From Octopus sinensis (taxonomy: Eukaryota), in contig NC_043017.1 in the NCBI RefSeq assembly GCF_006345805.1, positions 12,896,001 through 12,960,000 on the forward strand: 64,000 nt of DNA. The letters run 5' to 3'. This document shows positions 1 to 64,000 of the stretch, piece after piece. A program made the translations under genes and the position numbers. Under the pieces are notes generated by a model, which had not been told where the DNA came from, did no database searches, and worked only from the letters and a program-made list of their open reading frames with translations. Positions within the stretch are counted from its first letter, which is position 1. Each line of letters begins with the position of its first letter.

Positions 1-379
1 TCATCAGCAATGGGGAGACCAAACATGTGATGTTTCTTAGAGTGAAATGGGTTTAAAAAATGGTCTTACTCAGTCACAAATTGACACACACTTATATACA
101 TTCGTGTACCATGAATGTGTATAAGTCTATACATGTATGTGTGTTTTCTGTCTTTAATTATCTAAATTCTTCCTGTGAAGAAGGAGGTAGTTTCTAACAA
201 TGATACAAAGCCCCTTCGTTAGAATGTAGATAACAAAACCAATGTCACATTTTAAACTTGAGAAAAATTCTTGCATATTTTTACTGTTCCACTTACTGAT
301 TGTATTTGTAATGTGCATATCAGTCGGTTGATTTTTTTTTCGGAAACTCCAAGCTTTTCTAGATTGTCACTTGATGGAT

Positions 380-760
380 GGAAGCACTCCGTCGGTTCCG
401 ACGACGAGGGTTCCGGTTGATCCGATCAATGGAACAGCCTGCTCGTGAAATTAATGTGTAAGTGGCTGAGCACTCCACAGACACGTGTACCCTTAACGTA
501 GTTCTCGGGGATATTCAGCGTGACACAGAGAGTGACAAGGCCGGCCCTTTGAAATACAGGTACAACAGAAACAGGAAGTAAGAGTGAGAGAAAGTTGTGG
601 TGAAAGAGTACAGCAGGGATCACCACCATCCCCTGCCAGAGCCTTGTGGAGCTTTAGGTCTTTTCGCTCAATAAACACTCACAATGCCCGGTCTGGGAAT
701 CGAAACCGCGATCCTACGACCGCGAGTCCGCTGCCCTAACCACTGGGCCATTGCGCCTCC
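380..760 (-). mobile_element. tRNA-Arg-like SINE (family B, probably Octopus OR-type)
   Basis: Head GGAGGCGCAATGGCCCAGTGGTTAGGGCAGCGGACTCGCG..GGTTTCGATTCCC with A and B boxes; about 380 bp; six near-identical copies in the window. Confidence 0.9.
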
Positions 761-949
761 ATGTCAAAGTGTCACTTAGGCATTTACTCACAATACCAAG
801 TGTACCAAATATAAGTGGTATAAATGTAAATTTGTAATCTGGATAGAGAAGCTTAAGGTTTTGAAGCAGTTGTCCAAAGTTATCCTCTTACCCTTCGATT
901 TTGAAAGAGCTATTCACATCAGGACAGTTGAACTCTATGACAGCACATA

Positions 950-1822
950 CGAGGTCTGATCAATAAGTATCCGGACTGTTGCCATAGTAACGAAACTAAA
1001 GCACACAGAGAAAAGCTGCTGGGCAAAGATTGAGCATGAACTCCGCTGTGCGTGTGCACTAAGTTTTAATGTTATAGCTCATTTCTACTGTTTATAGCAG
1101 TGCTTGGAAGGAAGGAGTGTAGCATGTGATCATTGCATTGACCATGACAGAGAAAATTGTCATGCCAATACCTGCTCAGAGGCCAACACAAAGTTGCAGA
1201 AAGTGTATGAAGTGGAGTGTACGAGTGGTTCAGACATTTCCAAGATGGCCAAAAAATGTCGATATTGATAAACATTCTGGGAGACCTGCAACCAGCAGAA
1301 CTGAGAAAAACATCACAGATGTGTGTGAAGCTGGGAGGGGAAATCATCAAATCACCATCCGTGAGTTATCAGAGGATGTGCAGATTAGTTACAGTTCAGT
1401 TCAATTTATTATCACTCAAGATTTGGGTATGAGATGATTGTCTGCCAAGTTTGGACCGAAACTGCTTTCAGCTGACCAAGAAGACACTCGGGTTTCAGTT
1501 GCACAAGATCACCTTGATTGTGTCAAGAACAATGAAAACTTTTTGAAAATTTTGTGTAGACCGCTGAGCAGGTATCACCTAGCTTTTAGCAAAATTTGCT
1601 ACACATTCCTGCTCAACTTTCTCTGCCATGACCAATGCGACATCACATGCTACACATCTTCCTTCCAAGCACTGCTGTAAAGATCAGAAGTGAGCTAGAA
1701 TGCTAAAACTTGGTGTACATGCACAGAAGAATTTAAGGTCAACCTGTACCAAGAGGCTTCACTTTGCATGCTTTAGCTTCATTACTATGGCAACAGTCCG
1801 GATACTTTTTGATCAGACCACG
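950..1822 (+). mobile_element. Defective mariner element (fold-back derivative)
   Basis: TA followed by TIR CGAGGTCTGATCAATAAGTATCCGGACTGTTGCCATAGTAA, mirrored at about 1782-1822. Decayed transposase HTH region (SGRPATSRTEKNI..TIRELSEDVQISYSSVQFIITQDLGMR/LSAKFGPKLL); no DDD domain. Confidence 0.9.
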
Positions 1823-2161
1823 TCCTTTTTCCTTGTCTGTCCCAAATAATATCCAGCTTGTTATGTTTAAACTTAAAAAATATTTTCCATGTGCTGATAT
1901 TTGTGTGCATATTTAATAACAGGGGGATTCTCTATATTTATTCCAGGACAGTTTTTTTTTTTCCGGATGGCATTATTGTGTTAGCGACAAAGTTGTGTCA
2001 CATAGGGAGGTAGTACCTTGATGACATTTTTGGGCAATTGCTAATCACATGTGTAATGTCTGTCTGCCTGGGTGTATGTATGTATATATAATGCCTGTAT
2101 GTACAATATATGTGTGCCTGTATGTATGTACATAATTGTGTGTGATGTAAGCATGTGATGC

Positions 2162-2202
<41 letters not shown>

Positions 2203-2207
2203 CACAC

Positions 2208-2278
<71 letters not shown>

Positions 2279-2787
2279 TTGTATATATATTTGTGTGTAT
2301 ACGTATGTATGTATGTGTGTGTGTGCATGTGTTTATGTGAATATATTATATATACACACACTCACATATTATATGTGTATGTGTGTATATTTTATATATA
2401 CATACGCACACAGTAGCTATGTAATCTGAATCTGTGATCTGGGTGTTACAGTTGAGTCAGCTAACATCAATTTAACACAATTTGTTAAATATTTGACCCC
2501 CCTTCCCCCACCCTGGGACCTCCCTCAACAAAATCTTTTGTTGAAGTTGATGCTGCTGTTGTGTGTGTTATGTGTGTATATGTGTGTGTGTGTGTATGTG
2601 TTTGTATGTGGAAGTAGAGTCATTATGTACATGCAGTTGTCTGTATATGTGTGTGCGGTATTTATTCTGTGAGTATAAAAGTATGTGTGTGTATGTGTGT
2701 GCGCGTGTGTGTGTGTGTTTCTTTGAGTGTATACATATGAGTGTGTTTGTATATGTGTGCGATTTTATGAGTGTATGTGAATGTATA

Positions 2788-3914
2788 GGCGCAGGAGTGG
2801 CTGTGTGGTAAGTAGCTTGCTTACCAACCACACTGTTCCGGGTTCAGTCCCACTGCGTGGCAACTTGGGCAAGTGTCTTCTGCTATAGCCCCGGGCCGAC
2901 CAATGCCTTGTGAGTGGATTTGGTAGACAGAAACTGAAAGAAGCCTGTCGTATATATGTATATATATATATGTGTGTGTGTGTATATGTTTGTGTGTCTG
3001 TGTTTGTCCCCCTAGCATTGCTTGACAACCGATGCTGGGGTGTTTACGTCCCCGTCACTTAGCGGTTCGGCAAAAGAGACCGATAGAATAAGTACTGGGC
3101 TTACAAAAGAATAAGTCCCGGGGTCGATTTGCTCGACTAAAGGCGGTGCTCCAGCATGGCCGCAGTCAAATGACTGAAACAAGTAAAAGAGTAAAAAAGT
3201 AAAGAGTATGTTTCTTTGAGTGTATATAAGTGTATGTGTGATTGTATATGTGTGTGCTTGTGTTTGTATGGGTAAGAAATGTCACTATGAAATATGTGGG
3301 TGTCTGTATGTATGTGGTGGGGATGTTTGTTAGTGTTTGTATGTGTGTGTGTGTGTGTATTTGTGTTTATGTTCAAATGCATGTATGTATTTATATACTT
3401 GTGTGTGTGTGTGAGTGTGTTTGAATTTTCTTTTCCACAAATTACATGTTTCATTTCTCGTTAATATATGCATCATCCTGATAAGAAAAACAACAACAAA
3501 AATAGCAACAATAACAGGAGTGGCTGTGTGGTAAGTAGCTTGCTTACCAACCACATGGTTCCGGGTTCAGTCCCACTGCGTGACACCTTGGGCAAGTGTC
3601 TTCTACTATAGCCTCGAGCTAACCAAACCCTTGTGAGTGAATTTGGTAGACGGAAACTGAAAGAGGCCCGCCATATATATGTATATATATATACATGTAT
3701 GTGTGTGTATAAGTTTGTGTGTCTGTGTTTGTCCCCCCCCAACATCGCTTGACAACCAATGCTGGTGTCTTTATATCCCCGTAACTTAGTGGGTCGGCAA
3801 AATAGACCGATAGAATAAGTACTAGGCTTACAAAGAATAAGAAGTGGGGCCAATTTGCTCGACTAAAGGCGGTGCTCCAGCATGGCTACAGTCAAATGAC
3901 TGAAGCAAGTAAAA
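2788..3914 (+). mobile_element. Two copies (2788-3208, 3515-3914) of tRNA-derived SINE family A (about 400 bp, internal (TA)n(TG)n, (AAAAGAGT)n tail)
   Basis: Head GGCGCAGGAGTGGCTGTGTGG..GGTTCAGTCCC with A and B boxes; the most abundant family, roughly 30 whole or partial copies in the window. Confidence 0.9.
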
Positions 3915-4206
3915 GCATAGCAACAATATCAAAAACAATTAGAACAACAAAAACAACGAAGATGGCTTCTGGTCAACCCCCAACCCTTCATTATATTATA
4001 ACAGGGTGTTCAGACTAAATTTGACAGTCTGCATAAAAGGAAAAGAAAAGACAATATCCTGTCCAAAAATAAATGTATTTTAAAAATCAAAAAATATCAG
4101 CTAGACTATGACGGGAAGATAAGTTTACTCAAAGTAGCTGCCCTCAGATTTCATTGGTTTTGAATTGTCATTGATGCTTCTGTAACTTTGGTTTTTATGC
4201 ATGTAA

Positions 4207-6457
4207 GTGGCACATAAAAAGCACCTTTCAAGTGTTGGGTCTCATGGAGGTAATGTGGCCAATTCTGGTGTTGTGTAATTAGCAACCGTGCAGGTGGAAC
4301 ATAAAAAGCACCTTTCAAGCATTGGGCCTCATGGAGTAATGTGGCCAATGCTGGTGTTGTGTAACTAGCAACCGTGCAGGTGGAACATAAAAAGCACCTT
4401 TTGAGTGTTGGGTCTCATGGAGGTAATGTGGCCAATTCTGGTGCTGTGTAACTAGCAACCGTGCAGGTGGAACATAAAAAGCACCTTTCAAGTGTTGGGC
4501 CTCATGGAGATAATGTGGCCAATGCTGGTGCTGTGTAACTAGCAACCGTGCAGGTGGAACATAAAAAGCACCTTTCAGTGTTGGGCCTCATGGAGGTAAT
4601 GTGGCCAATGCTGGTGCTGTGTAACTAGCAACCGTGCAGGTGGAACATAAAAAGCACCTTTTGAGTGTTGGGTCTCATGGAGGTAATGTGGCCAATTCTG
4701 GTGCTGTGTAACTAGCAACCGTGCAGGTGGAACATAAAAAGCACCTTTCAAGCATTGGGCCTCATGGAGGTAATGTGGCCAATGCTGGTGCTGTGTAACT
4801 AGCAACCGTGCAGGTGGAACATAAAAACCACCTTTTGAGTGTTGGGTCTCATGGAGGTAATGTGGCCAATTCTGGTGCTGTGTAACTAGCAACCGTGCAG
4901 GTGGAACATAAAAAGCACCTTTCAAGCATTGGGCCTCATGGAGGTAATGTGGCCAATGCTGGTGCTGTGTAACTAGCAACCGTGCAGGTGGAACATAAAA
5001 AGCACCTTTCAAGCATTGGGCCTCATGGAGGGAATGTGGCCAATTCTGGTGCTGTGTAACTAGCAACCGTGCAGGTGGCACATAAAAAGCACCTTTTGAG
5101 TGTTGGGTCTCGTGGAGGTAATGTGGCCAATTCTGGGGCTGTGTAACTACCAACCGTGCAGGTGGAACATAAAAAGCACCTTTTGAGTGTTGGGTCTCGT
5201 GGAGGTAATGTGGCCAATTCTGGTGCTGTGTAACTAGCAACCATGCAGGTGGAACATAAAAAGCACCTTTTGAGTGTTGGGTCTCGTGGAGGTAATGTGG
5301 CCAATTCTGGTGTTGTGTAACTAGCAACCGTGCAGGTGGACATAAAAAGCACCTTTTGAGTGTTGGTCTCGTGGAGGTAATGTGGCCAATTCTGGTGTTG
5401 TGTAACTAGCAACCATGCAGGTGGAACATAAAAAGCACCTTTTGAGTGTTGGGTCTCGTGGAGGTAATGTGGCCATTCTGGTGCTGTGTAACTAGCAACC
5501 GTGCAGGTGGAACATAAAAAGCACCTTTTGAGTGTTGGGTCTCGTGGAGGTAATGTGGCCAATTCTGGTGTTGTGTAACTAGCAACCATGCAGGTGGAAC
5601 ATAAAAAGCACCTTTTGAGTGTGGGTCTCGTGGAGGTAATGTGGCCAATTCTGGTGCTGTGTAACTAGCAACCATGCAGGTGGAACATAAAAAGCACTTT
5701 TGAGTGTTGGGTCTCGTGGAGGTAATGTGGCCAATTCTGGTGTTGTGTAACTAGCAACCATGCAGGTGGAACATAAAAAGCACCTTTTGAGTGTTGGGTC
5801 TCGTGGAGGTAATGTGGCCAATTCTGGTGCTGTGTAACTAGCAACCATGCAGGTGGAACATAAAAAGCACCTTTTGAGTGTTGGGTCTCGTGGAGGTAAT
5901 GTGGCCAATTCTGGTGTTGTGTAACTAGCAACCATGCAGGTGGAACATAAAAAGCACCTTTTGAGTGTTGGGTCTCGTGGAGGTAATGTGGCCAATTCTG
6001 GTGTTGTGTAACTAGCAACCATGCAGGTGGAACATAAAAAGCACCTTTTGAGTGTTGGGTCTCGTGGAGGTAATGTGGCCAATTCTGGTGCTGTGTAACT
6101 AGCAACCATGCAGGTGGAACATAAAAAGCACCTTTTGAGTGTTGGGTCTCGTGGAGGTAATGTGGCCAATTCTGGTGTTGTGTAACTAGCAACCATGCAG
6201 GTGAACATAAAAAGCACCTTTTGAGTGTTGGGTCTCGTGGAGGTAATGTGGCCAATTCTGGTGCTGTGTAACTAGCAACCATGCAGGTGGAACATAAAAA
6301 GCACCTTTTGAGTGTTGGGTCTCGTGGAGGTAATGTGGCCAATTCTGGTGCTGTGTAACTAGCAACCATGCAGGTGGAACATAAAAAGCACCTTTTGAGT
6401 GTTGGGTCTCGTGGAGGTAATGTGGCCAATTCTGGTGCTGTGTAACTAGCAACCGTG
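4207..6457. repeat. 87-bp minisatellite, about 26 units
   Basis: Unit GTGGAACATAAAAAGCACCTTTTGAGTGTTGGGTCTCGTGGAGGTAATGTGGCCAATTCTGGTGCTGTGTAACTAGCAACCATGCAG; unit starts at 4207, 4294, 4380, 4467, 4554 and onward. Confidence 0.97.
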
Positions 6458-6753
6458 CCATTATAATCTGGCACCAGTGTCATCACAGGAGTTGCTACAA
6501 CGAGGTTACAGACAGCATTAAAAACTTATGAAATTAGCAAAGAAACTGTAACAATCATTAATGATGTGAACAATCATTGATCTCTGTCACAAATTAGGGT
6601 GTCTCCATTGTTAATGTGACCTTTGACCTAATGTTACTGAGGTCATAAGTTCAAACTACTAAAAGTGAATCTGCATCATCAGTGATTTTTAGACAAACTA
6701 CCAAACGATGTTTCTTTCACTATATTTCTATCCATCAACCTTTGCCTATATAT

Positions 6754-6796
<43 letters not shown>

Positions 6797-6801
<5 letters not shown>

Positions 6802-7045
6802 ACATAAAAAGCACCATCCGTTTGTGGCCGTTTGCCAGCTCCGTCTGGCACCTGTGCGGGTGGCACGTAAAAAGCAACCACTACACTCACGGAGTGGTTG
6901 GCGTTGGGAAGGGCATCCAGCCGTAGAAACATTGCCAGATTTGACTGGGACTGATGAAGCCTTCTGGCTTCACAGACTCCAGTAGAACCGTCCAACCCAT
7001 GCTAGCATGGAAAGCGGACGCTAAACGATGATGATGATGATGATG

Positions 7046-7084
<39 letters not shown>

Positions 7085-7637
7085 TAGATACATACATACT
7101 TCCTTTTAACTCCCGTCTGAAGGTACAGCTTATTTCTTGGCTACTTAAAGTACAATATATATTGTTTATGGATTTGGTTTGCAAGATTCTTTATGTGAGT
7201 TTGTGTGTTGGCACAGATTCTGTTGTGTCTGGGGAGAGCCATCCTCTTTTTGTGCCTTATAATTTAACACACTCACCGGTAAAATTTCCACTTATTTCTT
7301 ATTTTTATTTTCCTATAAAAATAAGAAATAAGTGGAAATTTTGCTGGTAATGTGTTATTATAAGGCACAAAAAGAAAATGACTCTCCCTGGTAGCACGTA
7401 AAAAGCATCAACCGATCATGGGCGCTGACAGCCTTGCCTGGCACCTGTGCCGGTGGTACGTAAAAAGCACCCACTACACTCATGGAGTGGTTGGCGTTAG
7501 GAAGGGCATCCAGCTGTAGAAACACTACCAGATCAGACTGGAGCCTGTTACAGCCTCCTGGCTTCCTAGATCCCCGGTCGAACCGTCCAACCCATGCTAG
7601 CATGGAAAACGGGCGTTAAACGATGATGATGATGATA
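6797..7637 (+). mobile_element. Two RTE 3'-end fragments (6797-7046, 7375-7637)
   Basis: Same 3' UTR motif and (GAT)n tails. Similar fragments at 13460-14000, 23810-24135, 28770-29000, 33296-33630, 38128-38505 and 47905-48430. Confidence 0.85.
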
Positions 7638-7645
7638 TGTAAGTA

Positions 7646-7655
7646 AATAGATAGA

Positions 7656-7698
<43 letters not shown>

Positions 7699-7712
7699 GC
7701 AGACAGACAGAC

Positions 7713-7747
<35 letters not shown>

Positions 7748-7749
7748 CA
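7646..7749. repeat. (TAGA)n(CAGA)n(TAGA)n microsatellite
   Basis: Read directly from the sequence. Confidence 0.95.
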
Positions 7750-8329
7750 TAAAACTAACAAATGTTTCTCTGATTAGCTTTCTTTTTAAAACTATGTATG
7801 TATCTCACTCCCTCTCTCTCTTTTTTCTCCCCATCTCCCTGCCTCCCTCTCCCTCTCTTTTTTTTCTCCATCTGTCTGTCTGTCTGTCTGTCGGTCTAAC
7901 ACTGCCACTTCATTAATACAACATTTCCAAAAATTATCAATATTCAATATTTTAATACAACAAAAATAAATAAATAAATAAATAAAATCCTTGAATCTTT
8001 TCAAGTTCTTTGTCTTGATTTCATATTATTCATTTTCATTTCTTTTTTTCCCTCTCTCTTGGCAGCAACAATGGTTGAGGGGTTGTTAGTAGTCTTCTTT
8101 ATGTATTCAAGCAAATGCATATATTTTTGTTTCTTTTCTATAATATCAAAATGAAAGACTTTGCACCATTCAAGGTGAACGTTATAGTTTAAATCTAAAA
8201 TGTAAAACATTTGTGGGACAGATTCCATCAGGAACCACTGTTAATTCAATAAGACCAATAAAACATCAAATATTCTGAGAGACCTTGTTTGTCTTTACAT
8301 TGTTCTCTCTCCCTATATATATATATATG

Positions 8330-8377
<48 letters not shown>

Positions 8378-8405
8378 TACATATATGTGTGTATATATAT
8401 ATATG

Positions 8406-8454
<49 letters not shown>

Positions 8455-9016
8455 GTATGCATGTATGTATATGTGTATATATGCACCTATCTACCTCTCT
8501 CTCCATCCATCTATCTACCTACTTGTCTTTATCTCTCTATCTCTGTCTACTTCCTTAATTATTGATCAACCAACCTCTCTATTTGGCTATCAACCTATTT
8601 ATCTATCCATCTCTCTTTCTGTCTATCTATCTATCCTCCTATCTATCTATCTATCAATCTATCCATCTCCCTGTCTGTCTTTCTATCTATCTATCTCTTT
8701 CCATATGTTCATACATACCTCAATCAATAGATAAAAAAAACCATTGATAGGCAAGGAGAGAAAAACAAATAAATTCTTTAGAAAGATCAATAAAATTAAG
8801 ATTTATAACAACAGCAACAACAACAACAACAAGATACAATGGAGAATGAACTTAGCAGACTTTCAGTTCTTTATTGACCATTATTATTGTCCATGCAATG
8901 TCTCCACATCAATTACCTTTGTTGCAAATAAAGAAACCATCAGCACCACCACCACCACCACCACCACCATTGTCATCATCATCATCATCGTCATCATCAT
9001 CATCATCTATTTTTTA

Positions 9017-11320
9017 GGTGGTGACCTGACAGAATTGTTAGCACTTTACTAACTCATTATGTTCTGTGTTCAAATTTCACCAAGGTCAACTTTGCCTTTT
9101 ATCTTTCCAGGGTCAATAAAACAAGTATTGGTCGAGCGTTAAGGTTCACATAATTGAAAAACCCCATCTCTTCCAAAATTTCAGGCCTTGTGTCCATTGT
9201 AGAAAGGTTTATTATTAAGATGGCTTGCTGGCAGAAGCATTAAGCATGCCAGACAAAATGCTAAGTGAGAATTTTTCTGGTTTTATGTTCTGAGTTTGAA
9301 TTCTGTCATGATGAACTTTGCCTGTCATCCTTTTGAGGTCAATAAAATAAGTACCAGTTGAACACTTGGGTCCATGTAATTGACTTACCCCGCCCCTAAA
9401 CTTGCTGGTATTGTGCCAAAATTAGAAACAATTATTATTTTTAAGGTGATGAACTGGCAGAATTGTTATTGAGTTCTTTTCATTCTGAGTTCAAATTCCA
9501 CTGAGATCAACTTTGCCAGGCATACCTTCAAGGGCAATGAAGTAAGTGCCAGGTGGCAAGCTGGCAGAAACGTTAGCACACCGGGCGAAATGCATTGCTG
9601 TATTTCGTCTGTCGTTATGTTCCGAGTTCAAATTCCGCCGAGGTCGACTTTGCCTTTCATCCTTTCGGGGTCGATAAATTAAGTACCAGTTACGCACTGG
9701 GGTCGATGTAATCAACTTAATCTATTTGTCTGTCCTTGTTTGTCCCATCTGTGTTTAGCCCCTTGTGGGTAGTAAAGAAATAGAAGTAAGTACCAGTTGA
9801 CTACTGGGTCAGTGTTATCAATGTACTCACTTCTCCAAAATTTTAGGCCTTGTGCCATTAGTAGAAAGGATTATTATAATTATAATTATTATTATTGAGT
9901 GAGAGTCATATAAACCAATCCAAAACACGCTATGGAAGGTGGCAAGTTAGTAGAATAGTTAGCATGATGGGAAAAATGCTTAGCGGCATTTTGTCCATCT
10001 TCACATTGTGAGTCCAAATTCTGCCGAGGTCAACTTTGCCTTTCATCTTCTCAGTGTCATTAAAATAAGAACCAGTTGAGTATCCGGGTCGATATGATTG
10101 ATTTACCCCCTCCCGCTAAATTGCTGGCCTTGAGCCAAAATTTGAAATCATCATTAGGAAGGCGATAAGCTGACAGGATAGTTAGCACACCGGAGAAAAT
10201 GCATAACAGCATTTCATTTATCTATAAGTCCCGAGTTCAAATTCCACCAAGGCTGACTTTGCCTTTCATCCTTTTGGGTCAGTTGAGCAGTGTCGATGTA
10301 ATCAAGTAGCCCTCTTCCCTCAAAATTTCAGGCCTCGTGCTTATAGTAGAAAGCATTATTATTATTATTATTATTATTATTATGGTAGCACGCTGGCAGA
10401 ATTATCAGCACACCAGAAAAATGCTCAGTGCATTTCATCCATTTATATGTTCTGAGTTCAAATTCTACCAAGGTCGACTTTCCCTTTCAGGGTTGATAAA
10501 TTAAGCACCAGGATCAATGTAGTCAACTTAACCCCTCCCTTAAAATTTCAGGCCCTGAGCCTACAGCAGAAAGGATTATTATTATTATTATTATTATTAT
10601 TATCATTATTATTAAGGTGACCAGCTGCTAGAATTGATAAAACATTATTTTCCTGGGCTCTTTACATTCTGAGTTCAAATCTTTCTCAGATCAACTTTGC
10701 TTTTCTTCCTTTCAGGGCAGATAAAACAAACCACCAATCAAGTACTAGGGCTGATGGTACTGACTTAGCCCCTCCCCTCAAAACATCTGGTCATGTGCCT
10801 ATGTTAAAAAACCATTAAAAGGGAAGTGGATTAGCAAAATCATTAAAGTACTGGAAAACTACTTTGCAGTATTTCTTCTGACATTTTACATTCTGCTTTC
10901 AAATCCAGTAAAGGTCAACTTTGCCATTCATCCTTTTGAGGTCAATAAAATAAAGTACCAATCAAGTATTGGGGTTAATGTAATCAACTAACCCCTACCC
11001 ATTTAACCCTTTAGCATTTAAACCGGCCGTATCCGGCCAAAAGTATTCTGCCTGTTTTATGTTCAAACTGGCCAGATCTGGTCTCTCACACCAACCCTAC
11101 AATATCGTTTTAAAAATTAACAGCTACCTCATCAAAATCTCATAGCTACAAGATAATGCATGGTTAGTTCAAAACAATATGGATAAAAAAGGATTAATTT
11201 TGGCAGAATAATGCGAACACTAAAGGGTTAAATTACTAGCCTTGTACTAAAATCTTAAAGAATTATTACTGTAGGACAATGAGCTGGCAGAATTGTTAGC
11301 TCATCAAAAAAAATAGTTCT
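9017..11320 (+). mobile_element. Head-to-tail train of about 10 copies of tRNA-derived SINE family D
   Basis: Heads GGYGGYGAGCTGGCAGAA..GAGTTCAAATTCC at 9017, 9219, 9445, 9552, 9938, 10161, 10384, 10616, 10821 and 11274. Central GCCTTTCATCCTTTCGGGGTCGATAAA..AAGTACCAG resembles the recalled MetaSINE domain; (ATT)n tails. Confidence 0.85.
11007..11227 (+). mobile_element. piggyBac-type MITE family P1 (221 bp)
   Basis: TTAA|CCCTTTAG...CTAAAGGG|TTAA. Other copies at 21089-21302, 31921-32138 (reversed) and about 43650-44097. Confidence 0.85.
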
Positions 11321-11340
11321 GCTTCTCCGTAACACACATA

Positions 11341-11379
<39 letters not shown>

Positions 11380-11515
11380 TTTTCTATGTGTAGGTGTGCA
11401 GTTGCTCATTATTTATTATTAGAGTATAGGGTGGGATGATTGACATAAATACACAATAGCTGATTTTGAGGAGTAACAATATCAGTTTTCACTGTATCAG
11501 GAACACGTACATATA

Positions 11516-11740
11516 TCTATTTCTTTACTGCCCACAAGGGGCTACACACAGAGGGGACAAACAAACGGAGTAAGTCAATTATATCGACCCCAGTGCGTAA
11601 CTGGTACTTATTTAATCGACCCCGAAAGGATGAAAGGCAAAGTCAACCTCAGCGGAATTTGAACTCAGAACGTAACGGCAGACGAAATACCGGTAAGCAT
11701 TTTGCTCAGCGTGCTAACGTTTCTGCCAGCTCGCCACCTT
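11516..11740 (-). mobile_element. SINE family D (young D1 subtype)
   Basis: Full-length consensus match. Confidence 0.85.
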
Positions 11741-11763
11741 ACATATATACATATATCATCATC

Positions 11764-12172
11764 TGTGTATAAGTAGCTTGTTTACCAACCACATGGTTCT
11801 GGGTTCAGTCCCACTGCATAGCACCTTGGGCAAGTGTCTTCTACTATAGCCTCGGGCCGACCAAAGCCTTGCGAGTGGATATGGTAGATGGAAACTGAAA
11901 GAAGCCTGTCGTATATATATATATATATATATATATGCGTGTGTGTGTTTGTGTGTCTGAGTTTGTCTCCTTAGCATTGCTTGACAACCGATGCTGGTGT
12001 GTTTATGTCCCCGTTACTTAGCGGTTCGGCAAAAGAGACCGATTGAATAAGTACTGGGCTTACAAAAGAATAAGTCCCGGGGTCGAGTTGCTCGATTAAA
12101 GGCGGTGCTCCAGCATGGCCGCAGTCAAATGACTGAAACAAGTAAAAGAGTAAAAAAAAAGAGTAAAAGAGT
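11764..12172 (+). mobile_element. SINE family A copy
   Basis: Matches the family consensus. Confidence 0.85.
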
Positions 12173-12504
12173 ATCATATATGTATGTAATACATACATAT
12201 ATCATCATCGTCATCATAACATCTATTTTACCCTGCATGCATGGGCCAGACAAGAGTAAGCTGAGGTAGTTTTCTTCAGATAGAGGCTCTCCTTGTCACC
12301 AGAACAGTAATCCAATTAATTCTACACAAACACACACACACACGCATGCATGCCTAAAGAATGGCAGTCAAGAGGACTATTTAGTCCTGGACATAAGCTC
12401 TAGCACTGGCACCACATTGAAATATTTCCCACTCCTGTAAAATGATAGATGTAACAGCCAAAATGGAAACTTAAGAACAAGATGTGACTGCCTGACCCAC
12501 TTGT

Positions 12505-12886
12505 GGAAGCACTCCGTCGGTTACGACGATGGGGGTTCCGGTTGATCCGATCAACGGAACAGCCTGCTCGTGAAATTAACTTGTAAGTGGCTGAGCACTC
12601 CACAGACACGCGTACCCTTAACGTAGTTCTCGGGGATATTCAGCGTGACACAGAGAGTGACAAGGCCGGCCCCTTGAAATACAGGTACAACAGAAACAGG
12701 AAGTAAGAGTGAGAGAAAGTTGTGGTGAAAGAGTACAGCAGGGATCACCACCATCCCCTGCCGGAGCCTCGTGGAGCTTTTAGGTGTTTTCGCTCAATAA
12801 ACACTCACAACGCCCGATCTGGGAATCGAAACCGCGATCCTACGACCGCGAGTCCGCTGCCCTAACCACTGGGCCATTGCGCTTCC
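12505..12886 (-). mobile_element. SINE family B copy flanked by a 112-bp direct repeat
   Basis: Full-length copy; flanks 12391-12502 and 12889-13000 match. Confidence 0.92.
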
Positions 12887-13167
12887 ACACATAAGCTCTA
12901 GCACTGGCACCACATTGAAATATTTCCCACTCCTGTAAAATGATAGATGTAACAGCCAAAATGGAAACTTAAGAACAAGATGTGATTGCCTGACCCACTT
13001 AGGAGACCAGTAACTCATCATTATCATTTAACATCCATTTTCCATGCAATTAGGGTTGGACAGGAGGTGACCAGCCAGAGAGCTGCTTAGGTTCCAATTG
13101 TCTGCTTTGGTATGGTTTCTATTGTTGGATGCCTTTCCTAATGCCAAACACTATACATAGTGAACGT

Positions 13168-13423
13168 GGAGGCACGTGGCTTAGTGGTTAGGGTGTCAGC
13201 ACCATGATCCTAAGATTGTGGTTTCGATTCCTGGACCAGGCGACGCGTTGTGTTCTTGAGCAAAACCCTTCATTTCATGTTGCTCCAGTCCACTCAGCTG
13301 GCAAATATGAGTAACGCTGCGATGGACTGGCGTCCCGTCCAGCTGGGGAACACATACACCATTGAAACCAGGAAAACAGGCCCATGAGCCTGGCTAGGCT
13401 TTAAAAGGGCGCGTTTATTTTTT
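13168..13423 (+). mobile_element. tRNA-derived SINE family F (V/Deu-like central domain)
   Basis: A/B-box head; central TGTGTTCTTGAGCAA and GCGATGGACTGGCGTCCCGTCCAG; 14-bp TSD TATACATAGTGAAC. Confidence 0.8.
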
Positions 13424-14284
13424 TATACATAGTGAACTGGGTGCTATTTACATAGTCCTGGTATAGGTGCTTTTATGTGGCACCAGCATATGTGTTTTTT
13501 AGATACCCCAGATGCTTTTTTACATGGCACTGGTGTGGATGCTTTTTACATGGCACCAACCCAGGCACCTTTTACATAGTACCAGCATATGAATAAGAAT
13601 TAACTTAGATTGCAAAAGCCTGTTCAACCCATGTGAGATGAGTTGTTGTGGATGTAAGTTCTGGCTTATCCTCCTCTTCATCATCATTGTTTAACGTCCA
13701 CTTTCCATGCTGGCATGGGTTGGACGATTTGACTGAGGTCTGATGAACCAGACTCCAATCTGATCTGGCAGAGTTTCTACAGCTGGATGCTCTTCCTAAC
13801 ACCAACCACTCTGAGAGTGTAGTGGGTGCTTTTACGTGCCACAGGCATGAGGACCAGTCAGGTGGTACTGGAAAACGGCCACACTCAAATGGTGCTTTTT
13901 ATGCGCCATCTACACAGGAGCCAGTCCAGCGGCACTGGCAACAACCTCGCTCAAATGTTTTTTTGACGTGCCATCAGCACAAGTGCTAGTAAGGCGATGT
14001 AGATCTTCAGACATAAAATGGAGTTGACTAAAAAATGGAATGGTCTCAAATTAAATGCTTCTGATCAAAGATTTACTAGGTTATGACTGTTAAACAACAA
14101 AAATTCTTTGAATAGAAAAGGGCCCTCAGGCTGTTTTGGGGTTTCCCCATCCAAAGGTGGTTTAACCCAATATTTGCATGCTATCATTTATAGCTTTATC
14201 CACTTCAAATTCAACCATTAAAAATTAACTATTTCACATTCCATCAAAATTTCTAAATTAAAATTTCATAAACAGTACTATGTA

Positions 14285-15214
14285 GGCGTAGGAGTGGCTG
14301 TGGGGTAAGTAGCTTGCTTACCAACCACATGGTTCCGGGTTCATTCCCACTGCATGGCACCTTAAGCAAATGTCTTCTACTATAGCCTCAGGCTGACCAA
14401 AGCATTGTGAGTGGATTTGGTAGATGGAAACTGAAAGAAGCCTGTCGTATATGTATGTGTGTGTTTGTGTGTCAGTGTTTGTCCCCCCAACATCGCTGCC
14501 AACCGATGCTGGTGTGTTTACATCCCCGTAACTTAGTGGTTCGGCAAAAGAGACCGATAGAATAAGTACTAGGCTTACAAAGAATAAGTCCTGGGGTCGA
14601 TTTGCTCGACTAAAGGCGGTGCTCCAGCATGGCCACAGTCAAATGACCGAAACAAGTAAAAGCGTAAAAGCATAAACAACATCAACTGAAAATTGAACTT
14701 GACTAAATGATGATATGGTCATGGATGGAATGCCTGTGATGATAGTTTTACTGGATCACAGCTGACCTGGGGCTAACAAACTTAACGACAGTCTAGACAA
14801 GTAGCTTTAATAAACAGCTTAAGTAAACATTACAAATAAAACCCTGTAGATTATAATCAATATTTTGTTAATTATTTTTAAAAAAATAACAATCATCTAT
14901 TTAATAAGGAATTAACTTCAAATAATTAAACAATAATGACATTATATTAATGTTTGTCTGTTTTCCTATGTTGAGTCCAAACAGATGTGCAATACAAAAG
15001 CAACACCATTCAAAAGAGTTCATTAGTGAGGTCGTTAAGGTTAATTGCAATGAGTAAAGAAACTGTGTGGTAAGTAGCTTGCTAACCAACCACATGGTTC
15101 CAGGTTCAGTCCCACTGCGTGGCATCTTGGGCAAGTGTCTTCTGCTATAGCCCCAGGCTGATCAATGCCTTGTGAGTGAATTTGGTAGACGGAAACTGAA
15201 AGAAGCCTGTCGTA

Positions 15215-15267
<53 letters not shown>

Positions 15268-15559
15268 TTGTCCCTCTGGCATTGCTTGACAACTGACGCT
15301 GGTGTGTTTACATCCCCGTGACTTAGCAGTTCGGCAAAATGAGACCGATAGAATAAGTACTGGGCTTACAAAGAATAAGTCCCAGGGTCGAGTTGCTCGA
15401 CTAAAGGTGGTGCTCCAGCATGGCCGCAGTCAACTGACTGAAACAAGTAAAAGAGAAAAAGAGAGTAACTATTCTGGCAATCTCTTTTACTATAGCCTCG
15501 GGCTGACCAAAGCCTTGTGAGTGGATTTGGTAGACGGAAACTGAAAGAAGCCTGTCGTA

Positions 15560-15612
<53 letters not shown>

Positions 15613-15800
15613 TTGTTCCCCCAACATTGCTTGACAACCGATGGTGGTGTGTTTACGTCCCCGTAACTTAGCGGTTCGGCAAAAGAGACCGATAGAATAA
15701 GTACTAGGCTTACAAAGAATAAGTCCTGGGGTCGTTTTGCTCGACTAAAGGCGGTGCTCCAGCATGGCCGCAGACAAATGACTGAAACAATTAAAAGAGT
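14285..15800 (+). mobile_element. Three SINE family A copies (14285-14670, 15063-15457, 5'-truncated 15487-15800)
   Basis: Match the family consensus. Confidence 0.85.
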
Positions 15801-15879
15801 AACTCTTGTTGTTTGTTAACAAAACCATCCATCCATTTTCTCTGCCCCCTATTTTTGAAAGGGTTATGGGGAATAAAGT

Positions 15880-16300
15880 CCTAAGGCATCTGCTGCATAA
15901 CCATCAAAAGAAACGATAACTATATTTCCTTGCTTGATCCCCAAGCACCATCAACTGAGATTACATAAAGATTATCCAACCATCTTGTTCTTCATCTACC
16001 CCTAGGCCTCCTGCCGGTCAGCTTGGTCTGAAGAATTCATCATGCGATTCTTTCCTCTAACATTCTAAACATGTCCACAGTACCAGAGCTGTGAAAAGCA
16101 GCAGCAGCAGCTTGATAAGGCAAGACTCCCTCATCTCTGAGTGTCACACCCTAGCGGTTGAAGGAATCTGTGGAAGAGGTAGACCCAGGAAGACCTGGGA
16201 TAAGGTGGTGAAGCACAACCTCCGAACATTAGGCCTCACCGAGGCAATGACTAGTGACCGAGACCTTTGGAAATATGCTCTGCTTGAGAACATTAAGAGC
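15880..16300. mobile_element. Two decayed RTE ORF2 C-terminal fragments in opposite orientation (15880-16085 minus, 16090-16300 plus)
   Basis: Minus: WYCGHV.RMLEERIA..ILQTKLTGRRPRGR.RTRWLDN. Plus: [20 protein letters not shown]. Confidence 0.7.
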
Positions 16301-17133
16301 ACCATCCCAGCTTGAAACTGAAATATTAAATCTTTCATTCATCACAGCAATTAAATTTAATGAATTCTCTTCTGATGCACACAGTAACCCAGGGTTGCAT
16401 CCAGAGAAGAGCCACATGGCTGGTGTTGTAAAACATTACTAAAAGATCATCTTGGAGGGCATCTAGACATAAAACATTGCTTCAAAAAGTCCCAATCAAC
16501 CCATGACAGCATGGAAAAGCAGATGCAAAACAATGATGATGTTGATATGTAACACTAGGCTACCATATACCTAATATAGTCCTGTTTCTAAAAAGGGTAG
16601 AGGAAACCCCACTCCACACACATACATACACACACACTTTAGCACTGTCATCTGACCCATGGGTACATTTAGCAGAATTTGTTGTTGTTTACAAGCATGT
16701 GGAACAGATGTATGGAAGCCTTTTGTATGTGTGTGTTTGTGATTGCCCCCCACTGCCACTCGACAACCGGTGTTGGTTTGTTTCTGTCCCCATAATTTAG
16801 GGGTTCAGCAAAAGAGATTGACAGAATAATTCATCATCATCATCATCATCATCATCATTTAGCGTCCGCTTTCCATGCTAGCATGGATTGGACGGTTCAA
16901 CTGGGGTCTGTGAAGCCAGAAGGCTGCATCAGGCCCAGTCTGATCTGGCAGTGTTTCTACGGCTGGATGCCCTTCCTAACGCCAACCACTCCAGCTTAAA
17001 AAGAAAAACTAAGTACTGGGGTCAGTTCGTTCAACTAAGACCCTTGATAAGGGTGTGCCCCAGCATGGCCGTAGTCCAATGGCTGAAACAAATAAAAAAT
17101 AAAAGATACAAGTTTGATGGTGTCAGAATGGTT

Positions 17134-17139
17134 TTTATT
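17134..17139 (-). terminator. Candidate polyadenylation signal AATAAA of PSMD5
   Basis: First AATAAA about 45 nt downstream of the stop codon; usage not shown. Confidence 0.4.
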
Positions 17140-17184
17140 TCAACTGATCCAATATAAACAAACATTGAAATCAGTTTCACCTGC

Positions 17185-17583
17185 TTAACAGTCCCCTTCC
17201 ATCGTAACAGCAGGTTGTGATTGCACATAAAATGGTCCCTGTTGCTGATACAAACGCAGTTTCAGGTAATTCGGTGAACCGAACATCTCCTCGGTGCAGC
17301 TGTTCTGTAGCAAAGCCTCGACTACTTTGTACTTCAGTCGCTTGTCTTCTGATGACGCTTCGGTCGATCGGTCTAGCAGGTACTCAATGAAAGTCGGGTG
17401 GTGTGCCATCAGTTCTAAAGCCCAGCGCTGGTTGGCTAACGACACGTATATGCTTTTGGAGGCCAGTCGGATGTTAGGGAATGGTTGTTGGCCGATCGAG
17501 AAGATTAAATTAAAAGGGTTGCTGGAGATTAAGCTGAACCAATGCTGTGTGAGGGCAAGCATCTCATCATTTTGGTCTTCAGC
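17185..17583 (-). CDS. PSMD5: PSMD5 terminal coding exon 8 (399 nt incl. [19 protein letters not shown]...VTMEGDC*)
   Basis: Acceptor ttacttttag|GCT; phase 0; contains the diagnostic C-terminal GPFYV...EG motif. Confidence 0.96.
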   Translation of the reverse strand, partial: AEDQNDEMLALTQHWFSLISSNPFNLIFSIGQQPFPNIRLASKSIYVSLANQRWALELMAHHPTFIEYLLDRSTEASSEDKRLKYKVVEALLQNSCTEEMFGSPNYLKLRLYQQQGPFYVQSQPAVTMEGDC

Positions 17584-19476
17584 CTAAAAGTAACAAACAC
17601 ATCAAATATGTTAGATACTGATTCTACTTGGAATATCTCAAAGAATACATGTAAAGCTAAACATAACAGGATATTGACAGGAAAAGTTGAAGGCAGCCTA
17701 AGAGACACTTTACATCCAAAAGGGATTTTTTCAACCCAATATTTACATGTTGATATGTATAGCTTTATCTGTGCGTGCACTTCAAAATATTTCAAAAAAT
17801 ACTTATTCAAATTCTCTCAAAAGTTTATAAAATTCTTAAGCTATGTACATTTAAAGAACAAAATCACTTGATATAAATTCATCATCATCATCATCATCAT
17901 TGTTTAGCGTCCGTTTTCCATGCTAGCATGGGTTGGACGGTTCTACTGGGGTCTGTGAAGCCAGAAGGCTTCATCAGGCCCAGTCAAATCTGGCAGTGTT
18001 TCTACGGCTGGATGCCCTTCCTAACGCCAACCACTCCGTGAGTGTAGTGTGCTTTTAGTGCCACCGCATGGTGCCAGACAGAGCTGGCAAACGGCCACGA
18101 ACGGATGGTGCTTTTTATGTGCCACCGGCACGAGGGCCAGGCGAGGCTGGCAACGGACACGAAATGGGGCGGCTGCTGGCAACGGTCGCGAAACGGAAAG
18201 TTTCTCTTACTGCACCGGCACTGGTAACACATCTGCAATTCCATTGACGATTTCCATTGATCGATTTGATTCTGATCGTCACTTGCCTCAACGGGTCTTC
18301 ACAGCAGAGTTTTGACATGCCACGGCACTGGTAGCACATCCGCAATTCCATTGATCGATTTCGATTCTGATCCTCATTGCCTCATCACTGTCTCACAAGT
18401 AGAGTTTTGTGTCCCAAGAAGGGAAGTATGCATACGTAGGCTGGCTCCATCCCATGTAGAAGGCCAGGGTTATGGACTCACTTGTCCTGCTGGGTATTCT
18501 GCGCACAGCACAATTCCAGAGGTCTCGGTCTCTAGTCATTTCCCAGTGAGACCTAAAGTTCGAAGGTCGTGCTTCACCACCTCGTCCCAGGTTTTCCTGG
18601 GTCTGCCTCTTCCACAGGTTCCCTACCGCTAGGGTGTGGCACTTTTTCACACAACTCTCATTCATCCATTTCGCCACATGACCATACCAACGCAAACGTC
18701 TCTCTTGCACACCACAACTGATGCTTCTTAGGTCCAGCTTCTCTCAAGGTATTACACTCTGCCGAGTGTGAAGTACCGCATTACAATCCATCGGAGCATA
18801 CTGGCTTCATTCTAATTGAAATATATATTTATTTAAAAAAAGCAGCCAAAAACGTTTTGGATGATGTTGAGTTTTACATTAATACTCTTTTACTCTTTTA
18901 CTTGTTTCAGTCAGTTGACTGTGGCCATGCTGGAGCACCGCCTTTAGTCGAGCAACTCGACCATGGACTTCTTCTTTGTAAGCCCAGTACTTATTCTATC
19001 GGTCTCTTTTGCCGAACCGTTAAGTGACGGGGACCTAAACACACCAGCATCGGTTGTCAAGCAATGGTAGGGGACAAACAACACAGACACACAAACATAT
19101 ATATATATATATATACATATATACGACAGGCTCTTTCAGTTTCCTCTACCAAATCCACTCACAAGGCTTTGGTCGGCCCGAGGCTATAGTAGAAGACACT
19201 TGCCCAAGGTGCCACGCAGTGGGACTGAACCAGAACCATGTGGTTGTTAGCAAGCTATTACCACACAGCCACTCATGCGTCTATGTTCGTATTTTAGCTA
19301 AGTCAATTGATACTTGGCCTATAGCCAAGTAATATGAAACTGAGTCATCAGAATGTCTTGTCAGGTTTTCTTGTAAACATTCATACTCTGACTTATATAA
19401 ATACACATATATACATGCACACACACATATATATTTATATATAACACATATACATACATAACACACATATATATAT

Positions 19477-19512
<36 letters not shown>

Positions 19513-22500
19513 TCATTATCATCATTTAACATCCGCTCTCCATGCTGGCATGAGTTGGACGGTTTGACTGAGGACTGGTGAGCCAGATGGCCGCACCAGG
19601 TTCCAATCTCATCTGGCAGAGTTTCTACAGCTGGATGCCCTTCCTAACGCCAACCACTCCGAGAGTGTAGTGCGTGCTTTTACATGCCACCGGCACAAGA
19701 ACCAGTCAGGCGGTACTGGCAGCAACCACAGCACAGGAGCCAGCTCGAATGTTTTTTTCACATGCCACCAGCACAAGTGCCAGTAAGGCGACATTGGTAA
19801 CAATCACGCTCGAATGGTGCTTTTTATGTACCACTGGCACGGGAGCCAGTCAGTGGCCCTGGCAACGATCATGCTTGGATGGTGCTCTTGATGTTCCACT
19901 AGTACAGATGCCAGTCAGGCAGCGCTGTCATCGGCCGCATCCGTGAATTTGATTTCGATTTCATTTGCCTCAACAGGTCTTTGCAAGCAGAGTTTAGTGT
20001 CCAATGAAAGAAAGGTACGCACAAGAGGGCTGATTACACCACTAGCATAGGCCATGGGTTATGGTTTCACTGGCTTGCCGGGTCTTCTCAAGCACAGCAT
20101 ATTTCCAAAGGTCTCGGTCACTAGTCATTGCCTCGGTGAAGCCTAATGTTCGAAGGTCATGCTTCATCACCTCATCTCAGGTCTTTCTGGGTCTACCTCT
20201 TCCACAGGTTCCCTCAACCGCTAGGGTGTGACACTTTTTCACACAGCTATCCTCATCCATTCTCACCACATGAACATACCAACGCAGTCGTCTCTCTTGC
20301 ACACCGCATCTGATGCTTCTTAGGCCCAACTTTTCTCTCAAGGCACTTACACTATCGTGTATGCATACTGATATTATACATCCAGCGGAACATACTGGCT
20401 TCATTCCTTGCAAGCTTACGCATGTCCTCAGCAGTCACAGCCCATGTTTCACTGCCATGTAGCATAACTGTTCATACACATGCATCATACAGTCTACCTT
20501 TTACTCTGAGGCCCTTTGTCACCAGCAGAGGCAGGAACTCTCTGAAGTTTGCCCAGGCTGTTCTTATTCTAGCAGCTACACTTTCAGAGCATCCACCCCC
20601 GCTACTGACTTGGTCACCTAGGTAACAGAAGCTATCAACTACTTCTAGTTCTGGACTCAGAACGTAAAAATGGACAAAATGCTGCTAAGCATTTTGCCCA
20701 GCATATTAATGGTTCTGCCAACTCACCACCTTAATAGAAATATTAATAATAATAACCTTTGCTACCACTGCTATTACTGCAGCTATATTTGAATCACCCC
20801 AAATTTCCTTATTCTAAAAGAAAACGATTAACCAAAAGTTGTATTCCACTGTGAGCGAAACCCCCTTATCTGAATATTAATTTATAGGATATGGTAGGAA
20901 GTGAAATGGTGTAGAACAAATAGACAGTACCGTCAGCTGGAGTATTGACGCGAATGCAGAAAGTGCTCGGACTTTCACATCTTCAGGACAATTCTGAATT
21001 GTCTGACCAACATTCTTCATAGCTTCATCCATCTTTGAGCCTGAAAAATTGAGACAGAAATACATGGAATGATCTGGGACAAATTTAACCCTTTAAGCAT
21101 TTAAATCGATCATATCCAGCCTAAATATTCTACTTGTTTTATGTTCAATCCAGCCAGATCAGGTCTCTCACGTGTACCCTACAATGTCCTTCTAAAAATA
21201 AACAGTGACATCATCAAAATCTCAAAGCTATAAGATAAAGCAGGATTAATTCAAAATATGAGTAAGTGTTACATTTGAGAGAGTAATTTAAATAGTGAAG
21301 GATTAAAAATAAATAATGAAATATGAAAAGTAAATAAAAATGATAAAAATGTTATTATTAATGAGTTTTGACAATCCAATTAAACTAGTGAGGGCTTAGT
21401 GCCACAACCAGCAGCATCAAGACCATACTACTGGTTGTTTATCAATATTCCAAGATTGTGGAACTGTTAACTGATTGATGTAAGTAAATATAATCTTCTG
21501 GCTCCCTTCACAGCTACTGGTAGTGCCAATCACAGTTTGAACTCTGAAGTGTCAGTGGTCTTGTGAAGTTGGTGCTAGTGATAGCCTGGGCTTGGTAGTG
21601 GTGGACTAGGTACTACCTGTAGTAGAATTGGTTAAATACCACTGCCGGTTGTATGGGCTCAGTGCTACCAATGGTAGTCTGGACTCGATGTTGGAGGCAG
21701 TTGTGAGGGCTCAGTTAGGGTTAGGGTTAGGGAACCGAGTAACCTGCATTATGAGTCCTAGGAGCTCAAGGAAAAAAAACTTTCTGTAAAGGGGTTAGTG
21801 ATGAAGTGGAGACAACACAGGATCAAGGAAACCCGTCAGTCTTATTGAGAACATGACAACTTCTCTAGTGCTGGTGCAATGAGGAAATGTACCCAGTACA
21901 CTGTGGAGTGGTTGGTGACTGGAAGGGCATCCAGCTGTAGAAGCATGCCAAAAATGAAGGAAACAAGTGAGATGTGGTCCCTTGACCAGTCAAGAAGAGC
22001 AATACTTATAAATAACTGATAAGGACAGACAACCTGTCTAACCCAAACCAATATAAAAATCAAGCATAAAATTATGGTGATGATGGTAATGATGATGATG
22101 ACAATGGGGATGATAATTAAATCAATTTTTACCGTATTTCTTTAGAATCAGCTTCCCGTTTTTAGTGATAGCAATTTGTGCAATAGTTTCAATGCCAATG
22201 GTTCTTAATGTCATGTCTGAAGAATTCAAACTAGACAGAACTTTAGACAAGAAGTGCTGGTACTTAGAGCAGATTTCATTGGGTCGATGTCGTGCTACAC
22301 TGCCAAAAAAGGTAATCAGTCCTACAAGAAAAAATTAAAATAAAAAAGAAAAAAGGTAATCAGTCCTACAAGAAAAAATTAAAATAAAAAAGAAAAAAGG
22401 TAATCAGTCCTACAAGAAAAAATTAAAATAAAAAAGGTATTTTCAAAAAGACAGGACAGAACAGAACAAAATATATATTTAAAAAAACAAACGATGCTAA

Positions 22501-22733
22501 ATTATTAAAAAATTTCTACAAGAGTGATGGAGGTAAAACAGCTTCATGGGGAAAATAATAAGGTAAAGGAATGGCTTTGTGGTTCAGAAGCTTGATTTGT
22601 AACCCAAAGGGTTACAGGTTCAGTCCCACTGTGTGGCACCTAGAGCAAGTATCTCTTACTATAGCCCCGGGACAACCTAAACCTTGTGAATGAATTTGGT
22701 AGACAGAAACTGTATGGAACATGGAAGTTAGTC

Positions 22734-22777
<44 letters not shown>

Positions 22778-22783
22778 ATATAT

Positions 22784-22814
<31 letters not shown>

Positions 22815-25800
22815 CACACATACACACACATACATATACGTGTGTGTATAGTTCGTTTCCTCCCACCACCACTTGACAACCAGTGTTGGTTTGTTTACAT
22901 TCATGTAAATAAAACCAACTGACCAACCAACCAACCAATTTCTCCAGTCACTATTCCTGGGAGGGGGTGTGGGGGTAGAGTCAGCAGGTACCTCAGCTGT
23001 CGTGCGATGTAGAAGTGTCACTGTCATGCAAGCAGTGTCCATTGCTTCCAATCTTCCTGGATAACACGTCTGGTCATGAGACGCAGCCATACGAAATCCA
23101 CCTCAGCAAATTCCATCTAACCCATGCAGACACAGAAAAGTGGACGTCAAAAGCAATGGCAGTGATGATGAGCACATCAGTTCACATCAGCTAGGGAATG
23201 GATGAACGTAGAGAAGCATGACACAGATTCCATACACTAATGACAGCAGCAACATGCAATCGTTTAAAGCCGCATAAACTAAATGTCAATAACCAGCAAT
23301 ACAAAACAAGGTGGTGGTGGTGGTGGTGGTGATGGTAGGGGAGGTGCTATGTAATTTGAAAAGGAAAAAAAAAAAAAACATTAAATAAAAGCAACAACAA
23401 CAGAGAGAGAAAATACAATTTAAATGTTCAAATAAGCAAGTGACAAAGAAATTGCCATCATTAGAAACGATAATAACAGAAGACAGAAAATTTTAGTAAA
23501 AGACTTTCATTTTGTCATCAACCCACAAAAAGGAGACTTTGGTTTAAAACCGAGAAATTAATGGAATTATATAGAGAGACAACCGAAAACCTACTTCCAC
23601 AACTATTTCAGATGGTTTATAGAATACTGTAAAACTGATATTATTATTCGTATTCTACACTCTGAGTTCAAATTCCGCCGAGGTCAATTTTGCCTTTCAT
23701 CCTTTTTTAAGGGCAATAAAATAAACACCACTTGAACACTGGGGTTGATGTAATCAACAAGTCCCTTCCCCCAAAATTTCAGGCCTTGTGCCTTTTGTAG
23801 AAAGGATTATTGGTGGCACGTAAAAAGCGCCATCCGATCGTGGCCGTTTGCCAGCCTCGCCTGGACCCCATGCCGGTGTTACATAAAAAGTGCCATCCGA
23901 TCGTGGCCGTTTGCCAGACTCGTCTGGCACCTGTGCCATTGGCACGTAAAAAGCACCCACTACACTCATGGAGTGGTTGGCGTTAGGAAGGGCATCCAGC
24001 CGTAGAAACATTGCCAGATCAAACTGGGCCTGGTGCAGCCTTCTGGCTTCCCAGACCCCAGTTGAACCGTCCAACCCATGCTAGCATGGAAAGCGGACGC
24101 TAAACGATAATGATGATGATGATGATGATGATGAAAACGGCAAGCTGGGCAAAATACTTAGCAGTATTTCATCCATCAGTTATGATTAGAAAGGATTATT
24201 ATCTTTATTATTATTATTATTGAGTGAGAGAGCAGTGCATGCCATCAAAGTGACACTGGAGTAAAATATACGAAGCCCAGTATACCCATCATGACTACCC
24301 ATCTGATAAGGGTACACTAGGCACATGCATCACAACCATATGTGCGCAACATGGGTGATCTCATATCAAGACAAACAGCGCATGACCTTGCAGGTGGGGC
24401 CCAGTTAGAATTTTCTTCTGGTTGAGTAACACATCCTGCTCAAAAGGTCCCTGAATAAGGGTTATTTAAGGATGTTGAACGAACCACCCATGTTTCCAAA
24501 GGTGAATTATCCAAACCTCCAAGAATTCCTTTCAACACACGGCTATGATGCTCCCCACTACTTCTGCTCGTGATCAGAGATGCACATGTCGTCAGCCATT
24601 AAGGGACATGCTCAACTGGTTACGGTCAAACAACTGACAAGCAAATCTGTGGTATTGAGCAGAATATTATTATTATTATTATCATTATTATTATTATTAA
24701 TAGTAGTATTATTAAGGCAGAACCATTAGCAGGCTGGACCAAATGCTCTTTACATTCTGAGTTCAAATTTCGCCAAGGTCAACTTTGCCTTTCATCCTTT
24801 CAGGTTCGACGAAATAAGTACCAGTTGAGCACTGGGGTCGATGTAATGGACTTCTCCTTCCCCTGAAATTGCTGGCCTTGTGCCAAAATTTGAAACCATT
24901 ATTAATTATTATTATTATTATTATTATTACTATTTTAATTAATGTATCTTGTGTATACAAAAAATGTATGACTGCTGCTGTTAAGTTTACAGCCCTACAG
25001 AGATTACCATCATCCAGTCAGATTCCACTAACCTGGTTAAGCTGACCGCTAACTAGTATTACTAGTTATAATTTTCTCTCTCTCTCTCTCTCTTTTTTTT
25101 TCTCTCTTTATTCTCTATTTTGTCTTTTCCTTCTCCCCCTTTCTCTTGTTTCTTAGTCCCTCTTTATCTTTCTCTGCCAATCGTTTTCTTTCCACTTCCT
25201 CTCAAAATACTTATAAAATGCCTTCAGTTCTACCCAACTCTTGAAACTGGTTCTCTAACGTAATGCAACAAAGTGTTTCCCTGATGAACCATTGTGGTTA
25301 AACATCCAACACAAAGTTCCAAACAACCACAATGGTGAAACACATGTAGGAACTATTATCATAATTAAGGCGGCGAGCTGGCAGAATCGTTAGCACGTTA
25401 GTCGAAATGCTTAGCGGTATTTCGTCTGCCGCTACGTTCTGAGTTCAAATTCCGCCGAGGTCGACTTTGCCTTTCATCCTTTCAGGGTCGATTAAATAAG
25501 AACCAGTTACGCACTGGGATCGATGTAATCAACTTAATACCTATGTCTGTCCTTGTTTGTCCCCTCTGTGTTTAGTCCCTTGTGGGTAATAAAGAAATAG
25601 GTTCTGGTACTAAGGCCTCACTAGTTTAATTAGATTATCAAAACTCATTAATAATAACATTTTATCATTTTTATTTACTTTTCATATTTCATTATTTATT
25701 TTTAATCCTTCACTATTTACATTATTCTGTCAAATGTAACACTTAAGTACCAGTTACGCACTGGGGTCGATGTAATCGACTTAATCCGTTTGTCTGTCCT

Positions 25801-28800
25801 TGTTTGTCCCCTCTGTGTGTAGCCCCTTGTGGGTAGTAAAGAAACAGGAACTATTATCATTAACTTGTGTTTATCATAATTTTTCATTTCAAACAAAATG
25901 CTCAGAGGCATTTTTACAGGTTTTACATTCAAATTCCACTAAGGTTAACTTTTCCTTTCGTCCTTTTGTAGTCAATAAAACAAGTACCAGTTGAGCACTG
26001 GGGATCAACATAATCAACTAGCCCTCTTCTCCAAAATGTCAAGCCTTGTGCCCATTGTGGAAAGGATTCATCATCATCATCGTTTAACATCTGCTTTCCA
26101 TGCTGGCATGGATTGGACAGTTTGACTGAGGACTGGCAAGCCAAGGAGGCTGCACCAGGCTCCAATCTGATCTGGCAAGGTTTCTACAGCTGGATACCCT
26201 TCTGAACACCAACCACTGGGTACTTTTTATGCGACACTAGCACGGGAGCCAGTCAGGGGGCACTGGCATCGACCACGTTCGGATGGTGATTATAATTATT
26301 ATTATTATTATTATTACTATTTTAATAATGTATCTTGTGTATACAAAAAATGTATGACTGCTGCTGTTAAGTTTACAGCCCTACAGAGATTACCATCATC
26401 CAGTCAGATTCCACTAACCTGGTTAAGCTGACCGCTAACTAGTATTACTAGTTATAATTTTCTCTCTCTCTCTCTCTCTTTTTTTTTCTCTCTTTATTCT
26501 CTATTTTGTCTTTTCCCTCTCCCCCTTTCTCTTGTTTCTTAGTCCCTCTTTATCTTTCTCTGCCAATCGTTTTCTTTCCACTTCCCTCTCAAAATACTTA
26601 TAAAATGCCTTCAGTTCTACCCAACTCTTGAAACTGGTTCTCTAACGTAATGCAACAAAGTGTTTCCCTGATGAACCATTGTGGTTAAACATCCAACACA
26701 AAGTTCCAAACAACCACAATGGTGAAACACATGTAGGAACTATTATCATAATTAAGGCGGCGAGCTGGCAGAATCGTTAGCACGTTAGTCGAAATGCTTA
26801 GCGGTATTTCGTCTGCCGCTACGTTCTGAGTTCAAATTCCGCCGAGGTCGACTTTGCCTTTCATCCTTTCAGGGTCGATTAAATAAGAACCAGTTACGCA
26901 CTGGGATCGATGTAATCAACTTAATACCTATGTCTGTCCTTGTTTGTCCCCTCTGTGTTTAGTCCCTTGTGGGTAATAAAGAAATAGGTTCTGGTACTAA
27001 GGCCTCACTAGTTTAATTAGATTATCAAAACTCATTAATAATAACATTTTATCATTTTTATTTACTTTTCATATTTCATTATTTATTTTTAATCCTTCAC
27101 TATTTACATTATTCTGTCAAATGTAACACTTAAGTACCAGTTACGCACTGGGGTCGATGTAATCGACTTAATCCGTTTGTCTGTCCTTGTTTGTCCCCTC
27201 TGTGTGTAGCCCCTTGTGGGTAGTAAAGAAACAGGAACTATTATCATTAACTTGTGTTTATCATAATTTTTCATTTCAAACAAAATGCTCAGAGGCATTT
27301 TTACAGGTTTTACATTCAAATTCCACTAAGGTTAACTTTTCCTTTCGTCCTTTTGTAGTCAATAAAACAAGTACCAGTTGAGCACTGGGGATCAACATAA
27401 TCAACTAGCCCTCTTCTCCAAAATGTCAAGCCTTGTGCCCATTGTGGAAAGGATTCATCATTATCATCGTTTAACATCTGCTTTCCATGCTGGCATGGAT
27501 TGGACAGTTTGACTGAGGACTGGCAAGCCAAGGAGGCTGCACCAGGCTCCAATCTGATCTGGCAAGGTTTCTACAGCTGGATACCCTTCTGAACACCAAC
27601 CACTGGGTACTTTTTATGCGACACTGGCACGGGAGCCAGTCAGGGGGCACTGGCATCGACCACGTTCGGATGGTGATTATAATTATTATTATTATTAAGG
27701 TGGCAAGCTGCCAGAATTGTTAACTTCTCAGACAAAATCCTTAGAAGCAGTTTTTCCAGCTCTTTAAATTGTGAGTTTAATTGCCACTGAGGTCAACTTT
27801 ACTTTTCAGGGTCAATAAAATAAGTACTAGTTAAGCACTGGAGCCAATATAACCGACTTCCCTCTGCCCACAAAAAGTTGTTGGCCTTGTACCAAAATCA
27901 GAAACATTATCATTATTAATATATATACATATATATAGGGCGCAGGAGTGGCTGTGTGGTAAGTAGCTTGTTTACCAACCACATGGTACCGGGTTCAGTC
28001 CCACTACGTGGCACCTTGGGCATGTGTCTTCTACTAAAGCCTCGGGCCGACCAAAGCCTTGTGAGTTGTTTTGGTAGACGGAAACTGAAAGAAGCCCGTC
28101 GTATATATGTATATATATGCGTGCTTGTGTGTCTGTGTTTCTCCCCCTAGCATTGCTTGACAACCGATGCTGGTGTGTTTATGTCCCCGTTACTTAGCGG
28201 TTTGGCAAAAGAGACCGATAGAATAAGTACTGGGCTTACAAAAAGAATAAGTCCCGGGGTCGAGTTGCTCGATTAAAGGCAGTGCTCCAGCATGGCCGCA
28301 GTCAAATGACTGAATCAAGTAAAAGAGTAAAAGAGTATATACACTGTAAAGTGATTAGCATTAAGAAGAGCATCCAGCTAAAGGAACCAAGCCAAATTAG
28401 ACCTGGTGCAGTTCTTTGGCTGCTAGTTCTGGCCAAACCGTCCAACCCATGCCAGCATGGAAAACAGGTGTTAAAGGATGATGATGATGATTATGATACT
28501 TATATAATGAAATAATGACAGATCTTTTATCTTTTACTTCTTTCAGTCATTAGACTGTGGCCATGCTGGGGCACCGTCTTGAGGAATTTCAGTTGAAGTA
28601 ATGGAATCCTCTTTAATACCCTTAGTGTAATTTGCATTATTAATCATCTTCACACACAGGTATTTCACAACAGTGCTGACTTTTAACCCTTTCATTATCA
28701 TATATCTGTTGAAACACATGGCTTTTGTTTTGGTTAATTTTGAAAATAATGGAGAATTTAGGAAAATGTAAAAAGCACTTTCTGAACGGGATTGATGTCA

Positions 28801-29159
28801 GGCCCGCCTGACTGGCTTTTGTGTCAGTGGCACGTAAAAAGCACCCACTACTCTCTCAGAGTGGTTGGCATTAGGAAGGGCATCCAGCTGTAGAAACCTG
28901 GCCAGATCAGATTAGAGCATGGTGCAGCCGCTGGCTCTCCAGACTTCAGTGAAACCATTCAACCCATGCCAGCATGGAAAACAGATATTAAATGATGATA
29001 ATTGACCCCAGTACCTATCGATTCTATTTTTAAGTCTAGTACTTAAACTTTCGGTCTCTTTTGCCAAACCAATAAGTTACAGGGACATAAACACAACAAC
29101 ACTGGTTCTCAAGTGGTGGTGGGAGGCAAACAAAGAGAGAAAGACACACACACACACAT

Positions 29160-29191
<32 letters not shown>

Positions 29192-32100
29192 CAAGCATGT
29201 AAATAATAACACAAATGGGCTGAGGTTCACTACAGCTGTTTCAGGCATGTTTTTTTTATTGATGACCAAATCAATTACATCTTGTAAACAAACTGTTTTC
29301 TTCAGATGAATTAAAATTAAAATAAAATTTAACATTTAAGATTTTTGACACAAAGAATATATATTTCTTTACTACCCACAAGGGGCTAAGCATAGAGAGG
29401 ACAAACAAGGACAGACAAACGGATTAAGTCGATTACATCGGCCCCAGTACGTAACTGGTACTTAATTTATCGACCCCGAAAGGATGAAAGGCAAAGTCGA
29501 CCTCAGCGGAATTTGAACTCAGAACGTAGCAACGGGCGAAATACCGTGAAGCACTTTGCCCAGCGTGCTAACGTCTCTGCCAGCTCGCCGCCTTAAGAAT
29601 ATAGAATACACATCTCTCATCTCAGTGCTGGTTATGACAGGCTTCTTTCAATTTCCATCTACCAAATCCACCGACAAGGTTTTGGTCGGCCTGCGGCACT
29701 AGTAGAAGACACTTGCCTAAGGTGCCATGCAGTGGGAATGAACCCAGAACCATATGGTCGGGAAGCAAAACTCCTTACCACACAGCCACGCCTGTGCATA
29801 ATAGACAGATGTTGAAGAACATAGAAAAATCTCATTGACAATATTTAAATGATGCCTAACCTGGCTGCAAGAGTTCAAGTAAAACATCCGAGTCAGCTTT
29901 AATCAAGAGAGTCTCGAGACAATCAAGGACTTTGTGTTCGGTCAGCCAAGTAAATCCATGGTCACTTGTGGTCAAGTTTGTTAGTAGTTCTACGCAGTTC
30001 ATCTTTGCCAGTACATCCGCACTATCACCATAGAGTTCGTTAAGAAGATTTTCCAACAGACCAGATCCAATCACCAATGACAAATTTCGGGCTGATGAAT
30101 TGCCAATATTAACGAGCAACTAGAAAACAATTTGGATGAATATATTAGTAATTAGATAAGACTCAGTGTGTGTGTGTGTGTGTGTATGTATGTATAGACA
30201 TATACATGTGTGTACATATACATATATATCCTTTAAGTTCATTTACAGTAAACTTTTTTTAGTTGGATTCCATCTGCAAAAGCAGTTTTATGAGATCATA
30301 CCAAGCTGTGCTGATATAACACAGGGCTGAACACAGACAGGACAAATTACAAAGTAGAGCTTTTCCTTTTGGGGAGAAAAAAAAAAGTGGGGTAGGTTTT
30401 CAATCAAAAGGGATCATGAAAAGGAAAGAAAAAAAAACGATCAATAGGAATCGTGTATGACAGAAATGTCATGATATAAAGTGTAAAGGGGGAAGCAGAT
30501 AAGGTTTATCTGAGGAAAGAAAAGCCTACGGAAAAGACCATGGTAACCTCGGTCAATAATGTCACATGTTAACACATTTATTTGCAAGTAAGTAACTCTG
30601 TTTTAAATTTTTCCGGGTTCATAGGATTATGCTCAAGGTGGCTTCGTCATTCATATGTAGCATCCTTGCTACATTCACCCATCTTTTTTTGAAACATTCG
30701 CTAGACAAAACTTGCCTCTCTACTCTCATTCATGAATATTTTAATGTATCACTATGCGGGTTTCCACAAATCACATGTTTTTAGTGACCATAGTCTGCGT
30801 TCATGGGATGATTACAGCCTAATCTGTAATACCTATTTCTTTATTACCCACAAGGGGCTAAACACAGAGGGGACAAACTAGGACAGACATAGGTATTAAG
30901 TCGATTACATCGACTCCAGTGCGTAACTGGTACTTAATTTATCGACCCCGAAAGGATGAAAGGCAAAGTCGACCTCGGCGGAATTTGAACTCACAACGTA
31001 ACGACAGACGAAATACGGCTACGCATTTCACCTGGCGTGCTAACGTTTCTGCCAGCTCGCCGCCCTATAATCTGTAATACCCATGTACATCAGGTGAGTC
31101 TTTGTGCGGGTGTTTGTGTTTGTAAAGGACCAATTTGGTAAAACACGGTGCTAAACTACAAAAATCTAAGAACCACTGAACTACATTATCATATCATCTT
31201 TACTTATTTCAGATACAAGGTCATCATTCAAGAGAGATTTAGCTGTTCTCTCTAGCAAGTTAAGCGACCACATAAAGACACCTTTGTTTGATAATAATCA
31301 TAAGTTTTATCCAACATACACACCCACACCCACTAATGATATAGTCTTCTACCCTGCAATCAGTCTCTCAATCAAGTCTTTGTATTAAAGGTAATAAAAA
31401 TATAACAATCCTTTAATTATAGACGTTCATTATAGGAGTGTTGCCGTGGCCTAGTTTACAGACTCCACAATGGCAGAAAATATATTGAAATTATCATGAT
31501 CATCATTATAGTCGTTACTATTATTATTGTGAGAGAGCAGCACACACCATCAAAGTGGCATGGGGTACAAATATACGCAGCCCCATACACCCATCATGAC
31601 TACTCATCTGATAAGAATAAACCTTGCACCATTGCATCACAGCTATGTTTGTGTGACATGGTGACCTCATATCAAGATAAACAGCACATGACTTTACAGG
31701 TGAAGCCAAATTAGAATTTTCATCGGTGTTTCCACCGAGGTTAACTTTGCCTTTCGTGTTTTTTGGGATTCAATAAAATAAGTACTAGTTGAACAATGGA
31801 ATAGATGGAATCAACTTAACCACTCCCTTGAAATTGCTGGCCTTGTGCCAAAACTTGAAACATTATTATTATTATTATTATTATTATTAAACTCTGCTTG
31901 CGAAGACCTGTGGACATTAACCCTTTAGCATTCAGATTACCCTGTCAAATGTAAAGCCTATTTAATTACATTGTTTTAGATTAATTGTACAGCATCTTGT
32001 AACTGAGATTTTGATGATGACCCTGTTTATTTTTAGAATGACTTTGTAGGGTAGGTGTGAGAGGTCAGAGCTGGCTGGTTTGAGCATAAAACAGGAAGAC

Positions 32101-33591
32101 AATTTTGGCCTGATATGGCCAGTTTAAACACTAAGGGGTTAAACTCTGCTTGCGAAGATCTGTTGAGGCAAGTGAAATTCAAATCCAAATCAAAATCAAA
32201 TTCGATGACTGGCATCCGTGCTAGCAGGGTGCAAAGAGCACCATATGAGCGTGATCGTTGACAGAGTGGCTAACCGGTTTCCGTGCCAGTGGCACATAAA
32301 AGGCACCATTCGAGTGTAATCGTTACCAGTGTCGCCTTACTGTCACTTGAGCCCTGTGCTAGTAGGGTGCCAAGAGCACCATCTGAGCATGATCGCTGCC
32401 AGAGCGGCTAACTGGCTTCCATGCCGGTGGCATGTAAAAGCACCATTCGAGTGTGATCGTTACCAGCATCGCTTTACTGGCACCTGTGCCAGTGGCATGT
32501 GTAAAAATATTCAAGTGAGGTCGTTGCCAGTACTGCCTGACTGGCACCCCCATGCCAGTGGTACGTAAAAGCACCCACTACACTCTCAGAGTGGTTGGCA
32601 TTAGGAAGGGCATCCAGCTGTAGAAACTCTGCCAGACCAAGATTGGAGCCTGGTGCAGCCATCTGGTTCGCCAGCCTCAGTCAAATCGTCCAACCCATGC
32701 TAGCATGGAAGGCGGACGTTAAACGACGATGATGATGATGATGATTATTAACGCAGCAAGTTAGCAGAATCATTAGCACACCAGGCAAAATGCTTAGCAA
32801 CATTTCATTCTGAGTTCAAATTCCACTGATGTCAACTTAGTCTTTCATCCTTTTAGGATCGATAAATTAAGTACCAGTCAAGTCCTGGGGTTGATGTGAT
32901 CAACTTATCCTCTCCCCACAAATTCTAGACCTTGTGCCTATATTAGAAAGAATTATTATTAATATTATTAATATTATTATTAAGGCTGCAAACTAGCAGG
33001 TTCATCAAAGCATTGACAAAAAATGCTTAGCAGCACTTCTTTGAGATTTTTACATTCCAAGTTCAAATTCTGCCAAAGTTAACTTTGCCCCCTATCCTTT
33101 CTGGGTTGATAAAATAAAGTACCAGTCAAGTGCTGGGGTTAATGCAATAAACTCACCTCCTGCCCCCAAAAATTACTAGCCTTGTCCTACAATTTGAAAT
33201 CATCATCATTATTACTATTGTCACTATTATTATCATCATCACTATTATTATTACCATAATTATCATCCTTATCACTATTATTATTAGTATTATCCGAAAG
33301 GTGGCACGTAAAAGCACCATCTGATCGTGGCCGTTGCCAGCCTCGCCTGGCCCCCGTGCCGGTGGCACGTAAAAAGCACCATCCATCCGTGGCCGTTTGC
33401 CAGCTCCGTCTGGCACCTGTGCAGGTGGCACGTAAAAAGCACCCACTACACTCACGGAGTGGTTGGCGTTAGGAAGGGCATCCAGCTGTAGAAACACTGC
33501 CAGATCAGACCGGGCCTGATGCAGCCTTCTGGCTTCACAGACCCCAGTTGAACCGTCCAACCCATGCTAGCGTGGAAAACGGATGTTAAAC

Positions 33592-33631
<40 letters not shown>

Positions 33632-35772
33632 ATCATCATCCTGATTATCATTCAATTTAAAAACTACCCAGAATTTGCCAGTCTCCGAAAAAATGACATA
33701 ATCCATTTACTTTCAACAACTGCAATATTTATAAAATGGAAACAATATTATTATTATTATTATTATTGAGGCCTTGTGCTTCCAGTAGAAAGAATTATTA
33801 TTATTATTATTATTAATCCATCAACAAAGAACAGTGAATGTATGTGTTGCTAGGGATGCCTGGGTTTCAAATATGAAGAGTAAACAATAAAAATGAATAA
33901 TTGGTTAATGTATTATTTTAGTTAATTATTCAGGAACAAACTGTACAAACAGTGAAATAACGACAGCCATCTTTTACATAGACATGAATGAACTGATAAT
34001 GAATACAAATTTTATACCAGATAGATAGATAGACAGATGGACAGACAGACAGAGACAGACAGACAGACAGACAGACGGACAGATGGACAAACAGACAGGC
34101 AGACAGACAGACAGATAGGCAGACAGACATATAGATAGACAGATGGACAGACAAACAGAGATAGACAAACAGACAGGCAGATGGACAAACAGACAGGCAG
34201 ACAGATAGGCAGACAGAGAGACAGGCAGAGAGACAGGCAGGCAGACAGAGAGACAGGCAGGCAGATAGACAGACAGACAGGCAGATAGACAGACAGACAT
34301 ATAGATAGACAGATGGACAGACAGAGATAGACAGACAGGCAGACGGACAGATGGACAAACAGACAGGCAGACAGATAGGCAGACAGACAGGCAGACAGAT
34401 AGGCAGACAGACACCCAGACAGACAGGCAGATAGACAGACAGACATATAGACAGACAAATTGATAGACAGACAGATAGACGGAGCGATAGATGGACAGAT
34501 AGATGGACGGATGGACAGATGAATGGGCAGGTAGACAGCTGGATAGATAATGATGGAACTAAACAAATAAAACCACTTGGGCTAGATATGTAAAATATAC
34601 ATATAATATGATAAATGTGAAAACTAATTTGTGTGCTGTAGTGTCACACTTTGACCCCCTCTCTCACTTCCTCATGCTGGGGTGAGAGTAATAGTAGGCA
34701 TAGAGACGGTAAGGGTGGTGGCGAAGGCAGAAAGAGAGAAAGAAGAAGAGAGGGAGAGAAAGAAAGACAAAGAAATTTAGGAGAGCTGATGATGTTTTAT
34801 TAAAAGTAGTGTTGATGACAACAATAGGAGTAATAATGAGAGAGAGAGAGAGAGAGAGAGAGTAGGTATGTGAGAGAAAGAGGGAGATGTACAACTTTGC
34901 TGGACAGAAACTCCTGTGGCCAGCATACTGAACACTATAATTTTTGTTTTATTTTTTGCTTTCTTTAAAATATATATATATATAATATATATATATATAA
35001 TATATATATATATATTATATATATATATGTAAAAGTAAAAAAATATATACAAACTGAGACAAGAACATGAAACACCTAGAAGATGACACAAGAAACACAG
35101 GACGGGACATTCGAAGCCCTCAATCATCAGTCAAGAACCGGATCATCTTCGCAATTTCGGCTGATCAATCTTGAGATTGCTCCGATCCGGGCAGCCCCCA
35201 AGGGAAATCTAAGCCAAGCGCATTAGATCCCTTGGAAGAAAGCCTCGAATGTATACAACACAAGGACGGAAAACGGACGATATATAAATCCATGGGGTAA
35301 TTATAATCAAAGTAAGCAACAAGAATATCTTCGGTAATTTGGTACGATCGTTTCATGCTCCATCATTTTATTAAACATTGTAAGTATTACATCAGTTTTA
35401 AAATGTTGAGCAATCTTCAGTCGTATGCACCCACAAGGCTTGTTCAGCCCAAAGCTGTAGCAGCAGACAGTTGTACCAGGTACCATTCAGACTGGACCCA
35501 GAACCGTGTGGTTGGGAAGTGAACTTCTTACGATGCTATAACACCTATACCTATATATATATATATGTTAAATGATGATGATAAAATACAGTAAAATAAA
35601 TTAAATAAAATGTCCTCAGCCGCAAGGTTGAAACTCACCTCATAAACTCTGAATCGAACCACGTCATTTGTCTTTATAATGGAGTCCAACACTGCGTGTA
35701 GATCACTATGGAAGAGTTGCTGTAGACTTTCGGGACAGTCTCCTATAACAGTGAACCACAATATATACAATG

Positions 35773-35819
<47 letters not shown>

Positions 35820-36111
35820 TATAACGGGAAGCTTTATGAAAATAGACAAAAGATATATACACACACACATTGTATATATATATATGCATAAATTCACATA
35901 CATACACAGATACACGTAGATATACATACACACACATGCATATATATATACATACATACATAGAAACATATATACATACACAAATACTCACACATATACA
36001 CACACACACACATACAGACACACACAGACAGACACACACACATACATACAGACACACACACACACACACACACATATCTATATACACACACACATATATA
36101 TATACATACAT

Positions 36112-36142
<31 letters not shown>

Positions 36143-36828
36143 AACACATATCTATATACACAGACACACACATATTCTTACATTTTTTTTTACTCGTTTC
36201 AGTCATTTGGCTGAATGACGATGATATTGATCTATGCTGAGACTCCCTTCGGCCATGACACAGACCATGGGACTGCACCTAGAAAGTTACCCACCCAAGC
36301 ACAAGTTCGGGCAAGGTTGTTTACGGACGACCAGCAGTCGCCCGTGCATACCGACCTCCCCTCTCCACGCCACCAGTGTTATCCAAGGGAGAGGCAAAGG
36401 GGCCGATACAGCTTGGCACCAGTGATGTCGCAACTCATTTCTACGGATGAGTGAACTGGAGCATCATGAAATAAAGTGTCTTGCTCAAGAACACAACAAG
36501 CAGCCCGGTCCGGGATTCGAACTCACAACCTCGCGGTCATAAGCTCGGCACTCTAACCACTGAGCTATGCACCTTCACTTGATGAGATATATATATATAT
36601 ATAAAAACATATATATATAGTTTGCTTTATGTCAACCTGAGAAAGTGGATGTCAAAAACCAGTGACACCAGCACAAGATATCACACAGTAGTTATGAAAC
36701 CATCTTGTGAGAGATTTCACAGTTATTTCTAGCAGATCCAATGACCATGTTGCAGACCCCTCGCAAATATCACTCAATATGTATGTATGTGTGTGTGTGC
36801 ATGTACACACACACATCTACACATTATA

Positions 36829-36899
<71 letters not shown>

Positions 36900-38503
36900 C
36901 GCAGGAGTGGCTGTGTGGTAAGTAGCTTACTAACCAACCACATGGTTCCAGGTTCAGTCCCACTGCGTGGCATCTTGGGCATGTGTCTTCTGCTACAGCC
37001 CTGGGCCGACCAATGCCTTGTGAGTGGATTTGGTAGACAGAAACTGAAAGAAGCCTGTCGTATATATGTACATATATATAAGTGTGTGTGTATATGTTTG
37101 TGTGTCTGTGTTTGTCACCCCCCCCCCCTAGCATTGCTTGACAACCGATGCTGGTATGTTTACGTCCCCATCACTTAGCGGTTTGGCAAAAGAGACCGAT
37201 AGAATAAGTACTGGGCTTACAAAGAATAAGTCCCGCGGTCGATTTGCTCGACTAAAGGCGGTGCTCCAGCATGGCCGCAGTCAAATGACTGAAACAAGTA
37301 AAAGAGTAAAAGAGTATATATATAGTAACAGTGATTATTTCAAAAGAAAACAAGGCTCAGATTACCAGCTAATGATTGGAAATAAGTAAGTCAGAGCACT
37401 GAAGACTTTCAGTTACAATGATTTAAAGAATTCTCTACACTCATGTATTGAGTCCTATAATTTATTGGCTCTGGTGACTCAACATTTCATGCATAAATAC
37501 ATACATAACATACATACATACATACACACTATACTCTACTTACCGAGTTTGTTAAGGATAGAAGCAGCAGATGTGGCTATTTGTAAATTGTCTTCTGCCA
37601 ACAGTTGCAGCAGACAGGAAAGGAACTGGTGATTCTTGGCCAAATAGACTTCAAATAGATCAGATGGAAGACGCTTTAACTAAAAGGAAAAGAAATTATT
37701 ACACACATGTGAGTGAGAACACTTTGAGATATTTTTGGTATCTAACATATGTCAGATACTGCGAGCGCTGCTTCTGATTGGTCAATCCATGGTGATGACC
37801 CGAGGTCACGGTGACAGCGCTGCTTCTGATTGGTCAATTCATGGTGATGACCCGAGGTCACGGTGACGGCACTACTTTTGTCATTCATAAGTTACAACTA
37901 AACGCGAAGAATTTAGTTATTGGGTTAATAAAATATGGTCGTTTATTCGTGTGTAATAAATAAAATACCAAACTCATTCCCTATGGATACCGTATCTATT
38001 ACAACTCGTGGCTTGTAAACGTATCTAACGAGCGAAAGCCACTCGTTGTAATACAGTATTCATAGGGAACTCGTTTGGTATTCTCTATATAAACAACAGC
38101 AGTTAATACACACAGAGACATTACATACATCATCATCATCGTTTAACGTCTGCTTTCCATGCTAGCATGGGTTGGACGATTTGACTGAGGATTGGCGAAC
38201 CAGATGGCTGCACCAGGCAACAATTTGATTTAGCAGAGTTTCTACAGCTGGATGCCCTTCCTAATGCCAACCACTCCAAGAGCGCAGTGGGTGCTTTTAC
38301 ATGCCACCGGCACGAGGGCCAGTCAGACGGTACTGACAACGGCTATGCTCAAATGGTGTTTTTCACATGCCACCTGCACAGGAGCCAGTCCAGTGGCACT
38401 AGCAATGACCCCACTTGAATGTTTTTTCATGTGCCACTGGCAGAAGTGCCAGTAAGGCGACGCTGGTAACGATCACATTCGAATGGTGCTTTTTACGTGC
38501 CTT

Positions 38504-38548
<45 letters not shown>

Positions 38549-38730
38549 TAATATATATAGGCGTAGGAGTTGCTGTGTGGTAAGTAGCTTGCTAACCAAC
38601 CACATGGTTCCGGGTTCAGTCCCACTGCGTGGCATCTTGGGCAAGTGTCTTCTGCTATAGCCCCGGGCTGACCAATGCCTTGTGAGTGGATTTGGTAGAC
38701 GGAAACTGAAAGAAGCCTGTCGTATATATG

Positions 38731-38765
<35 letters not shown>

Positions 38766-39708
38766 TTGTGTGTCTGTGTTTGTCCCCCTAGCATTGCTTG
38801 ACAACCGATGCTGGTATGTTTACGTCCCCGTCACTTAGCGGTTCAGCAAAAGAGACTGATAGAATAAGTACTGGGCTTACAAAGAATAAGTCCCGGGGTC
38901 GAGTTGCTCGATTAAAGGCGGTGCTCCAGCATGGCCGCAGTCAAATGACTGAAACAAGTAAGAGTAAAAGAGTAAAGAGTATATATAAACAAAATCAAAC
39001 ACACATATGCAAGGTATGTGTGTCGTTAGTTTGTGGGTCAGCTGCAGATTTTAGGTGTAAGAAAATATATTCTCAGTGCACCTGGTGTAAAAAAACACCT
39101 GGTAAGTCACAGTCAAGTGAGACAACTCACATAGGTCCCTTCTCAAAGCAACAATGTTTTGTCATTGTTTTGACTTATCAATGCCACATACCAAACAAAG
39201 CTTGCTGCAAGCCATACCACTGAGTATGACCTCATGCAAAATGGTTTAAACATTGTCTGCTGACATGTCTCAACGTTTCAGGCTACAGAAAAATTTGAAG
39301 TATGTATGATGTGTGTACCTATTTCTGTGTGTATACATGCCTGCAAGAGAGAGAGAGAGATTGTTTCTTTATATATGTATGAAAATACTGTCTAACCTTC
39401 TTTTGTTTTTTAAGATTTTAAGGTGTGAGACGGAAGGTGAGATTTGGCTGCTATTTCTAGCAATAAGTAGAAACTATCTCATTGGTTTCATTTTGGTTTG
39501 CTACTACTTGCAGAGGCAAAAATTACCTCCCCTCAGTGTTTTAACCAGATTCATGACCTCCAAAGGAAGCCTAGTACTTATTCTTTTGGTCTCTTTTGCC
39601 GAACTGCTAAGTTACGGGGACGTAAACACACCAGCATCAGTTGTCAAGCTATGTTGGGGAGACAAACACAGACACACAAACATATACACACACACACACA
39701 CACACACA

Positions 39709-39760
<52 letters not shown>

Positions 39761-42700
39761 GCGACGGGCTTCTTTCAGTTTCCGTCTACCAAATCCACTC
39801 ACAAGGCTTTGGTATATATATATATATATATAAATATATATACATATATACGATGGGCTTCTTTCAGTTTCCATCTACCAAATCCACTCACAAGACTTTG
39901 GTTGGCCTGAGGCTATAGTAGAAGACACTTGCCAAGGTGCCACACAGTGGGAATGAACCCAGAACCATGTCGTTGGTAAGCAAGATATATATATATCTTG
40001 TAGCTTCAAGATGTGAATGATGTGATTGTTTTTAGAATGACATTGTAGGGTAGGTGTGAAAGGCTGATCTGGCTGGTTTGAACATAAAACAAGTATATAT
40101 ATATATATATACACACATATTGATTTAATTTTTAATTCAATTAAATTTTTTGGCTCAAAAAACAAAAGCAAGGCCATGTAGGGGGACATAGAGTTATGTA
40201 CAGGGAGGGTGTTCATACACAGAGTTCAGGCCATTTCTGGTCAAGAGAGACTTTGAACCGCGCGGTCGTCGGCATCTTCACTATCTCGTCTGGCAGCTTA
40301 TTCCATGGATCCGCAACCCGGACAGAGAAAGCCCCTCTCCTTCGATTGAGATGAAATCGCCGTTGAGGCAGAATTAATACCAAGAGATAATATTTATTCC
40401 TACTTCAAACATGGATGTTCTGTTAGAAAAAACAAGTGGAGGTACAATGGCCCAGTGGTTAGGGCAGCGGACTCGCAGTCATAGGATCGCGGTTTCGATT
40501 CCCAGACCGGGCGTTGAGTGTTTGTTGAGCGAAAACACCTAAAAGCTCCACGAAGCTCCGGCAGGGGATGGTGGTGATCCCTGCTGTACTCTTTCACCAC
40601 AACTTTCTCTCACTCTTACTTCCTGTTTTTGTTGTACCTGTATTTCAAGGGGCCGGCCTTGTCACTCTCTGTGTCACGCTGAATATCCCCGAGAACTACG
40701 TTAAGGGTGCACGTGTCCTGTGGAGTGCTCAGCCACTTACACGTTAATTTCACGAGCAGGCTGTTCCGTTGATTCGGATCAACCGGAACCCTCATCATCG
40801 TAACCGACGGAGTGCTTCCCTCCTTAGAAAAAACAACACTGCAGGAAGTACCATGAGAGAAACTCTCATTGGTTTCCAGTGCAAAATGCAAGCTTGCTTA
40901 TATCACTAACGAGGAAATGAATCCCCACCAACTCCAGCACCAAGACCACCAGACCAAGTATGATATTCAGGCCAGATATATATTTCTTTATTACCCACAA
41001 GGGGCTAAACATAGAGGGGACAAACAAGGACAGACAAACGGATTAAGTCGATTACATCGACTCCAGTGCGTAACTGGTACTTTATTTATCGACCCCGAAA
41101 GAATGAAAGGCAAAGTCGACCTCGGCAGAATTTGAACTCAGAACGTAACGACAGACGAAATACGGCTACGCATTTCGCCCGGCGTGCTAACGTTTCTGCC
41201 AGCTCGCCGCCCTGCCAGATATGGATGGTTTAATTCAGGCCAGATATGGATGGTTTAATTGCTAGAGAGTTGATTAACCAGTCAGCACTTAGGGCTAATC
41301 AACAACAACAAAGACGAAAACAACAACAAGAGCATCATTAGAAATTTACCTGTGAAAGTGAAAGTGTTTGTATTGATTGATTCCTGACTGTGAGACCTTG
41401 CTGAAGTTCGTGAGAATAATTCTCCATCACTGAAGATGGTGATAATGCCATGAACAGACTGTTCAATACATCACAACAGATTTGCATCTCTTCTCTGGAA
41501 AAAAAAAAAAAATACAATTCTATATTTTGCTATCCAAAAGGGGGTTTTCAATGCGATCTTTATATACTACTAGCAGTATCGTCCAGCATTGCTCGGGTTT
41601 GTTTTGACCCTTTAGAATTGGAATTTTTGAAAAGTAAAAATTTTGCATCATGTAGCTTGTTATTCTCTTTAAGTGAACATTTTTCTGGTTGAAATACACC
41701 GAAAAATGGCGACACAACAGTAAAAAAAATAGGGATTTTCATAGAAAAAAAGCACCTTTTTGATGTAAATAATTTTTGGTGTTAACATGGTCCGATTTGA
41801 ATTTTTTCTTCTACGGAAGGAAGAGCAAGCCTTCTTCTTTCATACTATCAATTTTGGTCAACTTGTGCTACAAGGTCTCGGAGGAGATAGTGTTAGTTGA
41901 AGGCATTATTATTATTATATATTTCAATCAATCAATAGATAAGCAGGATTAAAAACTAACCTTACTAAAACTATAACACATTTAAACCAATGTACATTGT
42001 ATCGGTATTAATAGTAAACTGCAATAACTAAATTATACTCTAAATTGCGATCAATCTTTAAGTTCAGATAAATAGTAATCCCACCGGTCTTCCATAGATA
42101 CTACTATAATGAAAGTTCAATATAAAATATTTTCCAAACCATAACACAATTGAAATTAATTTAACTAATATTTTTATGAGTGAAATACAGGAGTGGCTGT
42201 GTGGTAAGTAGCTTGCTAACCAACCACATGGTTCCGGGTTCAGTCCCACTGCGTGGCATCTTGGGCAAGTGTCTTCTGCTATAGCCCCGGGCCGACAATG
42301 CCTTGTGAGTGGATTTGGTAGACGGAAACTGAGAGAAGCCTGTCATATATATGTATATATATATATAAGTGTGTGTGTATGTTTGTGTGTCTGTGTTTGT
42401 CCCCCCAGCATTGCTTGACAACCGATGCTGGTGTGTTTACGTCCCCGTCACTTAGCGGTTCGGCAAAAGAGACCAATAGAATAAGTACTGGGCTTACAAA
42501 AGAATAAGTCCCGGGGTCGATTTGCTCGACTAAAGGCGGTGCTCCAGCATGGCCGCAGTCAAATGACTGAAACAAGTAAAAGAGTAATAGAGTATTACAT
42601 CATTCAAAAGTTAAACACTACATATTAATACATCACCACAATAAGTTATAATCTTCACTTACCAGTGACTAATATACACTTAAATTTCATGAAATAGGAA

Positions 42701-45700
42701 CTAATAAAAGTACTTGTAATAAACAACTGTTATAAATCTTGCTATGTTTAAAGCTAATCAAACTGTTTAAAAGACAATAAAACAACAAGTATTAACACTA
42801 TACGTATACACAGAGTGCTGTGAATAAATTGTCACCTTAATTATGCAGAAGTGAAAATAACACTGGCATCTCATTTTAACAGATACATTTACCAAAATTA
42901 CAGAAAAATATCTTGAAATACTAAAGAGTATATTTATTCAATAAAATTGCCATTGGCTTCAACCACGGCCTCCAGACAACTTCAGAATCTCCTGCAACTC
43001 TTCTGGATGGTGTCCTTGTTTAAGTTGGTGAATGCTGCCATAATCCTTGCCTTCAATTCATCTTTGGTGTTACAAGGAGTTTTGTTGGTCTCTCGCTCAA
43101 CTGCATCCCACACATCAAGGGAGTTGCAGTCTGGGGAGTTAGGTGACCAGATGTTAGGGTGGTGTGGTCACAGAAATTATCTGACAGCCATGACTGGGTT
43201 CTTCTGCTTGTGTGGCATAGAGGCAGGTATTGTAATAGCTCTCGGTTATATTCAAGGTTTCAGCTAATCACATCAGGTAATAATAAGCTTTTACAGTGTT
43301 GTGAACACTGTAAAAGCTGCAAGACATGACATGAACAACTGCAATGGAGGCTACAAAGCTGTGCCCAGCAAACTGTGACAGTTTTTGGGTGTATCTCCAG
43401 TGAGGGTAATGTCCCAGATCTTTGAACAGGGTCTTAGGCTCAATTCAGAAAGAACATGCTGAGACCTTTATCCTACAGTGAACTGAACATAGGCAATCAA
43501 AGTCGTTTGTTCCTAATCTTCTATGGAAACACATCTGGTTATAGGGAAGTATCACCTTGCTTGGAAACAGGCAAGGGTAGACAAGAAAGGCACCTGGCTA
43601 TAGAAAATTTGCCTCAACAAATTCCTTTTGATTCATGCAAGTATATACAGTCCAAATATTCTACCTGTTATATGTTAAAATTAGCCAGCTCCAACCTCTT
43701 GTACCTATCATACAATGTCATTCAAAAATAGATAATCACATCATCGAAATCTTAAAGCTACAAGATAATGCATGATTAATTAATAATGCTACAAGATGCA
43801 TGATTAACCCTTTTGTTACCAACCCGGCTGAAACCATCTCTGGCTCTGTGGTACAAATGTCTTGTTTTCACAAGTTTTGAATTAAAATCTTCCACCAAAC
43901 CTTAGTCACAATTTATGTTCCTAACACTAGCTTAATGATAACTAAGTTATTTTACTAAATTCTCTGTTATAATTAAAGTAATTGAAAGAAACAGAGAGTA
44001 TCTCAAAATAAATACAGTAACGAAAGGGTTAATTCAAAGCAATATGAATGAAAAAGCATTTTTTTTTTTTAATAGAATAATCTGAATGCAGAAGGGTTAA
44101 AATAATGAGAATGTTGATATAGAAATTACTGCACAGCTTTTGTGAATTTAAGTGAAATTTTCGAGGTGTGATAGATGTAAACATCGGATGGAATGAGGAG
44201 ACGAAGGAAACTAGTGATAGTTTGTGAAGGCAACAATTAGCCAATTATAAATATAGCTTATTTATTTATTTATTTGTGTATTTTTTAGTCATTAAATTAA
44301 CAGGTCATGTACTGTTTAAAATTTCTGAAAAAAAAAAGAAAAAAATTGAGAGCCAGTATTTACATAACATACAAAGAATAAACAGAAATGTATAGTAATT
44401 GTGGTTGTTTTGCTCCAGACTAGGCCTGATCAACAGACCTGTAGGATCAAAAGCAACCCACCCATGACCATCCTGTTTTCCACTGACAGTGTATCTAGGG
44501 TTACATACATTACTTTGAGTAAGTTCAGCAACCATATAGAGCAGTTGTCCACAGTGGTGTGTGTAGCAGTGGAATTTTGAAAATATAATTTAAGGTTTTG
44601 GAAAACTTTTATGAATGCTCAATAGGTTAAGTAGTACAGTTCACAACCATGAGGTTCTGGGTTCAATCCCACTCTCTCTTTTTACTCTTTTACTTGTTTC
44701 AGTCATCTGACTGCGGCCATGCTGGAGCACTGCCTTTAATCGAGCAACTCACCCCGGGACTTATTCTTTTGTAAGCCCAGTACTTATTCTATCGGTCTCT
44801 TTTGCCGAACTGCTAAGTAACAGGGACATAAACACACCAGCATCAGTTCTCAAACAAACACAGACACACAAACACACACACGCATACATATATATACATA
44901 TATACGACGGGCTTCTTTTCAGTTTCCGTCTACCAAATCCACTCACAAGGCTTTGGTCAGCCCGAGGCTATAGTAGAAGACACTTGCCCAAGGTGCCACG
45001 CAGTGGGACTGAACCCGGAACCATGTGGTTAGTAAACAAGTTACTTACCACACAGCCACTCCGTGGAATCTTTGGCAAATGTAATTTTTTATATCCTCAG
45101 CTCAACCAATACTTTGTATAGAAGCCCACTGGGTGGATTGTACCAGTAATTCAAAAGGTACAGCCTTGTCTCCCTCTTTCACATACACACTATAATCATA
45201 ATGATTCTGGGAGAGAATTACAAAATGGGTTCACATATCTGTGGAATACTCAGCCACTTAAACATTAATTCAAGAACAGCTAACTTAGTGAATCAAACAA
45301 CGGAATCCTCATAGTCGAATGACAAAGGTCCACAAAAACCAATAAATTCTTGAACATGAAAAACCAAATTCTTCATAATTTGGTCATACACAAATTGGCG
45401 CCATGTGTGGATGTGTGACTAAGGTGCTAGCTTTCTAACCACATTGGTCCTGGATTCAGTCCCACTACATGGTACCTCAGGTAAGTGTTTTCTATTATAG
45501 CCCTGAGGAGATCGATAGTACCAGGATTTACAGAAAATAATAAGTCCCAGGGTTGACTCAGTTGACTAAAACTCTTCAAGGTGGTGCTCCAGCATGACCT
45601 CAGTCTGATGACTGAAACAAATAAAAGATCAAAAGAATTCTCTTGAAGTTCCTAAATTCTTAGGATGTCCACAATATGAATTAATAATTCTATATCACCA

Positions 45701-48492
45701 TATATAGGCGCAGGAGTGGCTGTGTGGTAAGTAGCTTGTTTACCAACCACATGGTTCCGGGTTCAGTCCCACTGCGTGGCATCTTGGGCAAGTGTCTTCT
45801 GCTATAGCCCCGGGCCGACCAATGCCTTGTGAGTGGATTTGGTAGACGGAAACTGAAAGAAGCCTGTCGTATATATGTATATATATAAGTGTGTGTGTAT
45901 ATGTTTGTGTGTCTGTGTTTGTCCCCCTAGCATTGCTTGACAACCGATGCTGGTGTGTTTACGTCCCCATCACTTAGCGGTTCGGCAAAAGAGACCGATA
46001 GAATAAGTACTGGGCTTACAAAGAATAAGTCCCGGGGTCGATTTGCTCGACTAGAGGCGGTGCTCCAGCATGGCCGCAGTCAAAATGACTGAAACAAGTA
46101 AAAGAGTAAAGAGTAAAGAGTATATATTCCTACCCTCACTTGCAAAACAATTTTGGGGTTACGACCCTCTTGTAGAAGAGAACACGCAGACCGAAAAATA
46201 CATGAATTTCATCTAGAAATACTTCAGATGTCCCATCAAAAACAAACAAAAGCCTTAGTTGAAAATAAAAGTGGGATTCCAACCAAACAATGCAAATTAA
46301 ACAAGTTGGTTGATGTTAGATTTTGAATTTTAATGACTTTTAAAAGGTAAGACTAGAATAATTTTAGGAAAACAGGGTGTTGTCTTTAAATGTTAGTTCC
46401 CTTGGGCAAATGTCAGAACATGGAACCAGTACAAACAAAGCAATGTAAACTATCTCAAGTGAATTGTCACTTCAGTTCACACACAAGCATTATTATTATT
46501 ATTATTGTTATTATTATTATTGTTATTATTATTATTATTATTATTATATTATTATTACTATTATTATTATTGTTATTATTATTATTATTACTATTATTAT
46601 TATTATTATTATTGTTATTATTATTATAATTCAGATTACATTAAAATGTGTGCACAGCCAAAGCAGACATAGTAGATTCCAGCAGACAAAACAGGGCCTC
46701 TACAACAAATAGTCTAATATAAGTAGTCTGGGATTTAGAATAAAAAAAAAAAGAAAAAAAAGAAGAAAAGATAAAGAAAAACACTGCTTCTCTTTGGTGA
46801 CATTTAAGAATGCTCTCACTGACTGTGAGAGAAGAGAAGAATCTAATTGAAAAGTTAGCAGCGATTCTATTCCAACAGAAATTTACATGAGAGGGTTGAA
46901 CTTCACTGTAAGCTAATTTACAGGGATGGCTGCTAACTAGTTAAGAGTTTGCTTTACAACCATGGAGTTTTAGGTTCAAAACCGCTATACTCTTTTACTC
47001 TTTTACTTGTTTCAGTCATTTGACTGCGGCCATGCTGGAGCACCGCCTTTAGTCGAGCAAATCGACCCCGGTACTTATTCTTTTCTAAGCCCAGTACTTA
47101 TTCTATCGGACTCTTTTGCCGAACCGCTGAGTAACGGGGACAAAAACACACCAGCATCGGTTGTCAAGCAATGCTAGGGGGACAAACACAGACACACACA
47201 CGCATATATATATATATATACATATATACGACGGGCTTCTTTCAGTTTCCGTCTACCAAATCCACTCACAAGGCTTTGGTCGGCCCGAGGCTATAGTAGA
47301 AGACACTTGCCCAAGGTGCCATGCAATAGGACTGAACCCGGAACCATGTGGTTGGTAAACAAACTACTTACCACACAGCCACTCTTGCGCCTATGTTCAT
47401 ATTTAGTTATCACTTGAGAGTGGACCGGAGTAAAATGGACTGAAGTGCTTTACTCAAGGACATAAAAAAGATCCAAGAATCGAACCTATGATCTTGGTGT
47501 TGTACACCAGCATTGAAACCATTTTGCGACGCACAATTTGTTACATCTACGAGTAATAACAGAGCATGCCAAGGCAACAGATCAATATAAAAACAAGCAT
47601 TCTATACAAAAATAGTGATTGAGTTATATGTAATATAAACTTACATGTAATATAAACTTAATTGACTATTACAAATAATTGTTTGGTTCACTAAAGAAAT
47701 TTTCACAAAATGAAAATAAAAATAATGGAGGAACGGAGAGAGTATTAAAAAAAAAAAAATAGTCATAATGGAAAACTGAAAACAAAACGAAAATACTAAG
47801 TAAAAATACATACATACAAATAGTAAGAAAATACATAGTTATATAATGTGTGTGTGTGTGTGTACCTATATATATATATATATATAATATATATATATAT
47901 ATATCATCATCATTTAGCGTCCACTTTCCATGCTAGCATGGGTTGGACGGTTCAACTGGGGTCTGTGAAGCCAGAAGGCTGCATCAGGCCCAGTCTGATC
48001 TGGCAGTGTTTCTATGGCTGGATGCCCTTCCTAACGCCAACCACTCCGTGAGTGTAGTGGGTGCTTTTTACGTGCCACCCGCACAGGTGCCAGACGGAGC
48101 TGGCAAACGGCCATGAACGGATGGTGCTTTTACATGCCACCGGCACGGGGGCCAGGCGAGGCTGGCAACGGCCACGAACGGACGGTGCTACATGCCACCG
48201 GCACGGGGGCCAGGCGAGGCTGGCAACAGACACGAACGGATGGTGCTTTTACGTGCCACCGAACATGGTAGATGCCAGTGGCCCCTGACTGATTCCTGTG
48301 CCTGTAGCACGTAAAAAACACCTTCGAACATGGTCAATGCCAGTGCCACCTGACTGGCTCCTGTGCTAGCGGCATGTAAAAAGCTCCCACTGTACTCTCG
48401 GAGTGCTTGGTGTTAGGAAGGGCATACCAACATTGCACATACAGCAAAGCATATAGGCTTCATATATACATATATATATACACAAACATATA

Positions 48493-48554
<62 letters not shown>

Positions 48555-49550
48555 AATATACATACATAAGACACACACTGTACTGTAGTTACTCATAGCA
48601 AATTATATATACACATACATATGAGAGAGACAGACAGACAGACAGAAATGTTATATATGTGAGCCAATGGGGGTGCATCTATGTACAGCTTTGATCTAAT
48701 TTAGTATTAATGTTTTGCTTGAGTTTATTTAAAACTCGGAATAATGATTTGACTGGTTCTATCCTATACGAGAAGTCATACATATGCACACACACATATA
48801 AATATCTTCGTTTTATGTCTGCTTTTCATGCTAATGTGTATTGGACATGTTATCACAGTAAGTTCTTATTCAGAGTAAGAATTACCTTCTTAAATAGCTC
48901 ACAGGACCCTCTCATCACTTGTACATTATATTTTGACATAGTTTCTAGAGATTTTTGTGTCCTTCCTATCAGTAACCACTTTACAAAAGGGTATGGGGTG
49001 CAGTTTATCATGGCAGCAATGCAAGAGAGTCCTTGACACAAATTAAGGAGCCACTCAACCCTACATTGTCACCACTCAGCCATACATTGTCACCACTCAG
49101 CCAAAAACTTTACAAAAGACACAGTGAAAGAGACACACATATACAGAGAGTGAAAAGTGCACTCACAAACACACACATATATATAATAACAAAAGACGGC
49201 TATATGCAATATAAAACCAAAAAGGAAAAATTCAATTGTCACTAATTGTGACTGAGGGTGCAAGGCAGCTCCTACATTGCTAGAAATAAGAGTTAAAAAC
49301 CTTTAGACCTGCAAAGAAGCAAATGTCTGTATATATTACTCTCTCACTTGTTTCAGTCATTTGACTGTGGCCATGCTGGAGCACCGCCTTTAATCGAGCA
49401 ACTTGACTCCGGGACTTATTCTTTTGTAAGTCCAGTACTTATTCTATCGGTCTCTTTTTGCCGAACTGCTAAGTAACGGGGACATAAACACACCAGCATC
49501 GGTTGTCAAGCGATGTTAGGGGGACAAACACAGACACACAAACACACACA

Positions 49551-49596
<46 letters not shown>

Positions 49597-49759
49597 TACG
49601 ACGGGCTTCTTTCAGTTTCCGTCTACCAAATCAACTCACAAGCCTTTGGTCGGCCCGAGGCTATAGTAGAAGACACTTGCCCAAGGTGCCACGCAGTGGG
49701 ACTGAACCTGGAACCATGTGGTTGGTAAACAATCTACTTACCACACAGCCACTCCTACG

Positions 49760-49810
<51 letters not shown>

Positions 49811-51605
49811 GAGAGAGAGAGAATAAAAAGTAGAAAAGCACAAATTTCACAGTTAATTTAATTAGTTGCCAACAGCTATATTATTAGGAATAAACATCAT
49901 TAATTATCATTTTATATGGCCAGGTGAGGTGTGACTATGTGGTTAAGAAGCTTCCTTCACAACAATATGGTTCTGGGTTCAGTCCCACTGTGTGGCACCT
50001 TGGACATGTGTCTTCAACTGTAGCTCTGGGCCAACCAAAGCCTTGTGAGTGGATCTGGTAAATAGAAACTGAAAGTAGCCCTGTGTGTGTGTGTGCATCT
50101 CTTGACTTCATGTGATAGCTGTATATGAGTGTCATCATCATACAAGTAGTCCTTTATTTCCAATTTCCCATAGGGAAACAAATGAGGGTTGGCAAGAGGA
50201 AGGGCGTTTGCCTATAGAAAGTCTGCCTGAACAAATTCCAAGTGACCCCTGTGAGCATGGAAGAGTGGATGATGTTAAACTGATTATGTGTGTGTATGTG
50301 TGCACGCATATGTAATCACACTCACATAAACATAGATACAGTATTTCTAAATACGGAGGCACAATGGCCCAGTGGTTAGGGCAGCGGACTCGCGGTCATA
50401 GGATCGTGGTTTCGATTCCCAGACCGGGCGTTGTGAGTGTTTATTGAGCGAAAACACCTAAAGCTCCACGAGGCTCCGGCAGGGGATGATGGTGATCCCT
50501 GCTGTACTCTTTCACCACAAATTTCTCTCACTCTTACTTCCTGTTTCTGTTGTACCTGTATTTCAAAGGGCCGGCCTTGTCACTCTCTGTGTCACGCTGA
50601 ATATCCCCGAGAACTACGTTAAGGGTACACGTGTCTGTGGAGTGCTCAGCCACTTACACGTTAATTTCACGAGCAGGCTGTTCCGTTGATTCGGATCAAC
50701 CGGAACCCTCGTCGTCGTAACCGACGGAGTGCTTCCGATTTCTAAATATTTGTTTCCCATTCATATTTATAAATTCACTGTCGTGCCTACACTCAGGGAT
50801 TTTCCATAATTATAAGATAATTAAATCTCTATCAAAAATATAAAAGAAAGTATAGCTCAGCTTTAAAACGAGATACTAACCAATGCACGATAAAGAGAGA
50901 GTCTTTGGCAGACTTGCTTGTGGAACGCTACTTTTTCATATCAAGAAGTTACTCTTTTACTTGTTTCAGTCATGTGTCTGCGGCCATGCTGGAGCACCGC
51001 CTTTAGACGAGCAAATCGACCCCAGGACTTATTCTTTGTAAGCCTAGTACTTATTCTATCAGTCTCTTTTGCTGAACTGCTAAGTTACGGGGACGTAAAC
51101 ACACGCATCAATTGTCAAGCGATGTTGGAAGGGACAAACACAGACACACAAACATATACACACACATACATATATGTGTCTACATATATATATATATATG
51201 TCTACATATATATATGTCTACATATATATATATGTAGACATATATATATATGTAGACACACATATATATATATATGTAGACATATATATATATGTAGACA
51301 TATATATATATATATATGTAGACATATATATATACATATATATATATATGTAGACATATATATATACATATATATATATATGTAGACATATATATATACA
51401 TATATATAATATGTAGACATATATATTATACATATATATATATGTAGACATATATATATACATATATATATATATGTAGACATATATATATACATATATA
51501 TATATATGTAGACATATATATATATATATATATATATAGACATATATATATATATATATATATATGTAGACATATATATATATATATAATATATATATAA
51601 ATGTA

Positions 51606-51640
<35 letters not shown>

Positions 51641-54600
51641 GTAGACATATATATTATATATATATATATATAAATGTAGACATATATATATATATATATA
51701 TATATAAATGTAGACATATATATATATTATATATATATGTAGACATATATATATATATATATATGTAGACATATATATATATGTAGACATATATATATAT
51801 ATATATATATGTCTACATATATACGACGGGCTTCTTTCAGTTTCTGTCTACCAAATCCACTCACAAGGCTTTGGTCAGCCTGAGGATATAGTAGAAGACA
51901 CTTGCTCAAGGTGCCACACAGTGGGACTGAACCTGGAACCATGTGGTTCATAAGCAAGCTACTTACCACACAGCCACTCCTATGCCTATTGTGAAAAAAG
52001 TTCAGTCATCTTAAATAACAGATTGGACTTGACATAAGCTAATGAGGGAACATTAAGGAGGTACTGGTGGGTGTTACAGAGGTTGGGATGTTTCTTAAAA
52101 GTAAAAAAATTTAAACATGCGTGGCTGAGTGTTAAGAAGCCTGCTTCCCAACCACAGGTTTCTGGGTTCAGTCTCACTGCATGGCACCTTGGGCAAGTGT
52201 CTTCTACTATAGCCTCATGCTGACAAAAGCCTTGTGAGTGGATTTGGTAGACGGAAACTGAAAGAAGCCCATCGTGTGTGTCCTATTACCACTTGACAAC
52301 TGATGCTGGTTTGTTATGTCTCCATAACTTAGTGATTTGTCAAAGAGAAAGTAGAACCAAGCTTGAGAAAACATAGGTAATGGGGTTGATTTTTTCAACA
52401 GAAAATTTAAGGTGGTACCCCAGCGTGGTCTTAATGACTGAAACAAGTAAAAGAATAAAAGCTACAATACTATTTTTAAATAACAATCAGCGGTGGTGCC
52501 CCAGCATGGCCGCAGCCTTCGGGCTGAAACATTTTTAACGATTTATATGTAGGATATTGTTAGCATTGAAGAGAGAAAATAAAACATGCCTGAAGATGTA
52601 TCAATGTCTAATATAATTTCGTTAAATAAGTCCTTGTTTTCGTTAGTAATTTTTATAAAAATTTAACATGGGGTTGCATTAAGCCACACGAATATCTTTA
52701 TATACAAAAGTCAAGTTGTGTGTCTGTCTCCTACGATTTAGATTCCTAACTACTCCCACATTTTGCGGTGCAGTTTAACCAAAACCGGGTATCTTATAGT
52801 CGTGATTCATATCGAGCCCTTCTGGGTATTAGCGCGTGTCTACGATGAGTCTACGATTTAAAAAAAAAATTACCATCATTTTTTTCTATTTCGATGCATT
52901 TTTTACGCTATTACATAAGGGAAGTAACTCTATAAAAATGTCTACGATGAGTCAACGATTTTTAAAAAATTTACCATCATTTTTTTCCCATTTTTAATGC
53001 ATTTTTTTGCTATTTTTTTGTTATAACTCTCTAAAAATGCTTATATAGTTATTTCCCTTACAAACCCGAGCAACGCCGGGCGATACGGCTAGTATATAAT
53101 AAACCATCGCAGTAAATTAGTTTCTGTTCAATGAAAATAATCTATTGCATATTTCCTTCCCTTCTACTTAAAACTGGTGCGAGAGTTACCTCCCGTTTCT
53201 AATGGTAGAGTTACCTCCCTTCAATGAAAAAAGTGATGGATTACAGTTAGGTTGACTATGAAAAGTGATTCCCCATTTGACAGCAACTCAATGAATATTG
53301 CAAATGACAATTGAAAGTGATCAAAGTTTGATCGAAAAACCACAGAAGATCCCTCCATGGGCTGTCCTAATTCCATATATCTCAGCATACGGACATACTG
53401 GAGTGGAAGCACTCCGTCGGTTACGACGACGAGGGTTCCGGTTGATCCGATCAACGGAACAGCCTGCTCGTGAAATTAATGTGTAAGTGGCTGAGCACTC
53501 CACAGACACGTGCACTCCACAGACACGTGCACCCTTAACGTAGTTCTCGGGGATATTCAGCGTGACACAGAGAGTGACAAGGCCGGCCCTTTGAAATACA
53601 GGTACAGCAGAAACAGGAAGTAAGAGTGAGAGAAAGTTGTGGTGAAAGAGTACAGCAGGAATCACCACCATGCCCTGTCGGAGCCTCGTGGAGCTTAGGT
53701 GTTTTCGCTCAATAAACACTCACAACGCCCGGTCTGGGAATCGAAACCGCGATCCTACGACCGCGAGTCCGCTGCCCTAACGACTGGGCCATTGCGCCTC
53801 CACGGACATACTACTATCATTAACATTCGTTTACCATGCTGACATTGATTGGATGGTTCAACAGGAGTGGGAGAACTGCGCCAAGCCCTAAAATCTGCTT
53901 CGACGCGATTTCTATAGCTGGATGCCCTCCGTAACGTCAACTACTTCACAAAGTGCTCCTTTTGTGACACTGCCACTAATGAGATCACCAAGACAACAGG
54001 AAAAGTTTGACTAAGTAGAGGCATAGTAGAGTATATGATGCCATTCCAGTCACTAACCCTCACCTGTTTCCAAGTAAGATTACATTTTCCATGACCAAAC
54101 ATGTTCTCATGAAAGATTGGAAAGATAGAAACCGCCTACATGAAGGGGAGACTCGTTTACAGCTATCTTGTGGTGTTAAAGCAAGGAAACAGTAATGCAC
54201 ACATAATGTATCGAATGGATTTCTTTTCAGTTTCCGTCTACCAAATCCACTTACAAGACTTTGGTTGGACTGAGGCTTTAGTAGAAGACACTTGCCCAAG
54301 ATGCCACGCAGTGGGACTAAACCAGGAGCCATGTAGTTCGAAAGCAAGCTTTTTTCCACAGTCAGGCCTGAGTTGTCTCCCTTAGGTACATCTCATTGAC
54401 AAGAGCCAAGAAGCTTGAAACATCGATGTCTGTGATTCCTAATGGATGGTGACACTATATAAACAGTGTTTGCACACTTATTTACAGTAACAGAGATAAA
54501 TTCTCCAGGGTAAGAGCAGTGTGTTTGCTTTTAGCAGTTGAAATGTGTCACAAGCATATTTCAACTAACCTAAATTTTGCTTATGCCTAAACACTGCTTA

Positions 54601-57600
54601 GCGCTAACATTGCATTTTATAAACACACACACTCTACTATATATATATATCTAGCCTCTGCACGCATTTTTTTTCTCTCCTTCTTTCTGTGTTTCTTTTC
54701 TGTTGAAGAGCGTAGGCTCGAAACGCAAAAGACTTGTTTTATCTATATTCCTGAGCGCTATACTAATACAATTGTTTGTTTGTATTCCACCTGCCTTTGT
54801 CTTTTGTTTATTTTCATAAAGCTTCCCGTTATATATATATATATATATATATACAATTCCAGGGTTTGGTTGGACTGGGACTGTAGTAGAAGAAAACAAG
54901 ATGTCGTACAGTGGGACTGAACCCGGAGCCAAATGGTTGGGAAGAAAACTTTTTACCATACGCTCATGCCTACACCTATATATTACTAGTATGTGTTTAT
55001 TGCTATTGACCCTGGAGGAATAAACAACTAAATGGATCCAGTGACATTTGAACTTAATGCAAAGATGATGTCACCAGTCATCAGACATTTATTAGTCTTC
55101 TGTTACCTCAGGTGCTTTTTTTTGCCACATCATCATACAGTGATGTGATGCATCATCATTTAACATCAGTTTTCCATACAGGAATGGGTTGGACGGTCTG
55201 AGAGGGACTGGTATGGTCAGGTTCCACACCAGGCTCCACTGGCTGTTCTGACATGGTTTCTACAGTTGCTAGCGCCAACCACTTTATATATAAACCAGTT
55301 ATAACATATAGGCCCACTCAAAGTACAAGCGTATGCATATGCTTTATGAGATGTGTAGACCACAATCACTAAATTACATAAAGAGGAGTCAGTGCTGGAG
55401 TCAGAATCAGAGGTGCCAATAGTACAGGAGTCAGAGTCAGAGTTGAAGTTTTTTGTTTCGACTCCACAGCCCTGCAATAAAAACAAGGAATGTACAGAGA
55501 ATAGACTTCCTCAAATGCTCAGGACATTTAGTAGTAGTACACAGCTTCTATTACCTAAGTGACCAAGTCAGTACTGGAGGAGGATGCTCTGAGAGCATAG
55601 CTGCTAGAATAAGAATAGGCTGGACAAAGTTCAGAGAGTTTCTATGTTTGTTGGTATCAAAGAGCCTCTCTTGTTGAGTGAAAGGCAGATTATATGATGC
55701 TTGTGTGTGAACAGCTATGCTACATGCCAGCAAAACACGGGCTGTGATGGTGGAGGATATGCGAAGGCTTGAAAGAAATGAAGCTAGTACACTTCACTGA
55801 ATGTGCAATGTCAGTGTGAATATATAACAAAGTGTAAGTAGTTTGAGAGAAAAACTTGGCATAAGAGGCAGATGTAATGTAAGAGAAAAACTTGGCATAA
55901 GAGAAAAACTTGGCATAAGAGGCAGATGAGCAGATGTAATGTACAAGAAAGAAAACTGCACTGGTATGGCTATGTAATGCATATGGACGAGGACAGCTAT
56001 GTAAAGAAATGCCAATCTCTAACTGTTTAGGGAACCTGTAGAAGAGGTAGACTCAGGCAGACATCGGATGTGGTAGTGAAGCATGATCTTCGAATGTTGA
56101 GTCTCACAGAGGCGATGACAAGTGACCAAGTCTTTTGGCGATTTGCTGTGCTTGAGAAGGCAAATCAAGCTAAGTGAAGTCGTAGGCATGACCAGTGCCA
56201 GTGACATATGTGAGGCCAATGATGCATAAAAGGTACCCATTCTTTGGCACGTCAAAGGCACTTGTGCCAGTGATATGTAAAAGATACCCAGTACACTCTT
56301 GGGGTGGTTGGTTTTAGGTAGAGCATCCAGCTATAGACTGGAACTTTGCAGTTCTTCGGCTGACCAGTTCCAGTCAAACCATCTAACTCATGCCAATATG
56401 GAAAACAGACGCTAAATGATGATGATGATGATATATATTGACAAGAAGCATCTTTCAGTTTCTTATTTCTTTATTGCCCACAAGGGGCTAAACATAGAGG
56501 GGACAAACAAGGACAGACAAAGAGATTAAGTCGATTACATCAACCTCAGTGCATACATCATCGTTTAATGTCTGTTTTCTGTGCTGGCACGGGTTGGACA
56601 GTTCGACCGGGGTCTGGGAAGCCTGGAGGCTGCACCAGGCTCCAGTCTGATCTGGCAGTGTTTCTACAGCTGCATGCCCTTCCTAATGCCAACCACTCCG
56701 TGAGTGTAGTGGGTGCTTTTTACGTGCCACCAGAGGCTGGCAGTGGCTACGATAGGTTGGTGCTTTTTACGTGCTACCGGCACAGAAGCCAGTCAAGGCG
56801 GCGCTGGCATCGGCCACATTCGGATGGTGCTTTTTACATGCCACCAGCACAGGTATCACAACTGCATTTTCCATTTGATATTTATTTTGATGTTAATGTT
56901 CTGGCACTTAATTTATCGACCCTGAAAGGATGAAAGGCAAAGTCAACCTCAGCAGAATTTGAACTCAGAACATAACAGCAGACGAAATACCGCTAAGCAT
57001 TTCGTCCATTTCACTAACGTTTCTGCCAGCTCACCGCCTTTGTCTTTCGGTTTCTGTTTACCTAATCTACTCTCAAGGCCATAGTAGAAGACACTCACTC
57101 AAGGTGCTATCAAATTCTCTAGTTAGTTAGTTAGTTAGTTAATTTGGCTCAAAAGCAAATAACAAGGCCATGTAGGGGGACATGGAGTTAAGTACAGGGT
57201 GGTGTTCATGTAAAGAGTTCAGGCCACTTGAGGTCCAGGGAGGCTTTGAACAAAGCGGTTGTCGGCATCTTCACCATCTCGTCTGGCAGCTTGTTCCACG
57301 GATCCGCAACCCAGACGGAGAAAGCTCCTCTCCTTCGATTGAGATGAAATCGTCGCAGGTAGAGCTTTTCGGAATGACCCCGCAGCCGACGCTCCGGAGC
57401 AGGAGTGAAGAACAGCTCTTTCGAGAGGTTACACTTCCCGCTTATGATGTTGTGGGCGAGAATGAGATCACCACGGCGGCGGCGTTTTTCAAGAGAATAA
57501 AGGTCTAGTAAGCCAGAAAGAGAATTTAATCTGGGTGGGGGTTGGGTACGTCTTAAGTATAGTGGATTATGAACCTATAACAAGAACAGAAGAGTAATGA

Positions 57601-59398
57601 TTTGTTACCTCTCTCCTTTCCGTAATTTTTCAGTTTTGCCATTTTTTTTTTTTTTGCTTTTTTCCAAAACTATTTTCTCTCAGATGTTTGTTACACACAT
57701 TTTTGAAGAATCATAATCTTTAGATTTTTTTTTTGATTTTTGTCTTTTACTTGTTTCAGTCATTGGACGGCGACCATGCCTGGGGCACCGCCTTGAAAGA
57801 TTTAGTAAAAACAAATCAAGGCCCAGTACTTACTTTATCAGTTTCGTTTGTCGAGTCGCTAAGTTACGGGAACGTAAACAAACCAACACCGGTTGTTAAG
57901 CAGTGGGGTGGGGGGCCTAAACACGACGGGCTTCTTTCAGTTTCCGTTTACCAAATCGACTCATAAGCTGGGGTTGTAGAACACACTTGATCAAGGCGTC
58001 ATACAGTGTAGCTGAATCTGAAACCATGTAGTTGGAAAACAATCTCCAAATGTCAAAAGAAAAACAAAACTGAAAAATTACGGTGTAAAAATTAGGGGTA
58101 AAAATCACACAATTTTTTTTCTAGGATCATAATCTACGACGTTTAAAATCATACACATTCCAAGAAATTAGAGTTTCGGGCGCACTAAAATAATTTCCGA
58201 TTCTTCTGAGATAGTTGTGTGAAGAGACGGCACTACACCATAATTAAACAGTAAATTGCAAATGCTGTTTATATTGTGAATACTAGACTTTTATACAGAC
58301 ACTGAACTAAATAAAAATAAAAAAGATTCCGAACAAAGAATAAAAAGCAACATCCAACAAACATTTTGTAATTCTGTTGAATGTGAAAAGAATTTAGAGA
58401 ATTTGGTGTTATTTTCGAAGAAATTGAGAATTTATGAAAACATCACTGGCTTCTTGAAATACCGAAACGAAAAACAAAACATCGAGTCGACATATTCTGT
58501 AAGACTTCCTAATGATATTTATTTAGTCTTTCGTTACATTTTATAATCACCCCTCCATCTCTGTTTCCCAGATTTTCTCCTTTCTATCTTTTTGAAGTGT
58601 TTATTAGCTGCTAAGAGCATAAAGAGACTTGTGTGGAAATAGAACAATGTTGAGAACCAAAATTACATCACATTTGAAAAAATGATGTACTCGTACTTAT
58701 ATAATTAATGTTTTATCTCTCTCTGTATCTCTCAATAAACGTGCTTTTAAAATGAAAGTAGATTTTTTTGTAGCTATATTAGTAAACGAGGAAATGGGGA
58801 ATGTATAAAAAATGAAATGGCTTTCTTGAAATACCGAAATGAAAACTAAATATTGTTTACTACAGATCGAAAAATACTACCCCTTTCAAAAACACGTATT
58901 TATGCGAGTGAAAATATATATATTTGCGCAATATATACCTATTTAATTAGAAATAACACTTAAAAACAGTAAATTTAAGATTCAATTATGTATATGAGTC
59001 AATACAAATACAAACAACAGACTACCTATATAACAGCAACAGTAAACAATATTTCGTTTCGGTATTTTTAAGAAGATGCTCGATATCTTTAATAGATTGC
59101 TTATCCTCTCCAAAATACCGAAAATAGACCGTTAATTTCCACATTTAGAGTAAAAAAAAGCATTTTTTTCTTCTAAGGCACTGAATTGTAACTGAAACAA
59201 GAAACGAGAACCGACTCACCGATTGAAAGTTGGTAGACTGTCAAATATCAAATTAAACGATATGTTATGTACGTCATCCTGTAGTTCTTTGCGACTGGTA
59301 GAATTTATGAGGACTTTGATTTGTTGCAGGACAGACAGTTTATCGTCTGTGGTCGGGAAAGAGTCCAACAAACTGGACAAGTTACACGACAACGCCAT
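17185..59398 (-). CDS. PSMD5: 26S proteasome non-ATPase regulatory subunit 5 (S5b), complete spliced CDS: join of 8 exons, 506 aa
   Basis: Exons 59220-59398, 41350-41494, 37544-37679, 35639-35742, 29861-30119, 22133-22321, 20931-21040 and 17185-17583 sum to 1521 nt. All introns are GT-AG and phases match (2,0,1,0,1,1,0). Motifs [26 protein letters not shown] and [20 protein letters not shown] match recalled vertebrate PSMD5 ([45 protein letters not shown]). Confidence 0.95.
17880..18812 (-). mobile_element. 5'-truncated RTE LINE
   Basis: [11 protein letters not shown] motif, 3' UTR repeats and (GAT)n tail. Confidence 0.88.
18884..19281 (-). mobile_element. SINE family A copy
   Basis: Matches the consensus in reverse. 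Confidence 0.85.
19510..20650 (-). mobile_element. 5'-truncated RTE-clade LINE (ORF2 C-terminus, repeat-rich 3' UTR, (GAT)n tail)
   Basis: Translation [20 protein letters not shown]...[10 protein letters not shown]...[13 protein letters not shown]...GRGRPRKT; 3' UTR contains GGTTGGCGTTAGGAAGGGCATCCAGC. Confidence 0.9.
20931..21040 (-). CDS. PSMD5: PSMD5 exon 7 (110 nt, [11 protein letters not shown]...[13 protein letters not shown])
   Basis: Acceptor aatttttcag|; donor ACG|GTACTG (weak); matches recalled LKIRCLDAISSLL. Confidence 0.9.
22133..22321 (-). CDS. PSMD5: PSMD5 exon 6 (189 nt, [17 protein letters not shown]...GKLILKKY-G); absent from the ORF track
   Basis: Acceptor ttcttgtag| (present in three copies, see findings); donor G|GTAAAA; matches recalled GFVKFFGNLA...GKQVLQK. 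Confidence 0.92.
22305..22439. repeat. 44-bp triplication spanning the PSMD5 intron-5/exon-6 junction
   Basis: GGTAATCAGTCCTACAAG starts at 22311, 22355 and 22399. Confidence 0.97.
24216..24665 (-). mobile_element. Unclassified retroposon (family H) with (AAT)n tail; partial copy at 31525-31720
   Basis: Two dispersed homologous copies that end in the same simple-repeat tail. Confidence 0.6.
24903..27696. repeat. 1387-bp tandem duplication in PSMD5 intron 5
   Basis: Identical features recur at an offset of exactly 1387 (e.g. 25717/27104, 26274/27661); (ATT)n at all three junctions. Confidence 0.95.
27939..28337 (+). mobile_element. SINE family A copy
   Basis: Full length, preceded by (TA)n. 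Confidence 0.88.
29363..29594 (-). mobile_element. SINE family D1 copy
   Basis: Full length; TSD AAGAATATA. Confidence 0.88.
29861..30119 (-). CDS. PSMD5: PSMD5 exon 5 (259 nt, LLVNIGNSS...[12 protein letters not shown]...LLQP-G)
   Basis: Acceptor ttttctag|; donor CAG|GTTAGG; matches recalled DVLVRATCIEMV...ADSDPFSSFYLPG. Confidence 0.95.
30305..30785 (-). mobile_element. Probable L1/Tx1-type LINE 3' fragment
   Basis: Minus translation [22 protein letters not shown] resembles Tx1-type ORF2 C-termini; no other copy in the window. Confidence 0.45.
30833..31064 (-). mobile_element. SINE family D1 copy
   Basis: Full length; 14-bp TSD TAATCTGTAATACC. Confidence 0.9.
31889..32745 (+). mobile_element. 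RTE 3' UTR fragment with several tandem subrepeats, interrupted by a piggyBac-type MITE
   Basis: Repeated GGCACGTAAAAGCACCATTCGAG units and a (GAT)n tail. Confidence 0.8.
32750..33200 (+). mobile_element. Two tandem older SINE family D copies
   Basis: Heads near 32750 and 32982, each following an (ATT)n or (GAT)n tail. Confidence 0.75.
34018..34550. repeat. Compound (GACA/GATA/GGCA)n tetranucleotide array
   Basis: Read directly; source of the SVCL-rich spurious ORFs. Confidence 0.95.
35040..35360 (-). mobile_element. Possible second Penelope-like terminal remnant
   Basis: GC-richer block next to (TA)n with CTGATGA..CGAATGTC on the minus strand. Confidence 0.35.
35639..35742 (-). CDS. PSMD5: PSMD5 exon 4 (104 nt, [12 protein letters not shown]...[12 protein letters not shown])
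   Basis: Acceptor ttatag|; donor GAG|GTGAGT; carries the conserved KTND.VR.RVYE motif. Confidence 0.95.
35766..36180. repeat. (TA)n/(CA)n/(CATA)n compound microsatellite immediately upstream of PSMD5 exon 4
   Basis: Read directly; similar blocks at 2080-2400, 8310-8700 and 59590-59830. Confidence 0.95.
36232..36578 (-). mobile_element. tRNA-derived SINE family E
   Basis: Reverse head TAGCTCAGTGGTTAGAG..GAGTTCGAATCCC; central TGTGTTCTTGAGCAAGACACTT. Confidence 0.8.
36898..37316 (+). mobile_element. SINE family A copy
   Basis: Full length, inserted in (TA)n. Confidence 0.88.
37544..37679 (-). CDS. PSMD5: PSMD5 exon 3 (136 nt, [46 protein letters not shown]); absent from the ORF track
   Basis: Acceptor ttcttttccttttag|; donor G|GTAAGT; open frame and phases fit both neighbouring exons. 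Confidence 0.9.
38560..38981 (+). mobile_element. SINE family A copy
   Basis: Full length, next to (TA)n. Confidence 0.88.
39575..39985 (-). mobile_element. Rearranged SINE family A copy
   Basis: Internal segment of about 50 bp (ACGGGCTTCTTTCAG...GGCTTTGGT) duplicated across a (TA)n tract. Confidence 0.8.
40438..40819 (+). mobile_element. SINE family B copy
   Basis: Full length; 13-bp TSD TTAGAAAAAACAA. Confidence 0.9.
40980..41210 (-). mobile_element. SINE family D1 copy
   Basis: Full length; TSD GCCAGATAT. Confidence 0.88.
41350..41494 (-). CDS. PSMD5: PSMD5 exon 2 (145 nt, [14 protein letters not shown]...QTLSLSQ); absent from the ORF track
   Basis: Acceptor T-rich ttccag|; donor CAG|GTAAAT; aligns with recalled human EKTTLCVSILERLL...KILTLSQ. 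Confidence 0.92.
41570..41912 (-). mobile_element. Non-autonomous Helitron, 75 bp upstream of the PSMD5 exon-2 acceptor
   Basis: Minus-strand 3' end CCCGAGCAATGCTGGACGATACTGCTAG|T is homologous to the 52695 copy; 5' end uncertain. Confidence 0.7.
42188..42586 (+). mobile_element. SINE family A copy
   Basis: Matches the consensus. Confidence 0.88.
42808..43190 (-). mobile_element. Tc1/mariner (probably maT/DD37D-like) transposase 3' remnant
   Basis: Minus-strand translation [37 protein letters not shown]....[20 protein letters not shown]. Confidence 0.75.
43808..44028 (+). mobile_element. piggyBac-type MITE family P2 (221 bp) nested in a P1 copy
   Basis: TTAA|CCCTTTTGTTAC...GTAACGAAAGGG|TTAA. 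Confidence 0.85.
44675..47391. mobile_element. Three SINE family A copies in alternating orientation (44675-45062 minus, 45707-46122 plus, 46988-47391 minus)
   Basis: Match the consensus; low mutual divergence. Confidence 0.88.
46492..46630. repeat. (ATT/GTT)n microsatellite
   Basis: Read directly from the sequence. Confidence 0.95.
49337..49761 (-). mobile_element. SINE family A copy
   Basis: Full length; head abuts (TA)n. Confidence 0.88.
50355..50736 (+). mobile_element. SINE family B copy
   Basis: Full length; 11-bp TSD ATTTCTAAATA. Confidence 0.9.
50950..51986 (-). mobile_element. SINE family A copy with the internal microsatellite expanded to about 650 bp
   Basis: Consensus 3' half at 50950-51170 and 5' half at 51820-51986 flank a (TA)n-GTAGAC array. 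Confidence 0.88.
52120..52460 (+). mobile_element. Older, diverged SINE family A copy
   Basis: Degenerate consensus match. Confidence 0.7.
52695..53092 (+). mobile_element. Non-autonomous Helitron (398 bp)
   Basis: A|TC 5' end; 3' hairpin CCCGAGCAACGCCGGG, then CTAG|T; no TSD. Confidence 0.88.
53405..53801 (-). mobile_element. SINE family B copy
   Basis: Full length with an internal 17-bp duplication (CACTCCACAGACACGTG); 11-bp TSD ACGGACATACT. Confidence 0.9.
54652..54835 (+). mobile_element. Penelope-like element terminal-repeat remnant
   Basis: TTGAAGAGCGTAGGCTCGAAACG motif followed by a T-rich end abutting (TA)n; the same end (ATAACGGGAAGCTTTATGAAAA) recurs reversed at 35821. Confidence 0.5.
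55485..56432 (+). mobile_element. 5'-truncated RTE LINE
   Basis: [28 protein letters not shown] remnant, 3' UTR and (GAT)n tail. Confidence 0.85.
56463..57040 (-). mobile_element. SINE D1 copy interrupted by an RTE 3' end (56555-56870)
   Basis: D1 consensus halves flank the RTE tail. Confidence 0.75.
57121..57510 (-). mobile_element. CR1-group LINE 3' end with (TAAC)n tail; second shorter copy at 40140-40365
   Basis: Minus translation [24 protein letters not shown]...RGHSEKL...[25 protein letters not shown]. Confidence 0.9.
59220..59398 (-). CDS. PSMD5: PSMD5 coding exon 1 (179 nt, [14 protein letters not shown]...LPTFN-R)
   Basis: Start in context aagATGG; donor CG|GTGAGT; phase 2 joins exon 2 as a CGA Arg codon. 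Confidence 0.9.
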
Positions 59399-59637
59399 CT
59401 TAGTAAGTGTGTGTGTGTAAAGAGAGAGAGAGAGAGGAAGGGAAAAAAAAACGGCGCCAAATCTCGCGAGATATCGTTGGTTGTCATAACAACAGACAGC
59501 TTTGCTAGTTTTGATGGAGTTATGTTCTGCTAGAAATTAACACGGCACAGAAGAACATCTATACAAAAACACACATATACATACACACAAATATATATAT
59601 ATTATATATATATATATATATATATGATATAGCTAGC

Positions 59638-59733
<96 letters not shown>

Positions 59734-59761
59734 GTGTGTGTATATATATATATACACACAC

Positions 59762-59819
<58 letters not shown>

Positions 59820-60121
59820 GTGTGTGTATGTATGTTTGTGTATGAAAACTGATACAAACAGAACCAAGCAAACCAAAAAAAAAAAAAAAATTACAAGACT
59901 TTGTTACGGTTCCTTAACGTTCGTTCCTTTCATTCAAAATATTTGTTTATTTAAACGCACACACACCCACAACCTCATAACATTTTGCTCAATTCTATTA
60001 CTTGAAAGATTTCTTCGAATTATTTTAACTAACCTGCAGTAATTAACAAGTTAATTTTTTTTTTTTTGAGCCTGTTTAATAGAAGAAAAAAAAAATTTTT
60101 TGAACAAATTTCCGAGTCAAT
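59399..60121. promoter_or_regulatory. Putative bidirectional promoter and 5' UTR region
   Basis: Lies between two divergent ATGs. Contains TTTGGCGC (minus, 59454-59461), palindrome ATCTCGCGAGAT (59461-59472), a (GA)n tract and a central (TA)n/(CA)n block. Confidence 0.6.
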
Positions 60122-60190
60122 ATGTCGCAGACTGAGCGAATCAGTATTGTTCCCAGCGGGAAAGTATACGGCCAACTCTTTGAGGCTCAG
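60122..60190 (+). CDS. Probable first coding exon of an unidentified divergent gene (MSQTERISIVPSGKVYGQLFEAQ)
   Basis: Non-repetitive sequence; ATG in context aatATGT; exactly 23 codons then donor CAG|GTAATT; 723 bp from the PSMD5 ATG. Confidence 0.6.
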
Positions 60191-60355
60191 GTAATTATTA
60201 TTTATATTTTTTTCATACACACACACCCATGTACTTATTCCTTATTTCTCTGTAACTATGTCTTGTCTTTATTATACGTACGTGCCCCAGCCCGTTATTT
60301 CTCTATGCTAACAAGCTATTTCATATGCGTCTGTTTAAGTGTGTTTGTGTGCGTA

Positions 60356-61061
60356 TTATAAATACCTGGCATAGTTTCGGTTGTAGTAGCACAGATTTCC
60401 CCTACCTGGCATAGTTTCGGTTGTAGTAGCACAGATTTCCGTCGATTTCCGTAAAAAACTTTTATTTTTTTACATAAGTAATGAGAGCGAAAGAGACTAA
60501 GAGGAAGCGATTTTATGACGAGAAGGTTTCTCTTTGAAGTCGGCCTGTGTGTGTTTGATGGGGTGTGGGAGACAGACAGTATGTTGTGTAAGTGAAGTGC
60601 TTCTGTTAGTGTGTGCGAAGAGACAGACATACATATACACATACACCGAGTAAAAAATTACGATGAATCGGCCATACATACATACATACATACACACACA
60701 CACATACATAGATACATACACACACACATACATGCATACATACATATACACATACACCGAGTAAAAAATCAGTTATCTCTCTCTTTCACACATTACTCTC
60801 TCTGTCTCTTCGCACACACTAACAGAAGCACTTCACTTACACAACATACTGTCTGTCTCCCACACCCCATCAAACACACACAGGCCGACTTCAAAGAGAA
60901 ACCTTCTCGTCATAAAATCGCTTCCTCTTGGTCTCTTTCGCTCTCATTACTTATGTAAAAAAATAAAAGTTTTTTACGGAAATCGACGGAAATCTGAGCT
61001 ACGACATGCGAAACTTCGCCAAATACCTTATAAACAGTCTCTCGTGAGACTGTTTATAAGG
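60356..61061. mobile_element. Fold-back (MITE-like) element with 196-bp inverted arms
   Basis: Arms 60432-60627 and 60801-60996 match at 195 of 196 positions; a diverged outer inverted repeat extends to about 60356/61030. Confidence 0.7.
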
Positions 61062-61634
61062 ATATTTTCCAATCGAAGTTGGATATAGAGAATTCACTGG
61101 ACACAATGTGAAGCTATTGTTGTTGCTAGGCTTAATTTATCGTAAAGCAAATACCACCATGTGCGGTACCACACTATAGTGGCGAAGGAAAGCCACTAGA
61201 TTTGGTTAAAATGAACAATGGCTCGAAGAATATTGAACGAAACCTAGTAACCAGTTGATCCAGTAAGTGGAGCGCGAAATTTTTTTTCCCACGAGAGTTC
61301 CGGGCCCCAGTAAGGAATTCATTTGCATGCAGCCAATTAGAGCTCACCTTGAAAGCCCACATATTGTGTACTATTACAGTACAGCCAGTCAGGCATAGAA
61401 TGGTATGCCACTCTGTGAGTACAGCATAGCAGGTCTCACATAAGTACCACATTCCCCCCGCCACCCTCGTGGATCAATTGAGCACCATCTCTATATGGAG
61501 CTAACATTGGGTACCTATGCTCAGACTGAGATTAGTGATACTGCATGTACCCATTAATATATGCATGGAGATCGCAATACAACACAAAGGCATCCAGCTG
61601 TAAAACAATGTCTCAGTAATACATTTGCCTAACC

Positions 61635-62639
61635 CAGTGGCTCTCAACCAGGGGTCCATATGGTCTTTGGAGCCCATATAACTAATATTTTGTGGTTTAT
61701 ATTTATGTGCAATAAATTGCTTATATTTCTATTATACACAAAATAGTTTAACAATTTTTTTTATAGGCGCAGGAGTGGCTGTGTGGTAAGTAGCTTACTT
61801 ACCAAACACATGGTTCCGGGTTCAGTCCCACTGCATGTCACCTTGGGCAAGTGTCTTCTACTATAGCCTTGGCCCAACCAAAGCCTTGTGAGTGGATTTG
61901 GTAGATGGAAACTGAAGAAGCCCGTCGTATATATGTTAGGAAGCACTCCGTCGGTTACGACGATGAGGGTTCCGGTTGATCTGAATCAACGGACCAGCCT
62001 GCTCGTGAAATTAACGTGTAAGTGGCTGAGCACTCCACAGACACGTGCACCCTTAACGTAGTTCTCAGGGATATTCAGCGTGACACAGAGAGTGACAAGG
62101 CCGGCCCCTTGAAATACAGGTACAACAGAAACAGGAAGTAAGAGTGAGAGAAAGTTGTGGTGAAAGAGTACATCAGGGATCACCACCACCCCTTGCCGGA
62201 GCCTCGTGGAGCTTTAGGTGTTTTCGCTCAATAAACACTCACAACGCCCGGTCTGGGAATCGAAACCGCGATACTATGACCGCGAGTCCGCTGCCCTAAC
62301 CACTGGGCCATTGTGCCTCCTGTATATATGTATATATATGTGTATGCATATGTGTGGTGTGTGCATGTGTTTGTGTATCTGTGCTTGTCACCCCAACATC
62401 ATTTGACAACCAATGCTGGTGTGTTTACGTCCCCGTTACTCAGCGGTTCGGCAAAAGATACCGTTAGAATAAGTACTAGGCTTACAAAGAATAAGTCCTA
62501 GGCTCCATTTGCATCTACTAAAGGTGGTGCTCCAGCATGGCCGCTGTCAAATGACTGAAACAAGTAAAGGAATACAATTCCTAATAGTATTTAATTATAA
62601 AAAAATATAGTAGGATTTTTTAAAACATCAAATGATATA

Positions 62640-62720
<81 letters not shown>

Positions 62721-63033
62721 TTGTGAGTCTGTGTTTGTCCCCCTAGCATTGCTTGACAACCGATGCTGGTGTGTTTACGTCCCCGTCACTTAGCGGTTCG
62801 GCAAAAAGAGACTGGGCTTTTGTAAGCCCAGTACTTATTCTGTCGGTCTCTTTTAACGAACCGCTAAGTAACGGGGACATAAACACACCAGCATCGGTTG
62901 TCAAGCAATGCTAGGGGGACAAACACAGACACACAAACACACACACGCATATATGTGAACCATCAAATGAGGGTTCACACAGGTAAATAGAAATCAATGG
63001 GGTCTATCAGGGGGAAATGGTTGAGGATCACTG
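61635..63033 (+). mobile_element. hAT-type MITE carrying nested SINEs
   Basis: TIR CAGTGGCTCTCAACC / GGTTGAGGATCACTG (12 of 15 match); degenerate 8-bp flanks GCCTAACC / GGTTAATC. Confidence 0.6.
61939..62320 (-). mobile_element. SINE family B copy nested in the microsatellite of a family A SINE
   Basis: Splits the family A copy at 61765-62570; TSD-like GTATATATGT on both sides. Confidence 0.88.
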
Positions 63034-63164
63034 GGTTAATCTATGCTGTGGGGTAGGGATAGACATAAAAATTAATGAATGAACACACACACCATCTTCC
63101 TCTCACTACCACCATTGCCATCATCATCTTAATTATCGTCATACAAGTCTTTTTCTTTCTTTCT

Positions 63165-63363
63165 TTTTAACTTGTTTCAGTCATTTGACTGCGGCCATGC
63201 TGGAGCACCGCCTTTAGTCGAGCAAATCGACCCCAGGACTTATTCTTTGTAAGCCCAGTACTTATTCTATCAGTCTCTTTTTGCCGAACCGCTAAGTGAC
63301 GGGGGACCTAAACACACCAGCATCGGTTGTCAAACAATGCTAGGGGGACAAACACACACACAC

Positions 63364-63395
<32 letters not shown>

Positions 63396-63792
63396 GGCAG
63401 AAACGTTAGCACACCGGGTGAAATGCTTAGCGGTATTGCGTCTGTTCAAATTCCGCTGAGGTCGACTTTGCCTTTCATCCTTTCGGGGTCAATAAATTAA
63501 GTACCAGTTACGCACTGGGGTCGATGTAATTGACTTACTCCGTTTGTCTGTCCTTGTTTGTCCCCTCTATGTTTAGCCCCTTGTGGGCAATAAAGAATCA
63601 CATATATATATATATATACATATATACGACGGGCTTCTTTCAGTTTCCGTCTACCAAATCCACTCACAAGGCATTGGTCGGCCCGAGGCTATAGCAGAAG
63701 ACACTTGCCCAAGATGCCACGCAGTGGGACTGAACCCAAAACCATGTGGTTGATAAGAAGGCTATTTACTACTACACAGCCCCTCCTGTGCC
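63165..63792 (-). mobile_element. SINE family A copy interrupted by a family D SINE (63396-63597, plus)
   Basis: Two halves of the A consensus flank a D copy inserted in the microsatellite. Confidence 0.8.
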
Positions 63793-63861
63793 TAACAAGT
63801 GTTCAATAATTTTTTATAATAATAAGTAAATTTCTTTGTCTTATTTTTCTTTCGTTGCAAG

Positions 63862-64000
63862 GCCTTGCTTAACAGAAAATTAAAGGATGAGGAAAGCCAT
63901 CGGGAAGATTCTAAACTACTGTCATGCAGTGGTCCCTCGAAGCTGCCTCCTACGCACAAACTGTCGGAAAATATCCAGAAAGAGGAAGAGATCCCCAAGT
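63862..64000 (+). CDS. Probable downstream exon of the divergent gene (ALLNRKLKDEESHREDSKLLSCSGPSKLPPTHKLSENIQKEEEIPK...), truncated by the window end
   Basis: Long pyrimidine tract ttatttttctttcgttgcAAG|; 46 open codons; phase 0 matches the donor at 60190; composition is coding-like. AAG is a less common acceptor. Confidence 0.6.

Follow-up and report, generated by a model that had tools for sequence, protein, structure and literature searches.

Slippage has probably triplicated the acceptor end of intron 5 in octopus PSMD5, leaving two upstream copies within the intron

Studies of repeats that span an exon/intron boundary have dealt with the donor side, in F7, IFI6 and CBS (PMC1557585). In intron 7 of human F7 the first unit of a 37-bp minisatellite spans the boundary, and the array is polymorphic with 5–9 copies; the copy adjacent to the exon is the only one used physiologically, and the other copies are functional when tested (PMC1557585). 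Similar boundary-spanning minisatellites are present in IFI6 (the 6-16 gene), CBS, LMNB2 and PDGF (PMC1557585). Neither a natural equivalent on the acceptor side nor a systematic study of such arrays was found in limited full-text literature searches of incomplete coverage, which retrieved the donor-side F7 work and a single BRCA1 case. The F7 minisatellite, placed at a 5' splice site, appears to be the closest described analogue of the array reported here, which lies at the 3' splice site of intron 5 of PSMD5. Three identical and complete acceptor modules, 44 nt apart, are found in the assemblies of two octopus species and a single copy in an outgroup, so that nature offers here a clean experiment on how a 3' splice site is chosen.

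The window analysed comprises 64,000 nucleotides of Octopus sinensis contig NC_043017.1 (positions 12,896,001–12,960,000 of the forward strand, assembly GCF_006345805.1), and coordinates are given as positions within it. PSMD5 is encoded on the minus strand, with a coding region (17185–59398) divided into eight coding exons placed at 59398–59220, 41494–41350, 37679–37544 and 35742–35639 (exons 1–4) and at 30119–29861, 22321–22133, 21040–20931 and 17583–17185 (exons 5–8). This is the only solution of the exact spliced model for the 506-aa protein, and its translation is 100% identical to XP_029649309.1, the O. sinensis PSMD5. Exon 5 (29861–30119, 259 nt) and exon 6 (22133–22321, 189 nt, phase 1 to 1) are separated by intron 5 (22322–29860, 7,539 nt), which opens with the 5' splice site CAG/GUUAGG and holds the two intronised units described below. 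The S5b/Hsm3 family profile PF10508 matches the protein exon by exon over profile positions 183–494, with 46, 44.7 and 120.8 bits for exons 5, 6 and 8, above the curated cut-off of 23 bits, and a weak 14.7 bits for exon 7. Exon 5 corresponds to profile positions 183–265 and exon 6 to positions 265–324, the profile being unbroken over their junction. By orthology alone, the octopus protein is assumed to bind Rpt1 and to help in assembly of the 19S base. The gene is single-copy in O. sinensis, all eight exon matches falling at one genomic locus, and no retrocopies (fossils of spliced mRNA) were found when the O. sinensis genome was searched with the exons. Differences in the coding sequence with respect to O. 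vulgaris amount to 4 synonymous and 1 non-synonymous changes, and the codons changed with respect to O. bimaculoides are 40 synonymous and 22 non-synonymous. This synonymous excess, in a single-copy gene with no retrocopy, indicates that PSMD5 is under purifying selection and is therefore still needed.

Tandem Repeats Finder detected at 22305–22436 a repeat of period 44 with 3.0 copies, 100% matches, no indels and a score of 264. The 10-nt sequence AAAAAAGGTA at 22305 recurs at 22430 and extends the array to 22439, so that the perfect triplicate with its terminal microhomology occupies 22305–22439 on the minus strand. The readings of both strands agree. The array takes in the final 27 nt of intron 5 together with the initial 17 nt of exon 6, and each unit, read on the minus strand, is formed by 27 nt of intron (ending in CUUUUUUAUUUUAAUUUUUUCUUGUAG) and then 17 exonic nt (GACUGAUUACCUUUUUU). 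Unit 1 (22393–22436) is the most upstream in the transcript and carries pseudo-acceptor A1, with an intron-like part at 22436–22410 that ends in the AG at 22411–22410, and an intronised exon fragment (22409–22393) that starts at the A1 exon start, 22409. Unit 2 (22349–22392) carries pseudo-acceptor A2 (exon start 22365) between its intron-like part (22392–22366) and its intronised exon fragment (22365–22349), and its UAG at 22368–22366 provides the in-frame stop for A1. Unit 3 (22305–22348), the exon-proximal one, contains the true intron end (22348–22322), the functional acceptor A3 and the start of exon 6 (22321–22305); its UAG at 22324–22322 is the stop for A2. The earlier note had recognised the gene as PSMD5 and the exon as exon 6, and had read there a 44-bp unit with three identical acceptors at 22409, 22365 and 22321, all of which is borne out by the repeat search, the spliced model and the Pfam profile. 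A 221-bp region containing the array occurs once in the 2.72-Gb O. sinensis assembly, which rules out that the unit belongs to a dispersed repeat. In the O. vulgaris locus an 18-mer of the array is found 3 times against 0.01 expected, and therefore the array is not due to chance.

Since a perfect tandem repeat that is short and T-rich in context may be miscounted by assemblers, an assembly or polishing artefact hiding a true single unit was considered, and it is scarcely credible. The assembly of O. vulgaris (GCA_951406725.2), a different species sequenced from a separate individual and assembled by another group from different data (PMC10700109), also carries three perfect copies in identical register, at 35725, 35769 and 35813 of the extracted locus, and on this ground an assembly error is rejected. 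In O. bimaculoides the flanks match and the unit is present exactly once. When the three species are aligned, the array stands out as a clean insertion of exactly 88 bp relative to O. bimaculoides, between flanks that align well. Argonauta hians has a single acceptor at this position, unrelated in sequence. Within the O. sinensis assembly no second allele or haplotig of the array was found.

The single-copy sequence of O. bimaculoides contains ACCTTTTTT twice, 44 nt apart, a disposition that fits slippage and agrees with the earlier proposal of a microhomology behind the expansion. We consider it probable that the junction of intron 5 with exon 6 underwent a slippage-derived tandem triplication which has been tolerated, its two upstream copies being now intronic. 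In the single-copy ancestor the codons for Thr-Phe-Phe in the exon (ACC TTT TTT) would have repeated the ACCTTTTTT that opens the U-tract of the intron 44 nt upstream, and misalignment of the two 9-mers may have added one unit and then another. Published split dates are about 2.5 My for O. sinensis and O. vulgaris and about 34 My for O. bimaculoides (PMC10700109). Given one copy in O. bimaculoides and three in the other two species, both gains would be placed after the split from O. bimaculoides and before that of O. sinensis and O. vulgaris, and the array would have arisen between about 34 and 2.5 My ago.

Each unit would represent a whole acceptor module with a likely branch point, U-tract and UAG, so that the exon-proximal copy at 22321 would have kept all it needs and stayed productive. 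A scan for yUnAy motifs yielded three candidate branch points for the functional acceptor (22335–22360), namely CUGAU, UUUAU and UUAAU, whose A is at 22360, 22341 and 22335 and lies 38, 19 and 13 nt from the G, respectively; the three recur 44 and 88 nt upstream. The CUGAU placed 38 nt before each downstream AG had been pointed out earlier and was recovered by this motif scan. Within 60 nt of the first acceptor the only yUnAy matches are UUUAU (19 nt) and UUAAU (13 nt), both inside the repeated unit, and an AG located about 35 nt upstream in O. bimaculoides and O. vulgaris restricts the AG-free zone to roughly the unit itself. It is therefore likely that the native branch point was copied along with the unit and that the exon-proximal acceptor has its own. 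The earlier claim that the spliceosome must skip the acceptor holding the native branch point probably does not stand, given that the candidates lie within the repeated unit.

The annotated 506-aa PSMD5 proteins of O. sinensis and O. vulgaris both use the 22321 acceptor, the only one that gives this protein. Residues Pro274, Gly275, Phe279, Gly281 and Pro288, which span the exon 5/exon 6 junction, are invariant across octopus, hemichordate, millipede and insects. In silico splicing to 22409 or 22365 leads to a product of 288 aa that ends at the TAG of the next copy, with two exon junctions downstream; the last of these lies 343 nt beyond the premature stop when 22409 is used and 299 nt beyond it when 22365 is used. 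Both predicted distances exceed the roughly 50 nt by which a stop precedes the final junction in unproductive splicing. This coincides with the earlier description of 22321 as the only acceptor in frame and of a 288-aa truncation with two downstream junctions from either upstream AG. From annotation, protein conservation and persistence we infer that 22321, the exon-proximal copy, is the productive acceptor. The exon-proximal copy presumably wins because it alone has real exon sequence behind it and is the closest to the exon 6 donor, as expected from exon definition, whereas an upstream AG would meet a new U-tract after 17 nt and the U2 complex assembled on the next unit would overlap that AG. 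In this way both upstream copies, together with their 17-nt exon fragments, would have been absorbed into intron 5.

A leaky, unproductive use of the upstream acceptors is possible. Transcripts spliced to 22409 or 22365 would carry the premature stop and would probably be degraded, which may represent noise or a modest dosage leak. A stronger version, in which the upstream copies act as constitutive poison acceptors, the three modules compete, much of the pre-mRNA spliced to 22409 or 22365 is degraded and the PSMD5 dose is permanently lowered in the O. vulgaris/O. sinensis lineage, seems to us unlikely. In its favour, the modules are identical from −27 to +17, each with its own branch-point candidates, and with either upstream site the stop falls some 300 nt or further ahead of the final junction. 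On the classical view splicing takes the first AG past the branch point, which would favour the upstream copy. An upstream copy was indeed sometimes preferred in duplicated-site experiments (described in PMC1557585), and the mRNA from a human BRCA1 junction duplication, with 1.6 kb of exon behind the upstream copy, retained the entire duplicated region (PMC11839443). The upstream sites also appear unmasked by structure: no RNA structure masking them or serving as an editing substrate was found, the 271-nt region folding worse than its shuffles (z = +2.2), on which both possibilities were rejected, and the nearby inverted repeats consist only of TA/CA microsatellite. Yeast and some tumours tolerate the loss of PSMD5, and thus a large loss of productive mRNA might likewise be tolerated here.

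Several observations weigh on the other side. The truncated isoform is annotated in neither species, and the annotation of O. vulgaris drew on transcript alignments and long reads (PMC10700109). No 288-aa isoform or junction-spanning fragment was found with a 199-aa poison-tail query against a database collection of 5.8 billion proteins. Gene-model pipelines prefer the long open reading frame and often discard candidates for nonsense-mediated decay (NMD), and the missing isoform is therefore weak evidence. Both this query and one of 104 aa with the normal junction at its centre, run against the same collection in search of proteins called on RNA-derived contigs, brought back only an O. bimaculoides database entry, a result that speaks for neither side. 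The protein is still under purifying selection, the upstream sites are followed by just those 17 nt of exon sequence before the next U-tract, and their persistence for at least 2.5 My without a disabling mutation fits harmless sites as well as useful ones. Substantial use of the two extra acceptors, as a slippage-acquired drain by unproductive splicing on the sole PSMD5 gene of the O. vulgaris/O. sinensis lineage, is accordingly put forward as a doubtful proposal. If it were true, unit number would set the strength of the drain, which could vary by tissue or population, and the array would be a natural 3' splice-site counterpart of the F7 minisatellite, with the difference that it really leaks. 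Recursive splicing or a mini-intron between units was also discarded by eye, as no usable GU follows the AG (AG/GACUGA); the sole GU of the unit (CUU/GUAGGA) is a poor donor, and a 44-nt span would leave the frame unrestored.

With the tolerated triplication as the preferred reading, any leak through the upstream acceptors shows, we infer, no sign of regulation. The earlier note had gone further and proposed a regulated or copy-number-tunable switch setting the level of the proteasome base chaperone, which we regard as very improbable. The proposal draws on the in silico architecture, with identical acceptors of which two are unproductive, and on a marginal excess of identity among the units. 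The nearby introns diverge by ~2.3% between O. sinensis and O. vulgaris, and at the local neutral rate about 3 differences would be expected among the six units of the two species, where 0 are seen (P about 0.05). Such full identity is not a prediction of a purely neutral account and gives a weak hint of constraint or homogenisation. The description as VNTR-tunable is unsupported: in the comparison of two genomes, exactly three perfect copies are present in two independent assemblies, from species ~2.5 My apart, and there is no alternative allele in the O. sinensis assembly. The poison-acceptor switch of that proposal is likewise unsupported: the extra acceptors are lineage-specific and not conserved past close relatives, as O. 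bimaculoides and Argonauta hians lack them, and conservation is typical of regulated poison elements; there is no annotated 288-aa isoform, and no regulatory RNA structure was found in the folded region.

The units could also work as a splicing element within the intron that alters exon 6 inclusion, whether by extending the polypyrimidine tract or by offering sites for U-tract proteins. The insertion placed two extra 27-nt U-rich tracts with UCUU motifs directly upstream of the functional acceptor, and exon 6 is symmetrical (189 nt, phase 1 to 1), its skipping staying in frame. Nothing speaks specifically for such a role, however, and among database proteins no isoform without exon 6 turned up; we give it very little credit. 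For octopus biology itself the consequence of the triplication is likely small. The value of the system is in its bearing on the relative weight of exon context and 5'-to-3' order among identical acceptors, in an invertebrate with long introns.

In comparison with the F7 minisatellite, the unit of the PSMD5 array also spans the exon/intron boundary and its reiterated sites are also identical to the authentic one (3 copies, 100%). The direction is opposite: the copies of the F7 donor run downstream into the intron, whereas those of the PSMD5 acceptor module (branch point, U-tract and AG) run upstream into it. F7 has 5–9 polymorphic copies and the PSMD5 array 3 in both assemblies; site usage is experimental in the former and deduced from annotation and protein conservation in the latter. 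On the acceptor side, the partial duplication of BRCA1 intron 9/exon 10, one example of the tandem junction duplications that cause disease, resembles the octopus array in that the acceptor and the exon start are copied and the retained segment leads to a premature stop, but it is a 2 kb duplication with 1.6 kb of exon behind the upstream acceptor, a private pathogenic allele whose duplicated region is kept in the mRNA (PMC11839443). The exon portion of each octopus unit is just 17 nt, the units are found in two species' assemblies, and the productive protein is conserved.

NAGNAG or wobble acceptors, like the array, place alternative AGs close together at the end of one intron, but their spacing is 3 nt, branch point and U-tract are common, and the outcome is a one-codon change in frame (PMC2668829). 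The PSMD5 acceptors are spaced by 44 nt, belong to separate complete modules and shift the frame, and thus fall outside the NAGNAG class. In known cases of regulated unproductive splicing with NMD, deep conservation and a link to a regulator are usual. As in poison exons and sites, the alternative choice in PSMD5 would bring in a premature stop far upstream of the final junction; the element is nevertheless lineage-specific and its alternative use is predicted in silico. Intron gain by tandem duplication offers a last parallel, as there too a short duplication with splice signals is absorbed with the mature mRNA unaltered, with the difference that a duplicated AGGT creates a new intron (PMC3265369, PMC4974935). 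In PSMD5 no new intron appears; the existing one is 88 nt longer, and 2 × 17 nt of former exon are now intronic.

Tandem Repeats Finder placed the array at 22305-22436 (period 44, 3.0 copies, 100% matches), and the reading of the minus strand, on which PSMD5 is encoded, showed that each unit consists of 27 nt of intron end (CUUUUUUAUUUUAAUUUUUUCUUGUAG) followed by the first 17 nt of exon 6 (GACUGAUUACCUUUUUU). Exon starts fall at 22409, 22365 and 22321, one for each of the three identical AGs, as proposed in the earlier note; a CUGAU motif precedes each downstream AG by 38 nt, and the 10-nt AAAAAAGGTA is likewise present at both array ends. In silico, either upstream AG leads to a product of 288 aa, terminated by the UAG that belongs to the next acceptor; this premature stop lies 343 nt or 299 nt ahead of the final exon junction. 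The structural account in the earlier note is thus right in all its details. The array region occurs once in the whole O. sinensis assembly. A fourth CUUGUAG heptamer, preceded by a pyrimidine-rich stretch, is seen on the minus strand at 22516-22522, with the first array acceptor 106 nt downstream of it, and could be a further cryptic acceptor; it was created by an O. sinensis-specific C-to-A change at 22517, where O. vulgaris and O. bimaculoides carry C.

The window corresponds to G000:C21:12896001-12960000 of the O. sinensis assembly (2,719,151,902 bases in 13,516 contigs), whose size and contig count agree with the figures that PMC10700109 gives for the assembly of Li et al. 2020. Four collinear minus-strand ORFs matched the Pfam family PF10508 (proteasome non-ATPase 26S subunit), with profile position 265 shared by the end of the exon 5 piece and the start of the exon 6 piece. 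An exhaustive GT/AG search, with reproduction of the 506-aa O. sinensis PSMD5 (XP_029649309.1) as the criterion, gave a single solution of eight coding exons, which when joined are 100% identical to this protein. On the minus strand, intron 5 (7,539 nt) separates exon 5 (30119-29861) from exon 6 (22321-22133; 189 nt, phase 1 to 1). Skipping of exon 6 would remove 63 residues in frame, and no isoform without it was found among database proteins. A segment of about 1,386 bp is also duplicated in tandem within intron 5 (24934-27705; copies 99-100% identical, start-to-start 1386-1387). Both copies map by BLAST to one place in the O. vulgaris locus (L003 32170-32582), and the duplication is therefore either O. 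sinensis-specific or an assembly duplication.

Several other repeats were seen in the window. A second perfect tandem repeat (40 bp x 2, 100%) lies at 60363-60440, where it precedes the PSMD5 start codon by about 1 kb; its exact 40-mer was not found in O. vulgaris, where the locus as compared includes the 2 kb before the start codon. At 4207-6458 a large minisatellite has 26 copies of an 87-bp unit (95% matches, TRF score 3951). The PSMD5 introns of O. sinensis and O. vulgaris carry many copies of a dispersed, roughly 410-bp repeat that looks like a SINE-type element (87-96% inter-copy identity; copies in the window include those near 38.0-38.4 kb, 42.2-42.6 kb and 45.7-46.1 kb), and ORF fragments related to it recur across the window.

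Only the acceptor at 22321 yields PSMD5 protein. The annotated O. sinensis and O. vulgaris proteins are identical at 505 of 506 positions and read identically across the junction. Five residues, P274, G275, F279, G281 and P288, flank the junction on both sides and do not vary in an alignment of octopus and Argonauta sequences with those of a hemichordate, a millipede and four insects; G275 is the codon split by the junction. The coding sequence differs from that of O. vulgaris at five sites (four synonymous, one non-synonymous), against a divergence of about 2.3% in the surrounding introns (104 mismatches in 4,527 nt); with respect to O. bimaculoides, 40 synonymous and 22 non-synonymous codons differ. 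PSMD5 has one genomic copy, and no retrocopy was found in the O. sinensis genome. This divergence pattern and the single-copy state argue that PSMD5 is still under purifying selection and that productive splicing to 22321 must take place. The O. bimaculoides locus L004 contains no match to coding exon 2 (145 nt), consistent with that species' shorter RefSeq model of 446 aa, and this probably reflects an assembly gap, not a real loss.

The array was compared with the orthologous loci of three further genomes. In O. vulgaris (GCA_951406725.2), a separate individual sequenced by another group in an independent data set, three perfect copies are found with 44-nt spacing (L003 35725, 35769 and 35813). 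O. bimaculoides has a single unit (L004 39886), and Argonauta hians one acceptor of unrelated sequence (L002, about 8553). In the three-species alignment, O. sinensis and O. vulgaris share a clean 88-bp insertion between flanks that align well, and an assembly artefact is therefore very unlikely. The VNTR-tunable poison-acceptor switch envisaged in the earlier note is unsupported and in part contradicted by these counts, with three copies in both species and none extra in O. bimaculoides or Argonauta. The split between O. sinensis and O. vulgaris dates to about 2.5 My ago, and that of O. bimaculoides to about 34 My ago (PMC10700109). The simplest history would place the gain of two units between these dates, the array being kept unchanged in both lineages since then. 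In the single-copy O. bimaculoides sequence, the 9-mer ACCTTTTTT appears twice, once where the intronic U-tract begins and once as the Thr-Phe-Phe codons of exon 6, 44 nt apart, a distance equal to the repeat period. Misalignment of these 9-mers, through slipped-strand pairing or unequal exchange, would account exactly for the unit boundaries and may be how the array originated. The two species together have six units and no difference among them, although the local rate predicts about three (P about 0.05); this marginal oddity could reflect constraint on the acceptor sequence, homogenisation or chance, constraint being considered because the O. bimaculoides unit is also identical.

A yUnAy scan of the 60 nt upstream of the first acceptor found only UUUAU and UUAAU, whose A residues lie 19 nt and 13 nt from the G, respectively, both motifs being within the repeated unit; the next match upstream is about 95 nt from the AG. 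Branch points usually lie in the AG-free zone, which here is about unit-sized since in O. bimaculoides and O. vulgaris the (first) acceptor is preceded by another AG at a distance of about 35 nt. Each unit thus carries a copy of the likely native branch point, and the second and third units have an additional CUGAU supplied by the intronised exon fragment. With these candidates, every AG would have its own complete branch-point/U-tract/AG module, so the spliceosome need not pass over the native branch point, contrary to what the earlier note had supposed. U2AF and U2 assembly would then decide which module is used. The exon-proximal module, alone in having genuine exon sequence behind it and nearest to the exon 6 donor, would be preferred according to the exon-definition model and older experiments with duplicated sites. 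The upstream AGs are each followed by another U-tract 17 nt on, and would be masked by a U2 complex sitting on the next unit; for the AG at 22367-22366, the A of the candidate CUGAU branch point (22360) is only 6 nt away. The 271-nt region folds worse than its shuffles (z = +2.2) and the only inverted repeats near the array belong to a TA/CA microsatellite, so that neither structural masking nor a double-stranded editing substrate is supported.

We consider it probable that the array is a tolerated slippage product taken up into the intron. Leaky upstream use still has to be reckoned with, since in a human BRCA1 junction duplication the upstream duplicated acceptor is used, with long exon sequence behind it (PMC11839443). 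A substantial constitutive leak into unproductive transcripts, the main rival, nevertheless seems unlikely, and the absence of the 288-aa isoform from annotated proteins weighs weakly against it. For O. vulgaris, the annotation drew on transcript alignments together with protein and ab initio evidence; splice variants were added via PASA, and its longer models are credited to long-read Iso-Seq data (PMC10700109). A search of a large protein collection aimed at RNA-derived contigs, with queries including the poison tail, gave no O. sinensis or O. vulgaris matches.

The 44-nt spacing, instead of 3 nt, sets the array apart from NAGNAG acceptors. Conservation beyond close relatives is one usual hallmark of regulated poison elements, and the array lacks it. 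The nearest described system is the 37-bp minisatellite of human F7 intron 7, whose first unit straddles the boundary between exon 7 and intron 7 and in which four to eight identical pseudo-donors follow the authentic donor, only the exon-adjacent donor being used; IFI6 (6-16), CBS, LMNB2 and PDGF are similar (PMC1557585). The two boundary-spanning repeats are mirror images, F7 on the donor side and the octopus array on the acceptor side. Unlike F7, the octopus array would repeat whole branch-point/U-tract/AG modules and has so far shown no copy-number variation (three in the assemblies of both O. sinensis and O. vulgaris), and it offers a natural system in which to test how the splicing machinery chooses between identical acceptors.
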